Assembly: GCA_030390025.1 (NCBI GenBank)
Contig: CM059431.1
Location: forward strand, 121,522,001-121,586,000
Length of the DNA: 64,000 nt
From: Squalus acanthias
Taxonomy: Eukaryota
Direction: 5' to 3'
Shown: positions 1 to 64,000 of the stretch, piece by piece
Layout of the letters: each line of letters begins with the position of its first letter
How positions within the stretch are numbered: position 1 is the stretch's first letter
Made by a program: the position numbers and the translations under genes
Notes under the pieces: model-generated
What the model was told of the DNA's origin: nothing
The model's input: only the letters and a program-made list of their open reading frames with translations
Database searches by the model: none

Positions 1-684
1 AACATCTCATAGTTCGCAATGCAGTGATGTATCAGGAAGGTGACCGAGGCTCTGTCCACCAAGAGAAACACTTACATCTCCTTCCCTATTGACAGAGAGA
101 CGCAGGACAAGAGAGCATGAGGTTTCACCCGCGCGGCAGCCTTCCCTATGATGCTAGGTGCCATTGACTGCAATTACATTGCCTTGCGTGCTCCCCATTA
201 GCATCCTGGAATATTTATCAATCAAAAGGGATTCCACTCCCTCAACATACAATTGGTTTGCGAACACAGGCAGCGCATCATGCAGGTCTGTGCCCGCTAT
301 CCCGGCAGCAGTCATGACTCTTTCATTCTGCGCCAGCCCTCTGTGCCACCTTTATTCCAACCAAGCCTCCAAGTGGCAGGCTGGTTATTGGGTGACAAGG
401 GTTATTCCCTCTAGACATGGCTCATGACTCCAGTTAGGAACCCATGCACAGCTGTACAGCGGGCCTACAATGAGAGCCATGCAGCCACAAGGTTCTTCAT
501 CGAGAAAAGAATCAGTATCCTCAAGCAACTGCCTGACCGTTCCGGAGGAGCTTTGCAGTTCAGCCCTGAGCGACTATCCAGATTGGTGGTCATATGCTGC
601 ATGCTCCACAATTTTGCCATCATGAGGGACCCCCGCACCCCCCCGCCCTCCCACTTATCACCACCTGTGAACCAAAAAGTTTAG
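1..684 (+). pseudogene. PIF/Harbinger (HARBI1-like) DDE transposase remnant, frameshifted
   Basis: Across frames: GAIDCxx[55 protein letters not shown]. Confidence 0.85.
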
Positions 685-2530
685 AAGCAGGAGGATGAAA
701 AGCAGAAGGAAGAGGAGGAGGAGAAGCAGTGACCAAGAGAGCCCCTATCTGCCAGAGCTCTTAGGGAGAAGCTAATTGAGGAATGGTTCAACGAAGCCAG
801 TTCTCCTACTATCTATTCACCAACAGTCCCACAATCCTTACTTCTTGTCTTACAACCACTATCAGATTATCTTGCTTCACTCTACACTTATTGGGTTTGC
901 CCTCACTTCACTGCAAAGATAAATACCAACACCAAATCCAAAATTAAATTTGTCCAATAAATAATGTAATCATTTACAGAAAATATCACTATTCACCCTT
1001 TTGTATTTCCTTACAGCCTGTGTTGTGTGCTCCTTTCCCTACCCTAGTGCTCCTATAAGGTGTTTCCCCAGTGGCTACAGCTTGGGAGGTGGAGGATGCT
1101 GAGCTTCCATTGAAGACAACCCAGACGGCCTTAGAGGATGACCTTGAGCAGCTGTGGTCCTAAAGTGCCTGGCTGCAGACTGCAGCAGACTGGGCCAGCT
1201 GGCTGAATGGCACTGGGTGTGTGTCTGGCAAGGGAGCAGGAATGCTGTCATTCTGAGAGAGGACAGCAAGTTCCTTTCCCAAGGAGCCAAGGCCACTCTC
1301 CCATTGCGGCGCCTCAGCATCCTTGTGTTCTATTGGAGTAGAGAGTGATGTGACACCCTGCAAGCCCCTTTCAGCAGTGGTACCCAGAGCCAAGATGGTA
1401 GTGAACTCCCATGGCAGCTGTTTGTGCTGCGATGGAAGCTGTCAGATTTTTCGTGAGACGCTCCACCATGGTGGGTACCACTGAATTGCTGATGGAGTTG
1501 ACCACTCATTCCATATTTGAAAGAATGGTCTCAATGCTCTGCGCAAAGCCTTGGGCCTCGTTGGAGGTGGATTCTACCATGCTCCTTGACATTGTACACA
1601 AGCTCTCCGACCGGCTGCACCAAGCATTTCATGGTGTATGCCCATTAACCATCTTCGATAGCCTGGTCTACTGAAGTCTGCATCTCAGTCCTCTGTAGCA
1701 GAACTAGTATGTGACCTTCCCCTCTGGAATTCTGACACCTGTGGTATCCTATCCCTCTAACCTAGCTCCTGTGCACTTGTGCCCAGTGAGTCACCACGTG
1801 CAGATCCCGCATCTAACCTAACCTCCAAGATCCACGTGGTATCAGTATCCCAGCTGGTGGTTTCGAGAGTTAGATCAAGTGATGGTGCATGTCCATGTTC
1901 ACTCTGCTCCTCTTCCTCCACTGGCTGAGGGGCGATCACATTCTGAGGAGCTGAAATGAGAAAGAGGGATGGGTTAGGTTATGGGGTGAGGGAGAGCAGA
2001 GGTGTGTTGGAAGCATCGCCAGCTTGTCTTGCAGAGTGCGTGGGGTGAGGGAGAAGTCAGAAGAAACAAACAGGATTAGGTATAAAGAAACCCAGCTTGG
2101 TGTGTCCTCCAGCATCACCAGTGGCCAATGCCGCCACTCTGACCCTTCCCATGAGTGCCACTACCGTCAAGGAGTGAAATGGTGTGCCGATGCACTGGTC
2201 CTCCACCAGTGGCAGCCTCCTGCCTGGTGTTGTGTGCTATCTTCTCCTGTAAGTGAATTAGTGAGAGTCTTGTGAGATGTTTGGAGATAGTGGCTCTCAT
2301 GGTTGAATTGCTGCCAGTGTGTATATGAGATGTGAGTTGTGGGTGTGAAGTTTGTAGTTTGTAATAGTGCAGAGTATGTGAGGATGAGCATGAATAATAT
2401 TAAATTAAGTGTGCTGTACTGATTGTAGCAGAGTGTTGGGTGATGGGGGTGGGGAGTGCTGTGAGTGTTGCAATTAATGAGACTGTGAGTGGTGCAGCTG
2501 GCACTCAATGTACTTGAATAATATTCTTAC

Positions 2531-2770
2531 CTTGACAACTCTAATCAAGTCATTGAACTTTTTCCAGCATTGCCGCCATGTCCTAGGAGCAATGCTCCTG
2601 CCAGTGACCACGTTGGCAATCTTCCCCCACTGCCTCCTCATCAGATGCCTGGAGGGCTGCCTGCCCCCTCGGGAAAAAAGGATGTCCCTCCTCCTCTCCA
2701 CTTCCTGCACCAGGGGCTCCAGTGCAGCATCAGTGAACCTTGGTGCCCGCTCTCTCCCTGCTTCAACCAT
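2531..2770 (-). pseudogene. Harbinger Myb/SANT (trihelix) partner gene, first coding exon, convergent with the transposase at 1-684
   Basis: MVEAGRERAPRFTDAALEPLVQEVERRRDILF...W..IA..V...RTWRQCWKKFNDL, followed by a minus-strand donor AAG|GTAAG. Confidence 0.8.
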
Positions 2771-4849
2771 TTTAATCACAGGTAGTACGACAGTTCTTCA
2801 GCCAGAATGTTATAAGAGGTGTTGGCTACCTTTAAGCAGAGTCATGGCCTCCCAATATCAGGGCCCCCCTTTATGCATGCAGCTGATGAACAATGCGGGT
2901 AGGCTTGGCTGCATGCAGCAATCATGGAAATTAGCAGAATGCATGGATTTTACATGCTGTCTGCATAGCTCTCAACAGATGCAGGTTAATCGAGCACCGC
3001 AATCCCCATGCCCATTCTCCCACACTAATCAATTTCAAGATCATGGTGTCCATATTTCCCAGGATTGGGATAGTCCCATTTTCATTGTTGTGGCAGGTTG
3101 CTTTGAGACTAATTAAAATGTAAATGCTCACTTCTAATCTGCGAATAGGGACGACCACCTATTTTTTTTAGCGGGTCAATAACAGCTTGTAAAATAATTT
3201 AGCAGGTTAGTAAACACTAGGGGACACAAGTGGTATAATTAAGTCATTGCATCTGCTCCAACAAAATAATTGAAGATAAAAATGAACAAGAAAGCGCAAT
3301 TAAACCTGGCATTGCAGCATATATAGAGTGTGTCGCAGTGCCAATTTGGCACAGTGGTCAAAGTACTGGTAGAACATTGTGTACCAGTGTTTTAGAAGCA
3401 GGTTTTTTTTTCCAGTTGCAAGTTCAGTTTGTGAAAATCTGTCCAATTTATCGTAGAACTATTTGAGTATCCAAAATGACACAGCAAAACTACCGCTTCT
3501 CCGCCATGCAGATCATCGGGTGTTGCCTGTATTGGTTTGGGGCTTACAGCGCTATTGCTCAGCCTTGGGGGCTGGCTGGGGGGAGTGTCAGGGGACACCC
3601 ACAGAAATTCCTACACCATAGAGTAGCTTACCCCTACTCTAGACTTGGGTAAGTGGGGTATGTCACCACAGGGAGAGAGTGTATACTATCGGAATTAGCA
3701 GCCTGGTTTGCAGACTATTCAGCATGGTGATAAGTTTCTGTGTGTCTGACCAACAAAAATCCTTCATATACTTTCCACTACTCTCTTGATCCTGTTCACC
3801 ACATTACTAGTCTCATCCCCAGACTTCTTAAGTATCTTCAATCAATAAGGCCACAAATCCCCGGTATACTGTTTCCACCTCATGCACCCCACACTTTTGT
3901 TCGACATTTCTGCACCCAGCCTCCAATGCTATACATTTCAGTATGTATATCTATTTACAAACACATGAAAAAGACAGACAGAAAAGTACCAGCTAGTCCA
4001 TTGAGCCTGTCCTATTCTGCTGTGTTGCAACTTGGCAACATGACCCCCTAGTACTCCCCACCCACCACCAGCATGTTGTCCTCTGGAAGAGCCAAAATAC
4101 AGATTTATAAAACCTTAGGTCAATTCAGAAAAAAAAAAATAGAATTTCTGGGAAATTCCTCTCCAACCCCCGATGACAAAAAAAAATGAATTCCAAGGAC
4201 CACAAAGTAGATTACCCAACATCTTACCTACTTTTTGTTTGCAGAGATATAAGTATCCTGCAGACATCATCGGCAGACAATCAGCTAGGTGGGAGTGGAG
4301 TGCTTGGGTGTTCATGTTTGAGTGTTAAAGTTTTAAACTGGTTATGTATCAGTAGAGGGGAGAGAAGCAGCAGAAGCTCAAGGCTAAGGGAGAGACTCAG
4401 TGAAGGAAAAGTAAACATGAAACAGAAGACTATGAAAAAAACCAGTAAGAGTGGTTGCAAGGGACAGGCACCAGAAGGCTGGGGAGCAACAGTGCCGAGA
4501 AGTAACTAAGGAAGTGTCTTAGTGAATTAGGATGAAGGAAAGGGAACCAGAGTGACTGAGACATAAAGGTTGAGCACAGGAAGCAAAAACTCAAGCTAAT
4601 GCAAGGAACTTGCTGAAAATCACATTGAAAATTAAATAAGTAAAGTAAAATAAAGCAACAAGAGTGCTTAAATCTGGGTAAAAGAAATCATAGAACCCTC
4701 TGAGCCTGCAATAACTCGCTACCTGGTCCAGATGGTCTCAGAGAGCCTGGGACTGGGACTGAGAGCAGGCCACACACAGGCACTGGCTGACATTAAATAT
4801 ATAAGAGAGCAAAATTAAGTGTAATCCCACAAACTCTTCTGATGTACAA

Positions 4850-6250
4850 GCTGCGCATGGTGTAAGCATGCACCTCTTGCTTTCTCCCTCTCCCCTCACC
4901 ACAACTCTACCTTTGCGCCTTCTTCATTTCAGACACCCAAGAAATGCAGCCTGCCCAGCCAGTCATTGACCAAGAAGAGGGAGAGGAGAGTGAAGAAAAA
5001 GAAGAAGAAGAAGAAACACCGTCACTTGATTTCACACTGCCAGCCACCAGCTCCTCAAGGTCATCCAGCAAGGCCATTTGCAGTGTCCCCCACTGAAAGT
5101 CAGCAGCCTTCCACCAGCCATGCTGCAGCCACTGGGGTAGCACTGCATGACATCAGTAGGATAGGCAAAGGCACACACAAGACAGTCACTAAGGGAATGC
5201 ATAATGGTGATTAGTTGATTTTTTGATGTGATATTGGATGCATATATGGATAAATTTGGATTGGAAAGTTTGCTTTGTGGTGGCTTTTATTTCAGCATTG
5301 TAGCCAAGAGGTCAGTAACAGAGGGAAGGTAAGGTGTGGGACTAATGTTGAAAGGGGAATTGGGGTTGCAGTCACTGGTGGTTGATTCCATCCCAGGTAA
5401 CCCGGTCAGAAAGGGGCTGTCTGGGTTGCATCCTTCCTTTCACTTTCTCCTCTTCTGCATCTTCCTCTTCTGCATTTTCCTCTCCTGCTTCCTCATCTTT
5501 TGCGTCTTCCTCTTCTGCTTCCTCTTCTTCGCTCTGCGAGCAACTTGTCCCCTTTGCTGCCTCTGCTTCATCTCCATGTGATGTTACAACCCAGTGAGGA
5601 CTGCAACTAGAGCCTCCAGAACTGTGAGCAAGTGGTCTTCCCAGATGTAAATACTGCGGATTCTGGAAATCTGAAATAAAAGCAGAAAATGCTGGAAATA
5701 CTCAGCAGGTCAAGCAGCATCGCGACATGAAACTTTAACTCTGTTTCTCTCTCCATGGATGCTGCCTGACCTACTGAGTATTTCCAGCATTTTCTGTCAT
5801 CTCAGAAGCCTTCCTTTACCATTCAAAGCCATGCAAACATCCAGCAGCACTTTAACAACTTTTTAAATGTATTGCACGAACTTCAATAATATAAAGAAAT
5901 CAGTCCAAAAGCTGAAATCCAAACTTACCTGATGTGTGTGTCCCTTTAAGAAGTGCTGACAGTGTCTCTACAGGACTGCTTCATGCACATTTTTCTGTGT
6001 GTATTTAGGATAGGGTGTATGGCGTGCGAGAACATCCAAAATAGCAGTCACAGTATCAAATCAGGCATTGTACGGTGATTGACATCATGATCTGTTTATT
6101 TGAATTTGAGAGGCCAGCGCTGTCAACGGCAGCCCTATGGCCCTCATCAAAATGGCGGCCACCATGTCCCACGCCAGAAGTGGGCAGAAATGAGGCAGCT
6201 GCCATTTTTTCAACAAAACTGGCCTTAACAGCTAGGAATTTCTAGGACCT
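4850..6250. mobile_element. Degenerate Harbinger-derived fragment, paralogous to 18640-18898/23492-23700/25180-25953
   Basis: Shared sequence with the element at 17668-25953 (ccaagaagaggga...gaagaaacacc; ctgaaagtcagcagcc; catgacatcagtaggatag); boundaries approximate. Confidence 0.6.
5650..5797. repeat. Short fold-back interspersed repeat (related copies ~8690, ~25345-25485, ~57980)
   Basis: cagaaaatgctggaaatactcagcaggtca ... tgacctactgagtatttccagcattttctg form a ~30-bp inverted repeat. Confidence 0.7.
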
Positions 6251-7355
6251 CGGGATCATTAACAGAGTGGTGCCCTCTGCAGGGGACCTGGGTGTGTGTG
6301 TGAGCAGGTAAAGCAACAGCGTGGCTCTTCAATCAATCAGATTGAAGAATCATCATGGAGACACACAGGGGATAATTTTATCCCCCCAAAATCGGTTTGG
6401 TTTGGGTGGGAGGTTAAAATGTTAAAAATCTAAAACAGGAACTGAACCTGAATCAAACCCACCCACCTCCGGTTTTAACGGAGGTGGGATGAGAGGCGAG
6501 CAACCAAGCTGCTCGCAGGAGGCAGGTCAGGTAGTTAAAACCTAGTAAGAAGGCTGCATGCCTTCATTTTAACAGTGATTCTATTTTTAACTCATGGCGG
6601 CCGAATTTCCCAGACCTCGGGAAACCTGGCAGGTTAAAGGAGGCGAGAAGGGCTGGATCCATAAGGTAAGTGCCGTTACAGCACTGCTTGTGGGCCAGGA
6701 GGAACAGGAGAGTTTCCTCCAGGCCCAACAAGCTTACCTATAAACCGCACCCCCCACCCCACCCCCCAGCACGATGTGTCAGCTTTCCCCACCTCCCGCC
6801 GCCGCCCCCCCGCCCGGGATTGTCCACCACCGACCACGTTCTAGCCCCTAACCTCCTTCTGCTCCATCCCCTCTGATCGAACACCACACCTCCGCGATAT
6901 CTCCCACCCCCCACTAGACCCCTGATGGCGATCTCGCCCTACCTGCTGCTCGGTTGTGGCCTATTGCTGCAGGATTTCCCTCCCGACAGGCCGCCAGCCT
7001 GTCAATCAGGCTGGCTGTCGGGCAGAAAACCTACAGAAAAAATTTAAAAGACGTCCTGCATTTAAACACGAAGGACCTTTGGGAAACCTGTATTTCCAGG
7101 TTTCCCGTCCATAACTCCTCCCCTGCACTGAATGCTCCTCTGAGATTAGATCGGGCCTTGCAGAGTCTAAACCAGGAAGTATAAATTAGAATATTAAATT
7201 CATTGTAAAATTATGTGCAGAAAGCGAAATAAAGACAGGAAAAGAAAGATGGGATTCGGAGAGAGAGAAAACAAAGAGACAGAAAGAAAATGTTAAAAAA
7301 ATAAATAAAAAAAAATCTCCAACAATAATCAAAATCTGAAGGAATGAGACTCCAC

Positions 7356-8095
7356 GGGGGAAAAATTTGGTTGCTTTGTGCTTCCTGTTAGCGCCCTAAC
7401 GCTAACCTAAGAGGGCGCTAACGGGGCGCAAAGCAACTAGTGCCCGGGCACGGCGCCGCCAACGCCTCCCACGAAATTCAGCGGGAGGTTTGCGGCAGTG
7501 CTAACTGTTAGTGCCCCGCGGTGCTGCTCTGCCGGCAATTACATCGTCGCCATGCGCAGCGCCCCGCTCACACCCCGGCTGCGATCTTCGGTAGCGCCCC
7601 CTGACTTACCGCCAGACGCTATGTCCGACGGGGTCAGGGGGGCCCTACCTGTGGCCGGGGCGGCGCTATTTAAAGGCGAAGTGCCGGGCGGCCATTTTTG
7701 TTGATGGCCGCCTGCCAGCACCTGCCTCCGCTGCCGTCCCTGGCCTCCTGACCTGCTCCACCCGCGGAGTGCTGGCTGCGCTCCATGAGCCCGGCACTGC
7801 TCTTTTGCCGGCACTCTGATCCCCGGTGGCCCAGCTGGGACCCGGGTCATGCTGCACAAGGCCCTTCTCCTTTAAGAAGGGGAGGAAGGCCTGCAATACC
7901 GCGGCACGTAGCGCCGCGATATTCACTCGCAGCACCCCAAGAGGTAGGCGGGGTGCTTCCAGTAGGCGCCCTGCTTCCCTCTTAGGGCGCAACCACTCAA
8001 TTTCGGCCACAGGGGCGCTAATATTTCCGGGGTGCTAAAATTAGCGCCCCGGCGAAGTTAGTGCCCCAAAGGGGGCGCAACTCCATTTTTCCCAC
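7356..8095. mobile_element. GC-rich non-autonomous DNA transposon (MITE, Harbinger-like)
   Basis: Imperfect TIRs gggggaaaaatttggttgc / gcaactccatttttcccac, flanking CAC duplication; homologous inverted copy at ~26508-27191 and related element at ~11800-12703. Confidence 0.7.
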
Positions 8096-10315
8096 CACAT
8101 CTGTAAAATTAAATTTTCTGGGCCAGAGCGGTTGTTTGGCAGTAATTAAGACTTAACACACCGTTTAAAATTCACTTACACGTGAATGCACCAGCCCTAA
8201 CTTTTTCTGTCCTGTTTAGTGGGTAACTAGTGGGCAAGTACAGGAGCTTCACGCTTTACATGAATTTCAATGTAGAGTCTATCAGTGAGCTACCAGTGTA
8301 ACAAAGCTTGTGGAGGAGTAGGGCATCTCTGACAGCAACTTCCTGATTTCCACGTTTAACTGCACATGTGCGGACGGTGGAAGGTGCAGTCCACTTTACT
8401 CCAGAATAACGGTGAGCGCTGATAGCCTCACCTTTATTATTAATGCAAAATCCAGGCCAATATTTATGTTCAAGTTCATTTCTATACAACATTTTAACTG
8501 CTTCACAACAAGAAATAAAATTGATGATCATAATGCTCGCACAATCGTCAATTTATCTTTTAATGTCCATAATTTACTTCAAGGTACATTACAATGTCAC
8601 GGTCGACCAACAGAAGCAAGTGAAGAACACTTTTGCTGTAAACTTTAACCTTTAACTGCACAACTAGAAAATAAACTCTTCAAAGGCTAGAAATCTGAAA
8701 TAAAAACTGAAAATACCAGAAATACACAGCAAGTCAGTCAGTATGTGTAAATGGAAGCGACAAGTCAACATTTTTGGCGTGGTCTTTTTGTCAAAGTTGG
8801 TGTTCGAACAAAGATTCCACATCTGCCATGTTAACCCGCCTTTTCTCTGCTCCTTCGTCAGGTGAAGTTTACTTTTTGAAACCTTAACTTCTGTGCTCAT
8901 CACGCACCAACTACCTGGATGTACCAAACTTCTCCAGTGTCCGAGTGCTCATGGGAATAGTATCAATGTTATCAATTAAGAGAACTGAAAATAAACAGTT
9001 TATTAAAGGCTTAAAAAAGAACATGGTTGAAATAATTCTTACATTAAAGATTTTACTGTTTCCATGAACTTGATGATGAGGATTAGTTGCTTAAGCTTAT
9101 TAAAGTTTAACAAGTCAGTGTTGTTAGTGGTTTTAAGTGAGATATTTCATTCAAATACACAAGGTGAAATGTTTTTGACAATATTAATAAAAGTCATAAT
9201 ATAAGTATTTTTTAAAAATCTTAATTTTTCTCATTACTTTTTCTTGCCAGGCTCCATATCACCGATATCCAGTAACAGCCACACTGTTCATTGCTGCTCC
9301 ACAGTTGGCCAGCATGAGATACAGGACTACCTTGTTAGAACAGTAGATTGCAAAATTTCATAAGAACCAATTAATGCACGTGTTACCAATACTACACCGA
9401 TCAATTCCAGCCCATAAGAACCATTTTAGATTTTTCTCTCTCTTTTTGTACACTCCTCTCCAAACTTTTGCAACATGGTGCTCCTCCCTAGTGCTCTGGC
9501 TGAGATCTGACAGACACTCTTTCACCTGAGGCAAGAGTTGTAATGGCAGCCAGCCCAAAGACTTGAACAGGCTGGTTAGAAGTCAAATACTTAACTGCTT
9601 ACAAATACTTAGGTGCATTGCCTTTTTAGAAGATCATACCCTTCTGTTACAAAATAAATGGCTTTCATGTAAATGTTGGATGCCATAGGGCAGAAAATAA
9701 AAAAGTTGGATAAAAAGGACTGCAATAGAAAAACACGCATTATTCATCAAAGTTGCATGCATTATATGTGGTAGTGAAGTGTTCTGTGTTATTGCCCCAC
9801 GGGTATAACCACACACTGAGCTTCTATCTGCTTGATTCAACAAAGTTGAAGTGTTTCAGTTCTGAACCCAGTGGAAGACTACAAATTACTCTGCTCTTGT
9901 GCTAACAGCATTCCCTTAGAGATGGCAGTTCTGAAACATTTAACACTTTGCTTAGCTCGTATGCATATACTATGTAACATAATCCTTTGCATACTGCATT
10001 GGCAGGGGAGAAATTCAACTAATGCCGGAAACCAGCAGGAATTGGAATGCACGCCCGATGATGTCAGTGAGTGGCATGCAGGAAAGTGTGTGCCTCATTT
10101 GATTATGATTGGTGAGCTGCCTGCACTACTCACGCTGTTTATTGACAGCTCATTGATGGGCGGGGTGGGAAATCGGACATCTGCGATGCCATGGAAAGCC
10201 AGCCTGCCCCTCTTAAAGGGGAGGTGCACTTTGGCTGCTGTCATCGGAATTACAGTTCAACACTGGAAATGGTAGGCAGAGGTGGTGCAGGAAGGGCTCC
10301 CCGAATTTCAGAGTT

Positions 10316-11342
10316 TGTAGATTTCAAAAAAACCCGGTACAATAGCAAAATGCTGAAAGCCTGTTTGGCCCAGTGGTAAGGGTATGAAACGGTTAAACTT
10401 CACGGCACAGAAAAGGTGCCAGTCATCAAAGTCTGCAGTTCTTGGAGAACGCATTGATACTGGACAATGAAAGCTTTGACTCATGATTAACTCTTAAAAG
10501 GACATTGACATTGAACTGTGAGGCCTTGAATCATGATTGGTTTCGATAGGAAAAATTAACATCTGGACAATGCTCTGAGTTTAACTGAAACAATGGGGGT
10601 CACGATCGACTTCCTGACATGAATGGAAGTTACACAAGTCCCGAGCAGACAATCAGCAACCGCCCATCAACAGTAATAGAAGTCACATTTAAGATGCGTT
10701 ACAGAAAGCGGAAGAGGAGATAAGGAGTTATCTTCGATCTCACAACTCTGTACACCTCCGGTGATTGAATTACAGGTTGACGAGGTGTGAATGTCGGACA
10801 GTTCAGCAAACCGACAACCGAAACTGGTTGGGGGAGGCCCAGCATGGGGCCAGGTGACTAAAAGAACTATAAGAAGGAACACACCACAACTCTCTCTCTT
10901 TCACTTGGAAGCTCTCTCTGGGAAGCTCTCTCTCTCTCAGAAGCTAGCTCTGACTACAGTAACTGCCAGGTATAAGAAGGAAGGGAAGACGGTCATCTCC
11001 AGCTCCCAGCCTGCAATCGACGTCGGCCACGACCAGCCGGATGGGTGATTGTAAGTATCAGTTGACTCTACAAGGGGTTTGCGCTGTGTAGGCAGCTGCA
11101 GTCAGATAAAGGAGGACGGGGACAGGTCATCTCCGATCCACAATCCACAACGGTAATGACCGGCCGTATGGGTGATTGTAAGTTTCAGCCAAATCTCAAC
11201 AGGTTTTTGTCTGTGTTCTGTTGGTTTTAATAAACTAACAGTTTTGGGTTGAAGCTAAACCTTTGTGTCGTCTGCCATTTTGTTCCTGTAAAACCCAGAG
11301 TCAAAGAACGCTTGTAAGGACGAGGAAACCAAACACCTTACA
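10316..11342 (+). mobile_element. Solo LTR (1027 bp) inserted in a Harbinger Myb/SANT remnant
   Basis: TGTAGATTTC...CCTTACA termini, 4-bp TSD AGTT (10312-10315 / 11343-11346), AATAAA near 11229; Myb-like sequence continues on both sides. Confidence 0.8.
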
Positions 11343-13472
11343 AGTTGTTGGTGGAGGAGCTACCTTTTCCAGCCAAAGGGAGAAGGGTTCCAAGGCAAGT
11401 TGCCCAGCGCCAGAGGGCAGAGGTGACAGCAGGCAAATGGGAGAAGCATAGCGCCCAGGACCTGGCTGCAATGCCAGCAAAAAAATCAGTGATCTGACCA
11501 GAGCTGCTAAGATAAGACTCCTTTTCACATCTACCTTTTAGATTAGTCCTGCACCAACTGTAGCCACTACAGTCACAAGCCTTCCCTCCCCGACTACCCA
11601 TTACTGTCCTCCAAACACAGCAGCACACTACACTGAAACTCCTTCTGCTGCTACAGGCACACTGTGAACCGACTAATATACTCACAATTACTTCCCTCAC
11701 CTCCACACACAAGGCCCATCTTTCATGTACCTGCAACACTATTGTACCCTGACAGGTACATTTTCATAACCTTTCACCAGGCCACACACTAAAACACTTC
11801 AGGTGAAAAATTTGGTTGCTTTGCGCCTCCTGTCAGCGCCCTAAGAGGCGCTAATGGGGCGCAAAGCAACTAGTGTCCAGGTGCGGCGATGTTTGCGCCG
11901 CTCGCGAAATTGACCAGACGTTTTGCGGCGGCACTAAACACTACCTCCACGATCTCCTGCGGCCGCAGATCGTGACATCAATTGAGCGTGCAACGCCTCG
12001 GTAGTGCTCCTGACCGGATATTGAGTGGCACCCCCTGCCTTACCACCTGCCGTTAGCAACGACAGGTTGAGGGGAACGTTTTGCAGTCAGGAAGGGACTG
12101 GGGGAGTGCTATTTAAAGGCAACCACTTCCTGCCTTTTGTTGTCGGTGACATTTTTGCACCACGCATTCTGAGAGAGTGAGAGAGAGAGAGAGAGAGACT
12201 TCTGATAAGATTCAACGCTGTGTGAAAGAGTTTTGGGAACTGAGCAGCACTTTGCAGATTCATTTTGATTTGATCTTCCTTGCATCGATTTTGAAGAGAC
12301 GATGGGGGCTGCACTTTGATCTCTTTCCCTGGGCCTCTCCATTGTTCTTTCCAGCAGATTTGATGTACAGGTCTCTCCAGGCCGAGATTCAAGGCTGCAA
12401 TGAGCAGGGTGTGGATGGAGAGCAAGATCGACCCTCCCCTTTAAGAACTGGCCGGCGCCAGTGTGTCTGTGTTCCATTGCTGACTGACATCACATGAGCT
12501 TCGCCAGTGCTCTGAGGTAGTGCCTCGCTCCTCGGCGTTAGCGCCTTAAGAGAGGTGTGTAGCGCCTGATTTAGCACTCCAATCACCTCCAGGGGCGATA
12601 GAAGCCAAGTTTGCAGTTGGAGGAGATAATTAGCGCCAGGCGCTAAACTTTGCGCCCGGCCGATAATTGCACCCCAAACGGGGTATACCGAATTTCTCCC
12701 CCTTCCTTTCTACATGCAGGAGATGCTGGCTCAGACAGGAGGATGACCAACCAAGCATCAATGTCCTCTCCCCATTAGAAGAGGCAGCCACAAAGAAATC
12801 AGGCCGGGAGCATGTCAGGAGCATTGCGACTGATGGGGCTGGAGGATACACTCTTTAGGGTGCTTGGCCATCTTACCCCCTTTTTCTCTTCTCATTGAAA
12901 CATATCCCTAAACACACTCTGCATAACAAAGTGATGCTGCTTTAAGCTGGCACTCATCTCTTACCCTTAACATTAATAGCTGACCCTTGTCCCTCTCTTC
13001 CCTTTCAAGATCCAGCAGTAGTTGAGGGCCCAGTTGGAGCAGAGGAAGAGGAGGACAGCCCTCTTGAGCACACACTGTCACTCGACCTCACTCTTGCAGA
13101 CACCATCTTAGAAAATGGCACTCCGCGGAATTTAGAGGGTCAGCTAGAGGTGTCTGCATGGGAAGATTTACCCAGCACAAATGTGCAGGAGCATGGGGAG
13201 GGAGATAGGACGGCCCAGGAACCTGTTTGGCGGAGGGTGAGGTTGCACCATAGCTCTGCTGCAGAGGGCACATATGATGACTTCAAGGGCCTAGCCTATA
13301 GAAGAAGACTGATGGCTGTGCAAGACCAATTTCTCAGTACATTTGACTGCAAGTCAGCGAGCCTACTCACAATGTCGGTAAGCCTGGAGGAGTCCCCTTC
13401 CAACTTGTGTGGGGTATTTGCAAAGGACATGGAAACAATGCAGTCAACCATGGAGCATGGAATTGTCCCATA

Positions 13473-13985
13473 AAAAGGACATAGAAGCACTGGTGAAAGT
13501 GCAAATCAGATTTACAAAGATGGTGCCAGATTTGAGAGATTACAGTTATCAGGAAAGATTGAAAGGTTTAGAAAAGAGAAGACTTAGAGGTGACCTGTTA
13601 GAGGTCTTTAAAATTATTAATGGGTTGGAGAGGGTAGATGTGGAGAGAATGTTTCCACTTGTGGGAGAATCCAAATCTAGGGGCCATAAATACAAGATAG
13701 TTACTAATAAATCCAATTGGGAAATAAGGAGAAATTTCTTTACTCAGAGAGTGGTTGGAATGTAGCACTCGCTACCACAGGAAGTGGTTGAGGCAAGTGA
13801 CTTAGATGCTTTTAAAAGCAAACTAGATGAGCACATGAGAGAAAAGGGAATAGAAAGATATGCTGAAAGGCTGAGACGAGGTAGATAGAATGGGAGGAGA
13901 CTCGTGTGGAGCATAAACACCAGCACAGAATGGTTGGGACAAATGGCCTGTTTCTGTGCTGTACATTCTATGTAATTCTATGTTA
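13473..13985 (+). mobile_element. CR1 LINE 3' fragment
   Basis: YQERL..LEKRRLRGDL.EVFKI..G, RRNFFTQRVV, CR1 3'UTR and ttctatg tail. Confidence 0.85.
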
Positions 13986-14551
13986 TTTAATGTGGTCAGC
14001 TGTATGAACACTGCAGCAGGGCATATAGTGATGGATCTTCTGCTGATAGCTCTGACACCTTTGATGGAAGTTCAGACTGCTGTCATTTTGGCTCTGGGTT
14101 CCAGCATCTCCTCTAGATTTCAAAGCATGAACGAGAGCATGGATATAGGTTTCCAAAGCATCACATCATTCCTGCACTCTGGGGTGCCGAGATACAGCAG
14201 TCAGGAGTTGGGTCCTCTAAGGCCAGAGCTCTTTGATGATGCCCACTGCGGCCATCTCAAGTACCCCCCGTGGAAGTTAAGCAGCCTTTCAGCTCTCATG
14301 TTGTAAACAATGGGGAAAGACCTTGTACGAGCACCAGAATAGGCAAACAAGCATAGAAGACAGATAATCGGGATTTGCACTAGGGTGATCGTTATTTTTC
14401 AAACTTCACTGTAATCAATCGTGAAATTAACCATTATGAACCACTTTGTTGTTGTGCAGCAGTTGGTGTTGGTGTACATTACGAGGGAAGTCATCTGGTG
14501 AGTGTAAGAAGTGACTGTGATGCTAGGAGGTGCTTTGGGTCAAGAGACAAT

Positions 14552-15135
14552 TCAACAAAACTGTTTGTTGGTGATTTGCTGGGTTCGAGGTCTGTTAGCT
14601 GGCTGCATTGCTGACCCTTGCTCTTTCTCTTCATCCTCAGCTTCCAGGACCTCCTCTTGCTCTTGCTTCTCCACTTCTTCCTCCTGAGATGGTTCCAAGG
14701 GTTGCTCCCTTAGCAGGGTGAAGTTATGGAGCATGCAGCATACCACCACTGAGCTGGAGACTCCCTCGGAGTTGTAGTGAATGACGTCTCCAGACTTATC
14801 CAGGGAGCGGTACCTCTGTTTCTAAATGGCAATTGTTTGTTCAATCATAGCTCTGGTTAAGGCATGCCTTTTATTGTAGTGCTGCTCAGCGTCTTTGCTC
14901 AGATGCCTGATAAGAGTTATAAGCTAGGTGGTCAAGAATACCCCTAGTCTCCAAGCAGCCAGCCTAAAACCCTGAATGGTCTGGGCGGAAGAGAGGGGGG
15001 ATTGAGGATTGGAACAGGACAAAGGCGACTGCCTGGAAACTGGGCACAGGTCTGCATGATGCAGTGCCTTTGGTCACAGACCAGCTGGGCGTTCAAGGAG
15101 TGGAAGTCCTTTCTGTTGCTAAAAGTTGCTAACAC
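14552..15135 (-). pseudogene. Harbinger transposase remnant
   Basis: NRKDFHSLNAQLVCD, FPGS, WLLGD, VVCCMLHNF plus acidic tail. Confidence 0.75.
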
Positions 15136-15171
15136 TATAATTCATCCCATGACTGTATTAAACATTAAGGG

Positions 15172-16807
15172 TGTAAGGGGTTTTGTCGTGCTTGTATCGC
15201 AGACGGTGCTGGTGCGAGGTTAGGCCTTCGTTGCCTAATACTATTGCTTGCTCTGGTCTCCGGCCAGCCTTGTTGCAATAAGCACCTGTGAGTGGTTCAA
15301 CCCACTCGCCCTTACGGTTCTAACACTGGACTTAGGTGCGAGAGCAGTAATGCAGAGAAAAACTCAAATAGACCCGGTTGAATAGTATGAAATGGAAATC
15401 TTCATTGCATAGCATCCAAAATCATGAAGTACATGTCATAGGCGCAAATTAACGAGAGTACAAGTATACATACATTCATAAAGCTTGGTCTATGGTAATG
15501 AAGAACGCACGGCACATCATAAAAAGGGGAACACATTATACTTTATCCTTAATAAAACCACCCTCCCCTATCAATACCTACACTACATCTAGATTTGTAG
15601 GATCGTGAAACATGCTCACCACTCGTGATACTTCGGAGAATTTTAAAGTGAGGCACTCGGCTCGTTCGCTGCAGCGCCTGACTGTCACGTGTTTTGGAGG
15701 GGTCTCTGTACCCCACTTGTTTATCTTCGCTGCTGCGGCAAGCAGGCTGGGCTCCCCGTTGTCATGAAGAACTCGACAGCACTCGGGCCCGGCTGTAGAA
15801 CTCAAAGAAAAGTCTTCCTGTACCGACACCAGTTGTCGGTAGAATTCAAAGAAGAGTCTTTGACCGGTTCGTGCAGTAACTTGTAGAGTTCAAGAAATGC
15901 ATCGTATATTTTCGGCGCGGTCGGGGTTTACTGACCGCGGCGGCACGTGGATTCTTCTTCTCTTGTCATCTCGTCTTGTCTTGTTGGGCCTTCGGGCACA
16001 AACACCGCTTACCGACTCTCGGGATGGTGCACCCGGTCACTGGCCTTTGTCGAGGCGGCTCGTTCCAACAGAGCGATCCCCGAGGATCAGAATAGGAGAA
16101 TAAAAGTTCAGCCCGAGTCAAGAGTCCGCAGAGATAAGAGTCGATTCAAGCGAATAAGAGAGTGATGGACATTTGTTCACTATAGTTATAGTGCTGTGTT
16201 TCCTTATCTCCCGCCCAAATCTTAATGCTTGTCCTTTGTGTAATACTGGTGCACAAAACTCCCAGCATGGGGCGATTCTTTCCTTTAACGGGTTTCGGTA
16301 GCACCTGAAACTGGCCAACTACCCGTTAATGTTTTCCCCATTGTAGACCCAGCCAGGATCGTATGACTCGTCTCCCTGTCTGGTTTTGGGGGCCCCCGAA
16401 TACTTGTTTAATCACCCGAGAATGGCTCTCTCATTGTAGAGCCGTGGGGGTATATGTGTATTGCTGTGTCTGGATGGGCCTTCGATTGCCCAGTACAATG
16501 GTCCTTACTTGTGCATGGAAAACAATTCCGGCACTCATATCTTTTGCTATTGTCACAAATGCAAACAGGTTGCATCCTGTCTTTATCAGTGCTTATCGAG
16601 TATGATCCAGTCTTATATTGAAATGTTTATTCAAACGCCATCTTGTCTGCCCACTGTAATTCTGGAAGCTTCTGCCACGATGCGCGGTGGCCATTTTACA
16701 GGCTTCTGTGTCCTTTATATCATGACAGCATTTCGTTTAAATAAACTGATCAAACAAATCTGCTTCTATCTTGTTATTTCGAATCGCGATAACTGCGAAA
16801 CTTTACA
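15172..16807 (-). mobile_element. Solo LTR (1636 bp) of the lokiretrovirus-like family, subfamily B
   Basis: TG...CA termini, TSD AGGG (15168-15171 / 16808-16811), colinear with LTR 53231-54841 and sharing blocks with LTR 38399-40065; sits in the end of a TAA-flanked MITE (15169-17563). Confidence 0.9.
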
Positions 16808-19800
16808 AGGGGTAGTGGTTGCCGCTCGGTTGCATTGTTTTTTTCAGTGCAATTCAACCGAAATCAGCTTAACCCTCGCAAAAGTTCGCAGAATTTTAAG
16901 CGCAAATTACGTTCAGTGCAACTCGGGTTGCTGTGATCTTTTGCGCTAGTTTAAAAACCATTGCGCCAGAAGCCGGCCCGGCCCCCAAAACTGGCCACAC
17001 CTCCGGGGTGAATAATCACCATTGGGAGTTTCTGCTAATTGTGTCATTTGCAGGCCTTCGAAGAGGCTCTAAAACTTATGCTGGTTCTTTTGGGAGCAAG
17101 GACACAACTCGGCACGTTTTAAAAGTTTTGGAATATAATAATTTTTTTAATTTAATAAAAAACTGACTACTGTACCCCAATATAACTAGCAAATGGTGCT
17201 GTATAGTTTTTGAAAGTCATTTTCAGTGATTTAAAATCAGGTTACTCACAGGTGGTGGATTAACACAGTGATTAAAAATGCTTATTTATTGTGAGAAACC
17301 CATTTTCAGCTTTATTAATCAGCTGCACCAAGTTATCACTCTTAAATATATCAAGCAATATTTTTTTAAACTAAAGTTTTTTTTTAAATCCTGTTGTAAA
17401 ACATTGCTCCATTCCACTGGTTCATGGCAGATTTTGCTTTCGGCGATATGCAAATGAGTTTGAGTGGAAACTCGAGTAAAAATAACACTTCTCCAAATTG
17501 GCGCAATTTTGGGCGCAATTTGCGCCCAGATCGCCGATTGCGCCCAAAGCAAAAACTCTCCCCCTAAATATTGTGCACAGATCTGGCTTCCATATTACAT
17601 CAATATATAGAGGCACTAAAAAAGGTGTCAAAAAAATTGATAAGGATGATACCAGAACTGAGAGATTAGCCTAGAAATTCGTGGCCACCACAAGAGTTGC
17701 CAGTGTCATCGCGACCTCGGGTTAATGGCCGCTGAAAATGGTCGAAGTGGTAGAAGAGAAAAATTTGCGCCAGGGACTAGAGATTTTTAGCCCAGCGCTA
17801 ACTCACCATGTACCGGCCTCCTGGTGGTGTTAGTGCAGGCATCGGTAGTGTAGTTGGCGTCCAGAAGCAGTGTTCCATCTTCCAACAGCCTCTGGAAGTG
17901 AGGCAATGAGTTCACTAGGCATTGTGGGACATTTAAAGGGCAATGCACTAAAAGGGCAATGCCTTCTGAACGAATAAAAATTAAATTGAAGTAAAAAAAA
18001 ATGCAGTTTTCAGCCCTTACTGCCTTTAAAAAAAAACATTGAAAAGAAGTCTCAAATGGGAGTCTTCAGCTCTTAAAGCTGAATTCCCTTCCACATCTCA
18101 AAAAATGGGCAAAGTGCTTCAGCAATAACACAAATGGCTCAACAAGCCAGGGAAGGGGCACCCAGGGTCTCGCACACAGCACTCCAGCTTTGTGCAGGGG
18201 GTCAACACTACAAGAGAGGTCTTCTACCCACAGGGGCCAGGAGGCCCTCCAGAAAGAACAATATGGGACCACATCACCGAAGCCATCACTGTCAGCAGTG
18301 TCATGCCCACCACCTTGCTCCAGTGCCTAAAGACACTTCATGACCTCAGACCGCTGGTCAAGGTCAGTGAATTCATCTTCAAAAGCTGTCTACTACCAAC
18401 TGAATCAAAAGCCTCACACACTGCTCAATGCACGACTCTATTCCCCCCCAAACACTCACCTACCAATCACGAGGCACACCTCCCATTCCTAGCCTCACCT
18501 CACCCCCATGGAGGAGATGGTGCAGGCTATTCTTGACATGTGCATGGCTGAGTCAGTGGTGGGGCTGAAATCATACAAGTTGCTGGTATCCTCATACGTT
18601 ATCCTCCTTTTCACACACATCTCTTGCTTTCCCGCCCTCCCCTCACCAAAATTCCACCCTTGTGCGTTCCTCATTCCACACACACAAGAAATGCAGTCTG
18701 CCCAGCCAATGGTTGACCAAGAAGAGGGAAAGGAGAGTGAAGAAGAAGAAGAAGAAGAAGAAAGAAGAAGAAGAAGAAGAAGAAACACCATCACTCGATT
18801 TGACACTCCCAGCCACCAGCTTCTCAAGGTAGACAAGTAAGGCCATTTGCAGTGTATCCCACTGAAAGTCAGCAGCCATGCTGCAGCCACTGAGGTAGGG
18901 TAAGATTTGGATCACAGGTCACACACAGATTACCCAAAGGGTCTTAGGAGTTGTAAGGCTTTTTATTAGAGAGCTACAGTTTAAGCATAACTCAGATAAT
19001 ACTACATGCGATTGAAATAGATACAGTAGACATACAACCCGTGACAGCTGAGGGCGATCTATGGCCCTGGAATGGAACAAAACGGACGGTGAGGCAGTAC
19101 GGTGGTCTAGGATTGGGTGGATTCCTGCAGTCTGTGGCAGCGGTCACTTCTGTTGGGTCGTCCCTCGAGCTGTTGGAGGTGTTAGGCCGTCAGCCACCTC
19201 AGAGGCTAAACTTGACCAAGGTGTTAGGCCGTAGCCACCTCGGGGAATCCATCGCCCCTAACTGCCTGTTTTCCTCTCTCGGTCATCTGTTTTTATACCT
19301 TATTTCGATGGGTTCATGGATACCTGGTGTCAATCATTTTTACCCATCTCATCGTCCAATTACAAGGGAGAGGCTTCCAATGATAGCCCCCTCCCAGCCT
19401 CATGAGGTCATTTTCCTCCTTATCTCTGTTCTAAATGTCTTGTTGCCCTCTCATAGACAGCTTGTTTATTCTACAGCTCTTTACTGCATCCCTTATCGGG
19501 CCTAGCTATGCCCACTCGAAGGCCTGTTTTTGTGTTCTGAGCTTGTAATTCAGCTCTCTGCACAGTTATTTTTCTGATCTGACTGGTATATTTCTGTGTC
19601 ATCAACTTAGACAAACTGCTGATCTAGGGAACCTGTAACAGACTATTATTTCTTTCAATCCACGATTTCTTACATCTCCCCACCTTGGAAAGGAAATATC
19701 CTTATTGACTTCTCACAATCGGCTCTTGACTAATCTAGTTAGTTCTTATTGCTCTCTCAACTTGGGCGTTAGTTAGTAGGGAGTCTCGAAAATGAAGAAA

Positions 19801-20040
19801 TACCCCTTCCTTACAGTCCATTCCATTGAGGGGGAGGAGCAACCTCTGACCCCTTATTCAAATTCAATTCACTGTTCCGGTGTTCCAATTCTGCCCCACC
19901 TGGGGTATCCTCTGTTTCATCTATCTTTCCTGATCTCATCCCGCCTGGGGTCCCCTCTGCGTTGCTTCGGATCTTCTCTTTCAGTGTGCTCAATTAATTT
20001 GTCCATGCTGGTTAGTCATAGGCATGAGTACACAATTGGC

Positions 20041-20520
20041 TTGTGCAACAAAGTCTTACTACAATGGTTACATATATCAAATACACTATCATTACAAGTT
20101 GGAGAACTACCAGAGTGTGTGAAATAATATGAACCTAAGAGTGTGCTAATATATTAAGCCCAATATCCCACCAGTGTGAATTATTCCCTATGCTGCCAAT
20201 TTCAATATCTATTCTCGAGTTGTCTTGCTCCAAAACATAAAAATGCTTTAGGGAGGAGCTCAGTCGCATCACAAGCTCACTGAATCCCTCAGGCAACAGG
20301 GGAATGTTATACCTAATTGTGCCACATAATTGTGCAGCTCATACTTAAGTGTCTAATTTACTGTCAGTTTCACCTGAGCATACGTTTTGATATTGAGTAA
20401 AACATGTTGGTTGATGTGACAGGTCCTGTTAGACCCGTAAAGCATGGTAGTTGTGGTAGTAGTGACACTGGAAGCACCACCAAAACCACCTCATACTGGA
20501 TTCGTACTGGTTTTTTCCAT
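20041..20520 (-). pseudogene. env: Env (F-like fusion protein) C-terminal remnant with stops and a frameshift
   Basis: Hand translation: ...VKLTVN*TLKYELHNYVAQL/YNIPLLPEGFSELVMRLSSSLKHFYVLEQ...HWWDIGLNILAHS*VHIISHTLVVLQLVMIVYLIYV aligns with the env C-terminus at ~48675-48975. Confidence 0.8.
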
Positions 20521-22711
20521 GCTCTGTTATCTACAAAACACAATTATTACAGTTACAAGTTATAATTCAGTCTTACAATCATTTCAAGCGACATTACAGT
20601 TTAACATCTAATCAACAAGTCATGGACTTAAAAGATTCTCCAGATCTCTTTTACTCGTATCCATCTTGTGGATAAATCTTGCTAAACATGATTTCTCCTT
20701 AGCCCTCAATTCTCCCAATCCAAATTCCATGTAACTCTCTGCTTCAACTTCAATTTCAATCCCTCTAACAGGTACCAGTGTGTTTAACTCTATTCTGATT
20801 GTTTCATTAATTAGATAGTTTCTCGATGAAGTATGTGGCAATGCTTTAAAAGTTGTCTCACTCTCTTGAGCCACATTAACCATTTCATGTCTTGCTGTTG
20901 CCAAGTAACTGAGCATGTCTGAGACCCGTTCTTCAGTGCAGATTCAACACACATTTCCAGATGGTAATTGCTTCATACGTAACAAATCACTTTTGCACAC
21001 TCAATATCATGCCGCACGTGCCATCCGATACAAGCCATTCTCGGGCTTTCAGGTATCTTATCAAAAGATTATCTGGAGATCTTTGCTCATCTTCCACCGC
21101 ATGGTTTTGATGTCTTGGGTAGTGGCCGGACTATCAAATTCAGTTTTCTTAAAAGGTTCATTATAGGCAGGGACACAAATGTCTCCAAGAGAAAGCTATC
21201 AATTTACTATTCGTAGCTACACTTTCCTGACTTTCACTAGAAAGTTTGGAAAATCCCCATTTGATGGTGTAATTCTCCTGTTTCTATCTTACACCCTCAA
21301 TCACTTCCTCTCTTCATTTTACACATCCCATTAATTACCATTCATATCTCATTCATGAGCCCTGGAGGAACTTTACTGTCCAGTACAATATTTAAGATAG
21401 AAAACATAGATCAAACGTTTTCACTTGGTCCAAGTTATTAACACTTTTTATTTATCATTATTTCAGAGGATCTTTTATTTCCCCAAAAGTAACCCAATAG
21501 ATTGTGCCTGGGTCCATTTTGTCATTTCAAAATTATCCCAAAATCCAAACAGCAGTACTGTTGGACTGACAGGTTTTGTCAATGTTCAATTTCATTTCTA
21601 TCAATTTATCTTATCAATTCCAATTTCAGAAACAAGTGATTCCCAGGCTAGGTGGTTTACATGTTGTTTTAACATTAGAGACAGAAGTGCTGCAATTAGT
21701 TTACAAGGATCTTCCATATAACAAAAGAAAGCAGAGAATCCATTGTGGCTCTGCTTAAGAGCCCAAGGGGTTAATTTATCAAATCATAATTTTCCTTCTG
21801 TCACTGTGGGGAAATATTAAATTAAAATTAAGAAACTTAAATTGAATAATGTCCAATATCTTTAAATTTCATTCAGCAATACTAAAGTTGTTGCTTGGTG
21901 AACTTAAACAGCTGTCAGTTGAAAGGGTTAACTCCTTTGCAGGTTTTTACGAAGGCGAAGCGAAACATTGTCATGTGTACGCAATTGCGTCACTTCACGT
22001 AATTTTTTTTAAAAAACTTCCCCAATCGAAAAAAACAGTTGGGTTTTCACAATTTAATAGATTTGTTACGTTCAATAATTCCAATCTAATTCAGACCAAT
22101 ACTATATTAATGAAACACAGAACAGATAAAACAAAACAAAATAGCACATGCTTGCAGAAAACAGTAAATTACGTCATATTTCTTATTGTCCTTTCTTCAG
22201 ATGCCTTTCCAAATGATTGTAAAAGCACTGAATACAACTGGAGAAAAATTAGTTTTTCACATTTAAATAAATCAATTCAAACTGCTTTGAAAATTTCAAC
22301 ATAGCAACCGCGACTCCAAGGTTAAATCTTAGACTGAAACTTATTCTTTTATCAAACAAATTTGTTATTCTTCTCAGTTTTTCCATTCCAGCTTAACTTA
22401 AATTGTAGTTCCAAGTTTTTTTCCAATTCTTTGCTGAGTTTTCAGATTGGTTAGCCTGCAACTTAGGTTTTTTCCCCTTCTCTCTCTCCACTCTCTCTCT
22501 CCTGCACTTTATGCTTCACCTCTTTCAGGCTATCTATCAACTGTTCCTGGTGATATGCCAACGCCATTGTATTTCTGGTATTACCTTTAGCAAACTCTCT
22601 CCCGCTCCCTTCTTTCAGAGAGAAAAGTATTCAGTCTAAGCAATGATCACGTGCGTTTGACCAAGTCCCTCCGGTCCCCACAACCGGAACCTTACAACTC
22701 CCAACTCTGTG

Positions 22712-22729
22712 ATCCCACTTCTGACACCA
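22712..22729 (-). promoter_or_regulatory. Primer binding site, tRNA-Leu
   Basis: TGGTGTCAGAAGTGGGAT on the minus strand, 1 nt from the 5' LTR; complement of the vertebrate tRNA-Leu(CAA) 3' end. Confidence 0.85.
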
Positions 22730-23708
22730 CTGTAAGATTCGGGTCACAGGTCACACACAGATTACTTAAAGGGTCTTAGGAGTTGTAAGGCTTTTTATTA
22801 GAGAGCTACAGTTTAAGCATAACTCAGATACTCCTTCATGCGATTGAAATAGATACAGCAGACATACAACCCTTGACAGATAAGGGCGATCTACGGTCCT
22901 GGAATGGAATGAAACAGATGGTGAGGCAGTACGGTGGTCTAGGATTGGGTGGATTCCTGCAGTCTGTGGCAGCGGTCACTTCCGTTGGGTCGTCCCTCGA
23001 GCTGTTGGAGGTGTTAGGACGTCAGTGACCTCAGAGGCTAAACTTGACCAAGGTGTTAGGCTGTAGCCAACTCGGGGAAGCCATCGCCTCTAACTGCCTG
23101 TTTTCCTCTCTCAGTCATCTGTTTTTATATCTTATTTCGATGGGTTAGTGGATACCTGGTGTCAATCATTTTTACCCATCCTATCGTCCAATTACAATAG
23201 AGGCTACCTATGACAGCCCCCTCCCAGCCTCATGAGGTCATTTTCCTCCTTATCTCTGTTCTAAATGTCTTGCTGCCCTCTCATAGACAGCTTGTTTATC
23301 CTACAGCTCCTTGCTGCATCCCTTATCAGGCCTAGCTATGCCCACTTGAAGGCCTGTTTTTGTGTTCTGACCACGTAATTCAGCTCTCTGTACAGCTATT
23401 TTTCTGACCTGACTGGAATCTTTCTGTGTCATCAACTTAGGGAACCCGTAACAGATTATTATTTCTTTCAATCCACGATTTCTTACAGCAGCACTGCATG
23501 ACATCAGTAGGATAGCCAAAGCCACACACAATGCAGTCACTAAGGGATTGCATAACGGTGATGAGTTGATTTCTTGATGTCATATTGGATGGATAGATGT
23601 ACAAAGTTGGAATGGAAAGTATGCTTTGTGATGGCTTTTATTTCAGCATTGTGGCCAAGAGGAGACTGTGATGGTCAGTAACAGAGGTAAGGTGTGGGAC
23701 AAATTCTA

Positions 23709-25178
23709 TAGTTCTATAGTTCCCATGGATTGGAGGGTAGCTAATGTAACCCCACTATTTAAAAAAGGTGGTAGAGAGAAAATGGGGAATTATAGACCGG
23801 TAAGCCTGATATCGGTAGTGGGGAACATGCTAGAGTCCATTATAGAAGATGTAATAGCAGAGCACTTGGAAAACAGTGACAGGATCGGACAAAGTCAACA
23901 TGGATTTACAAAAGGTAAATCATGCTTGACTAATCTACTGGAATTTTTTGAGGATTTAACTGATAGAATAGATAAGGGAGAACTAGTGGATGTGGTGTAT
24001 TTGGACTTTCAGAAGGCTTTCGATATGGTCCCGCATAAGGGATTAGCGTGCAAAGTTAAAGCACACGGGATTGGGGGTAAGGTACTGTCTTGGATAAAAA
24101 ACTGGTTGGCAGACAGGAAGCAAAGAGTTGGAATAAACGGGTATTTTTCCGAGTGGCAGGCAGTGACTAGTGGGGTTCCGCAGGGATCGGTCCTAGTATC
24201 TCAGTTATTCACAATATATATTAATGATCTAGACGAGGGAACTAGATGTAATATCTCCAAGTTTGCAGACGACGCAAAGCTGGGTGGGTGTGTGTGCTGT
24301 GAGGAGGATGCAGAGAAACTCCAGTATGATTTGGACAGGTTGGGTGATTGGGCAAATGCATGGCAGATGCAGTATAATGTGGATAAATGCGAGGTTATCC
24401 ACTTTGGTGGCAAAAACAGGAAGGCAGATTATTATCTGAACGGCAATAGATTGGGAAAAGGGGAAGTGTAACGAGACCTGGGTGTCCTTGTGCACCAGTC
24501 GCTGAAGGTAAGCATGCAGGTGCAGCAGGCGGTTAAGAAGGCAAATGGTATGTTGGCCTTCATAGCGAGAGGATTCGAGTACAGGAGCAAGGATGTCTTG
24601 CTACAGTTGTACAGGGCCTTGGTGAGACCACATCTTGAGTATTGCGTGCAGTTTTGGTCGCCTTATCTGAGAAAGGATGTTCTTGCCATGGAGAGAGTGC
24701 AGCAAAGAATCACCAGACTGATACCTGGGATGGCAGGAATGACGTATGAAGATAGATTGGGTCGATTGGGCTTGTATTCGCTAGAGTTTAGAAGAATGAG
24801 AGGGGATCTCATTGAAACTTATAACATTCTAACAGGACTAGATAGACTAAATGCAGGAAGGATATTCCCAATGGCGGGGGAGTCCAGAACCAGGGGTCAC
24901 AGTCTAATGATAAGGGGTAAGCCATTTAGGACTGAGATAAGGAGGAATTTCTTCACCCAGAGAGTGGTGAACCTGTGGAATTCTCTACCATAGAAGACAG
25001 TTGAGTCCAATTCATTAAATATATTCAAGAAGGAGTTAGATATATTTCTTAAGGCTAAGGGGATCAAGGGATATGGGGAGAAAGCAGGGACAGGGTACTG
25101 AATTTGGATGATCAGCCATGATCAAGGGGCCGAATGGCCTACTCCTGCTCCTATCTTCTATGTTTCTATGTTTCTATA
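23709..25178 (+). mobile_element. 5'-truncated CR1 LINE (RT domain, premature stops)
   Basis: [44 protein letters not shown], (TTCTATGT)n tail. Confidence 0.92.
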
Positions 25179-26507
25179 GGGGAATTGGGGTTGTGGTCAC
25201 TGGTATCCATCCCAGATATTCTGGCCAGAAAGGGATTGTTTGGGTTGCATCATTCCATCTGCTTCCTCCTATTTGGTTTCTTCCACTTCTGCTTCTTCCT
25301 CTTCTGCGTCTTGCTCTTCTGTGTCTTGCTCTTCCCTCTGCGAGCGGATGCTGTAAATCTGAAATCAAAGCATAAAATGCTGGAAATACTCAGCAGGTTA
25401 GGCAGCATCTCGACCTGCGACGTGCTCTGTTTCTCCCTCCACAGATGTAGCCTGACCTGCTGAGTATTTGCTGCATTTTCTGTCTTCTCAGAGGCTTTCC
25501 TTTACCATCAAATGCCTTGCACGCATCCAGCAGCACTCCCTACACACTTAAAAAACTTTTAACATGTATTGCAATAAGCATAATGTAAAAAATGTAATTA
25601 TATAAAAAATATACAGTCAAAAAGCTTAAATACAAATTTACCTGAAAGATGTGTGTGTCCCTTTAAGAGGTGCCGACAGCACCTCTGTGAGTCTGTTTTC
25701 ATGGCGAGCTTAGGACCCAGCCCTGAACTCAGTACTAAGTTCCAAGTTCGCTGAGGTGATGTTTAGTCGGTGTTGCATGCCAACTGACGTCACCTCTTCC
25801 TCATTGAAATCTGCAGGGTCATTGATCTTACTGTAAGTGCTGCCGGGCCTCGTAAAATGGAGGACGCCATGGGACCCACCACCAGCTGGCGAAAGAGCAG
25901 TGGGCACCCTCTTTTTGCTACTTTTTGTCGTAAAGCCCCTGAATTTTTAGCCCATTATAGCCATCAGGAAAGACTGAACAGGCTGGGACTCTGTCTTCTG
26001 GAAAAGAGAAGGCTGAGGAATGTCCTCATAGAGGTCTGTACGATTATGAAGGGATTTGATTGGGGTAGACATAGAGAAATGTTCCACATGTGTGGGAGTC
26101 CAAAACTAGAGGACACAAACATAAGATAGTCACTAATAAATCCAATAAGGAATTCAGGAGAAACTTCTTTGCCTTATTTAGTTGAGGCAAATAACATAGA
26201 TGCATTTAAGGGGCAGCTAGATAATTGCATGAGGGAGAAAGGAATAGAAGGACATGCTGATAGGGTTAGATGAAGTAGAGTGAGGAAGGCTCGTGTTGAA
26301 CATAAACACCAGCAGAGACCAGTTGGGCAGAATGGTCTGTTTCTGTGCTGTTAATTCTATATAATTTGGGTGGTTAAAATTGCAGCGATGTTGTTACATC
26401 CATGCTCATGCCGCACTCCCACCCGCCATCATTTTAACTCGCGGGTTTCGGGAGGTACCAGAGACGCTCGCTGCAGGCAGGAGAGGAACTCATCAATATT
26501 AAAAAGT

Positions 26508-27191
26508 TGGGAGGCGAAATTGAGTCCCACCCCCTTTGGAGCGCTAACTTCGCTGAGCCGCTACGTCTAGCGCCCCAAAAACGTTAGTGCCCCCGCGCCC
26601 GAAATTCACTGTTAGTGCCCCAAGAGGGTCGCTGCGAGTGAATATCGCAGTGCTGCGGCACGTCGCGCTGCGGTACTGTAGACTTTCTTACCCTTATTAA
26701 AGGGGCGGGACCTAGCGCAGCGCAACCCTGGGCCCAACTGGGCCACTAGGGATCGGAGTGCCGACAAAGGAGCCCGGCACTCAAGAGGAGTGCCGGGCTC
26801 ATGGAACGCAGCTGGCACCCCGCAAGTGGGCTTCACAGGAGGCCGGGGACAGCAACGGGGGCAGGTGCTGGCAGGCGGCCAGCAACAAAAATGGCTGCCC
26901 AGCACCGCCCCTTTAATTTGCGCCGCCCCGGCCACACGTACGCCCCCCCTGACCCTGTCGTACATAGCGTCCGGCGGTAAGTCAGGGGGCGCTACCGGGG
27001 TGTGAGTAGGGCGCTGTGCACAGCGATGATGTCATCGCCGGAGGTGCAGCGCCACGGGGCGCTAACAGTTATCGCCGCCGCTAACCTCCCGCTGAATTTT
27101 GCAGGAGGCATCAGTGGCGCCGCGCCCAGGCGCTAGTTGCTTTGCTCTTAGGGCGCTAACGGGATGTGCAAATCAACCAAAGTTTTCCCCC
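26508..27191. mobile_element. MITE, inverted paralogue of 7356-8095
   Basis: Reverse-complement similarity across ~650 bp (e.g. caaaaatggctgcc, ggcggtaagtcagggggcgctaccg). Confidence 0.7.
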
Positions 27192-27889
27192 TATGGTGCA
27201 GTTAGGACCCCGATGTGATTTTAACTCGGGATGGCGCGAGTTACACTGAGTGCCAGAGATGCCAGTGATACCCGGAAGCATATTGGAGCTGCCCCATTGT
27301 CTTTCATTCAGTATGTAACTTTTAAATAAAATGATGTCCATGAAAAAACTCTGCTGTTTCTTCTCCAATTTCCACACTGCCGAGTGACTGCAATCTCTAA
27401 GCTCAGCATGGCAGCAATGCGGCTATAAAAGAAATTGGGGCTTTGGTGTCTGTACAAAAGTAGTCCATTAGAAAACGGTCCTATTTCACTGCAGCTGCAG
27501 TTTTACAATACCTTCATACAATGTTTTGGAACGTAATGGAGGGGCTGGGAATTAAGTGCACAAAATCCTAGGTTTAAAAGTTACCAGGATAAGAAAAACT
27601 GCATGAAGAAAATGAAATACATTTTTATTAGCATTACGTAACTGCGAGCACTGTCAGATTGGTTTAAACTTAAAAGGGTTTTCCTTGACAGTTTAATGGT
27701 GATACTTATGGTGAGAGAATTTTGTTGCAGTTTAAGGGATATATTAACATTTCATAGGAAGAGGGAAATCTGATAAATGAATGAACAATATCTTCTCTAC
27801 CATAAAACTTTTCAAAGCTGGTTAGAGTACATTCTGTAAGACATTAGTTTGGTTACTTATGGGATTTTTTAAACTGTTATACATTACCT

Positions 27890-29500
27890 TCAGATTTTTG
27901 GACATTTATCCTGCAAGACTGGCCTATCCTCCAATATTCATCCATCCTGGGAACTTGCATGATGGCTGATACCCCCAAAGATGTGACTCGTGACACCCTC
28001 CGCAAACCCACCACACCAGAGCACACATGAATAATCAAGGCCAGGGGACCACCAGGATCATTACTGAGCACACCATTGGGATGCTGAAGCAAAGGTTTAA
28101 GTGCCTTGATAGGACTGTGGGCTCCCTTCAATATGGACCACAAATGATCTTCCACATCATCCTGCTGTGCTGCATGCTGCACAACCTCACATTACAAAGA
28201 GGTAGACTGCAGAGAGTTGATGCCATGTGAGATGACATTACACAGGCTGGAAGTGGACTCAGCCACACATTTTAGCTGTAGTGCTGAAACTCCTTGGCAG
28301 GCCTTCCAATACCTGGTACAACTGTTTGCGTGAGGCTAGTAGTTTTCTTTTCATGGCTGGGCCCCTGAAGTCCTTATCTCTGTCAGCAGAGCTGGGAGAG
28401 GACCTCGCTCTCTGCCGAACTCTGTCCGGAGCTATCCCTCCCACCTGCTACTGCACACGCATGCTCAGTGTTTCACCAAGTGCAGATCCCTCTAACTCAC
28501 TATCTAACCCATGCGTTGGGTCAATGTCTGAGCTGGTGCTTATTAGGGATGGAGCCTGATGGAGCGATTCTGCTCCTCCGATTTCTCTCTTTCACAAGGC
28601 TCTTAAAGGACCTAGAGGAAAGAGAAAAAGGGATAAGAGTTAAGATGGCATGGAGAAAGTGGAGGTGATAGTCTTGAGGATTCAGCTTGAGGTTGAGAAG
28701 CTTGATGCATATTTGCTGAGGTGAATGAAGGGTTACAGGTAAAATGCAGATACCCAGCTCAAATAAGCCGGCAGTCTTGCCTCCCTGATCATTGCTCTGC
28801 CTGGTCCAGTGATCTAAAGGACTTCCTGTTCTACCTGAGGGCGATGATGTTTGCTACTCTTCCACCCGTCTTTTTTCTTCTCTTTCACATTAGGTGCTGT
28901 TTTGTCCTGCAGAAAGAGTGGGAGAGAGGTAGTGAGTGGCTGTTGAAAAGGTAAGTGGCGATGTATGGGACTTGTGCATATAGTGAACGTGTTGAGAGGT
29001 GGAGAAGAAGCTGGATGGAATGAGGATGGGGATTTGTTGAATGTAAATGCAAATATGTGTAATGTGGTGAGGAAGAAATGGTGGGAGAAGTTGATGGTTT
29101 TGTGTGGTAGGATGTGAGAAGAGAATGGTGGTAATGTGTGGCGTGAACAGAGGAAAGGAAGTGGTGAGTGTGTTGGAATGAGAAAGAGGTTTGCGGTAGG
29201 CCTTTGTGATTGTATGCGGAACGATATGATGGAAGGGAGGGAATTATTGAGGGTAGGAGGGAGGGAGTGTTGAAAGTTGCTTCTGAGAGAGATGAAAAGT
29301 TGTACGCACCCTTGCTGCTCTTGTGAGGTAATTGAACTCCTTTCTACATTGAAGTCATGTTCGGGGTGTGATGTTGGTAGCATTGACCCTATCAGACACC
29401 TCTTTCTACTTCCGAACAACTGGAGTTCTGGGGATCTTCCTAAGGGATGTGAGGAAGAGGGCCTCCTCCATGCTCTCTCACTTCCTATATTAGTACCTCC
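27890..29500. mobile_element. Degenerate Harbinger element: transposase 3' end (+, ~27890-28230) and Myb partner remnant (-)
   Basis: TTRIITEHTIGMLKQRFKCLDR..G.LQY.P....IILLCCMLHN. Confidence 0.7.
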
Positions 29501-29702
29501 AAGGACGCATTTGAAAAGTGGGGAGCAGATCTTCTACTCATAACAGCACCAAACAAATCTTTCAGTGTTGGACAATCGGTAATCCAAGCAGGGAATGCAA
29601 CCTTGCTTTAAGAGGTGCATCCCTGCTTTAAGTAGGCTTAGGTAATCAGGTGGAAATCAGGCTGCCTGATTACCAATGCCATAAGGAAGGCAGCCTGTCA
29701 CT

Positions 29703-30300
29703 CAACAACATCAACAACAACTTACATTTATATAGTGCCTTTAACTTAGTAAAACATCCCAAGGCACTTCACAGGAGCATTATCAAACAAAATTTGACAC
29801 CGAGTCATTAGGAGATATTAGGACAGATGACTAAAGGCTTAGTCAAAGAGATAGGTTTTAAGGAGTGTCTTAAAGGAGGAGAGAGAGGTAGAGAGGCAGA
29901 GAAGTTTAGGGAGGTAATTCCACAGCTTAGGTCCTAGGCAGCTGAAAGCACGGAAACCAATGGTGGAGCGATTAAAATAGGTGATGCACAAGAGGCCAGA
30001 ATTGCAGGAGCACAGAGATGTCGGAGGGTTGTAGAGCTGGAGGAGGCTACAGAGATAGGGAGGGGCGAGGTCATGGAGGGATTTGAAAACAAGAATTAGA
30101 ATTTTAAAATTGAGGCATTGCAGGACCGGGAGCCAATGTAGGTCAGCGAGCTCTGGGGTGATGGGTGAATGGGACTTGGTGCAAGTTAGGATACAAACAG
30201 CAGAGTATTAGATGAGCTCAAGTTTCTGGAGGGTGGAAGATGGGAGGCCGGCCAGGAGAGCGTTGGAATAGTCGAGTCTAGAGGCAACAAAGCCATATGA
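29703..30300 (-). mobile_element. L2-type LINE 3' fragment
   Basis: Reverse complement ends in aaaggcactatataaatgtaagttgttgttg, a tail shared with the SINE; upstream ccctaaac..ctctacctctctc..tttaagacactccttaaaacc typical of an L2 3' end. Confidence 0.65.
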
Positions 30301-32969
30301 CTCAAACAGTAATGAGGCCTGGGGTTTAAAATGGCCTGGGCCTCTTGCCAGTGCAGCTGTGTAAGTTTATCACTCGCCCTGCCGTCCAACCCCACACTGC
30401 CCACACTATACTCGTGCTCTGAGTTTCCTACATTACAACAGTGACTATACTTCAAAAGTACTTAATTGGCTTTAAAGCGAGTGAGGTTGTGAAAGGTGCT
30501 ATATAAATGCAAATCCTTCTTTTGCTTTCTTATGATTTCGTAGTTTGCCAAGAGCATACTATCGCGAAAAAGAATAAGTACATGTAATTTAATTTGAATA
30601 GATGAGATCGATATAATGAAATCCATTTTGTAAGCTCTTGAAAGATGAATACATTTTATGTATCGCTTATAACTATTAGTGGAAATAAAATGTTTCATTT
30701 AAATTCATGTAATAAACTCATTCCTGTGGAGAAATGCAACTGAGCCACCAGGTGACACTCTGCAACAGTCCTGCAAACACCACGAACAGAATCGTAACTG
30801 TTCACCTTTCACAAGTTCAAGCAAAAAGATGCAGTACATAGACAGCAACCCACAACCCAACAGGAAAACACAATGCACACGCAATACCTCCTCCTCTCCG
30901 CCACCATCTGTATCCCAGGTGGAGTCCATGTCAAGACAGGCTTGTTAGTAGCTTACACAGGCACTGCTCCGCCACTCTAGGGGGAAGAAATATACACACT
31001 TGAGTAAAATACGTATGCTTGCCTGTGATGGTGAGTTGCATATAATGGTAACAACGCAGCCTAAAACAAAGGATACAGATATAAGCAGCTGGAACCAGGT
31101 GGGACCTTGCAAGCTGTAATTTTAATTTCAACGCTGCCCTGTCATCTTCTATTTGAATGAGGTTTTACCGTATTTTCAATGTTATTTATTTTTTATGAAG
31201 CTTTCAGTCACCTCCGATGAACTGCATTAATCTGATATGTATCTGCCCCATCAAATGGTTTTGGACCCACTAATTCCAGTTTCAATCTGTTGTGCAATCA
31301 TTCATTCTTTCTCAAGAATTGTGTGGCCCTCAAGAAGTAATTATTTACAGATGTGACTTTTACATCTTTTCCACAAACTGGCTCTTAATCATTTTATCTA
31401 CCATGCCACAGATTTGCATGATGTGACTGGTTCTTTCAAGGCTGCTAAACAGTGATCAGCAGACAAACCAATATCTCCGAAATGTACCGTTCAGTCACGG
31501 CATTTATTTTTGGAACAAAGAATGCCTCAAGTGCAGTCACAGCACCTATGCAAGAGTCATTTTATAAAAGTACGGTGTAATAAATGCTTTGACCTCTGTC
31601 CCCAGGCAACGAATTAACAAATGCAGGGGTGGGTGTTCATCTTAATATCTAAGTCAGTTCTAAATGGTTAAGAACTGCTGAAAATTCTGCCCAAAAGCCT
31701 AACTGCAAAAATTGCTGAATTCTTCAGTGTAAGCTCTTAATTATTCATAGCACTCGATGCAGACTCATATGGGTCTCAGGTTGACATGAGTGATGGGAGA
31801 GATAAATTATGTGTAGTTCAAATTTAAAGGTATGTTGACAATTAAAGGGGAGCGTTACAATTGGAAAAACAAAAATTCTGATAGCATTTAGAAAGCATTA
31901 AGAGGCAATCTTTGCCAAGGTTGAAGGAGAAGGGGAAATTGCTGGCAAGAATGGAGGGAAAAGGAATCTACGAATGAGGCTGCAAGCACGTGATGGAGAC
32001 GCACAGTACCTGACCCCATGTTTGGTGACTGCTGAAGCTGAGGTGGCGTTGCATGATGTGGTTCTGAGGAGGCTTGCTCACTGTGCACCACGCCACCAGC
32101 CCCATAGGTCAGCAGTGCAGGATGTCTGCATGGAGCTGTAGCCAGGTTTCAGACTATGGCTGACAGTGTCCCGACATGTGCCAGCCCTCTGCCACAACTT
32201 GTAAGAAGACAGGCTCCCACAGTGAGTGGCATGGAGGTATGCCAGGGCCTGCAACAATTATTGCTGACACCTTGACAACTGCAGCCAATCAACCAAAACT
32301 GGCTCATGATCACTCTGGCAATGCTGTCCTGTTCCTCCTGGCCCACAAAGAACATTAAAAATTAAACATTAAAGAAATATACTTACCTGGAACCCCTGTG
32401 GCCAGGATCCCTGCTGCTGCTAGCTATTGCTGGTGGGTTGAAAACTGTGCGGGTCTTAGTCGGGCCTTCAGTTAAAATGCATGTGCGTCCCAATGACATC
32501 ATTCAGACACAATACTGCCAGTTAAATTAGACCCTGGTCTCCTCTGGGCTGGGTGGCCTACCCATGCTTGAATTCAGGCAAGTAAAAATGGTGGAGTGCC
32601 GGAACACGGCGTGAATCCCTTCGCTCATCCCATCTTAAACCCTCCACTCGCGCTGTTCACGCCGGGCACAGAGGGTTGAAATTGGCCCTCACTTTTTCTG
32701 GGTTTCTGGATGAGCTTGACCTGCAGTATGACTGCCAGTAGCAGAATGGCGCCAGGAATTCAATGACCCTTTTAAAATAATTGAATGAAGCTCCTCCTGT
32801 CTGCTACCAGTGCTCGCCCCAAATCCCATTGGAAAATCGGACAGAGTGAAAACTGCAGGATTCAGATAGAACAAACCTTGGCCTTGTTTCTCAGTTCATT
32901 ATGACCCTTTTGCACAAAAATCAGGGTGTAATGGACACCAAAATTGGGGCCATTGTTTCTCTTCAAGTC

Positions 32970-33400
32970 TTAGCACTCTCGCATTCTAAATCTGAAAGTC
33001 ATGGGTTCAAGCCCCACTTCAGAATTTGAACGCATAATCTCGGCTAATAATCCCGTGCAGTCCTGAGGGAGTGCTGCACTGTCGGAGGTGCTGTCTTTCT
33101 GATAAGATGTTAAACGGAGGTCCCGTCTGCCCTCTTAGTTCGACATAAAAGATTCTTTGGCACTATTCGTAGAAGAGTTCTCTTGGTGTCCTGACCAATA
33201 TTTATCCCCCAACTAACACCACTAATAATGTCATTTTTCACATTGCTGTTTGTGAAAGCTTGCTGTGTGCAAATTCGCTGGGCGTTTCCCTCTATTGGAA
33301 TAGTAACTACTCTTCAAATATAGTTCATTAGGTGTAAAGCACTTTGGGACTTCCTGAGGTCGTGAACGGCTCTACATAAGTGCAAGTTCTTCTTTCTTTT
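32970..33400 (+). mobile_element. tRNA-derived SINE with Deu-like core and L2-like tail
   Basis: B box GGTTCAAGCCC (~33004), core gagggagtgctgcactgtcggaggtgc, tail aaagcactttgggac..cctgaggtcgtgaa; partial tail also at ~30420-30520. Confidence 0.7.
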
Positions 33401-34010
33401 CAACAGGATTTATGTCTCTGTAAACAGACTTTAAGCAATTTTCAAACATTTCCATTCAGCTTTAAATGCATTTTTTGGTTCAATTGGACACACATGAGCA
33501 GAACTAATCTCTGAAATGAATGATGAACCATTCTTGTCATCACAAAGCTGTTCAAAATCTAATGAAAAATAAACTCAAACTACCAAATTAAGGCCCGACA
33601 CAAGAAAGTTTAATATCTGCATCAAATGTTTGATCTCGGAAAAGCTATTAGCCCCAATGTCATTAGCGTTTAGGTATTTGAACAATGTACTACTCTGCTG
33701 TATTATTTGCAAGCACTATTATCCTATGTTATCTAAGTATAAACCTGCCTATCCTGTGATCATCATCATTTACACATGCATTTTTCCAGCAGGGTTCAAA
33801 GGATAGTCATTAGGAGTAGGAAGCTTTACTCATTACCCACACCTTCTCCTAACCCAAACACAGTGAGGCCCACTGTCGCACCCCTACCACTTCAACTACT
33901 TCGATCAGCTGATGCAGATCAAACTGCGGGGGGTGGTGGGGGGTGAAAAATTCTTAATAACAGAAAGCTCTTGTATAACTGGATTAAGAACAATTTGGTC
34001 AACTTGTGAT

Positions 34011-36430
34011 GGGAGGAATTTGAATGAAATCAGTATTTGTAGGGAAATGGTGTTAGGGAAATTGACGGGATTGAAGGCCGATAAATCCCCAGGGCCTGAT
34101 AATCTACATCCTAGGGTACTTAAGGAAGTGGCCCTAGAAATAGTAGATGCATTGCTGGTCATCTTCCAAAATTCTATCGACTCTGGAACAGTTCCCATGG
34201 ATTGCAGGTTAGCTAATGTAACCCCACTATTTAAAAAAGGTGGTCGAGAGAAAACGGGGAATTATAGACCGGTAAGTCTGACATCGGTAGTGGGGAAAAT
34301 GTTAGATAAAAGATGTAATAGCAGAGCACTTGGAAAACAGTGACAGGATCGGACAAAGTCAACATGGATTTACAAAAGGTAAATCATGCTTGACTAATCT
34401 ACTGGAATTTTTTGAGGATGTAACTGGTAGAATAGATAAGGGAGAACCAATGGATATGGTGTATTTGGAATTTCAGAAGGCTTTCGATAAGGTCCCGCAT
34501 AAGAGATTAGTGTGCAAAGTTAAAGCACACGGGATTGGGGGTAAGGTACTGTCTTGGATAGAAAACTGGTTGGCAGACAGGAAGTAAAGAGTTGGAATAA
34601 ACGGGTCTTTTTCCGAGTAGCAGGCAGTGACTAGTGGGGTACCGCAGGGATCGGTGCTAGGACCCCAGCTATTCACAATATATATAAATGATCTAGACGA
34701 GGGAACTAGATGTAACGGCCCAGAAATTCGCGTGTCTGGCTTGCCGCGGGGGTAAGGATCACGCGCGCTCTTACCTACCGCGCCTGCCGTTGTGATTTGG
34801 GCCCACGGGAACTTCGGGTCCTGGGCCTCTCCCAACTGCCGGCATGCAGTGCTTGCGTGTTCCAGGGGCGCAGTTAGTGCGATGCGACCCCTGGGATCAC
34901 GTGGGCCATGGAGAGCCAATGGCAGCAGACCATCTTTCATTCATAGATTTGACAGGAGACCTGTCAAATCTGTGAATTGAAATCGGTCCCAAAAGAACAG
35001 CTAAACTTGAAATAATTTTTTTTAAAAAACCATCACATTTATAAAATAACTATAGTTAAATAAATTAACCACTTTAAACAAAAATTTTAATTTTTGAAAA
35101 AATTAAAATACTTTTTAAAAGTTATAAAAATAAACTTACCTTTCTTTAAAGTATCTAAAAAAGATAAACAAGTTGAAAAAAAAATTAAAATTATACTTAA
35201 TTAACCACTTACCTTGTTCAAAACGTGTGTTGCGCTTCCTTTTCATTAGCGTAGTATCTTCCATACTTAACCTCGCATAGAAACCTGAAAAAAAATCGAA
35301 GTGTGCTGCGTGCGCGCAGCCTCTAGCGCGCACGTGGTTCACCTAGGAACCGCCCCCTTCACCATACCGGAAGTTCCGGTTTCCCGCGCATGCTCAGTGC
35401 ATGCAGGAAACCGGCACTTCGGGAAGCAATACGGGTGAGTACACAGTCCGTACTCACCCGGGAAGGGCCGAATTTTTGGGCCTATATCTCCAAGTTTGCA
35501 GATGACACAAAGCTGGGTGGGCGTGTGTGTTGTGAGGAGGATGCAGAGAAACTCCAGTATGATTTGGACAGGTTGGGTGATTGGGCAAATGCATGGCAAA
35601 TGCAGTATAATGTGGATAAATGCGAGGTTATCCACTTCGGTGGCAAAAACAGGAAGACAGATTATTATCTGAACGGCAATAGATTGGGAAAAGGGGAAGT
35701 GCAATGAGACCTGGGTGTCCTTGTGCACCAGTTGCTGAAGATAAGCATGCAAGTGTAGCTGGCGGTTAAGAAGGCAAATGGTATGTTGGCCTTCATAGCG
35801 AGAGGATTCGAGTACAGGAGCAAGGATGTTTTGCTGCAGTTGTACAGGGCCTTGGTGAGACCACACCTTAAGTATGGCGTGCAATTTTGGTCACCTTATC
35901 TGAGGAAGGATGTTCTTGCCATGGAGAGAGTGCAGCGAAGATTCACCAGACTGATACCTGGGATGGCAGGAATGATGTATGAGGAGAGATTGGGTCGATT
36001 AGGCTTATATTCGCTAGAGTTTAGAAGAATGAGAGGGGATCTCATTGAAACTTATAAAATTCTAACAGGACTAGACGGACTAGATGCAGGAAGGATGTTC
36101 CCGATCGCGGGGGAGTCCAGAACCAGAAGTCACAGTCTAAGGATAAGGGGTAAGCCATTTAGGAAAGAGATGAGGAGGAATTTCTTTACCCAGAGAGTGG
36201 TGAACCTGTGGAATTCTCTACCACACAAGGCAGTTGAGGCCAATTCATTAAATATATTCAAGAAGGAGTTAGATATATTTCTTAAGGCTAAAGGGATCAA
36301 GGGATATGGGGAGAAAGAAGGGACAGGGTACTGTATTTGGATGATCAGCCATGATCTCATTAAATGGCAGAACAGGCTCGAGGGGCCGAATGGCCTACTC
36401 CTGCTCCTATCTTCTATGTTTCTATGTTTC
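34011..36430 (+). mobile_element. 5'-truncated CR1 LINE, close paralogue of 23709-25178, split by a MITE
   Basis: KSPGPD..HPRVLKE, RT motifs, (TTCTATGT)n tail; RT sequence interrupted at 34717-35482. Confidence 0.92.
34717..35482. mobile_element. MITE with AT-rich centre inserted in CR1 RT
   Basis: TIRs ggcccagaaattcg / cgaatttttgggcc; flanks rejoin approximately to the uninterrupted CR1 sequence at 24241-24260. Confidence 0.85.
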
Positions 36431-37128
36431 GATTGCCTAGAACTGGTGTGATTCCCTCATTGCTCAGCAAGGGGCTTGAATACTCACTCTTGAGCCTTTT
36501 ATAGGATGTGGCATCCTAACCTCAAGGATATACTGGAATCTTGTGCCATATCTATTGAGGTCCTGGGCTTCTGCAAAGTATACAAAAGGCACTTTGTGTT
36601 CATCATCAACATGGAAACCTCCAGAGAATCAAACTTGTCCTCACTCTGTCTTTTTTTCAGCAGTCACTTTGTAGGTACTATCAAAATTAGTATTATTCTC
36701 TTTGGTGACACCACACTCTGGAAAATGCTGACTCCCCAACGAAAAGCCAGGCAGTGCCTGAATCATTGCAGGATAACATGGCACCCTCCCAGGCAATTTG
36801 CTTGTGCAGCCATGGAGCAAGGAAATATCACAGACTGTTCGTGTACAATTTCCCTACATGTACGCAAGCTTGACAAATGGAACATTGAAGTCAGCACTGA
36901 AAAAAAGTCAATGGCTTAGAAATTGGATCACGCAGTGCCTGCTTTACAGGTGTAAAACAGGTGCCTAAAGGTCCAATATGGTGGGTGAAGTATGCGCGCT
37001 CATTGTGCACTGGAAGTGATTATTTTCACCTGCACTTTGTTGTTATGCCACCTAATATTTAAAGAAAAAACAACTGTGGGTATGGAAAAATTTGTTCGGG
37101 ATACAAACAGAAACTGCAAATGGTTAAT

Positions 37129-37888
37129 GGGCCGTATTTTCCGATCGGAGGCTTCCCGCGTGCGGAAGCCTCCGATCTGGAAAAACTCTACACACTTACC
37201 TGAGGGCTCATGAGGTGCGTATAGTTCCGATGCTGGGCCTCTCAAACTCCAAGTGCGCAGGGCCTACGTATCCCAGGGACACATGCGGTTCGCAAGCGTC
37301 CCTGGGATCACGTGGGCCATGGGGAGCCAATCAAAGAAGGGAATCTCCCTTCATACACTTGACAGATAAACCTGTCATATATATGAATGGAGATCACCCC
37401 AAAAACACATCAAAACATTAAATACATTTTTTTTCAAATCACATTTTTAAAATTAGTTGTAATTACAATAAATATAATATTTTAAACAAAAATTTAATTT
37501 AAAAAAAAAATAATTAAAGTTTTTTACAGGGCTAAAATTAAACTTACCTTTTTTGAAGTATTTTTAAATGATAAATGACTGAAGAAATTTTTTTTTAAAA
37601 ACTTTTTTTCAACTCTTATCCTGGTAAAAGCAGGCCTTACGCCTGCTTTTATCAGGCGTAAGAATTCTAAAGATTTTCTGTGGGCGGAGGGGCTCCAGAA
37701 AGCGGAACTATCCGCCCGCAGAGTCCCTTCTCTAGGGCAGGCGTCCGATCTGTCAAGAGCATTCTTGACAGATCGGAAATGCCGGTTTTCAGCGCATGCG
37801 CTGTGCATGCCTGAAACCGGCATTTCCGATGTCCCTACGGGTGTGTACACAGCGCATACACACCCGTAGGGATCGGAATATCCGGGCC
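37129..37888. mobile_element. MITE related to 34717-35482
   Basis: TIRs gggccgtattttccgatc / gatcggaatatccgggcc, TSD AAT, shared ccctgggatcacgtgggccatgg block. Confidence 0.82.
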
Positions 37889-37922
37889 AATATATATTAT
37901 GCACTTCAAAGTTCCAAAATAT

Positions 37923-38398
37923 TATTACAAAGTATTTACAGAACAGAAACAGGCCATTCATCCAAACAGGTCCATGCCAATGTTTTTTCTCCACATGAGC
38001 CTCACTCACCCCTCATCTAACCCCATCAACATATCCTTCTATACCTTTCTACCTCAGGTGCTTATCTAGCTATGCCTTGAATGCATCTTTGCTATTCGCC
38101 TCAACTATTCCCTGTGGTACCGAGTTACACATTCTCACCACTCTGTTTCTCCTGAATTCCCTATTGGATTTATCTTATGACTAGTGGCCAGCTTATATTT
38201 ATGGCCCCTAGTTCTAGTCTCGCCCGTAGGTGGAAACATCTTCTCTACGTCTACCCTATCAAACCCTTTCATAATCTTGAAGACCTCTATCAGAGCACCC
38301 CTCAGTCTTCTCTTTTCTAGAGAAAAGAGCCCCAGCCTGTTCAGTCTTTCTTGATAGATATAACCTTTCAGTTTTGGTTTCAATCCAGTAAATCCATG
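37923..38398 (-). mobile_element. CR1 LINE 3' part, target of the provirus; continues at 51183-51819 and 52850-53066
   Basis: YQERLNRLGLFSLEKRRLRG; SKFADDTKL and GVPQGS on the far side of the provirus. Confidence 0.85.
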
Positions 38399-40065
38399 TG
38401 TAGAATTCGCAATATATCGCAATTTTATTAATAAGGAGAAAACACAGAGTTTCGTTCAAACAGCTTTTATTTCAGTAGAATGCTGGCAGGTTTAAAGTGG
38501 ACACAAGCAGCCTGTAAAATGGCCACCGCACCTCGTGACAGAACATTCTAGACTTTTCAACAGGCAGACAAGATGGCGTTCCAATAAACATTTGTGCAAG
38601 ATCGATTAAGATTCAGCACAGTGAAGATAATACACGAGACATTATGGGTTTGCAGTATACACATAGATACTGAAATCGGTCTCCCAGGTACAAAGGAAAG
38701 CCATTGTACCGAGTAATCAAACCCATCCAAAAGACATTAATATGTAAAATCCCAACGACTCTACGATGAGAGAGCCGTTAGCAGGTAGTTATACAGGACA
38801 CTTGGAAGCCCCAAACCCCTCCAGGGAGAACACCGACCGATTTAACAATGGGAGAAATATTAACAGGTACTCAGACATTTACGAGTAGCCCCGAAACCCA
38901 TTAAGAACGGAGATCACCCATACAAGACATTTGAGCGCCAAACCCTAAACAAAAGAATGGACATTATAGTTGGGCGGGAAACGGAAGATTTTGCACTATA
39001 ATTGCAGGCTCCAAACCGTCCATTTTTTCTCTTGCTGCTCTTATCATCGTGGCTGCTCCTGTGCTCTTATCCGGTCGCTTCGTAACCTCGTGGCTGCTCC
39101 TGTGTACTCGTAGTTGGGCTCGCTTCTGCTTGCCTGTTGCCTCTTCTGAAAAGACTGTTGAACTTTCTGATCCGTTCGGATCTACCTCGTGTCGCGTAAC
39201 GAAGACCTATATTGGTAACTGGTATCGGAACCAAAAGGCCCGAGAAGAGATGAGATGAGATGAGATGAGAAGAGAGGAAGACCATATCCATCGCCACAAT
39301 CAGTAAATCCCGACCGCGCCTGTAGGTCGATTATCCAAGTTTTTCCTTGCCAGGAAGACTTCTTCGAACTTATAACGAAACATATTGCATCGATGATAAC
39401 TGGACTGTGCCCAAAGTAACTGGAATGTGAAAGCCACCAATACAGATCTTCATCACAGCAGACGTTCCAGCCTGCTAGCCGGAGCAGCAGAAGCAAGTAA
39501 ACAAGTGGGACCAGGAGATCTCCTGACCGACACGTGGGTGCTGCGGTGAAAAACATCCGATCAGCTATTCGGAATTTCTCCGAGTTATCACGAGTGGTGA
39601 GCATGAGTCTCGAAATCCTACGAATCTAGTTTAGGATAGATATTGATAGGGGAGGGTTTAAGGATTAAGGATATTTGTAATGTGTGCCCCTATTTATTTT
39701 GTGCCGTTCGTTCCTCGTTTCCCTAAGATCGATTATATAACTGTTTGTAAGATTGTACTGTCATTAATCTGTGCTTATGACATGTATTTCATAATCTTAA
39801 GTATCATGCAATAAAGATTTTCCATTTCGTACCATTCAAACCGAGTCTACATGAGTTTCATCTCCATTACTGCTCTCGCATCTAAGTCCAGTGTCTAGAA
39901 CCGTAAGGGAGAGTGATTCGAACCACTCACAGGTGTGTCTAGTGTTCCCAGACTGGCTGGAGACCAGAACAGGCAACAAGGCCTAGACCCGCACTGACAT
40001 ATAGGCTGCACAGAGCCGCGTGAATCTCACAGGCTGCGAGACACGCAGGGTCAGAATCCCTTACA
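38399..40065 (+). repeat. 5' LTR (1667 bp)
   Basis: TGTAGAATTC...CCCTTACA; about a dozen differences from the 3' LTR; GC box ~38972, TATA-like ~38997, AATAAA 39810-39815. Confidence 0.97.
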
Positions 40066-40069
40066 GAAA

Positions 40070-41881
40070 ATGGCGACCGCGGCAGGACACTGGCAGCGAG
40101 AGGGTAGTGTGTTAGATTTTGGAATGACTGTACAAAATGTTATGCAGGAAAAGATAGCGGATTATGTGTTTGGAAAGGTTAATCTAACTAAGAAATGGAT
40201 AAGTGAATTGTTAGCGGATAAGAGCCCACTAGAGGCAGCTGAAAGGTGGACAGATAGTAAAGAACATAGAAAGACACTTGAGAAAGCAGTCTGGCTTATG
40301 TGTTACAAAAGGCAGGTTCAGATTTCAAACCAGACCATTACAGCGCTAGTAGCTCGAATCAGTCATTTAGAGGGAGAAATGGAGGAGAAGGTTTCTGGAG
40401 GGGAGGTGCTCATTAAGAATTTAAATGAGTTACACCAAGAAAGCCAGGAAGTCTCCAGTCACCTTAAAACAAGGATAGATTATCTCGAATGCCAGGTCAC
40501 TGAGGCAAAATTGAATGAGAGCAGGTTAAAGGAAAGATGTAACCGCCAAGCTGCCCAGATAAGAACTCAAGAAGAGAGCTTGACCGGGGTTAGGGCGGCA
40601 TATAAGTTGGCCCTTGAGGATAAGTTTCAGGGAGCCGATCATAGCGCCTGCCAAAGGGAGATAGAGCACCTCAAAAAGGCCGTGAACAATGCGAACGGCA
40701 TGGTGTGCCTTATCAATCCGTCGGCGCACCAGCCGCTAGTAAATGAGAGATTTAGAAAATCCCCACCAAGTAAAGCAGAAGAAGTAGTAGTCACTGCGCC
40801 CTCCGCGCCACCCAGCTATTCAGAAACCTGGGTTAGGGAGGAAGCAATGGAAGAAACAAAAGAGCCCATTGAAAAAGAAGTAGGAAAGGGATCGTTATAT
40901 CCAGTAACGGGTATTAAAAGGGGCCCAAGCAGAAACGGTGGGGAAGAACCGGGGGATCTCCTCGGACAGCTGGTGTTGCCTCACAGTTCACATCAGCTGA
41001 GAGCTATGATAAATCACGTACGGAAGCTGACCGAGACAGACGACCCTTCCGTACATTTCAGAGAAGTTGAGCAAGCCGCAGCCATTAACGGCTGCGATGA
41101 TGGGGAAACAGCAAAAATGCTGCTGTTCTCATTAGACAGCTCGGTCCTTCAGTGTCTCTCAGGCGAGAGCAAGAGGGGAACCAAGAGTTATGAGGAATTA
41201 AAGAATGAGGTCCTGGAAGTGTTGGGGGCGAACGACGAAGGTCCGTTTGCTAGAGTGGGACAGACAGTGCAGATGGAGGGAGAACCCCCGAAGGTTTTTG
41301 CCGACAGGCTGTGGCCAGTATATGAGCGCAGCTGTCTAGGTGCGCCCGAGCGCGAAGATGTGGAAGGTTTAGCTTTAACTCATTGGCTTAGGTGCATAAT
41401 AGCCAACAGTTTACCAGCCGTCAGAGAGCAGGCAAAAGCATGGTTTGATCCCAATGACCCCAACATTACGGAAGAGTCGGTCTTGAATCGACTCACGTTA
41501 GGTTATCGCAATATAAGGGGTATGGCAACACGTCCCCTTAAGGGAAGAGTACATGAGGTACGACCCGCAGCCCCGTATCAAAGAGAGTGGCATCAGGAGG
41601 GTAATCGCGCCCCACAGGCAGGTAATGCTTGTTACGGGTGTGGGAAGACAGGGCACTGGCGCAAGCATTGCAGGAACCCTTGGAAGGATTCCAAGGATAA
41701 AAATCCCGCGGTCCGAGCCCAGGCGCCTGTCCCGGCTAAGGAAGCCAAGGCACCCACCCCTCCTGACGACCTCGAAGCAGTGTTAGGAGCCATGCGCAAG
41801 CTGGTCTTGAATGCGCGTGGACAGGTGGCGGTCGCAACCGGCCCCGTAGGTGCCGCAGGACCGTCTAATAGTACCCCATGA
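40070..41881 (+). CDS. gag: Gag polyprotein (603 aa): N-terminal coiled coil, PSAPPSY late domain, capsid-like region, CCHC zinc knuckle
   Basis: Open ORF directly after the LTR; CYGCGKTGHWRKHC at 41630-41671; PSAPPSY at 40799-40819; start could alternatively be the ATG at 40124. Confidence 0.92.
   Translation: MATAAGHWQREGSVLDFGMTVQNVMQEKIADYVFGKVNLTKKWISELLADKSPLEAAERWTDSKEHRKTLEKAVWLMCYKRQVQISNQTITALVARISHLEGEMEEKVSGGEVLIKNLNELHQESQEVSSHLKTRIDYLECQVTEAKLNESRLKERCNRQAAQIRTQEESLTGVRAAYKLALEDKFQGADHSACQREIEHLKKAVNNANGMVCLINPSAHQPLVNERFRKSPPSKAEEVVVTAPSAPPSYSETWVREEAMEETKEPIEKEVGKGSLYPVTGIKRGPSRNGGEEPGDLLGQLVLPHSSHQLRAMINHVRKLTETDDPSVHFREVEQAAAINGCDDGETAKMLLFSLDSSVLQCLSGESKRGTKSYEELKNEVLEVLGANDEGPFARVGQTVQMEGEPPKVFADRLWPVYERSCLGAPEREDVEGLALTHWLRCIIANSLPAVREQAKAWFDPNDPNITEESVLNRLTLGYRNIRGMATRPLKGRVHEVRPAAPYQREWHQEGNRAPQAGNACYGCGKTGHWRKHCRNPWKDSKDKNPAVRAQAPVPAKEAKAPTPPDDLEAVLGAMRKLVLNARGQVAVATGPVGAAGPSNSTP
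40071..40088 (+). promoter_or_regulatory. Primer binding site, tRNA-Arg(TCG)
   Basis: TGGCGACCGCGGCAGGAC is the 18-nt complement of the vertebrate tRNA-Arg(TCG) 3' end ...GTCCTGCCGCGGTCGCCA (recalled sequence). Confidence 0.88.
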
Positions 41882-44800
41882 CTAGAACCGGCGCAGCCCG
41901 TCTACCTGTGTCCGCTTAGCTATGACGCGTGGAGGCGACCTGTGGTGGAGATGGAGGTAGAGAAACAGAAGGGTAGTTATTTGTTGGACACGGGAGCTTC
42001 TTGCACCATAATCCATACAGATAACCCTTTCGACTCGCCGCTATCTACCAAGGTCCCATTCACGTTAGCAGGGTTCACAGGAAAAGAACAGGCTGGCACG
42101 TTTTCCCTTCCGCTATCCATTCGTTTAGGAACACTTCGCCTTAAGTGGAAGTGTATACTGATGGCATGGCAAAAGGGGGGTGGAAGAGGTATCCTCGGGT
42201 CCGATCTCCTAGCGGGACACGGGATCCTCGTGGACCTCAGAAATCACTGTCTCTGGGGGGCTAAAGGTGAAGAAGGCGAGGTAATAGTGATTCCGGGGGA
42301 GGAAGAAACAGAGGTCCTGTGTACCGTACAGCCATCCGGAGGCTACGACCTCAGGCTTATGGTCGCAGATGTCCCAACGGACATGCAAACGTACGTGTCA
42401 GATAATATGCACGCGTTTGCAACCCACAAGCACGATTGTGGGAGAGTGGTCGGGTTTGAGGTCAGCGTAGATGGGGACCCCATGACCCGACCCCAAAAGC
42501 AGTATAACTTCCCCAAAGAAGCAGAACCCGATATGGAGACAGCAATGTCCTCCTTGGTGCAGCAGGGCGTGTTGAGGCCAATAGCCACACACGTAAACTC
42601 CCCATTATGGCCGGTTAGGAAGCCGGATAATTCGTGGAGGGCCACGGTGGACTACAGAGTCCTTAACAGTAACATTCCCGCCTGCGCGCCCACAGTAGCA
42701 GCAGTTGCTGACCTAATAGGGAGCATCCCAGCGTCCGCGACCACGTTCACGGTGCTGGATATCTCGAACGGTTTTTGGTCCATCCCGCTGCGGCGAGAGG
42801 ACCAGTACAAGTTTGCCTTTACTTTCAAAGGACAACAGTACACATGGAACTGTCTGCCACAGGGTTTCCACAATAGCCCCAGTATTTTTCATCAGTGTAT
42901 GGCAGGAAGTTTAAAGGAGTTTAGTCAGCCCAATCAGATAGTACAGTATGTGGATGATTTGCTCCTATTTACGGACTCAAGGGAGGAGCACGGACCACTA
43001 CTGGACGAGTTATTGGAGCTGTTAGCGAGAAAGGGTTTTAAAATAAACCCTAAGAAAGCACGTATCGGTCAGCGGGAAGTAAAGTTCCTGGGACTGACCA
43101 TACGCGCTGGGGAAAGAGCCATAGACAAAGCAAGGAGGGAGTCGGTGCAAGAATTACCGATTCCCAACAACGTAAGGGGTGTGAGGTCCTTCTTGGGACT
43201 GACCGGTTACTGCAGGGATTTTATCGAAGATTATGCGGCCACAGCGGCGCCGCTCCTCCGACTCCTCCATAAGGGGGTGGAGTGGCTTTGGGACGAGGGC
43301 TGCCAAGCAGCCTTCGAGAAGTTAAAAAGGGATCTGCAGACCGCGCCAGCCTTAGGGGCCATAGATGGGGGGAAGGAGTTTTTCCTGGAGGTAGCTGCCA
43401 GCGGAGACAGCTTAAGCGCCGTACTGCTCCAAGAGCGTCACGGCAAGCTGAGGCCGGTTGTCTATTCATCCAGGGTATTAACGGATGTGGAGAGAAGTTT
43501 CTCCAATTGCGAAAGGCACCTTTTAGCCACGCATTGGGCTGTGAAAAGATCAGCGATCTTCACAGGGCTCTCTCCCATCACTCTCCTCACACATCACACA
43601 CCAACTAAGATGCTTCTGGATGGGAGGATTAAAGACGGGACCGTAAGCAGCGCACGCATTGCGCGTTGGACCCTTCTTCTCTCCCAGTTGGATCTTAGAG
43701 TAAAAGGTCTTTGCGAGCCAAGGCTTGCGGCCAATCTGGTATACCCCGGTACAGCCCACCGGTGTTCGGTGGAAGGGGTGTGGGACGTCAACATAGGTTT
43801 ACGGGCCGGGATACATCCCACTGGGCGCGAGATTTATGTTGATGGGTCTAGCACAGTATCTGCTGGCGAGCGACTCACAGGGTGTGGAGTTTATGACCCT
43901 GCGGCAGACCTTGCCCTGGCGATCAAGCTCCCTAGCACCATGAGCGCGCAGCAGGCCGAGCTGTCTGCCGTGGTGTACGTTGTGACCCACCCAGACATTT
44001 TCCCAACCCCATACACGATTTGCTCGGACAGTATGTTCACCTGCAATTCGTGTACGGAATACCTGGCCATTTGGTCCCGCCGCGGATACACCTCCGCGGA
44101 CGGGCGACCTTTAACGGTGAAGCCCTTGCTGGAAAAGATCTTAGCAGCAGCAGTGGGGGAGGAAGGAGAGATTTTCATCCATAAGGTGAAAGCTCACTCC
44201 TCCACAGAGCCCCGTGGGGAGGGCAACCGGCAGGCGGATGCGCTAGCCAGGGAGGGTGCCCGCGACGGCACTTTCTGGAACCCCTATAGGACCGGACCCA
44301 TAGCAGCGGTCCGAGGCGGGGACGGGAATCCCGGGAACACCAGGGTAGCATTGCCCCTAGACCTCAAGACCGTCCAAACCCAGGATCCCGCCCTAAAAGC
44401 AGTCCTAAAAACGATTGCTGAAGGGAGGCAGGTAGAAGGTCCGTACAGTACGGCAACCCTCTCAGTTAAGGAAGGCATGCTGTTCCGCGAGGAGCAGTGG
44501 GTTGTGCCACAGCAGCACAGGAGGGAATTCCTCCAGTTGGCTCACGAGGGACCAGGGGCAGGGCACCCCGGGCCCGAGGTTACCTGGCAACGGGTAGAGC
44601 AAGCGGGATGGTGGCCAGGGCTCAGGGAACAAGTCCGCGAGTTCTGTGCAAACTGTCTTGTGTGCGCTGCAAACAACCCAGACCCCCAGAAAAGGAAGGT
44701 GCCCATGGGACACGTAAGAAGGGTAGAGGGACCATGGCAGTCGATACAGATCGACTATATAGGACCCCTGCCCACCACCCAGGGAGGTTATAAGTACTGC

Positions 44801-46378
44801 CTCGTCCTGGTGGATGTGTTTTCCAAGTGGGTGGAAGCCTTCCCTTGTCGAACAGCTACGGCACTGGGTACAGCAAAAATCTTGGTCCGGGAAGTGTTCT
44901 CGCGGTGGGGACTCCCCCGTTTTGTGGAGTCAGACCAAGGGAGTCATTTCACCGGCCAGGTGATGCAGAACACCCTCATGCTTTTGGGCATTGAAGGGAA
45001 GTGGCACGTAGCACACAATCCCCAGTCATCCGGGATTGTTGAACGTATGAACCGGACCCTGAAGGAGAAATTGAGGAAAGAGACTAGGAACTCGCCCCAA
45101 AAATGGGCGGAGGTTCTGCCTTTAGTCCTCATGGGGGTCCGGGCCAGTCAGTCGAAAAGTACGGGGTATTCCCCGCACGAGGTGATGACTGGGAGGCTCA
45201 TGCGAACCCCCACCCATGTGCTAGCGCCGGTGCTCACTGAGGGTCAGCTCCAAGAAATAAGCAGGGACAAGTTCGCCCAGACCCTCTTGGAGCGCCTAAA
45301 ACAGGTGTATGAGCAGGCGGCTGGGAACATGGGAAGGCAGCATCAGGGCAATCGCTTGTTGCTGGAACCCCGCAAAACGCGGGAGTGGGAAGTAGGAGAC
45401 CAGGTCATGGTCAGAAACTACGCCAGAGTAGGGAGTCTGGAACCACTGTATATGGGACCCTACAACATTGTAGACAAGGCGAGTCCCATGGTTTACGCCG
45501 TAAAAGTACCACGGCGCACTAAGTGGTTCCACATAAACCAATGCAAACTGTACCAGCCAGGTGCGCAGGGGAAAACTACAGGGGTAAATCCCGCCAATGG
45601 GAGAGCACAGCCCCAGGTAGGACCACAAGGCACACAGGCAGGCATAGCAGCTTGCATCAGGGGAAGGGACATCCCGGACGATCATGCAGCGTTTTTCTGG
45701 AATTGGGGGTTAGATGAGGAAGAATTCAGGGTACCCGGGTCAGATGAGGATAGTGCAGATGAGGATAGTGATGACGACGGGTGGTTTCGGAGGAACGGTC
45801 CCTTTTACGATATGGAGGGGACGGGGGCTGCAGGTAGAGATCCACACAGGGTGGACACACGAGCTGCAGGTCCCGAAGACAGGAGGGAGGAGCTAGAGGA
45901 GGCAGGGCCAGCCGCTATGGGAGCACAGAGAGTACCGGTGTGGCTCCCAGAGATGTGGCCGCCCGCTTTGAACGTCCAGTCCTCAGGGGAGGCAGAGATC
46001 ACGAGTGAAGGGCCGCCTGCTGGGCCGAGCAGGGCGGAGCCACGAACTGCCAGCCCCGAGGTTAGGGAGGCGGAGTCAGCGGAGGCGGAGCCAGCGACTG
46101 TGATGGAACCCCAGGTCATCCCGATGGAAGTCTCGGAACCCGGTCCGTCCGTCACGGAAACCCCGCCCATAGCAACTCCCCGTAGGTCAAGTAGAGAACC
46201 CCAGCCCAGGAGGATGTGGTCATGTCCCCAGACTGCCCCAAGGCGAAAATTTAAGGTTAAGATAACCCAGATACAGACCGGCCACATCGCAGCAGTAACA
46301 GGCTGCGGCAGATCAGAGGGAAGGGTCAGTGCCCTCCCACCGTCGGGAAGAGCTCGCAGCAGCCTTCTCAGAATTTAA
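41882..46378 (+). CDS. pol: Pol (protease, RT, degenerate RNase H tether, RNase H, integrase, C-terminal extension), probably made as Gag-Pol by UGA readthrough
   Basis: LLDTGAS; LPQGFHNSP, YVDD; FFLEVAAS..(tether); YVDGS/SAQQAEL/SDS/KAHS/GNRQAD; HHCC; IDYIGP, SDQG, SSGIVERMN; GPY. Frame is open from the codon after the gag stop. Confidence 0.95.
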   Translation, partial: LEPAQPVYLCPLSYDAWRRPVVEMEVEKQKGSYLLDTGASCTIIHTDNPFDSPLSTKVPFTLAGFTGKEQAGTFSLPLSIRLGTLRLKWKCILMAWQKGGGRGILGSDLLAGHGILVDLRNHCLWGAKGEEGEVIVIPGEEETEVLCTVQPSGGYDLRLMVADVPTDMQTYVSDNMHAFATHKHDCGRVVGFEVSVDGDPMTRPQKQYNFPKEAEPDMETAMSSLVQQGVLRPIATHVNSPLWPVRKPDNSWRATVDYRVLNSNIPACAPTVAAVADLIGSIPASATTFTVLDISNGFWSIPLRREDQYKFAFTFKGQQYTWNCLPQGFHNSPSIFHQCMAGSLKEFSQPNQIVQYVDDLLLFTDSREEHGPLLDELLELLARKGFKINPKKARIGQREVKFLGLTIRAGERAIDKARRESVQELPIPNNVRGVRSFLGLTGYCRDFIEDYAATAAPLLRLLHKGVEWLWDEGCQAAFEKLKRDLQTAPALGAIDGGKEFFLEVAASGDSLSAVLLQERHGKLRPVVYSSRVLTDVERSFSNCERHLLATHWAVKRSAIFTGLSPITLLTHHTPTKMLLDGRIKDGTVSSARIARWTLLLSQLDLRVKGLCEPRLAANLVYPGTAHRCSVEGVWDVNIGLRAGIHPTGREIYVDGSSTVSAGERLTGCGVYDPAADLALAIKLPSTMSAQQAELSAVVYVVTHPDIFPTPYTICSDSMFTCNSCTEYLAIWSRRGYTSADGRPLTVKPLLEKILAAAVGEEGEIFIHKVKAHSSTEPRGEGNRQADALAREGARDGTFWNPYRTGPIAAVRGGDGNPGNTRVALPLDLKTVQTQDPALKAVLKTIAEGRQVEGPYSTATLSVKEGMLFREEQWVVPQQHRREFLQLAHEGPGAGHPGPEVTWQRVEQAGWWPGLREQVREFCANCLVCAANNPDPQKRKVPMGHVRRVEGPWQSIQIDYIGPLPTTQGGYKYCLVLVDVFSKWVEAFPCRTATALGTAKILVREVFSRWGLPRFVESDQGSHFTGQVMQNTLMLLGIEGKWHVAHNPQSSGIVERMNRTLKEKLRKETRNSPQKWAEVLPLVLMGVRASQSKSTGYSPHEVMTGRLMRTPTHVLAPVLTEGQLQEISRDKFAQTLLERLKQVYEQAAGNMGRQHQGNRLLLEPRKTREWEVGDQVMVRNYARVGSLEPLYMGPYNIVDKASPMVYAVKVPRRTKWFHINQCKLYQPGAQGKTTGVNPANGRAQPQVGPQGTQAGIAACIRGRDIPDDHAAFFWNWGLDEEEFRVPGSDEDSADEDSDDDGWFRRNGPFYDMEGTGAAGRDPHRVDTRAAGPEDRREELEEAGPAAMGAQRVPVWLPEMWPPALNVQSSGEAEITSEGPPAGPSRAEPRTASPEVREAESAEAEPATVMEPQVIPMEVSEPGPSVTETPPIATPRRSSREPQPRRMWSCPQTAPRRKFKVKITQIQTGHIAAVTGCGRSEGRVSALPPSGRARSSLLRI

Positions 46379-46421
46379 AGGGGCCGCCCTGAGAACGGGC
46401 GGCACTGTAAAGTTATAGTTC

Positions 46422-46507
46422 TAAGTTTTAAGTTTATAGTTCAAGGCTAAGTTTTAAGTTTATAGTTCAAGGTTAAGTTTTAAGTTTATAGTTCAAGGTT
46501 AAGTTTT
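46422..46507 (+). repeat. Tandem repeat, 26-bp unit x3 plus partial, between pol and env
   Basis: TAAGTTTTAAGTTTATAGTTCAAGG(C/T) starting at 46422, 46448, 46474, 46500 (partial). Confidence 0.9.
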
Positions 46508-46715
46508 ATGTTTTATTAAGGTTAAGTTTGTAGTGTTTTTAACAGAAAACGATAAAATGATGGGAGCTTTAAAGATAGGTTTAGTTGAAGTTTATTCAGC
46601 GAACGTTGAAGTTTACGTGAGGCGAGGTCAGGGGACCCGCTCACCCTTCACAAAAGCCAGAGACTCTTGCGAGGCTGGCTACCTCATTCTATCTGATCAC
46701 AGGAACCAAGGAAGG

Positions 46716-49067
46716 ATGGAACGAATTCTAGTATTGCTCGTGGCAATCGGATGTGGATTGGCCTATCGAGGCCGCACCAAGGATGTCGTGGTGTTTGGAT
46801 GTTCCGGGGACACGGCCCCCATCGCGGTGGATGGGACCGGAAGACGGGAGGCAGAGGAGACCAGCACCTATTTCCACAAGGGAAGGTGGCCAGGATGGCT
46901 GGGAACGAACTCAACGGAGTATTCCAGCACATCGGGGTTTGCCTACAAAGAGACTTCTTTACTGTGCCCCAAAGTAAGGATCATCGCACCCAGGATCAGC
47001 GTCACCGTCGGCAAACGGATTTGTTTGACTTGTAGTGGGAAGGTCCCATTGAGCCGATGGTGGTGGCTGCGAAAGCTGAGCAAAACTATGAGGAACTCTT
47101 CGGTCGAGTGGGAACGACTGGGTAATAATACCCATCGGACAATTACGGGGACAGACGGACAAGTGAAAGTCTGTTGGGACAAATGGTGGGAACCGGATGA
47201 GGGAATTTATGTATGTATGTGGGGGTCAAAGTACGTTTGCCCCAAAGGCATCTCCATATTTTTTATTAATCAATGGCAGGATAACGGACAGGGGATGAGG
47301 TGGGATGCGAGCACCAGGGGGTGCGGAGCCCCATTCTCCCCGATCCCAGTAAATGCCACTGAGCTCATTACGCGCCCACGCAAAGCCCCGCCCACGATTC
47401 CGGTGGTTCTAGCTGAGGAAGAAGGGTGCCCTAAAACTAGTAAGGGACCCGGGAATGGTTTGGTACTGGTCCCCACAGACCAGATACTATTTCAGGGGGT
47501 ACATTACGCGGTGGCCTCGGTGATTTTAAATCTCACTGAGGTGCGGTTACCAGAGTGGTGCCCCAAAAAGACGGAACAGTTGTACCAGGTCCTGTTGACC
47601 AAGATGTTCAGACAATTTTACGAATTCGATTTCGCGGAAATTGATAAAACAAGTTTGTACACCGCACCACAGGAAGTTTTGGATCAAGTAGGGAGGCAAA
47701 GAAGGGGTTTGGTGAACGATGCGTTCACTGCTTTTAACACAGGTACATCTGTGGTCAACGCTCTAGACAGTGTGGAGCTGCAGACCCAGATTAATGGTTT
47801 AAAGACACAATTAAAGGACATTCTAACAGATGAGAATAAAGTGGTAGGGTCGGGTCTACACGAGGACCAAGCCATGACCCTCCATTTAAAGGAAATTATA
47901 GCAGAGTTGGAGAAACATGCAAAGACGGTAAATGCCCTGATTAGGGAAGATCGGAATGCATCCGATCAAGCTGCGCAGAACGAGGTGTGCGTGCTTTACG
48001 GGGCGTGGTTACTGGGCGAGGGCCGCAGTAATTTGGAGGATTTAAAACAAGGTTTGGTTCCGTCCTGGATAAGTAACAAACACCTGCGGGCGCTCCACCC
48101 TTTTCAGAACGCATTAAGTCCATGCCAGCTCAGGCTAGCTTCAGAAGCTTACCCAGTCCCCGTGGACTGCGGACGATCAAACCATACTATTATGGGAATA
48201 GTATTACGTATGCCGGTTTTGGGCGACACAGCAAAGCCCGCCCCGGTGTATCGGGTAGAGAACATTGGTGTCATTCAGGGGGGAGCCCACATTCGCTATG
48301 CAGCGGTTCCACCTTACGTCATCCGCTGGGAGCAAACGATGACAGGTACAGATCTCTCTGGTTGTCGTGGCAGGGGAGCACACATAATACTATGCCCCCA
48401 GCACTTGAATGCCTTTTTAACACCACAGTGCGGGTTCAGAACGACTGGCGCCAAGTCCATGAATTGCACCATGGAGGCAATGGCACAAGATCATGTGCCT
48501 CCGCAGGTAGCATACATCGGGGGTGGAACATATTGTGTTACCACTGCAGCGCAACACTACCAGCATGGAAACCGTAGCCGGTGTCCGGTGAGTGACAGCA
48601 GTTTCTGTTTTAAACCCAGGGCGGAAGTTCAAGTAGCACAACAGCGAATTATCCCAATCCCTGAACCATCCACTGTTCATCTCACAGTAAAAGAGAATTT
48701 CACCGACTTGCAGCGATTCGTCGCGCATTTTGGATACCTCATTCCCCCTCTCCCTGAACACCTCACCAAGCTTTTGAAAGCCGTCGCGGTGTCACAGAAA
48801 CATTTTTACACATTAGAGCAGAAAACTGTCGAAATAGGAACAGACATTCTGGATATAGTAGTTCCACCGTGGTGGAATCTGTTCACTAATATTGAAGTAC
48901 CTTCATGGATCAGAATAGCCTCCCACATTTTAGTCGTATGCCAAGTTTTCATTGTAGTGTACCTATTGGTTGTACATTGTAAAAGAGACAAACGCCTCAC
49001 CAAGCATGAAAACACGGGAGAGTGGCGAGAACGTTACGTGCGCGTGCACGATGAGAGCACCGTGTAA
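46716..49067 (+). CDS. env: Envelope glycoprotein (783 aa): signal peptide, Ig-like domain, class I F-like fusion protein, TM, short tail
   Basis: MERILVLLVAIGCGLA signal; furin site RQRR|GLVNDAF (47694-47705) then heptad repeat; Cys-rich region; TM IASHILVVCQVFIVVYLLVV; candidate acceptor cacAG|G at 46702. ORF track starts earlier at non-ATG 46533. Confidence 0.9.
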   Translation: MERILVLLVAIGCGLAYRGRTKDVVVFGCSGDTAPIAVDGTGRREAEETSTYFHKGRWPGWLGTNSTEYSSTSGFAYKETSLLCPKVRIIAPRISVTVGKRICLTCSGKVPLSRWWWLRKLSKTMRNSSVEWERLGNNTHRTITGTDGQVKVCWDKWWEPDEGIYVCMWGSKYVCPKGISIFFINQWQDNGQGMRWDASTRGCGAPFSPIPVNATELITRPRKAPPTIPVVLAEEEGCPKTSKGPGNGLVLVPTDQILFQGVHYAVASVILNLTEVRLPEWCPKKTEQLYQVLLTKMFRQFYEFDFAEIDKTSLYTAPQEVLDQVGRQRRGLVNDAFTAFNTGTSVVNALDSVELQTQINGLKTQLKDILTDENKVVGSGLHEDQAMTLHLKEIIAELEKHAKTVNALIREDRNASDQAAQNEVCVLYGAWLLGEGRSNLEDLKQGLVPSWISNKHLRALHPFQNALSPCQLRLASEAYPVPVDCGRSNHTIMGIVLRMPVLGDTAKPAPVYRVENIGVIQGGAHIRYAAVPPYVIRWEQTMTGTDLSGCRGRGAHIILCPQHLNAFLTPQCGFRTTGAKSMNCTMEAMAQDHVPPQVAYIGGGTYCVTTAAQHYQHGNRSRCPVSDSSFCFKPRAEVQVAQQRIIPIPEPSTVHLTVKENFTDLQRFVAHFGYLIPPLPEHLTKLLKAVAVSQKHFYTLEQKTVEIGTDILDIVVPPWWNLFTNIEVPSWIRIASHILVVCQVFIVVYLLVVHCKRDKRLTKHENTGEWRERYVRVHDESTV

Positions 49068-49505
49068 TCGGAAAATGGCGTCACTCCCGCTCGCCACGTG
49101 CGCCGCGGAAGCCTGTACTCATATAAGATTTTCAGAGATTGTAAATACGTTGGGAACTCGACATGTTTTAAGAGTTGGTGTTGATTATTTTGGTGATGGT
49201 GTTACAGTTAAAATTGATTGTTTGGTTTTGGGTTCTGTTTCTCCTTTCCCTGAATAAAAGATGAATATACAGGTGATACGAGAGGCATCGGCCTGGTTAC
49301 GCCGGGAAGGAAAACAAGTGGTGTAAGTTTAAGGGCAAATAATGCCTACGGTGATATAAAATGTAATTTTCTTGGGAAATGAGGACGACACAGAGACCCT
49401 AGCTAGGTTAAAGTTATGGGATTAATTTGCTGGATTCGGAGAGAAATCGAGATAATATTGCTCACCACTATGATTTTTGATACGATAAGCGGAGTTATTC
49501 GCATC

Positions 49506-49517
49506 AACAGGAGGGAC
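49506..49517 (+). promoter_or_regulatory. Polypurine tract
   Basis: AACAGGAGGGAC abutting the 3' LTR; identical in the sister provirus (54842-54853, minus). Confidence 0.8.
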
Positions 49518-51182
49518 TGTAGAATTCGCAATATATCGCGATTTTATTAATAAGGAGAAAACACAGAGTTTCGTTCAAACAGCTTTTATTTCAGTAGAAT
49601 GCTGGCAGGTTTAAAGTGGACACAAGCAGCCTGTAAAATGGCCGCCGCACCTCGTGACAGAACATTCTAGACTTTTCAACAGGCAGACAAGATGGCGTTC
49701 CAATAAACATTTGTGCAAGATCGATTAAGATTCAGCACAGTGAAGATAATACACGAGACATTATGGGTTTGCAGTATACACATAGATACTGAAATCGGTC
49801 TCCCAGGTACAAAGGAAAGCCATTGTACCGAGTAATCAAACCCATCCAAAAGACATTAATATGTAAAATCCCAACGACTCTACGATGAGAGAGCCGTTAG
49901 CAGGTAGTTATACAGGACACTTGGAAGCCCCAAACCCCTCCAGGGAGAACACCGACCGATTTAACAATGGGAGAAATATTAACAGGTACTCAGACATTTA
50001 CGAGTAGCCCCGAAACCCATTAAGAACGGAGATCACCCATACAAGACATTTGAGCGCCAAACCCTAAACAAAAGAATGGACATTATAGTTGGGCGGGAAA
50101 CGGAAGATTTTGCACTATAATTGCAGGCTCCAAACCGTCCATTCTTCTCTTGCTGCTCTTATCATCGTGGCTGCTCCTGTGCTCTTATCCGGTCGATTCG
50201 TAACCTCGTGGCTGCTCCTGTGTACTCGTAGTTGGGCTCGCTCCTGCTTGCCTGTTGCCTCTTCTGAAAAGACTGTTGAACTTTCTGATCCGTTCGGATC
50301 TACCTCGTGTCGCGTAACGAAGACCTATATTGGTAACCGGTATCGGAACCAAAAGGCCCGAGAAGAGATGAGATGAGATGAGATGAGAAGAGAGGAAGAC
50401 CATATCCATCGCCACGGTCAGTAAATCCCGACCGCGCCTGTAGGTCGATTATCCAAGTTTTTCCTTGCCAGGAAGACTTCTTCGAACTTATAACGAAACA
50501 TATTGCATCGATGATAACTGGACTGTGCCCAAAGTAACTGGAATGTGAAAGCCACCAATACAGATCTTCATCACAGCAGACGTTCCAGCCTGCTAGCCGG
50601 AGCAGCAGAAGCAAGTAAACAAGTGGGACCAGGAGATCTCCTGACCGACACGTGGGTGCTGCGGTGAAAAACATCCGATCAGCTTTCGGAATTTCTCCGA
50701 GTTATCACGAGTGGTGAGCATGAGTCTCGAAATCCTACGAATCTAGTTTAGGATAGATATTGATAGGGGAGGGTTTAAGGATTAAGGATATTTGTAATGT
50801 GTGCCCCTATTTACTTTGTGCCGTTCGTTCCTCGTTTCCCTAAGATCGACTATATAACTGTTTGTAAGATTGTACTGTCATTAATCTGTGCTTATGACAT
50901 GTATTTCATAATCTTAAGTATCATGCAATAAAGATTTTCCATTTCGTACCATTCAAACCGAGTCTACATGAGTTTCATCTCCATTACTGCTCTCGCATCT
51001 AAGTCCAGTGTCTAGAACCGTAAGGGAGAGTGATTCGAACCACTCACAGGTGTGTCTAGTGTTCCCAGACTGGCTGGAGACCAGAACAGGCAACAAGGCC
51101 TAGACCCGCACTGACATATAGGCTGCACAGAGCCGCGTGAATCTCACAGGCTGCGAGACACGCAGGGTCAGAATCCCTTACA
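49518..51182 (+). repeat. 3' LTR (1665 bp)
   Basis: Direct repeat of 38399-40065 with two 1-nt deletions and ~10 substitutions. Confidence 0.97.
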
Positions 51183-51819
51183 CATGTTGCACTTTCTCCA
51201 ATGCCTCTATATCCTTTTTATAATATGGAGACCAGAACTGTTCACAATACTCCAAGTGTGGTCTAACCAAGGTTCTATACAAATTTAACATAACTTCAAT
51301 GCTTTTCAATTCTATCCCATTAGAAATGAACCCGTGCTTTGTTTGCTTTTTAAGTGGCCTTCTTAACCTGCATCACTACTTTTAGTGATTGGTGTATCTG
51401 TCCCCCAGATCCCTCTGTTCCTCTACCCCATTTATACACTTATTTTTCGAGGAGTACGTGGCCTTCTTATTCTTCCTACTAAAATGTATTGCCTTACACT
51501 TACCTATATTGAAGTCCTTTTGCCAATTACACACCCATTCTGCAAGTTTATTAATGTCTTCCTGTATTTTGTCTCAGTCCTCCTCTGTATTAACTGTACC
51601 ACTCAATTTGGTGTCATCGGCAAATTTTGAAATTGTACTTCTGATTCCCGAGTGCAAATCGTTTATGTAAATAGTGAGAAGTGGTCCCAGCAGCGATCCT
51701 TGTGGAACACCATTTACCACCATTTGCCAATCCGAGTAACTATCTTTAAATCCGACTCTCTGTTTTCTGTTTCGTAGCCAGTTTGCTATCCATTCTACTA
51801 CTTGTCCCCTGACTTCACA

Positions 51820-52849
51820 GGGGTGATTTTGGCCGAATACTTTAGATGCTAAAGAGGTAAAGAAGTGGCCAAGATGTGGTCTTAAGCTGCAATGTGGTTT
51901 AGCCCACATTTAGCGCAAGATAACATCTTGGTAAAGGATTTGAAACCAGCGCTAGTAAAGGCCGCCCCAAAGATCATTACGGGGCTGATTGACAATGAAA
52001 TTGCCTGCTAGCGCTCACTAAAGAGGCTGCACACCATTTTGGTGGATAACACTTCATTTAACGACCTCTCCTGACAGCAACCAGCTGAACAGGAGTAAAC
52101 AAGTCATTGTTGAAAATTTTGAGTGCTACTTAAAGATATATCACGTTTTACTGTCAACTTGGTGCTGGAGGTTTGAAGAGGGCTTTTGAAAAACATTGGG
52201 AGACTTTCTGGGACACATTGTCAAGACTTCACCAACACTCTATCAACATTTATTCTGGAAATTGTGTGAGGACATCACCTAAAAAGAGTGAGTGCTGTGC
52301 TACTCTACCTTATTGGACACCTTATAGGAGTCACCAGGAGAAAGGCATCTTGCTCGGGGTCCCCCTTGGTCTGCAGAAGGAATGGGCAGAGGAAATGAGT
52401 CCAGGCAGAACAGCACCAGCTGATCCAGGAGAGAGGGACAGGAGGGTCAAGTGCACTGCTTCCCCCCTGTGGGTATAGGACATCCCTTCTCCACTGGACC
52501 CCCTCCACCAGGACGTCCACTGCTGTGCCTGAGAACCTGTGCGCTCTCTCACTCAGTCCCTGAGCCATCCTGAAACCTGCCACTGTGTGTCAGCCAGCAC
52601 ACTCCACACCTTCAGTGGAAGTGGATACGTGGAGCCCACATATACTGCTCCACGAAAATTGCTTCTAATCAGCACTTGAGTGCTAAACCTGCAGGTGTCT
52701 GATTTAGCATCTACCGGCAAGTTCAAAATATAGTACTCAGCAATTAGGACCAAATTTGCATGCTAAAACCAGACTTTCAAACAGGCGTGTCTTATTCGCA
52801 CTGCACCCATTTAGCACATGTTTTCACCCTGTCACCAAAATAAACCACC
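51820..52849. mobile_element. Harbinger-derived deletion derivative inserted in CR1
   Basis: Myb-like ERAHRFSGTAVDVLVEGVQWRRDVLYP (minus, ~52583-52470), imperfect TIRs; CR1 resumes after 52849. Confidence 0.6.
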
Positions 52850-53230
52850 ACATGTTCTGACCTTAGTCATGAGTCTACTATGTGGTACTTTATTGAAGGT
52901 TTTTTAGTAATCCAAATATATTACATCTACTACATTACCCTTATCTACCTTTTCTGTTACTTCTTCAAAGAATTCAATAAGGTTGGTCAAGCATGACCTT
53001 CCCTTTTGGAATCTGTGCTGACTACTCTTTATTATATTTTCAGTTTCTAGATGTTTTTCTATTACAATTATATTTATTAGAATTTTAATATTTAGATTCT
53101 ATCTAGGTCATTACATCAGTACTGTGATGTATGCTGATGTACTATTATTATTGGCAAATAGCTACAGAAATGCATCTTATTTATTGGAGTACAGCAAAGC
53201 AGAGTTTCCACAATATCATGTGCTACCAGG

Positions 53231-56200
53231 TGTAAGGGGTTTCGGTTCAGGGTGCTTGTGCGCGGTTAGGCCTTCGTTGCCTAATACTATTGCTTGCTCT
53301 GGTCTCCGGCCAGCCTTATTGCAATAAGCACCTGTGAGTGGTTCGACCCACTCGCCCTTACGGTTCTAACACTGGACTTAGGTGCGAGAGCAGTAATGCA
53401 GAGAAAAACTCAAATAGACCCGGTGAATAGTACGAAATGGAAATCTTTATTGCATAACGTCCAAAATCATGAAGTACATGTCATAGGCACAAATTAATGA
53501 CAGTACAAGTATACTTACATTCATAAAACTTGGTCCAGGGTAATGAGGAACGCACGGCACATCGTAAAAAGGGGAACACATTATATTTATCCTTAATAAA
53601 ACCACCCTCCCCTATCAATACCTACACTAATCTAGATTTGTAGGATCGGGAAACATGCTCACCACTCGTGATACTTCGGAGAATTTTAAAGTAAGGCACT
53701 CGGCTTGTTTCGCTGCAACACCTGACTGTCACGTGTTGGAAGGCGTCTCTGTACCCCACTTGTTTATCTTCTCTGCTCCAGCTAGCAGGCTGGGCTCCCC
53801 GTTGTCATGAAGAACTCGACAGTGCTCGGGCCCGGCTGTACAACTCAAAGAAAAGTCTTTCTGGACCGACACCAGTTAACCGGTAAAATTCAAAGAAGAG
53901 TCTTTGACCAGTTCATGCAGTAACCTGTAGAGTTCAAAATGGTCTATATATTTTCGGGCGCGGTCGGGGTTTACTGACCGCGGCGGCACGTGGATTCTTC
54001 TTCTTCTCTTCTCATCTCGTCTCTTCGGGCCTTCGGGTCCAGAACACCGTTTACCGACCCTTGGGATGGTGCACCCGGTCACTGGCCTTCGTCGAGGTGG
54101 CTCGTTCCAAATTGAGCTCCACCCAACATAGGAGAATAAAAGTTCAGCCCGCGTCTAGAGTCAGTTCAAACAAATCAGCCTCGGGAGGATCAGAGGAATA
54201 AGAGAGAGATGGACGTTTGTTCACTATAGTTATAATGCTGTGTTCCCTTATCTCCCGCCCAAATCTTAATGTTCATCCTTTGTAAAATCTTGGCGCTCAA
54301 AAATTCCCAGTATGGGGTGATTCTTTCCTTTAATGGGTTTCGGTAGCACCTTAAACTGGCCAACTACCCGTTAATGTTTTCCCCATTGTCGAACCGGCTA
54401 GGAGTCTCCGTGACTGGTTTTGGGGCCTCCTCGAATACTGACTTAATCACCCGAGAATGGCTCTCTCATTGTAGAGCCGTGGGGAATTTGCGTATTGATG
54501 TATCTGGATGGGCCTTCGATTGCCCAGTACAATGGTCCTTACTTGCGCATGGAAAATGATTCCAGCACTTATATCTCTTGCTATTGTGTCGAATGCAGAC
54601 AGGTTGCATCCTGTCTTTATCAGTGTTTGCTGCGTATTAACCAATCTTAGGCTGAAATGGTTATTCGAACGCCATTTGTCTGCCCACTGAAAATTCTGGA
54701 AGCTTCTGCCACGAGGCGCGGTGGCCATTTTACAGGCTTCTGTGTCCTGTTTAATCATGACAGCATTTCGTTGAAATAAAACTAATGAAACGAATCTGCT
54801 TTATCTCGTTATTTCGAATCGCAATAATTGCGAATTTTACAGTCCCTCCTGTTGATGCGAATAACTCCGCTTATCGTATCAATCAAAAGTGGTGGTGAGC
54901 AAAATTATCCCGATTCTCCACATCCAAACACTCCCTTAACTTAAACTATCTAGGGTCTCCATGCCGTCCTCATTTCCCAGGGAAAATTACATTATCTAAC
55001 TTGGACAAAACCGTAGGCAGTATTGCCTTTCAAACTTACATCATGTATACGTCTTCCAGGTGCAACAGGCTGATGCCTCTCGTACCACCTGTATATGTTT
55101 TTTATTATACGAGGAAAAAAACTAATCAAACAACCCATTTAACAAATACAAAAATTAAAAATAATCAAACAACTCTTTTAAAATACAAAGTTCCAAACTT
55201 GGTTACATATCTTCATAACTAACAATCAATTACAAGAACACACATGGTAAAATGGAGTGGCATCATCCTGGCCGTTTACACGGCGCTTTCCTCGTGCACA
55301 CGCACGTAACGTTCTCTCCACTCGCCTGTGTTCTCCTGCTTTGTGAGGCGCTTGCCTCTCTTGCAGTGCACGACCAATAGGTACACTACAATTATTACTT
55401 GGCACACTACTAAAATGTGGGAGGCTATTCTGATCCATGAAGGCACTTCAATATTGGTGAACAGGTCCCACCACGGTGGGATGACTATGTCTAGAATTTC
55501 TGTCCCTATCTCGACTGTCTTTTGTTCTAGGGTGTAAAAATGTTTTTGCGATACCGCGACGGCTTTCAAAAGCTTGGTGAGGTGTTCAGGGAGAGGGGGA
55601 ATGATGTATCCGAAATGCGCGACGAATCGCTGCAAGTCGGTGAAATTCTCTTTTACTGTTAGATGAACAGTGGATGGTTCAGGGATCGGGAAATTCGCTG
55701 CTGTGCCACTTGAACTTCAGCCCTGGATTTAAAACAGAAACTGCTGTCACTCACCAGACACCAGCTGCGGTTTCCATGCTGGTAGTGTTGCGCTGCAGTG
55801 GTAACGCAATATGTTCCACCCCCTATGTATGCCACCTGCGGAGGCACATGATCTTGTGTCATTGCTTCCATGCTGCAATTCATGGGCTTCGCGCCAGCCA
55901 TTCTGAACCCGCATTGTGGTGTTAAAAAGGCATTCAAGTGCTGGGGACACAGGATTATGTGTGCTCCCCGGCCACGACAACCCGAGAGATCGGTACCTGT
56001 CATCGTTTGCTCCCAGCGGATGATGTAAGGTGGGACCGCTGCGTAGCGAATGTGGGCTCCCCCCTGAATGACACCAATGTTCTCTACCCGATACACCGGG
56101 GCGGGCTTTGCTGTGTCACCCAAAACCGGCATACGTAATACTATACCCATGATGGTATGGTTTGATCGTCCGCAGTCCACGGGGACTGGGTATGCCTCTG

Positions 56201-57747
56201 AGGCTAGCCTGAGCTGGCACGGGCTTAATGCGTTCTGAAAAGGTTGGAGCGCCTGCAGGTGTTTGTTACTTATCCAGGACGGGACCAAACCTTGTTTTAA
56301 ATCCTCCAAATTACTGCGGCCCTCGCCCAGTAACCACGCCCCGTATAGTACGCACACCTCGTTCTGCGCAGCTTGATCGGATGCATTCCGATCTTCCCTA
56401 ATCAGGGCATTTACCGTTCTCGCATGCTTCTCCAGCTCTGTTATAATTTCCTTTAAGTGTAGCATCATGGCCTGGTCCTCATGTAACTCAGACCCTACTA
56501 CCTTGTTTTCGCTTGTGAGGATGCTTTTTAATTGTGTTTTTAAACCATTGATCTGGGTCTGCAGCTCCACGTTGTCTAGAGCGTTGACCACAGATGTTCC
56601 TGTATTAAAGGCGGTGAACATATCGTTCACAATACCCCTTCTTTGTACCCCACCTGACCGAAAACTTCGTGTGGTGTGGTGTACAAGCTTGTCTTGTTAA
56701 TCTCTGCAAAATCAAACTCGTAGAATTGTCTAAACATGTTTGTCAACAGGACCTGGTACAATTGTTCCGTCTCTTTGGGGCACCACTCTGGCAACCGCAC
56801 CTCGGTGAGATTTAAAATCACCGAGGCCACCGCGTAATGTATCCCCTGAAATAGTATCTGGTCTGTTGGGACCAGTACCAAACCATTCCCGGGCCCCTTA
56901 GTGGTTTTAGGGCACCCTTCCTCCTGAGCCAAAACCACCGGAATCGTGGGCGGGGCCTTGCGTGGGCACGTGATGAGTTCAGTGGCATTTACCGGGATCG
57001 GGGAGTATGGAGCTCCGCAACCCCTTGTGCTGACATCCCACCTCATCCCTTTCCCGTTATCCTGCCACTGGTGCACGAAAAATATGGATATACCCTTGGG
57101 GCAAACGTACTTCGATCCCCACATACAAACATAAATTCCCTCATCCGGTTCCCACCATTTGTCCCAACAGACTTTCAATTGTCCGTTAGTCCCCGTAATT
57201 GTCCTATGGGTATTGTTACCCAATCGCTCCCACTGGACCGAGGAATTTCTCATATTTTTGCTCAATTTCCGTAACCACCACCATCGGCTCAATGGGACCT
57301 TCCCATTGCATGTCAAACAAATCCTTTTGCCGACTGTGACGCTGATTCTGGTCACCCGAGAATGGCTCTCTCATTGTAGAGCCATGGGGAATTTGCGTAT
57401 TGATGTATCTGGATGGGCCTTCGATTGCCCAGTACAATGGTCCTTACTTGCGCATGGAAAATGATTCCAGCACTTATATCTCTTGCTATTGTGTCGAATG
57501 CAGACAGGTTGCATCCTGTCTTTATCAGTGTTTGCTGCGTATTAACCAATCTTATGCTGAAATGTTTATTCGAACGCCATCTTGTCTGCCCACTGAAAAT
57601 TCTGGAAGCTTCTGCCACGAGGCGCGGCGGCCATTTTACAGGCTTCTGTGTCCTATTTAATCATGACATAATTTTGTTGAAATAAAACTGATGAAACGAA
57701 TCTGCTTTATCTCGTTATTTCGAATCGCGATAATTGCGAATTTTACA
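53231..57747 (-). mobile_element. Internally deleted sister provirus (subfamily B): partial 5' LTR 57352-57747, env remnant, complete 3' LTR 53231-54841
   Basis: TG/CA termini, TSD CAGG (53227-53230 / 57748-57751), PPT, env highly similar to provirus A; gag, pol and PBS absent. Confidence 0.93.
55276..57350 (-). pseudogene. env: env pseudogene: lacks signal peptide, two 1-nt frameshifts (~56647, ~55691)
   Basis: ORFs 56627-57355, 55659-56630 and 55276-55635 tile the env of provirus A; ~21 differences in the first ~234 aa. Confidence 0.93.
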
Positions 57748-59574
57748 CAGGGAGCTGGCAACATGTAAATTCAATTAATGTAACATAATGGGTGATGATG
57801 AGAAAGTGTAACAGAAGTGTATGACTTACTTATTACCAAAGCAGAAAAGCATATGATGAAGAGCTTTGCAAATTGATTAATAGATAATAAGGTTATTGAT
57901 AATATTAGTTCTGACTATGGCTACTGGAGTCTGGTAAGGATGTTTCTGTGACATTTATTAGTGGCATAAAGCAAAAAAATTGTAGATACTGGAACCAGTC
58001 AGCAGGCCAGCCAGCATCCGTGGAGAGAAGAGATTAGTTAATGCTTCAGGGGTAGACCTTTGAGCTCAGCATTGAGTGTCTGCTGTGGCTCTTCCAGATA
58101 CCCTACAAGGAGAAAGGGAAAATTAGAGAACTGGAAGTGGGTTGCTAATCTACGCTTGGGTGGTTTGAGTAAATTAGGAATAAAATAACTTTAAAAAGGG
58201 AGTGGCTTAAAAGATATCAAGTTATGCAGATAGGAAAATGTCCCAAGGATAAGACTATCGAGTTATTCATTGAATAGTTGAATGGCACTTACAATTGAAA
58301 AATCTAAGGTGATGAATATTAGTGCTAAATTACATAACTAAAATACTTTTAGATATTTGGCCAAATTGCAGTGTCGGAGATTAAAATTTCAAAATGGATC
58401 TTCGAAATGTCCTGTCTGCTGGTTCAGATGTAACGGTTCACGATTTATTTACCATCTTAGATTTCACTTACAAGCACTTATTATTCTGCACAATATATCA
58501 TATTTATCATATGTGAGGAATCTATTATATTCATATAAAATCATTTTCCATATATAAAAATACACAAAACAGGGTATAAATGTTTTTATAGTATTATATA
58601 AACTGTTTCAGAACTTGGGCAATAAATTACTAGACCCGTGATCTGACTTAATCCCATAAAGCTCATTAGTACCTTCTCTTTTGCAGGTTTGCTTCATAAT
58701 ACTATTGAATATATTCATTTAGATTATAAAGCTATGAAAAGTAAATTTGCGTTCTATAAAATTCCATGGAAATGCTTAAGAAAACTGAAAGGTTTATTAA
58801 ACATTTTTGCATTTGAACATTATGTAGAAATATAACAACATTCCCCAAACATAACTTAATGCCAGGGTAGCATTAGCTAATGCCCAGTTTTATTTGTGTT
58901 AGTTACTTCAGTCAAAGCATTTTACTTATTGATCTTGGCTTTATGGAGAATGTGGAATGGAGTGCCTTACTGAGAGATATGCCTGTCTGACTTCATTGTC
59001 TAACCAAGTGAAAATAAAAGAGGTTGAATGTATTTAAATTGCATTAGAGGGTAGTGAACTAAGGGGCCTCGATTTTAATGTGCGGGAGAGGGTCGGGCAA
59101 GGGGTTAAATTATTGAAACTGAGCAACCCATCCCCAACTCGCCGCGTTCGTAGCCGGCACAATTTTAACGGAGAGGCAGGAGGCTCATCAACATATTTAA
59201 ATCGGGGTGCTATAATGCAGTTAGGACCCGGAATTGAATTTAACTGCTCCAGCATGGGTTTCCCACGGTTGGCAAAGGATGCTCTAATAACTTGTAGTTT
59301 CAGTAAGACTGATGTCAACTGAACTACTCTCGAGCAACCATACTCCCTCGCACAAACAATCTTGTAACCCTAAATTCACTGATTCCACAGCCCTCAAATT
59401 GTGACCGTCAAGACATATCTCCATCCTTCACACCTATTGTAATGTATTATCACATGATTTGTCACATAGTTTGTCACATGGTTTAGTAAGAGTTCTGGAA
59501 GTTTGCTCTGGCCGAATAAACAAGATTGAGAGGTCGCACAACACCAGGTTATAGTCCAACAGTTTTATTTGAAA

Positions 59575-59612
59575 TCACAAGCTTTCGGAGCTATCACTCC
59601 TTCCTCAGGTGA
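59575..59612 (-). ncRNA. Minimal type I hammerhead ribozyme motif (copy 1)
   Basis: Minus strand TCAC CTGAGGA A GGAG tgatag CTCC GAAA GCTT GTGA: CUGANGA and GAAA cores, helix I TCAC/GTGA, helix II GGAG/CTCC, palindromic AAGCTT. Confidence 0.8.
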
Positions 59613-59946
59613 AGTAAATTGGATACAGAATCGCCAGAGCATATATAGATGGAAAAAAAAAGCATGTGTACTTTACAATTGCAGACCAATAAATTAAATC
59701 ATCCTGACTATCTGCCGAGGTGTGATAAAGTTAATTAAGTCAGCCAGGAAGGTACCACATCAAAAGACATAGCAAGATACAACTGAGACAATGAGGTGTA
59801 GTCGCAGGGGTTCCAACGTGTCAAAAGCTGCCGTCTGTATGTAAAACGAAAAGCTTTAAAAAAAAATTACTTTTTTACTGGGAAAATGTTTACTTTTTTA
59901 CTGGGAATCACATCTGTGAACAAGCTAACGACGACTCGAGTCCGGA

Positions 59947-62625
59947 TCACGTCATGTATCGTGACATAAACCCAAGATCCCGATTGAGACCGTCTTCATG
60001 AGTTCGGAACTTGGCTATCAGTTTCTGCTCGATGATTTTGCGTTGTCGTGTGTTTCTAAGGTTGCCTTGGAGAACGCTTACCCGCAGATCCGAGGCTGAA
60101 TGTCCTTGACTGCTGAAGTGTTCCCCGACTGGGAGGTAACAATCCTGCCTGGCGATTGTTGCGCGGTGCTCGTTCATACGTTGTCTCAGTGTCTGCATGG
60201 TCTCGCCGATGTACCATGCCGCGGTGCATTCTTTCCTGCAACGTATGAGGTAGACAACGTTGGCCGAGTCACATGAGTATGTACCATGTACCTGGTGGGT
60301 AGTGTCCTCACGTGTGATGGTGGTATCTGTGTTGATGATCTGGCATGTCTTGCAGAGTTTGCCATGGCAGGGTTGTGTGGTGTCGTGGTCGCTGTTATCC
60401 TGAAAGCTGGGTAATTTGCTGCGAACGATGGTACTTCTGAGGTTAGGCGGCTGTTTGAAGGCAAGTAGTGGAGGCGTGGGGATGGCCTTAGCGAGGTGTT
60501 TGTCGTCATCGATGACATGTTGAAGGCTGCGAAGAACATGTCGTAGTTTCTCCGCTCCGGGGAAGTACTGGACGACGTAGGGTACCCTGTTGGTTGTGTC
60601 CCGTGTTTGCCTTCTGAGGAGGTCTATGCGATTTTTCGCTGTGGCCCGTCGGAACTGTCGATCGATGAGTCGAGCGTCATATCCCGTTCTTACGAGGGCG
60701 TTTTTCAGCGTCCGTAGGTGTCCATCGCGTTCCTCCTCGTCTGAGCAGATCCTGTGTATTCGCAGGGCTTGTCCATAGGGGATGGCTTCTTTAACATGGT
60801 TAGGGTGGAAGCTGGAGAAGTGGAGCATCGTGAGGTTGTCCGTGGGCTTGCGGTAGAGTGAAGTGCTGAGGTGTCCGTCTTTGATGGAGATTCGTGTGTC
60901 CAGGAATGAGACCGATTCTGAGGAGTAGTCCATGGTGAGTTTGATGGTGGGATGGAACTTGTTTATGTTATCGTGTAGTCTTTTCAGTGATCCTTCGCCA
61001 TGGGTCCAAAGGAAGAAAATGTCGTCGATGTATCTGGTGTACAGCGTTGGCTGGAGGTCCTGTGCAGCAAAGAAGTCTTGCTCGAACTTGTGCATGAAGA
61101 TGTTGGCGTATTGGGGTGCGAATTTGGTCCCCATGGCTGTTCCGTGTGTTTGGGTAAAAAAATGGTTGTCGAAGGTGAAGACATTGTGGTCAAGGATGAA
61201 GCGGATGAGTTGTAGGATGGCGTCTGGAGATTGGCTGTTGTTGATGTTGAGTACTGAGGCTGTTGCAGCGATGCCGTCATCGTGGGGGATACTGGTGTAG
61301 AGTGCCGATACGTCCATCGTGGCAAGGAGTGTTCCTGGTTCAACTGGTCCGTGGGTGCTGAGTTTCTGTAAGAAGTCTGTAGTGTCGCGACAGAAGCTGG
61401 GGGTTCCCTGTACGATGGGTTTCAGAATGCCCTCGACGTATCCAGAGAGGTTCTCACACAGGGTTCCATTGCCTGATACGATAGGACGTCCGGGTGTGTT
61501 GGCTTTGTGTATCTTTGGGAGGCAGTAGAAGTCTCCCACGCGGGGAGTACGTGGGATGAGAGCGCGTAGGATGTTTTGAAGGTCTGGATCGAAGGTCTTG
61601 ATCAGTCTATTGAGTTGGCGGGTGTGTTCTTTGGTCGGATCTGCGGGTAGCTGTCTGTAGTGTTCCTGGTTGTCCAGTTGTCGGTATGCTTCTTTACAAT
61701 AGTCCGTTCTGTTCTGTATGACGATGGCTCCTCCTTTGTCCGCTGGTTTGATGACAATGTTGCGGTTGGTCTTGAGAGCGTGGATGACGTTGCGTTGTGC
61801 TCGGGTGACATTCTGGACTGTCTTGTGAGTGCGGCTGATGAATCTGGCGTTGATGCATTTCCTGACAGCTTGAGCATACATGTCAAGCTTGGGGCAGCGA
61901 CCCTCCGGAGGGGTCCAGTTTGACTCTTTTTTCTTCGGTTGCTGCACTGCGAGTCCCTCTGTCTGCTGTTCTGGATCATTGATTGTCTCATTGGGTTTGT
62001 TGCTGACATCTTGGGATTTGTGGAAGTATTCCCGGAGCCTCATTCTCCTGATGAATTCCTCCGTGTCTGCCGCGAGACCGATGGGGTCCATTTTGGTGGT
62101 TGGGCAGAACTTGAGCCCTAGGGCGAGAACTTCGATTTCGTCTGGTTGAAGGGTGTGGTCCGACAGGTTGACGATGGACTTCCCTGTGGTTGCAACCATG
62201 GTACCGGGGGAGGCTTGGTTGCTGCTGGTGGTGATGCCGAGTTTCTCAAGCTTCCTGTTCTTGATGCGCATGTAGGCAGCGTAGTTCCGTTGCCTCGTCT
62301 GTTTGGTGGTGTCTCGTAACTGGTCTGCTGTGTCCTGAGCACAGGCTGAGAGCATGGACTCTATCTTGGTTTCGAGGTTGTGGCGTTTGCTGTAGAGCTG
62401 GTGTACGAGATGGTTGAGGAGTGTGCGAGAGGTACGACGGCAGAGTCTCTCAGCGTAGTCTGTGTTGTATGTCGACTTGAGTGGGTTCGTGATCTGTAGT
62501 CCTTTCGGGATCTTGTCTGCTTTCTTGCATCTCTGTAGATACTTGATGTCGGTGTCGATATGCGCGATCTTCTTGGCGATTCTCTCCACTTTGAGCCGGC
62601 AGTTTGTGGTGTCGATAGTGGTCAT
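59947..62625 (-). CDS. Penelope RT + GIY-YIG endonuclease (892 aa from first ATG), intact
   Basis: IKPADKGGA, LPKIHK..PGRPIVS, MDVSALYTSIP, GTAMG, RYIDD, YRKPT, CxxxxCxxC linker, VVYLIRC..YIGET, GLN. Confidence 0.93.
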   Translation of the reverse strand: MTTIDTTNCRLKVERIAKKIAHIDTDIKYLQRCKKADKIPKGLQITNPLKSTYNTDYAERLCRRTSRTLLNHLVHQLYSKRHNLETKIESMLSACAQDTADQLRDTTKQTRQRNYAAYMRIKNRKLEKLGITTSSNQASPGTMVATTGKSIVNLSDHTLQPDEIEVLALGLKFCPTTKMDPIGLAADTEEFIRRMRLREYFHKSQDVSNKPNETINDPEQQTEGLAVQQPKKKESNWTPPEGRCPKLDMYAQAVRKCINARFISRTHKTVQNVTRAQRNVIHALKTNRNIVIKPADKGGAIVIQNRTDYCKEAYRQLDNQEHYRQLPADPTKEHTRQLNRLIKTFDPDLQNILRALIPRTPRVGDFYCLPKIHKANTPGRPIVSGNGTLCENLSGYVEGILKPIVQGTPSFCRDTTDFLQKLSTHGPVEPGTLLATMDVSALYTSIPHDDGIAATASVLNINNSQSPDAILQLIRFILDHNVFTFDNHFFTQTHGTAMGTKFAPQYANIFMHKFEQDFFAAQDLQPTLYTRYIDDIFFLWTHGEGSLKRLHDNINKFHPTIKLTMDYSSESVSFLDTRISIKDGHLSTSLYRKPTDNLTMLHFSSFHPNHVKEAIPYGQALRIHRICSDEEERDGHLRTLKNALVRTGYDARLIDRQFRRATAKNRIDLLRRQTRDTTNRVPYVVQYFPGAEKLRHVLRSLQHVIDDDKHLAKAIPTPPLLAFKQPPNLRSTIVRSKLPSFQDNSDHDTTQPCHGKLCKTCQIINTDTTITREDTTHQVHGTYSCDSANVVYLIRCRKECTAAWYIGETMQTLRQRMNEHRATIARQDCYLPVGEHFSSQGHSASDLRVSVLQGNLRNTRQRKIIEQKLIAKFRTHEDGLNRDLGFMSRYMT

Positions 62626-62712
62626 GATGCGGAGATGCCGGTGTTGGACTGGGGTGGACAAAATTGAGAGGTCGCACAACACCAGGTTATAGTCCAACAG
62701 TTTTATTTGAAA

Positions 62713-62750
62713 TCACAAGCTTTCGGAGCTATCACTCCTTCCTCAGGTGA
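62713..62750 (-). ncRNA. Minimal type I hammerhead ribozyme motif (copy 2, in the pseudo-LTR upstream of the ORF)
   Basis: Identical to 59575-59612. Confidence 0.8.
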
Positions 62751-64000
62751 AGTAAATTGGATACAGAATCGCCAGAGCATATATAGATGGAAAAAAAAAG
62801 CATGTGTACTTTACAATTGCAGACCAATAAATTAAATCATCCTGACTATCTGCCGAGGTGTGATAAAGTTAATTAAGTCAGCCAGGAAGGTACCACATCA
62901 AAAGACATAGCAAGATACAACTGAGACAATGAGGTGTAGTCGCAGGGGTTCCAACGTGTCAAAAGCTGCCGTCTGTATGTAAAACGAAAAGCTTTAAAAA
63001 AAAAATTACTTTTTTACTGGGAAAATGTTTACTTTTTTACTGGGAATCACATCTGTGAACAAGCTAACGACGACTCGAGTCCGGATCACGTCATGTATCG
63101 TGACATAAACCCAAGATCCCGATTGAGACCGTCTTCATGAGTTCGGAACTTGGCTATCAGTTTCTGCTCGATGATTTTGCGTTGTCGTGTGTTTCTAAGG
63201 TTGCCTTGGAGAACGCTTACCCGCAGATCCGAGGCTGAATGTCCTTGACTGCTGAAGTGTTCCCCGACTGGGAGGTAACAATCCTGCCTGGCGATTGTTG
63301 CGCGGTGCTCGTTCATACGTTGTCTCAGTGTCTGCATGGTCTCGCCGATGTACCATGCCGCGGTGCATTCTTTCCTGCAACGTATGAGGTAGACAACGTT
63401 GGCCGAGTCACATGAGTATGTACCATGTACCTGGTGGGTAGTGTCCTCACGTGTGATGGTGGTATCTGTGTTGATGATCTGGCATGTCTTGCAGAGTTTG
63501 CCATGGCAGGGTTGTGTGGTGTCGTGGTCGCTGTTATCCTGAAAGCTGGGTAATTTGCTGCGAACGATGGTACTTCTGAGGTTAGGCGGCTGTTTGAAGG
63601 CAAGTAGTGGAGGCGTGGGGATGGCCTTAGCGAGGTGTTTGTCGTCATCGATGACATGTTGAAGGCTGCGAAGAACATGTCGTAGTTTCTCCGCTCCGGG
63701 GAAGTACTGGACGACGTAGGATAAACAAGCACATGGACTAGCAACTCATCCTGTCTCTGTCCTTCATTTGTTCTACCCACATGTAATACACTTTTGGTGA
63801 CGAGAATGGTATCCCAAAGCCATTTTTAGGGATCGTGGAAGGACACCGTGTTTAACCTTCATGTGGAAAAATTTAAGGTACACAGGAACAGTCACTGTTC
63901 AACGGGATTGGGCCAATCATGGCCGCACCTGCGGGATTCATCGGAAGCCTCGGCATGTATGACTGAGCTCGCGAACCATTCAGTTCTTACATTGAGCGGA

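Follow-up and report, generated by a model that had tools for sequence, protein, structure and literature searches.

The window analysed here is a stretch of 64,000 nucleotides of Squalus acanthias DNA (assembly GCA_030390025.1, contig CM059431.1, positions 121,522,001 to 121,586,000), and all positions below are counted from its first letter. An LTR-bounded element lies on its minus strand at 18899-23487, and its features are listed in Table 1 together with a provirus (provirus A) that serves for comparison only; B0 and X stand for the retrovirus family and the env lineage to which its ends and its env remnant are respectively assigned. The two LTRs of the element are 91% identical. A sequence-only reading of the window had described them as unrelated to those of provirus A, and indeed blastn gave no match at E<1 between either of them and the 1.67-kb LTR of that provirus. 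The same reading had proposed a tRNA-Leu primer-binding site (PBS), which turned out to be perfectly complementary to the 3′ end, with CCA added, of a tRNA-Leu(CAG) gene identified in this genome, where one of the three loci checked held a tRNA. It had also seen no recognisable pol, in agreement with a profile search in eight short copies of the element that gave no gag, RT or pol signal and with the six frames of the window copy, which gave no meaningful Pfam match. Neither Pfam nor profile search recognised a source for about 2 kb of the core, from which the window copy lacks a piece of about 380 nt found in most copies.

Table 1. Features of the window element, with provirus A for comparison.
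Feature	Position	Strand	Remarks
5′ LTR (TG...CA), B0 family	22731..23487	-	R/U5 82% like the commoner B2 LTR; U3 is its own subtype
Primer-binding site, tRNA-Leu	22712..22729	-	Complementary without mismatch to tRNA-Leu(CAG) gene L063 at its 3′ end (with CCA added)
Leader and first 14 codons of B0 gag	22526..22711	-	ATG at 22567; similarity to B0 ends at element base 962
AT-rich non-coding core	20521..22525	-	31-39% GC in copy L006
Broken F-type env tail, assigned to lineage X	20041..20520	-	79% DNA identity to X relic L308
3′ flank, putatively acquired from lineage X along with the env tail	19826..20050	-	76% DNA identity to L308
B0-derived 3′ end and polypurine tract (PPT)	19675..19746; PPT 19675-19686	-	75-83% to L247-L249, 93% to L257; PPT read directly
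3′ LTR	18899..19674	-	Terminal CA now CC; K2P distance to 5′ LTR 0.071
Left 4-bp target duplication, GTAG	18895..18898	+	Empty-site paralogue at 5095-5160
Right target duplication, GCAG, one mismatch	23488..23491	+	Read against an unoccupied copy of the host repeat (5095-5160)
Provirus A (comparison only)	38399..51183	+	gag, pol with two RNase H domains, F-type env at 46503-49067, tRNA-Arg(TCG) PBS

The minus-strand segment 20520-20041 had been read, with stops and one frameshift, as a decayed homologue of the env gene of provirus A (env A), and this homology proved real. When env A was compared with the element by tblastn, its residues 745-824 aligned with 20311-20069 at 42% identity (E 1e-12), and the 58.5 bits of this match lay beyond every control, the maxima being 31.2 bits in 500 shuffles of the DNA (333 of which gave any hit) and 26.9 bits in 500 shuffled env proteins. 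The upstream env piece (GGFGG at 20490) stands in another frame, the segment carrying stops as well as one frameshift near 20315, and an env-family profile scored the two pieces at 53.3 and 12.0 bits. Position 20520 is in the same frame as this GGFGG motif, ten codons earlier. The remnant in the window copy amounts to about 150 codons, comprising the end of the ectodomain, the membrane-proximal helix and the transmembrane segment (TM), and it is homologous to the tail of env A only.

A model of env A, built from a 29-row alignment, has the paramyxo/pneumovirus F fold (pLDDT 73; hPIV3 F, E 5e-11) and also matches walleye epsilonretrovirus and foamy envs, and the Atlas value for its match to F is 0.94. 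Since a PDB sequence search with env A returned nothing, and Pfam did not recognise env A, env C′ or three relatives, the F-likeness of env A rests on fold and Atlas. No longer relative of the remnant was found at E≤1 among 307 candidates of a protein collection, which is weak evidence, and among the 51 hits of env A no relative exceeded 38% identity. A word-indexed search with env A gave only two matches, in skate and sawshark.

The element is one of many. At least 40 matches to its internal region were scored, among them the window copy itself and further copies with roughly 88-92% identity, as were at least 150 matches to the env remnant. The remnant is present in at least 340 copies: one of its 24-mers has 340 exact matches, against 0 for the reversed control. 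These genome searches score the best 40-150 candidates, which leaves room for an unseen provirus with B-type LTRs and a full X env. When loci were chosen by the DNA upstream of the remnant, 29 of 30 carried it and the 30th had it behind an insertion of about 1.8 kb, so it is not a later private insertion into the window copy. The U3 of the window copy retrieved 25 loci, mostly solo LTRs, and those with internal sequence were the same element. The LTR pair of the window copy is 0.071 apart, which is more than in four B2 copies (0.022-0.032) or in provirus A (0.007). Public runs under seven organism codes contain at least a fifth of the words of this stretch, hence the family is not limited to one species label; no RNA-labelled run is on record among the runs that contain them, and in four runs guessed to be RNA 29-30 of the 30 bins of the core are covered, from which, without a silent control, we conclude nothing about expression. 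A variant with a 653-nt skip over the whole remnant also exists; we rejected splicing as its source and took it for a DNA variant because an identical joint occurs in a run of DNA type (X1).

Longer members of the family (L221, L223, L224, L226-L229) indicate where its ends came from. They have the same leader, run on through gag and protease into the beginning of RT, and then enter the core at the same junction, and the deletion forms are graded, some keeping gag, protease and half of RT and others only 14 gag codons. A search with the gag-PR-RT protein of the longer members recovered, among 20 fetched loci, three complete proviruses (L247-L249, for which the family is named B0) that have this LTR, the Leu PBS, the leader, a whole but broken pol and an env. 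The window copy is 68-73% identical in DNA to these proviruses over LTR and leader, through gag codon 14, and its LTR, PBS and leader come from the canonical retrovirus B0. The B0 proviruses have an F-type env of their own that is only 26-27% like the remnant. Two B0 relatives that lack env and bear pol (L255, L257) are candidate helpers. The B0 pol aligns across the region of the tether and second RNase H of provirus A.

The remnant has a different history. In a 29-row env-tail tree, drawn from earlier 46- and 33-row trees after short, redundant and long-branch rows had been dropped, all its copies formed one clade (99/99) that grouped with the envs of A and of C/D/E (100/100) and lay away from those of B0 and G. 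In AU tests, for which groups were named after the earlier trees had been seen, a joint clade with B0 env was rejected (p 4e-7), as was one with env A (p 9e-4; identity 34%), and a grouping with the wider A group was not (p 0.08). By identity or tree we dismissed as donors A (34%), C/C′/D/E/F (32-37%), B0 (26-27%), G (30%) and H (27-33%). We place the remnant in a third lineage of F-type envs, X, of which it is the last 150 or so codons. Its own clade and the LTR divergence of the window copy (0.071, against 0.007 in A) mark it as an older, separate env lineage, and because the native env of the window LTR family differs, it moved between LTR families. Of the two origins proposed at the outset, then, the older second lineage keeps its age and separateness but loses its loki-like character to the RT trees described below, and the env exchange between LTR families stands, only not as an exchange with provirus A.

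Approximately 90 older copies keep a stretch of 15 codons that the window copy has lost, and the env homology begins at one same point in all 30 older copies examined. Five diverged loci were fetched, and one of them, L308, proved to be a broken provirus with a scrap of pol (connection/RNase H) 52-63% like the G, B0 and H pols, a piece of the F2 region of env, and an env tail and 3′ flank that are 76-79% identical in DNA to the window copy; the stretches fetched held no LTR, RT or integrase, and the rest of the core was not found. We read L308 as a relic of the donor lineage X, which its pol scrap would make a relative of the B0 group. As a single broken locus, it could itself be recombinant, and with neither LTRs nor RT nor integrase it does not fix the backbone of the donor.

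The same AT-rich core of about 3 kb, or its 3′ part, was found in six LTR families, namely the B0 type and five more, and PBS types were read for four of the six. In a class I ERV backbone (7 copies) it is accompanied by a 612-nt LTR of that family's own, a matrix-like gag start, a TLV_coat env (Pfam E 1e-12) and a PBS that we take to be tRNA-Gln. A backbone of family C (8 copies) has, besides the core, the leader of that family, scraps of pol and a second env tail, and in a family H backbone (13 copies; tRNA-Arg(CCG) PBS) the core sits inside H gag, the complete H proviruses having an env of their own that is 27-33% like the remnant. In seven of eight family G loci the remnant replaces env, and one further family (L107, L231), with what is presumably a tRNA-Lys PBS, carries it too. 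Among 55 distinct copies (B1, 5; B2, 21; class I, 7; C-type, 8; H-type, 13; unlabelled, 1), the front-end labels cluster on the DNA tree, with 9 changes compared with a mean of 30 after shuffling. The recombinants have junctions common to many loci, LTR pairs 0.013-0.047 apart and 4-bp target site duplications (TSDs) where these were read; given LTR pairs of its own and these duplications, each recombinant was copied after it had formed.

Such breadth raises the question of whether the core is more than cargo. Its env tail may hold a cis-acting RNA element that serves export, dimerisation or packaging; a retroviral RNA that acquired this element would be copied better within the germ line, so that the module was selected and spread across families. 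We regard this idea as rather unlikely. Approximately 300 nt (element bases 3514-3812 of L006) are common to all six backbones that bear the remnant, and family G, which lost its env, acquired this piece. Of 22 windows, the 150-nt one at the start of these 300 nt folds with the lowest z (-2.2 on average in 10 related copies), compared with -1.7 to +0.8 for the same region in seven other envs. However, the mean z is only -1.4 over 97 copies, the consensus fold, at -6.7 kcal/mol, is weak and counts 4 two-sided changes to 23 broken pairs, the copies are related to one another, and one window in 22 is a post-hoc pick. Since the loci were mostly found with the remnant as query, the search itself partly accounts for its occurrence in every mosaic, and the DNA variant in run X1 does without it altogether. 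A separate core piece of about 190 nt, which also occurs in four pol-less C copies, could be taken as further support, yet it is unstructured (folding z -1.5 to +1.6) and missing from the window copy. We are equally doubtful of the stronger form of this idea, according to which the core, acting in cis through a dead F-type env tail, is a selfish RNA module that has entered six or more unrelated ERV families of a shark genome, class I included. If true, the core would improve the intracellular replication of the backbones that carry it, and would be a parasite of these and not a family in its own right, and if the shared segment were the active RNA element it would be a small, testable module.

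A simpler history, in which the window element is the decayed, internally deleted provirus of one older retrovirus and the remnant is what is left of its own env, seems to us very unlikely. One ancestral deletion would predict the single point at which env homology starts in 30 of 30 older undeleted copies, most older copies end in B-type 3′ ends, and the pol scrap of the X relic resembles those of G, B0 and H. Nevertheless, the three complete proviruses of the window LTR family carry another env, the joint clade of remnant and B0 env is rejected, and the X relic has neither a B LTR nor a match to the core upstream of the remnant. Furthermore, in some older copies (L285, L294) the core is followed by another env tail, unlike the first.

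We therefore consider it probable that the window element is a non-coding mosaic of B0 ends and an X env tail, joined by template switching and copied in trans. What we observe is the mosaic build of the element, a native B0 env unlike the remnant, an X relic whose env is longer, the graded deletions, the neutral drift and the presence of the core in five further families; co-packaging, template switching and trans-mobilisation are what we infer from them. The RNA of the element would be transcribed from its LTR and, as passages on general retrovirology suggest (PMC4997597), packaged and reverse-transcribed by the proteins of pol-bearing relatives. Reverse transcription would be primed by tRNA-Leu and integration would produce the 4-bp duplication. 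Template switches in mixed particles, drawn from the same passages (PMC4997597), would give rise to mosaics, and the B0 ends and X env tail were likely joined in this way, by RT switching between co-packaged RNAs. Some mosaics could also have arisen by DNA-level gene conversion between abundant repeats.

The env remnant is most likely a passenger that makes no working protein. We base this on the lack of a signal peptide and of a fusion peptide in it, on a stop before the TM helix common to 25 of 58 copies, and on a pN/pS of 0.80 in frame, which is like the 0.59-0.92 of the five other frames. Selection on the remnant, suggested by a raw pN/pS of 0.72, vanished against the frame controls. Non-autonomous ERVs and env/pol recombination are already known, and in the literature we found no description of this family, of the breadth of the module across families or of this F-type env lineage. 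The mosaics would be a natural record of retroviruses that differ in primer tRNA, RT clade and env type having come together in particles or germ cells of a cartilaginous fish and repeatedly swapped parts. They bear on the movement of env between retroviral backbones and on the disagreement of env and pol trees. Since they also put one more lineage of F-type env on backbones that are canonical and not loki, an F-like env is no ground for calling an element loki.

Lokiretroviruses, some of which carry an extra smc-like gene, are a known group with which provirus A shares two features. An F-type env and a pol with two RNase H domains are features of that group in the portions of PMC7947760 consulted, and provirus A has both, while the window element, itself without pol, shares only the tail of such an env. 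It is nonetheless extremely unlikely that the element belongs to a second lineage of lokiretroviruses or that provirus A was the immediate source of its env. The RTs of A, B0 (5 loci), C, D, E and G lie across a branch with 98-99% SH-aLRT support from gypsy and the eel-type rows P0033/37/47/52, which are near-identical to pol passages in a part of the supplement of PMC7947760. The two RT trees were quick ones with SH-aLRT as their only support (131 rows, and 74 rows of which 61 were kept from the first and 13 were new); their loki side consists of these four eel-type rows, and no labelled SnRV or foamy rows were included. As far as these sequences go, a loki-like label for A or for the window LTR family is not supported. 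An F-related Env is not diagnostic of loki either, given that foamy and walleye envs also have it, the F-like fold matching walleye epsilonretrovirus and foamy envs as well (PMC11468914, in part). A direct gift from A fits poorly with a remnant that is no closer to A (34%) than to C or E (32-37%), quite apart from the AU test. Among the host entries of PMC7947760 consulted, none was a cartilaginous fish (Orectolobiformes: 3 screened, 0), and a section of PMC9040795 gives the renaming of these viruses as lokiorterviruses.

In its manner of existence the window element is best read as VL30-like, a likeness that would be one of anatomy and not of sequence homology. Mouse VL30, in the account excerpted from PMC4859993, has hundreds of copies with intact LTR, PBS and PPT, a 4-bp TSD and no intact gag, pol or env; our family likewise has paired LTRs, PBS, PPT and TSD and many dispersed copies without intact gag, pol or env. 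Several primer tRNAs occur among relatives in both, and the trans mobilisation described for VL30 in those excerpts (PMC4859993) is what we infer here. VL30 differs in having gag and pol scraps and no env, whereas the recognisable scrap of the window element is an F-type env tail; the core described here moves between unrelated LTR families, whereas VL30 varies within one, and the host is a cartilaginous fish instead of a mouse.

Env and Pol trees of fish and amphibian ERVs, cartilaginous fish included, have been reported to disagree through frequent recombination (bioRxiv 10.1101/2021.11.23.469661, in the sections consulted), but those concern gamma-type envs and coding ERVs, and here we have a dead F-type env tail and a non-coding core. 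The SnRV-related class III ERVs, e.g. CmiERV lineage I of the elephant shark, resemble the present elements in being shark ERVs outside class I, judging from extracts of PMC4422223. A search of viral contigs gave no relative of the RT of A and no labelled SnRV/CmiERV reference. Against PDB, the RT of A scored best with 7kse (187 bits), which we take to be foamy virus, then with MLV-type RTs (164-168) and then with Ty3 (122).

The two trees place provirus A differently. In the quick RT tree (74 rows, SH-aLRT support) its RT lies on the side of families B0 and G, and a 98% branch separates it from the RTs of families C, D and E, the very families with whose envs its own env groups in the tree of the env tail (29 rows). 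Judged from these sequence comparisons, the conflict is a putative env exchange, deeper than the transfer of the env scrap into the non-coding LTR element. A second, broken and 5′-truncated copy of env A (55279-57349, minus strand, 91-93% amino acid identity) lies in the window at a distance of 6 kb, inverted relative to the provirus.

The host repeat interrupted by the element (parts at 18618-18889 and 23490-23662) also has an uninterrupted copy in the window at 4871-5311, and because of this copy the TSD could be read. A joint across 19927-20581, corresponding to a variant without the entire env scrap, occurs in one DNA-type run and three guessed-RNA runs.

Pieces of the AT-rich core that carries the scrap occur in other families as well. 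In seven family-G loci (L238-L243 and L245; longest pol ORF 1105 aa, in L245), its 3′ piece sits at the position of the full env in L251. A single family-E element, L132, which has an env of its own, carries the core's 5′ part minus the scrap, and four family-C copies (L126-L128 and L138), largely lacking pol, hold a core piece of about 190 nt. At L110/L154 an A provirus is nested inside an H-type core element, and at L143/L156/L157 an A-like provirus surrounds the 3′ portion of a C-type mosaic, an arrangement that puts three env tails one behind another.

Two predicted host proteins, P0002 and P0159, each contain an env tail from this env group; one (listed first) is a cadherin-related protein, and the other, to judge by a motif, is F-box-like. 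These env tails are probably gene-model artefacts. Motif matches of tRNA-Leu type form a long tandem array at 49.37-49.40 Mb of C13 (1154-nt step), and those of tRNA-Arg type another at 40.5-41.9 Mb of C26 (1623-nt step).

Another ORF of the window is presumably Penelope-like, to go by its motifs, and is 100% identical to its partial repeat across 300-nt stretches.

Window coordinates of the presumed Penelope-like ORF and its partial repeat
Feature	Position	Strand
921-aa ORF with RT and GIY-YIG-like end	59947-62712	(-)
Partial repeat of the 921-aa ORF region	63086-63745

What the first reader, a model, noticed from the sequence alone, without database searches (positions are those of the whole stretch)
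41876..41965. Gag-Pol junction is a single in-frame UGA in the canonical leaky UGA-CUAG context
Seen: CCA TGA CTA GAA CCG..., with pol in the same frame as gag (41942-40070 = 1872 nt, divisible by 3) and open from the codon after the stop (LEPAQPVYLCPLSYDAWRRPVVEM...LLDTG). No frameshift is needed. Known: UGA-CUAG drives readthrough in alphaviruses and several vertebrate mRNAs, whereas gammaretroviruses use UAG plus a pseudoknot. Inference: programmed UGA readthrough sets the Gag:Gag-Pol ratio; CCGUCUACC may pair with GGUGGAGAUGG downstream as a stimulator.
Basis: partly seen in the sequence, partly recalled or inferred. Interest (0 to 1): 0.8.

Follow-up and report, generated by a model that had tools for sequence, protein, structure and literature searches.

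The report
Alphavirus-style leaky stop in shark retrovirus
A young, intact endogenous retrovirus in a shark-type genome separates its coat and enzyme genes by one in-frame UGA stop in the leaky context known from alphaviruses and some human genes, so its enzymes are likely made by ribosomes reading through that stop, and published fish lokiretroviruses show the same unremarked signal.

Summary
Observation confirmed. A young provirus (LTRs 0.6% apart, 4-bp target duplication, all ORFs otherwise open) has gag (603 aa) and pol (1498 aa) in one frame, split by one TGA followed by CTAG. The stop is the true Gag end: 4 of 4 full-length Gag relatives (45-52% identical) end within one aligned residue, and a related elephant-shark provirus has an in-frame TGA-C there. 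The protease domain starts upstream of the first pol Met, so readthrough is the likely route (about 0.85). Instead a local hairpin or a 210-nt rod (z -5.7) starts 6-7 nt after the stop, as in alphaviruses, but the whole coding region folds well. The element is a basal, snakehead-retrovirus-grade retrovirus with a probable F-type Env, not a lokiretrovirus by RT tree. Yet 7 of 24 published lokiretrovirus entries end Gag at TGA-CTA(G/A), which that paper does not discuss. A 2026 review lists no retrovirus with UGA-CUA. Readthrough is untested, and CUAG conservation inside this element's own clade was not shown at DNA level. New variant of a known kind.

The parts
38399..40065 (+). 5' LTR (1667 nt), TG...CA, preceded by the 4-bp target-site duplication
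   Evidence: 10 mismatches and 2 gap columns against the 3' LTR over 1667 columns
40071..40088 (+). Primer-binding site, overlapping the gag AUG; likely tRNA-Arg (tRNA identity recalled, also noted in earlier finding e1-7806816)
   Evidence: sequence after the LTR; tRNA match not tested with a tool
40070..41881 (+). gag, 603 aa: N-terminal coiled-coil-like region, capsid-like region, one CCHC zinc knuckle, ends at the UGA
41879..41885 (+). In-frame UGA stop with CUAG context (type II readthrough motif)
   Evidence: motif function from PMC4132726 and PMC13517186
41888..41948 (+). Predicted local hairpin, 6-nt spacer after the stop
   Evidence: -28.7 kcal/mol; dinucleotide z -1.2 to -1.3; synonymous z -3.2; rank 5 of 172 windows
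41889..42100 (+). Predicted unbranched extended stem-loop (79 pairs), 7-nt spacer; alternative to the local hairpin
   Evidence: -92 kcal/mol; z -5.7 (0 of 200 shuffles); synonymous z -5.25 (0 of 200); rank 1 of 54 windows but four others within 0.7 z
41882..46378 (+). pol, 1498 open codons: protease, RT, tether, RNase H, integrase, long C-terminal tail; first Met at 41951, 12 residues before the catalytic Asp (41987)
46716..49067 (+). env, 783 aa from the Met after a predicted splice acceptor near 46702; signal peptide, RQRR cleavage site, probable F-type fusion subunit, transmembrane helix
   Evidence: folds failed
49518..51182 (+). 3' LTR (1665 nt), preceded by a short purine tract and followed by the target-site duplication

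Best explanation
The UGA at 41879 is the natural end of Gag in an intact endogenous retrovirus, and a minority of ribosomes likely read through it to make Gag-Pol, the likely only source of the viral enzymes. Shown: one in-frame stop at the Gag/protease boundary, CUAG after it, open frames on both sides, and relatives whose Gag ends at the same place. Inferred from established work on UGA-CUAG genes and alphaviruses: UGA plus CUAG weakens release-factor recognition, so a near-cognate tRNA (Trp, Arg or Cys; recalled) decodes the stop at a basal rate of 1-2% or more. Predicted and less certain (about 0.45): an RNA stem starting 6-7 nt downstream, at the ribosome's mRNA entry channel, raises this to the few percent that sets the Gag:Gag-Pol ratio. 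The protease would then cut itself out of the fusion. That the CUAG letters are themselves under selection in this lineage is likely (about 0.7) but rests on a sister lineage, not on this clade's DNA.
For: (1) Young intact provirus: LTRs differ at 10 of 1667 columns, and gag, pol and env are otherwise open. (2) All 4 full-length Gag relatives aligned (three skate RefSeq proteins, one unnamed; 45-52% identity) end within one column of the window's Gag. (3) Elephant-shark CmiERV scaffold 2, the published SnRV-related lineage I, has an in-frame TGA followed by C between a similar Gag end and the protease (read by eye). (4) The Pfam retroviral protease match starts at pol residue 17, before the first Met at 24. 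In relatives the first Met lies 13, 3 and 3 residues before the catalytic Asp, so there is no conserved usable pol start. (5) No slippery heptamer of the pattern tested in 41600-41990. (6) In the lokiretrovirus supplement (PMC7947760), 7 of 24 entries end Gag at TGA-CTA with the protease reading on in frame (Ofa, Cne, Pyo, Sau then G; Dcl, Lro, Bsp then A; Bsp's frame breaks further on). An eighth (Tfu) has TGN-CTA. Flanking codons differ while CTA stays. (7) The 222 nt after the stop fold far better than shuffles, and the stem starts at the spacer distance reported for alphaviruses. (8) Three common substitutions seen in other copies inside the stem region are synonymous and compatible with the rod: two unpaired, one G-C to G-U. 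(9) UGA-CUA alone supports about 1.5% readthrough (abstract of PMC4132726).
Against: No experiment or ribosome data. CUAG was not seen in DNA of a distant member of this element's own clade: the elephant-shark copy has UGA-CAUG (an old, decayed copy), and 0 of 13 interpretable retroviral junctions fetched have UGA-CUA. The read table showed only 40 of 431 differences, so invariance of the heptamer is not established. The rod is only marginally the best of 54 windows (next z -5.1, -4.8, -4.7, -4.5; median -1.9), and no two-sided covariation was found. The fold switches between hairpin and rod with window length. A plausible splice acceptor lies at 41918-41919. In Tca2, in-frame UGA flanks were not enough for readthrough in a yeast reporter (abstract). 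Ten lokiretrovirus entries are annotated as one open gag-pol frame, so a stop is not universal there.
Confidence: 0.85

Rival explanations
1. Readthrough happens but the context is incidental: UGA-C plus some downstream structure does the work, and CUAG (Leu-Glu) is fixed only by protein needs or by chance.
For: Related elephant-shark element has UGA-CAUG. The SnRV-like locus L032 has UAG-GGC and no strong fold (z -0.7). No DNA of distant clade members was obtained.
Against: CTA is 11% of Leu codons and CTA+G 0.4% of positions in this pol. CTA is kept in 9 of 9 lokiretrovirus junctions where this site could be read (7 TGA, 1 TGN, 1 sense codon).
Confidence: 0.2
2. Pol is made separately, as in foamy viruses, from a spliced or internally started mRNA, and the shared frame is a relic.
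For: Acceptor-like AG at 41918-41919 with 11 of 15 pyrimidines. Donor-like sites at 39596 and 39903 upstream of the PBS. RT-RNase H is about as close to foamy as to MLV enzymes (E 6e-64 against 2e-70). Tca2 has a minor junction promoter.
Against: That acceptor is followed first by an out-of-frame AUG. The first in-frame Met would cut off the start of the protease domain and is not at a conserved place.
Confidence: 0.08
3. The TGA is a nonsense mutation of this copy in an ancestrally fused gag-pol frame.
For: Ten of 24 lokiretrovirus entries are single frames, and one (Pfl) has a sense codon at the equivalent site.
Against: 4 of 4 full-length Gag relatives end here. The provirus is very young and has no other lesion. 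No substitution at 41879-41885 is among the 40 best-supported differences in four runs, although two near-fixed ones 35-45 nt downstream are.
Confidence: 0.03
4. The UGA is decoded as selenocysteine or bypassed by another recoding route such as a double frameshift or reinitiation.
For: UGA followed by a stem resembles stop-redefinition elements of some selenoprotein mRNAs (passage of PMC3159437).
Against: No Rfam match, SECIS included, at gathering score in 38300-51300. No slippery site. gag and pol share a frame.
Confidence: 0.04

Closest known systems
Alphavirus nsP3/nsP4 opal readthrough (SINV, VEEV, CHIKV; Firth et al. 2011, PMC3159437, passages; review PMC13517186, sections 2, 4.1.2, 4.2.4, Table 2)
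   Same: UGA-CUA(G) ahead of the polymerase; predicted extended stem-loop starting 7-9 nt after the stop; a relative with a sense codon at the site.
   Different: Here it is a retroviral Gag-Pol switch. The predicted stem is a nearly fully paired 210-nt rod or a 60-nt hairpin, not two short arms around a large loop. Untested.
Gag-Pol readthrough of gamma- and epsilonretroviruses (MoMLV UAG-G plus pseudoknot)
   Same: Same logic: one in-frame stop between Gag and protease sets the enzyme share.
   Different: UGA-C instead of UAG-G; no pseudoknot predicted (not testable with the folding tool); window lies outside the class I clade.
Snakehead retrovirus and clade Huo / class III ERVs (CmiERV lineage I, XtERV-S)
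   Same: In-frame Gag stop; basal RT position; closest Pols are frog and coelacanth ERVs (41-43% over PR-RT-RH); coiled-coil-rich Gag; collinear but non-significant Env similarity to L032.
   Different: SnRV uses UAG-GGC. A clade of SnRV with the window's group is weakly rejected (p-AU 0.034). CmiERV lineage I has UGA-CAUG and a gamma-type Env.
Lokiretroviruses (Wang and Han 2020, PMC7947760; parts 1-3 of 4 of the main text and supplement searches read)
   Same: Tether plus RNase H; probable F-type Env; same UGA-CUA junction in 7 of 24 entries.
   Different: RT-tether tree rejects one clade with the window (p-AU 0.008). Short PR-RT linker here against a long one in lokiretroviruses. That paper found none in 3 chondrichthyan genomes (one table row) and does not mention readthrough.
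Vertebrate UGA-CUAG genes AQP4, MAPK10, OPRK1, OPRL1, MDH1 (Loughran et al. 2014, PMC4132726, abstract and discussion)
   Same: Identical heptamer.
   Different: They add short C-terminal tails and lack conserved RNA structure; here the extension is a 1498-aa enzyme polyprotein.

Membership tests
Type II (UGA-CUA/CGG) readthrough sites | UGA followed by CUA or CGG | tested here: met
   class defined
Type II (UGA-CUA/CGG) readthrough sites | Long functional ORF in frame behind the stop with no usable start of its own | tested here: met
Type II (UGA-CUA/CGG) readthrough sites | Context conserved at nucleotide level in relatives | tested here: inconclusive
   stop position kept; CUA kept in lokiretroviruses; CAUG in CmiERV; read table cut to 40 of 431 rows
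Type II (UGA-CUA/CGG) readthrough sites | 3' extended stem-loop after a 7-9 nt spacer, with covariation | tested here: inconclusive
   strong predicted rod, but genome-wide folding bias and only one-sided compatible changes
Type II (UGA-CUA/CGG) readthrough sites | Measured readthrough product | not testable with these tools
   needs reporter, proteomics or ribosome profiling
Gammaretroviral type III readthrough | UAG-G(G) followed by an H-type pseudoknot | tested here: not met
   stop is UGA-C; 11 fetched loci show UAG-G; pseudoknot not modelled
Retroviridae (ERV) | [quoted passage not shown] | tested here: met
   (50-row clade, support 99/97)
Lokiretroviruses | RT within the lokiretrovirus clade | tested here: not met
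   (p-AU 0.008; LG+G4; group picked after seeing the tree); clade anchored by P0186, whose N-terminal Pol part matches the Loki-Lro Pol text
Lokiretroviruses | Env similar to paramyxo/pneumovirus F (PF00523) | tested here: inconclusive
   no Pfam or PDB sequence hit; Atlas features 0.91-0.92 to Baculo_F and Fusion_gly clusters; two folds failed
Snakehead-retrovirus-like clade (Huo / class III) | RT groups with SnRV, outside class I, foamy and class II | tested here: inconclusive
   outside class I; basal polytomy with SnRV; joint clade p-AU 0.034; no foamy, ERV-L or class II rows were in the trees

The most novel reading that the evidence does not exclude
Alphavirus-type UGA-CUA readthrough, with an extended 3' stem and opal/sense switching, is a third, overlooked Gag-Pol mechanism used by both the lokiretrovirus sister lineage and basal shark retroviruses, and it is the ancestral Gag-Pol switch from which the UAG-pseudoknot of gammaretroviruses and the frameshifts of other genera derived.
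Probability: 0.2. Interest if true: 0.8.

Novelty: new variant of a known kind. Interest (0 to 1): 0.55.

Why it matters
Experimentally verified retroviral readthrough is confined to gammaretroviral UAG plus pseudoknot, and a 2026 review lists no retrovirus with UGA-CUA. A young intact shark provirus with that context, and the same signal in 7 of 24 published lokiretrovirus entries, would add a type II signal to Retroviridae. It would link retroviral recoding to that of alphaviruses and vertebrate genes, and make the origin of the Gag-Pol switch testable by reading junctions across basal ERVs. It also means these Pols are mis-annotated as starting at internal Met, TTG or CTG codons. Not found in print within the library searched. 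Repbase entries and subscription papers (for example Gao et al. 2003 on retrotransposon recoding, recalled) were not seen.

Tried and rejected
No whole genome is held, so copies could not be counted. Scans for junction DNA of close relatives gave nothing usable: viral contigs with the single Pol, 0 of 8; genome contigs with the Gag alignment, 0 of 79. The metagenome (31 loci) and viral (13 loci) scans gave only distant elements. Of these 44 loci I examined 19 junctions; 13 were interpretable and 6 were not. No RNA holder was listed among the runs. In the four runs laid, none of the 12 listed joints has GT..AG ends, but RNA status is a guess and contigs show presence, not absence. Single-sequence folds of Env failed (pLDDT 33). 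The Odin paper's 10 supplementary text files hold none of three junction motifs, which says nothing as they may lack DNA. Rfam and tRNA scans were empty. Lokiretrovirus membership was my first guess and was dropped after the trees. Trees used rows I picked: 74 of 139 RT segments and 42 rows. Searches of earlier scan notes found none on this junction.
Full report
Observation. The TGA at 41879-41881 is in frame with the gag ATG at 40070 and is followed by CTAG. gag reads 603 aa to it. pol is open for 1498 codons behind it and carries protease, RT, tether, RNase H and integrase. The 7-mer alone is common (4 seen, 7.1 expected). Its position is what counts: it is the only stop in about 2100 codons, it falls at the Gag/protease boundary, and CTA+G is 0.4% of codon positions in this pol.

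The element. It is a complete provirus: LTRs at 38399-40065 and 49518-51182 with 10 mismatches and 2 gap columns in 1667, a 4-bp target duplication, a PBS overlapping the gag AUG, and an open env. Named Gag and Env homologues are from a skate and a sawshark, so the host is a cartilaginous fish (inference). RT-RNase H matches MLV (E 2e-70) and foamy (6e-64) enzymes better than Ty3 (1e-41). The nearest named Pols are frog and coelacanth ERVs. In an RT tree of 74 picked rows the window falls in a 50-row retrovirus clade (99/97), in an open fork with the SnRV-like Pol, outside class I and outside the lokiretrovirus clade. A 42-row RT-tether tree agrees. One clade with lokiretroviruses is rejected (p-AU 0.008), and one with SnRV weakly so (0.034). 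Both tests used LG+G4 with groups chosen after the trees, and no foamy or class II rows were included. Env looks F-type by language-model features (0.91-0.92), but sequence searches and two folds gave nothing. I file it as a basal, SnRV-grade retrovirus (clade Huo of PMC6001957, passages), membership unresolved.

Is the stop the real Gag end? All 4 full-length Gag relatives aligned, 45-52% identical, end within one column of it; a fifth cluster member (334 aa) was not aligned. The elephant-shark CmiERV on scaffold 2 (PMC4422223, first part of text and of supplement 1) has an in-frame TGA, then CATG, between a similar Gag end and its protease (by eye). Contigs of four runs from three organisms gave 431 differences, 40 shown. 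None shown is at 41879-41885, while near-fixed changes at 41917 and 41926 are. This argues against a lesion private to this copy but does not prove that the heptamer is invariant.

How is Pol made? gag and pol share a frame and no slippery heptamer of the tested pattern lies nearby. The protease profile match begins at pol residue 17, before the first Met at 24. In relatives the first Met sits 13, 3 and 3 residues before the catalytic Asp. A separate pol start would therefore truncate the protease. An acceptor-like AG at 41918-41919 keeps spliced pol alive as a minor rival. Readthrough is the best reading (0.85). UGA-CUA alone gives about 1.5% in human cells (PMC4132726 abstract and discussion), and alphavirus stems starting 8-9 nt after the stop raise readthrough 3- to 14-fold (PMC3159437 passages; PMC13517186 section 4.2.4).

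The structure. With pairing span up to about 80 nt, a hairpin at 41888-41948 dominates (dinucleotide z -1.3, synonymous z -3.2, rank 5 of 172). With longer span, an unbranched rod at 41889-42100 replaces it (-92 kcal/mol; z -5.7, 0 of 200 shuffles; synonymous z -5.25, 0 of 200). It ranks 1 of 54 windows, but four others are within 0.7 z and the median is -1.9, so the coding region is folded throughout. The three listed substitutions in the region are synonymous and fit the rod; there is no two-sided covariation. A stimulator is plausible (about 0.45), not shown.

The wider pattern. The lokiretrovirus paper (PMC7947760; main text parts 1-3 of 4 read, whole text searched) never mentions readthrough, stop codons or frameshifts. 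Its supplement (flagged as cut when stored) has 24 entries. Seven end Gag at TGA-CTA with the protease reading on in frame: Ofa, Cne, Pyo, Sau (then G) and Dcl, Lro, Bsp (then A) (frames read by eye; Bsp breaks further on). Tfu has TGN-CTA. Ten are annotated as a single frame; among them Pfl has an arginine codon then CTA at the equivalent site and Npa has an unresolved residue there. Four show no gag ahead of pol, and two (Bpe, Lca) I did not resolve. These are consensus entries of related viruses, not independent events, but the codons around the stop differ while CTA stays. By contrast 0 of 13 interpretable junctions among the fetched retroviral loci have UGA-CUA: 11 have UAG-G, one UGA-AGA and one decayed gamma-like locus UGA-CGG.

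Comparison with print. The 2026 review (PMC13517186; sections 2 part 1, 4.1.2, 4.2.4, tables, term searches) lists retroviral contexts UAG-G, UGAAGA, UGACGA and UGAAGU and does not name lokiretroviruses. XtERV-S has an in-frame TGA with presumed suppression (PMC8278194 passages; its downstream context was not seen). Tca2 warns that an in-frame UGA need not be read through by its flanks alone (abstract). Searches found no paper on UGA-CUA at a retroviral Gag-Pol junction; Repbase and subscription papers were not searched. PMC9040795, PMC12440569, PMC11089739 and PMC10435555 were seen as term searches only.

Verdict. The feature is real. It works like alphavirus type II readthrough placed at a retroviral Gag-Pol junction. 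UGA Gag stops and retroviral readthrough are known, so this is a new variant of a known kind. Its interest comes from the CUA(G) context and its unremarked recurrence in the sister lineage. Whether that is shared ancestry or convergence is open. Interest 0.55.

Noticed in passing
PMC7947760 supplement, Data set S1: Seven lokiretrovirus entries end Gag at TGA-CTA(G/A), one at TGN-CTA and one has a sense codon plus CTA; the authors start Pol at downstream TTG/CTG/ATG codons. Several seem by eye to have complementary arms after the stop (not folded).
   Followed up: partly
window 40070-46375: The whole gag-pol coding region folds better than synonymous shuffles (median z -1.9 over 54 windows, five below -4.5), suggesting genome-scale RNA structure.
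   Followed up: partly
window 38997-40072: TATA-like box at 38997 and AATAAA at 39810 imply an R region of about 800 nt and a leader of about 1 kb with 12 upstream AUGs before gag; donor-like sites at 39596 and 39903 lie upstream of the PBS. How gag initiates is unexplained.
   Followed up: no
window 40066-40088: The gag AUG overlaps the primer-binding site, leaving no leader between PBS and gag.
   Followed up: no
window 46716-49067: Env has a probable F-type fusion subunit and an N-terminal segment with an Ig-like DxGxYxC motif; a skate homologue is 76% identical, higher than the Gag homologues (52%).
   Followed up: partly
L002:2378-2386: A decayed gamma-like ERV has an in-frame UGA-CGG Gag stop, the other type II context.
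   Followed up: no
window 45560-46378: Pol carries a long acidic, Pro/Glu-rich tail of about 270 aa after the integrase; an antisense ORF of 189 aa overlaps it (45805-46374).
   Followed up: no
window 59520-63745 (- strand): Penelope-like element: 921-aa ORF with weak RT hit and a neighbouring GIY-YIG fragment, with identical direct repeats 3138 nt apart.
   Followed up: partly
window 54447-57747: Pair of about 400-nt direct repeats (96-99% alike) 2905 nt apart enclosing two minus-strand ORFs (345 and 247 aa) without Pfam match.
   Followed up: no

Follow-up and report, generated by a model that had tools for sequence, protein, structure and literature searches.

A question raised by a provirus in the genome of the shark Squalus acanthias is whether its envelope gene encodes a class I fusion protein of the paramyxovirus and pneumovirus F type, as the original prediction had proposed from motifs in the gene, or a fusion subunit of the retroviral TM type. 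The provirus lies within 64,000 nucleotides of contig CM059431.1 that were analysed as a whole (the window), and positions given here are those of the window. The best explanation, to which we give a probability of roughly three in four, is that the region encodes the fusion-competent Env body, a paramyxovirus-F-type class I fusogen, of a recently active endogenous retrovirus that leans towards the group of snakehead retrovirus (SnRV). The finding bears on the origin of retroviral envelopes.

The complete provirus spans 38399-51182 and consists of paired LTRs, a primer-binding site, gag, a stop codon and pol in one frame, and env, all on the + strand. The 5' LTR (38399..40065) is 1667 bp long with TG...CA termini and follows a 4-bp target-site duplication, CATG (38395-38398), and the 3' LTR (49518..51182) has a purine-rich tract (..AACAGGAGGGAC) before it and CATG after it. 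In a blastn comparison of both flanks, the LTRs are 99.28% identical, with 10 mismatches and 2 gaps, which corresponds to a K2P distance of 0.0060. The primer-binding site (TGGCGACCGCGGCAGGAC, 40071..40088) starts 5 nt past the 5' LTR. The shark's own genome holds 422 occurrences of its reverse complement joined to a T-loop motif, in 1.6-kb tandem arrays, and these look like a tRNA gene family, presumably of tRNA-Arg.

The gag gene (40070..41881, with a putative start Met) encodes a coiled-coil-like N-terminal stretch and a single CCHC zinc knuckle, and ends in TGA followed by CTAG. Residues 532-612 of Gag gave weak matches to CCHC-type PDB entries (E 0.01-0.3), and no capsid family in Pfam matched the protein. 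Past that one stop codon, pol (41882..46378) continues in the gag frame through protease, RT, tether (a degenerate RNase H), RNase H and integrase, and terminates in an acidic and proline-rich tail of roughly 270 residues. The Pfam matches of pol are RVT_1 (4.9e-36), RT_RNaseH_2 (2e-21), RNase_H (2e-19), Integrase_H2C2 (1.7e-17) and rve (5.6e-15), and its PDB matches include Ty3 (6.6e-72), MLV-type RT (about 1e-69), foamy virus PR-RT (1e-63) and PFV integrase (5.8e-34).

The env gene lies in an open frame at 46503-49067. Its start is probably the Met at 46716 (MERILVLLVAIGCGLAY), which opens a signal-like peptide (MERILVLLVAIGCGLAYRG, 46716..46772) and gives 783 codons (46716-49067), hence a protein of 783 aa. 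A lineage-specific N-terminal domain rich in Cys and Trp, with 4 N-glycosylation sequons, follows at residues about 18-235 (46767..47420), and then an F2-like segment (residues 236-330, 47421..47705) that ends in the furin-type sequence RQRR (47694-47705). Directly after this site is a putative fusion peptide of small and polar residues (GLVNDAFTAFNTGTSVVNALDS, 47706..47771), a motif conserved throughout the family, of low hydrophobicity and unusually polar. Heptad-repeat A (residues about 350-444, 47763..48047), a beta-rich core (residues 445-651, 48048..48668) and a heptad-repeat B helix with a membrane-proximal PPWW (48753..48875) come next. The protein ends in a transmembrane span at residues about 732-755 and a 28-residue cytoplasmic tail with the stop codon TAA (48909..49067); the hydrophobic span, 48909-48980, holds the sole 19-residue window with a mean hydropathy above 1.6. 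In one assembled contig of a single run, the kind of which was guessed, 39595 is followed directly by 46702, with GT..AG ends, 21 letters on one side of the junction and an acceptor 14 nt before the env ATG, a hint only. The position of the donor at 39595, upstream of TATA-like and AATAAA motifs in the LTR, is unexplained.

All of the motifs on which the original prediction was built are present in this open frame and in the order it gave: GLVLV (47457), PEWC (47550), RQRR, GLVNDAF... (47706), PSWIS (48060), GIVLRMPVL (48195), PVYRVENIG (48243), VPPYV (48306), GTDLSGC (48345), IILCP (48384) and PPWW (48864). The predicted cut after RQRR would leave a membrane-anchored subunit of 453 residues, in agreement with the figure of about 450 put forward earlier. 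The claimed succession of a heptad repeat and of a second helix ahead of WW and the membrane span is likewise borne out by model helices at 319-374 and 385-444 and at 680-715, the last placed before PPWW.

The case for the F type comes from structure prediction. An AlphaFold model of Env was built from a 21-sequence alignment and compared with the PDB in three ways. Residues 240-650 of the model have pLDDT mostly 80-90, the N-terminal 235 residues and the fusion peptide fall below 50 (confidence being low at 324-356), and the mean over the whole model is 58. In a Foldseek search, 235 PDB matches were found at E<=1e-3, and all of those listed are paramyxovirus or pneumovirus F proteins, the best being hPIV3 F (E 2.6e-11). 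The TM-scores, normalised by target, are modest (0.47-0.60), in part because the model mixes conformations. A second look with VIA returned F proteins for 50 of the 50 listed entries, with best Z-scores of 13.2, 12.5 and 12.1 over 328-330 residues that are colinear from model residue 245 to about 651-662 (F 26..449); for the top entry, 1ztm_C (Z 13.2), 330 residues align, model 245-651 against F 26-431. Finally, a VIA scan of 48,161 representative chains, which dispensed with Foldseek preselection, gave 11 chains at Z>=8, comprising nine paramyxovirus or pneumovirus F proteins (8.9-12.1) and two foamy-virus Env proteins (8.5 and 8.2), and the first unrelated chains were coiled coils at Z 5.6.

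These alignments assign the parts of Env to those of F. Strands 241-272 and helix 284-306 of the F2-like segment map to the N-terminal portion of F, model residue 245 pairing with F residue 26 to 38, and the beta-rich core corresponds to F domains III (the core sheet), I and II, colinear with F to residue about 431-449. The outcomes named in advance as contrary to the prediction were the lack of a match to F or a better match to a retroviral TM. F proteins stand at the top of the comparisons, and no retroviral TM of gp41 or gamma type is among the fold matches listed. A relationship to errantivirus or baculovirus F had been offered as the alternative. Foldseek against BFVD gave arlivirus and lispivirus-type glycoproteins at 1.2e-13, baculovirus F at 1.4e-11 and paramyxovirus F at 5e-9, values so similar that these relatives are not separable, and the F type stands without a choice among them.

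Searches by sequence gave a different result. None of the 21 family members matched Pfam PF00523 at E<=1, and this Env on its own had no match at E<=0.1; phmmer and profile searches of the PDB returned nothing relevant; and a PF00523 search of the shark's own genome, a weak one in which the controls also went without a match, found none. In the ESM Atlas the best match of the whole Env, at 0.84, was an unnamed chordate cluster. The predicted structure thus supports a paramyxovirus/pneumovirus-F-like class I fusogen fold for the Env core, and sequence similarity does not.

The Env pattern is more than chance, because 51 relatives were found at E<=1e-3, from sharks, a skate, a sawshark and frogs; repeating the search with an Env profile brought in close relatives only. 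Eleven core cysteines are kept across the family, namely Cys238 (in 9 of 9 relatives), Cys282 (10 of 11), Cys425 (14 of 17) and, in the beta-rich core, Cys485, 550, 560, 572, 584, 607, 623 and 631. Of the 16 alignment rows that span the cleavage site, 10 show the basic motif R-x-K/R-R and a further 2 show R-x-Q-R.

From about residue 240 on, the description of the Env body as F-type holds; what it had overlooked is the additional domain in front. This N-terminal domain is conserved among close Env relatives, whereas alignments with distant full-length relatives begin only at about residue 221-235. We propose that its roughly 220 residues form a receptor-binding domain, which is possibly Ig-like. 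The leads towards an Ig fold are weak, consisting of Pfam Ig_3 at E 0.45, V-set at E 0.045 in one family member (P0034), and Ig-like clusters in the ESM Atlas at 0.78-0.80, below the meaningful level. A separate fold prediction (residues 18-240, 10 sequences) reached a pLDDT of 35 and was unusable, so the role of the domain is an inference only.

The element has many close copies. Among the matches in the shark's own genome, 57 of 57 scored Env protein matches are about 100% identical and free of stops, 40 of 40 scored env DNA matches are at least 99.36% identical (from 3805 first-look candidates), and all 73 scored RT-RNase H matches have open frames. Selection was estimated from 30 loci taken from the best of the 40 DNA matches, which hold 27 distinct env sequences and represent the copies nearest to this one, not a random sample. 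Variants present in at least two of the 27 sequences include 40 synonymous and 3 non-synonymous changes (dN/dS about 0.02, binomial p 1.7e-22), and private variants include 26 synonymous and 40 non-synonymous changes (dN/dS about 0.46). The synonymous excess of 40:3 among shared variants therefore shows that env was under purifying selection while the family spread. Related copies are about 97% identical from LTR to gag and at least 99.4% identical in env, an inequality that shows recombination within the family. Read depth over env exceeds that over gag-pol in three runs guessed to be RNA and is flat in a fourth; copies with pol deleted exist, and depth is thus unsafe for ranking.

The lineage of the element can be approached through its RT, which takes a basal position among the sampled retroviruses in trees that contained no class II, epsilon or lokiretrovirus RT. 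Among 38 RT matches from viral contigs, the best is to L058 (IMGVR_UViG_638276818_000001; 38% identity, E 3e-82), a record of 10,688 nt, the same length as that reported for the SnRV sequence (PMC12193657). The RT to which L058 itself is most similar, at 43% identity, comes from a frog and belongs to the shark element's clade. In one sampling, L058 and the element fall on one side of a branch with an SH-aLRT of 91.6, whereas a fuller quick tree and a careful tree place L058 one branch deeper inside, with 90/88 for the backbone, so that its placement is unstable. Both elements have a Gag coiled coil and CCHC knuckle, pol in frame behind a stop codon, and a large Env that belongs to no Pfam family. 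They differ in the gag-pol stop, which is TAG in L058 and TGA in the shark element, and in the primer-binding site. The two Env proteins also differ in their proportions: in L058 (1134 aa), about 515 residues precede the F-like part and the tail has about 130, compared with 235 and 28 in the shark.

Pairwise BLASTP between the shark Env and that of L058 is not significant (E 0.051). The Env family profile, however, matches residues 516-832 of L058 Env with an hhalign probability of 85.3% (E 5.9e-6, 285 columns), over the F2-like part, the cleavage site, heptad-repeat A and the core. SnRV-like ERVs have been reported in elephant shark, coelacanth, amphibians and zebrafish (PMC4422223, PMC4977317), and the hosts of this pol's relatives agree with that distribution. 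Judged by its RT, its genome plan and the remote homology of its Env, the element thus appears closest to the SnRV-like group, with RT monophyly with L058 unstable between samplings. It does not seem close to lokiretroviruses (whose RT was compared by eye only), foamy viruses or gamma-type retroviruses. No description of this Env family, or of SnRV Env, as F-like was found in the literature, with subscription journals and bioRxiv supplements outside the scope of the search.

One alternative, which we consider improbable, is that the element is a divergent lokiretrovirus and its Env a lokiretrovirus F-like Env that acquired an N-terminal domain. The lokiretrovirus Env is the published vertebrate retrovirus-like Env that resembles PF00523 (PMC7947760), the Gag of zebrafish lokiretrovirus is reported to have an N-terminal coiled coil as in the shark element (bioRxiv 2024.03.25.586437), and the basal position of the element's RT clade would suit such an origin, as would the start of the F2-like segment, GPGNGLVLV, which by eye resembles the printed starts of Loki-Xtr and Loki-Xla Env. 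However, PF00523 matched none of the 21 family members, nor anything in the weak search of the shark's own genome, and a published lokiretrovirus screen was positive in 0 of 3 Chondrichthyes genomes (PMC7947760 supplement). Moreover, lokiretrovirus Envs as printed measure about 560 aa, their F2 being short and their fusion peptide strongly hydrophobic; a single gene heading covers lokiretrovirus gag and pol, whereas a stop separates them in the shark element; and the printed consensus RT has PFG and FVDD where the shark element, again by eye only, has LPQGF and QYVDDLLL.

We hold it equally improbable that an F-like env was captured recently by recombination, the donor being a paramyxo-, arli- or filo-like RNA virus or another retroelement, in which case it would be uninformative about any ancestral Env. 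Env swapping is common in retroviruses, the unequal identities of LTR-gag and env among copies are evidence of recombination within the family, and the BFVD search placed arlivirus and lispivirus-type glycoproteins (1.2e-13) ahead of paramyxovirus F (5e-9). A recent event is difficult to reconcile with the presence of the same Env family in sharks, skate, sawshark and frogs, and no RNA-virus protein was found by sequence at E<=1e-3, as far as unnamed hits tell. The homology of this Env, remote as it is, to the Env of L058, the nearest exogenous retrovirus by RT, further suggests a long shared history of env and pol.

Less probable still is an artefact of long helices and a shallow alignment, behind which would stand an unusual Env of gamma or beta type, or of another class I type. 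A mean pLDDT of 58 from 21 sequences is a reason for caution, as is the tendency of helical models to reach middling Z-scores by chance. Yet the match takes in the beta-rich domains (445-651, pLDDT 80-90) and is colinear over about 330 residues, the F proteins lead the first coiled coil by 3-6 Z units, and CX6CC/CX6C and TLV_coat are absent. That env is a domesticated or inert remnant no longer used for entry is very unlikely. Many ERV env genes have been co-opted, as in a chondrichthyan survey (bioRxiv 2026.05.06.723177), but this one belongs to a provirus that is complete and has near-identical LTRs, its intact copies number in the dozens at least, and the variants that the copies share bear the mark of selection, as expected of a replicating virus and not of one host locus.

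On the preferred reading, that of a fusion-competent F-type Env, the precursor would enter the ER by means of its signal peptide and would be cut by a furin-type protease after RQRR, giving an N-terminal subunit (the domain of about 220 residues plus the F2-like segment) and an F1-like anchored subunit of 453 residues, and the protein would be expected to form trimers. The N-terminal domain, possibly Ig-like, may bind the receptor in cis and stand in for the separate attachment protein of paramyxoviruses. A trigger would then free the small-residue fusion peptide and allow heptad-repeat A to extend, after which heptad-repeat B would pack back on heptad-repeat A and pull the membranes together into fusion.

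If so, the shark Env represents a third retroviral group with an F-like Env, tied to the orthoretrovirus-type L058 by RT, genome plan and Env profile. A broader and speculative proposal, to which we give rather low odds, is that the F-type fusogen was the ancestral Env of vertebrate retroviruses and survives in four or more deep lineages, among them lokiretroviruses, foamy viruses, SnRV-like viruses and epsilonretroviruses (the last included on BFVD matches to walleye virus Env), with gamma- and beta-type Envs as later replacements, and that the present family may still be infectious by way of an Ig-like domain before the F core. If the F-type assignment of the shark Env holds, an F-type start of retroviral envelopes becomes testable through the Envs of the SnRV-like, epsilon, foamy and lokiretrovirus lineages. 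Because dozens of intact near-identical copies exist and env has been under selection, the natural sequence can be assayed without reconstruction.

Compared with paramyxovirus and pneumovirus F proteins (PF00523; hPIV3 1ztm, NDV 3maw, Langya 8tve and RSV 3rki), the shark Env has in common a predicted core of domains I, II and III over about 330 residues, a furin-type site that adjoins the fusion peptide, the order of heptad-repeat A, core, heptad-repeat B and transmembrane span, and an anchored subunit of about 450 residues. Unlike them, it has no detectable sequence similarity to F, carries a domain of about 220 residues before its F2-like part, has a more polar fusion peptide, and is encoded by a retrovirus in which there is no separate attachment protein. 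Baculovirus F (Ld130), errantivirus F-type Env and the arlivirus and lispivirus glycoproteins match the shark Env in BFVD at E 1.2e-13 to 1e-10, and Pfam Baculo_F matched 1 of 21 family members (P0040, by elimination) at E 0.0011. These belong to viruses or elements of invertebrates, whereas the shark Env belongs to a vertebrate element; a preprint on errantiviruses reports no homologous vertebrate ERV (bioRxiv 2023.10.26.564294).

Two of the familiar classes of vertebrate ERV are ruled out for the element as a whole. An RT outside the TLV_coat-bearing clade (99/97) excludes a gamma/epsilon class I ERV, narrowly defined. The gamma-type marks CX6CC/CX6C are missing from Env, in which the sole CXXC is at residue 103, inside the N-terminal domain, and TLV_coat matched neither Env nor its family but did match control viral Envs. 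A foamy-like ERV is excluded by the Gag CCHC knuckle, the gag-stop-pol arrangement, an RT outside the foamy clade (100/100) and the lack of a match to Pfam PF03408 (foamy Env) in Env or its family, where a control foamy Env scores 1688 bits.

F-like Envs are already known from two retroviral groups, lokiretroviruses (from sequence, 2020) and foamy viruses (by cryo-EM, 2024). The lokiretrovirus Env (PMC7947760) is also F-like and encoded by a vertebrate element, and is described with a signal peptide, an RXKR site, a fusion peptide, a coiled coil and a transmembrane span. It differs in its length of about 560 aa, which includes no N-terminal domain, and in a PF00523 match of 2.2e-7, none being found in the shark Env. 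Foamy virus Env (PDB 8rm0, 8rm1), the second-best fold class found here, is a retroviral Env with an F core in its fusion machinery; the structure paper, which names paramyxovirus-F-type class I fusogens 'subclass Ib', describes a leader peptide and a receptor-binding domain inserted after the HRC helix and ahead of the furin site (PMC11468914). The extra domain of the shark Env is N-terminal, in contrast, and not inserted before the furin site. The resulting architecture is new, in that the proposed receptor-binding-type domain, which is inserted in foamy virus Env and absent from that of lokiretroviruses, stands at the N-terminus, as in the coronavirus spike.

The env open frame (window 46503-49067, + strand) comes third among the genes of a complete provirus, whose 5' and 3' LTRs (38399-40065 and 49518-51182, both +) each carry TG..CA ends and the CATG target duplication. 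The LTRs, about 1667 bp each, are 99.28% identical (K2P distance 0.0060), which corresponds to about 1.4 My at 2.2e-9, a rate implied by a table in the lokiretrovirus paper (PMC7947760), and to 3-6 My at slower rates, all of these rates being assumptions. The primer-binding site (40071-40088, +) lies 5 nt past the 5' LTR; the host genome has 422 occurrences of its complement linked to a T-loop motif, mostly in arrays of 1.6-kb period on one contig (G000:C26, around 38.99-42.2 Mb) that probably represent tRNA genes in one large tandem cluster. The gag gene encodes a CCHC knuckle and has TGA as its final codon, and is followed directly and in frame by pol, with protease, RT, tether, RNase H and integrase. 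At the junction (41879-41888) TGA is followed by CTAG with the pol frame unchanged, and the corresponding place in L058, a viral record from IMG/VR, reads TAG then GGC; judged by sequence, both junctions would be compatible with stop-codon readthrough, with differing signals. Past the integrase, a D/E/P/A-rich pol tail of about 270 residues (45570-46375, pol residues about 1230-1498) found no family in a Pfam search. Outside the 3' LTR, an open frame at 51574-51909 (-) has the look of a non-LTR-type RT (VPQGSLLGPLL, YINDL and FADD in order) and is a neighbouring repeat unrelated to the provirus.

Env translation likely starts at the Met at 46716, which is followed by a signal-like peptide, to give a product of 783 residues. 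A putative furin-type site, RQRR (47694-47705, +; Env residues 327-330), directly precedes a segment high in small residues, and a single hydrophobic span (48909-48980, +; residues about 732-755) is followed by a 28-residue tail. Each string of the motif series in the original prediction was found in the env frame in the order claimed, and the predicted cut after RQRR leaves 453 residues, in agreement with the anchored subunit of about 450 residues that it had proposed. In another frame, 99 codons open from stop to stop (48958-49257) overlap the end of env and enter the env-LTR spacer; for snakehead retrovirus (SnRV), a 3'ORF overlapping the env terminus has been described (PMC12193657).

Pfam searches and PDB sequence and profile searches linked Env to no named family. 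Among 1.84 billion representative sequences 51 relatives were found, the named ones from sharks, a skate, a sawshark and frogs, with distant full-length relatives alignable only from about residue 221-235 on. An AlphaFold model built on a 21-sequence alignment has a mean pLDDT of 58, with residues 240-650 mostly at 80-90. Foldseek comparison of this model with the PDB gave 235 matches at E<=1e-3, those listed being paramyxo-/pneumovirus F proteins throughout (best E 2.6e-11). In a second look with VIA, F proteins made up all 50 entries listed (Z up to 13.2), and model residues 245-651 aligned colinearly with F residues 26-431 over about 330 positions. VIA run without Foldseek on 48,161 chains placed nine F proteins (Z 8.9-12.1) and two foamy-virus Env chains (Z 8.5 and 8.2) ahead of coiled coils (Z <=5.6). 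A sequence scan found neither the CX6CC nor the CX6C mark in Env. With F proteins best in three PDB structure comparisons and no retroviral TM among the matches listed, the model supports the F-type fold of the original prediction, whose sequence observation is confirmed and whose interpretation is supported on structure. Among the predicted viral structures of BFVD, the model matched arlivirus-type glycoproteins as well as baculovirus F, paramyxovirus F and the Envs of two epsilonretroviruses. By this breadth Env falls in the F-like class at large, of which any of these groups may be its nearest branch. The epsilonretroviral Envs are those of walleye epidermal hyperplasia virus 1 (E 6.5e-12) and walleye dermal sarcoma virus (E 8.5e-7); such Envs, which one preprint places outside the beta/gamma classification, may be F-like too.

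Ahead of the predicted F-like region lies an N-terminal domain of about 220 residues (46767-47420, Env 18-235) that is kept among close relatives. It gave no usable fold prediction and Ig database leads that were all weak; its CLTC (103-106), RWWW (114-117) and DEGIYVC (161-167) are marks that we take to recall Ig domains, and BLASTP aligned DEGIYVC to a similar motif at two places in the N-terminal region of L058 Env. From these leads and motifs, the domain is possibly Ig-like. Because the retrovirus is without a separate attachment protein, the domain is a natural candidate for receptor binding.

In the 3.7-Gb host genome the provirus family has many copies and is very young. Of 12,915 first-look candidates at the Env protein level, the 57 scored matches are all open and about 100% identical; of 3805 candidates at the env DNA level, the 40 scored are all at least 99.36% identical; and every one of the 73 RT-RNase H matches scored is open. 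Thirty loci taken from the top of the 40 DNA matches, the copies nearest to that in the window, yielded 27 distinct sequences, with a premature stop in one and an indel in three. In these nearest copies, 40 synonymous and 3 non-synonymous variants recur in at least two distinct sequences (dN/dS about 0.02, p 1.7e-22) and are combined mosaically among copies; private variants number 26 synonymous and 40 non-synonymous (about 0.46). Shared variants are mostly synonymous and private ones less so, as they should be had env been required during divergence of the lineages, with spread by infection and decay only after insertion. Many env copies stand in tandem, about 7.7 kb apart. One such unit (L051, G000:C3311:2260700-2266300) runs through env, LTR and gag to window 41913, then ~245 unmatched bases, then window 45534 on to env; it is a pol-deleted gag-env derivative, in arrays with common LTRs, about 97% identical to the window element over LTR-gag and at least 99.4% over env. 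The 41913/45534 joint is present also in contigs of two sequencing runs. The genome also carries old foamy-like ERVs, as eleven matches to the foamy-virus Env family, L052-L057 among them, mostly contain stops.

Env has an open frame, a conserved cleavage motif and cysteines, a predicted F core and selection on its gene. From the established mechanics of F proteins, we infer that it would enter by its signal peptide, be cleaved by furin and form a metastable trimer, the N-terminal domain perhaps binding receptor; release of the fusion peptide would be followed by extension of heptad repeat HRA and zippering of HRB.

Pol is nearest to proteins of frog and coelacanth (43-46% over RT-RNase H), then to TLV_coat-type class I elements (30-34%), then to Ty3/gypsy. 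Scanning IMG/VR with the RT gave 38 viral loci, the best being L058 (IMGVR_UViG_638276818_000001; 38%, E 3e-82), whose 10,688 nt equal the length of the published SnRV sequence according to a 2025 paper (PMC12193657). The Gag of L058 contains a coiled coil and CCHC, its pol is preceded by an in-frame stop, and its Env of 1134 residues found no Pfam family. BLASTP alone gave no significant match between the two Envs; the profile of the window Env family aligned to L058 Env 516-832 (hhalign, 85.3%, E 5.9e-6), pairing F2-like part, basic site, HRA and beta core. In RT trees the window clade falls within the retroviral clade (100/100), is excluded from the foamy (100/100) and TLV_coat-bearing (99/97) clades, and adjoins L058 at a base where branching order is without support. 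That the element is instead a lokiretrovirus is improbable: compared by eye, the printed lokiretrovirus Env is a shorter protein without the N-terminal domain and with a hydrophobic fusion peptide, the printed RT motifs are unlike those of the window element, and the authors report finding none in 3 Chondrichthyes genomes (PMC7947760). Given the L058 likeness, the RT trees and these differences, we class the element, with moderate confidence (probability about 0.6), as SnRV-like. SnRV-like ERVs are reported from elephant shark, and also from coelacanth as its predominant ERV class (PMC4422223, PMC4977317).

No description of this Env family was found in the part of the literature that was searched. 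F-like Envs in retroelements are already known from lokiretroviruses, where likeness to PF00523 (E 2.2e-7) was reported in 2020 (PMC7947760), from invertebrate errantiviruses, with an F-type Env (bioRxiv 2023.10.26.564294), and from foamy viruses, whose Env has the F core in common by cryo-EM (PMC11468914). What the structural model supports as new is a third group of retroviruses with an F-type Env, in this case one extended by a domain at its N terminus, to be set beside the 'subclass Ib' of F, spike and foamy Env, in which receptor-binding modules are described as added at differing places (PMC11468914).
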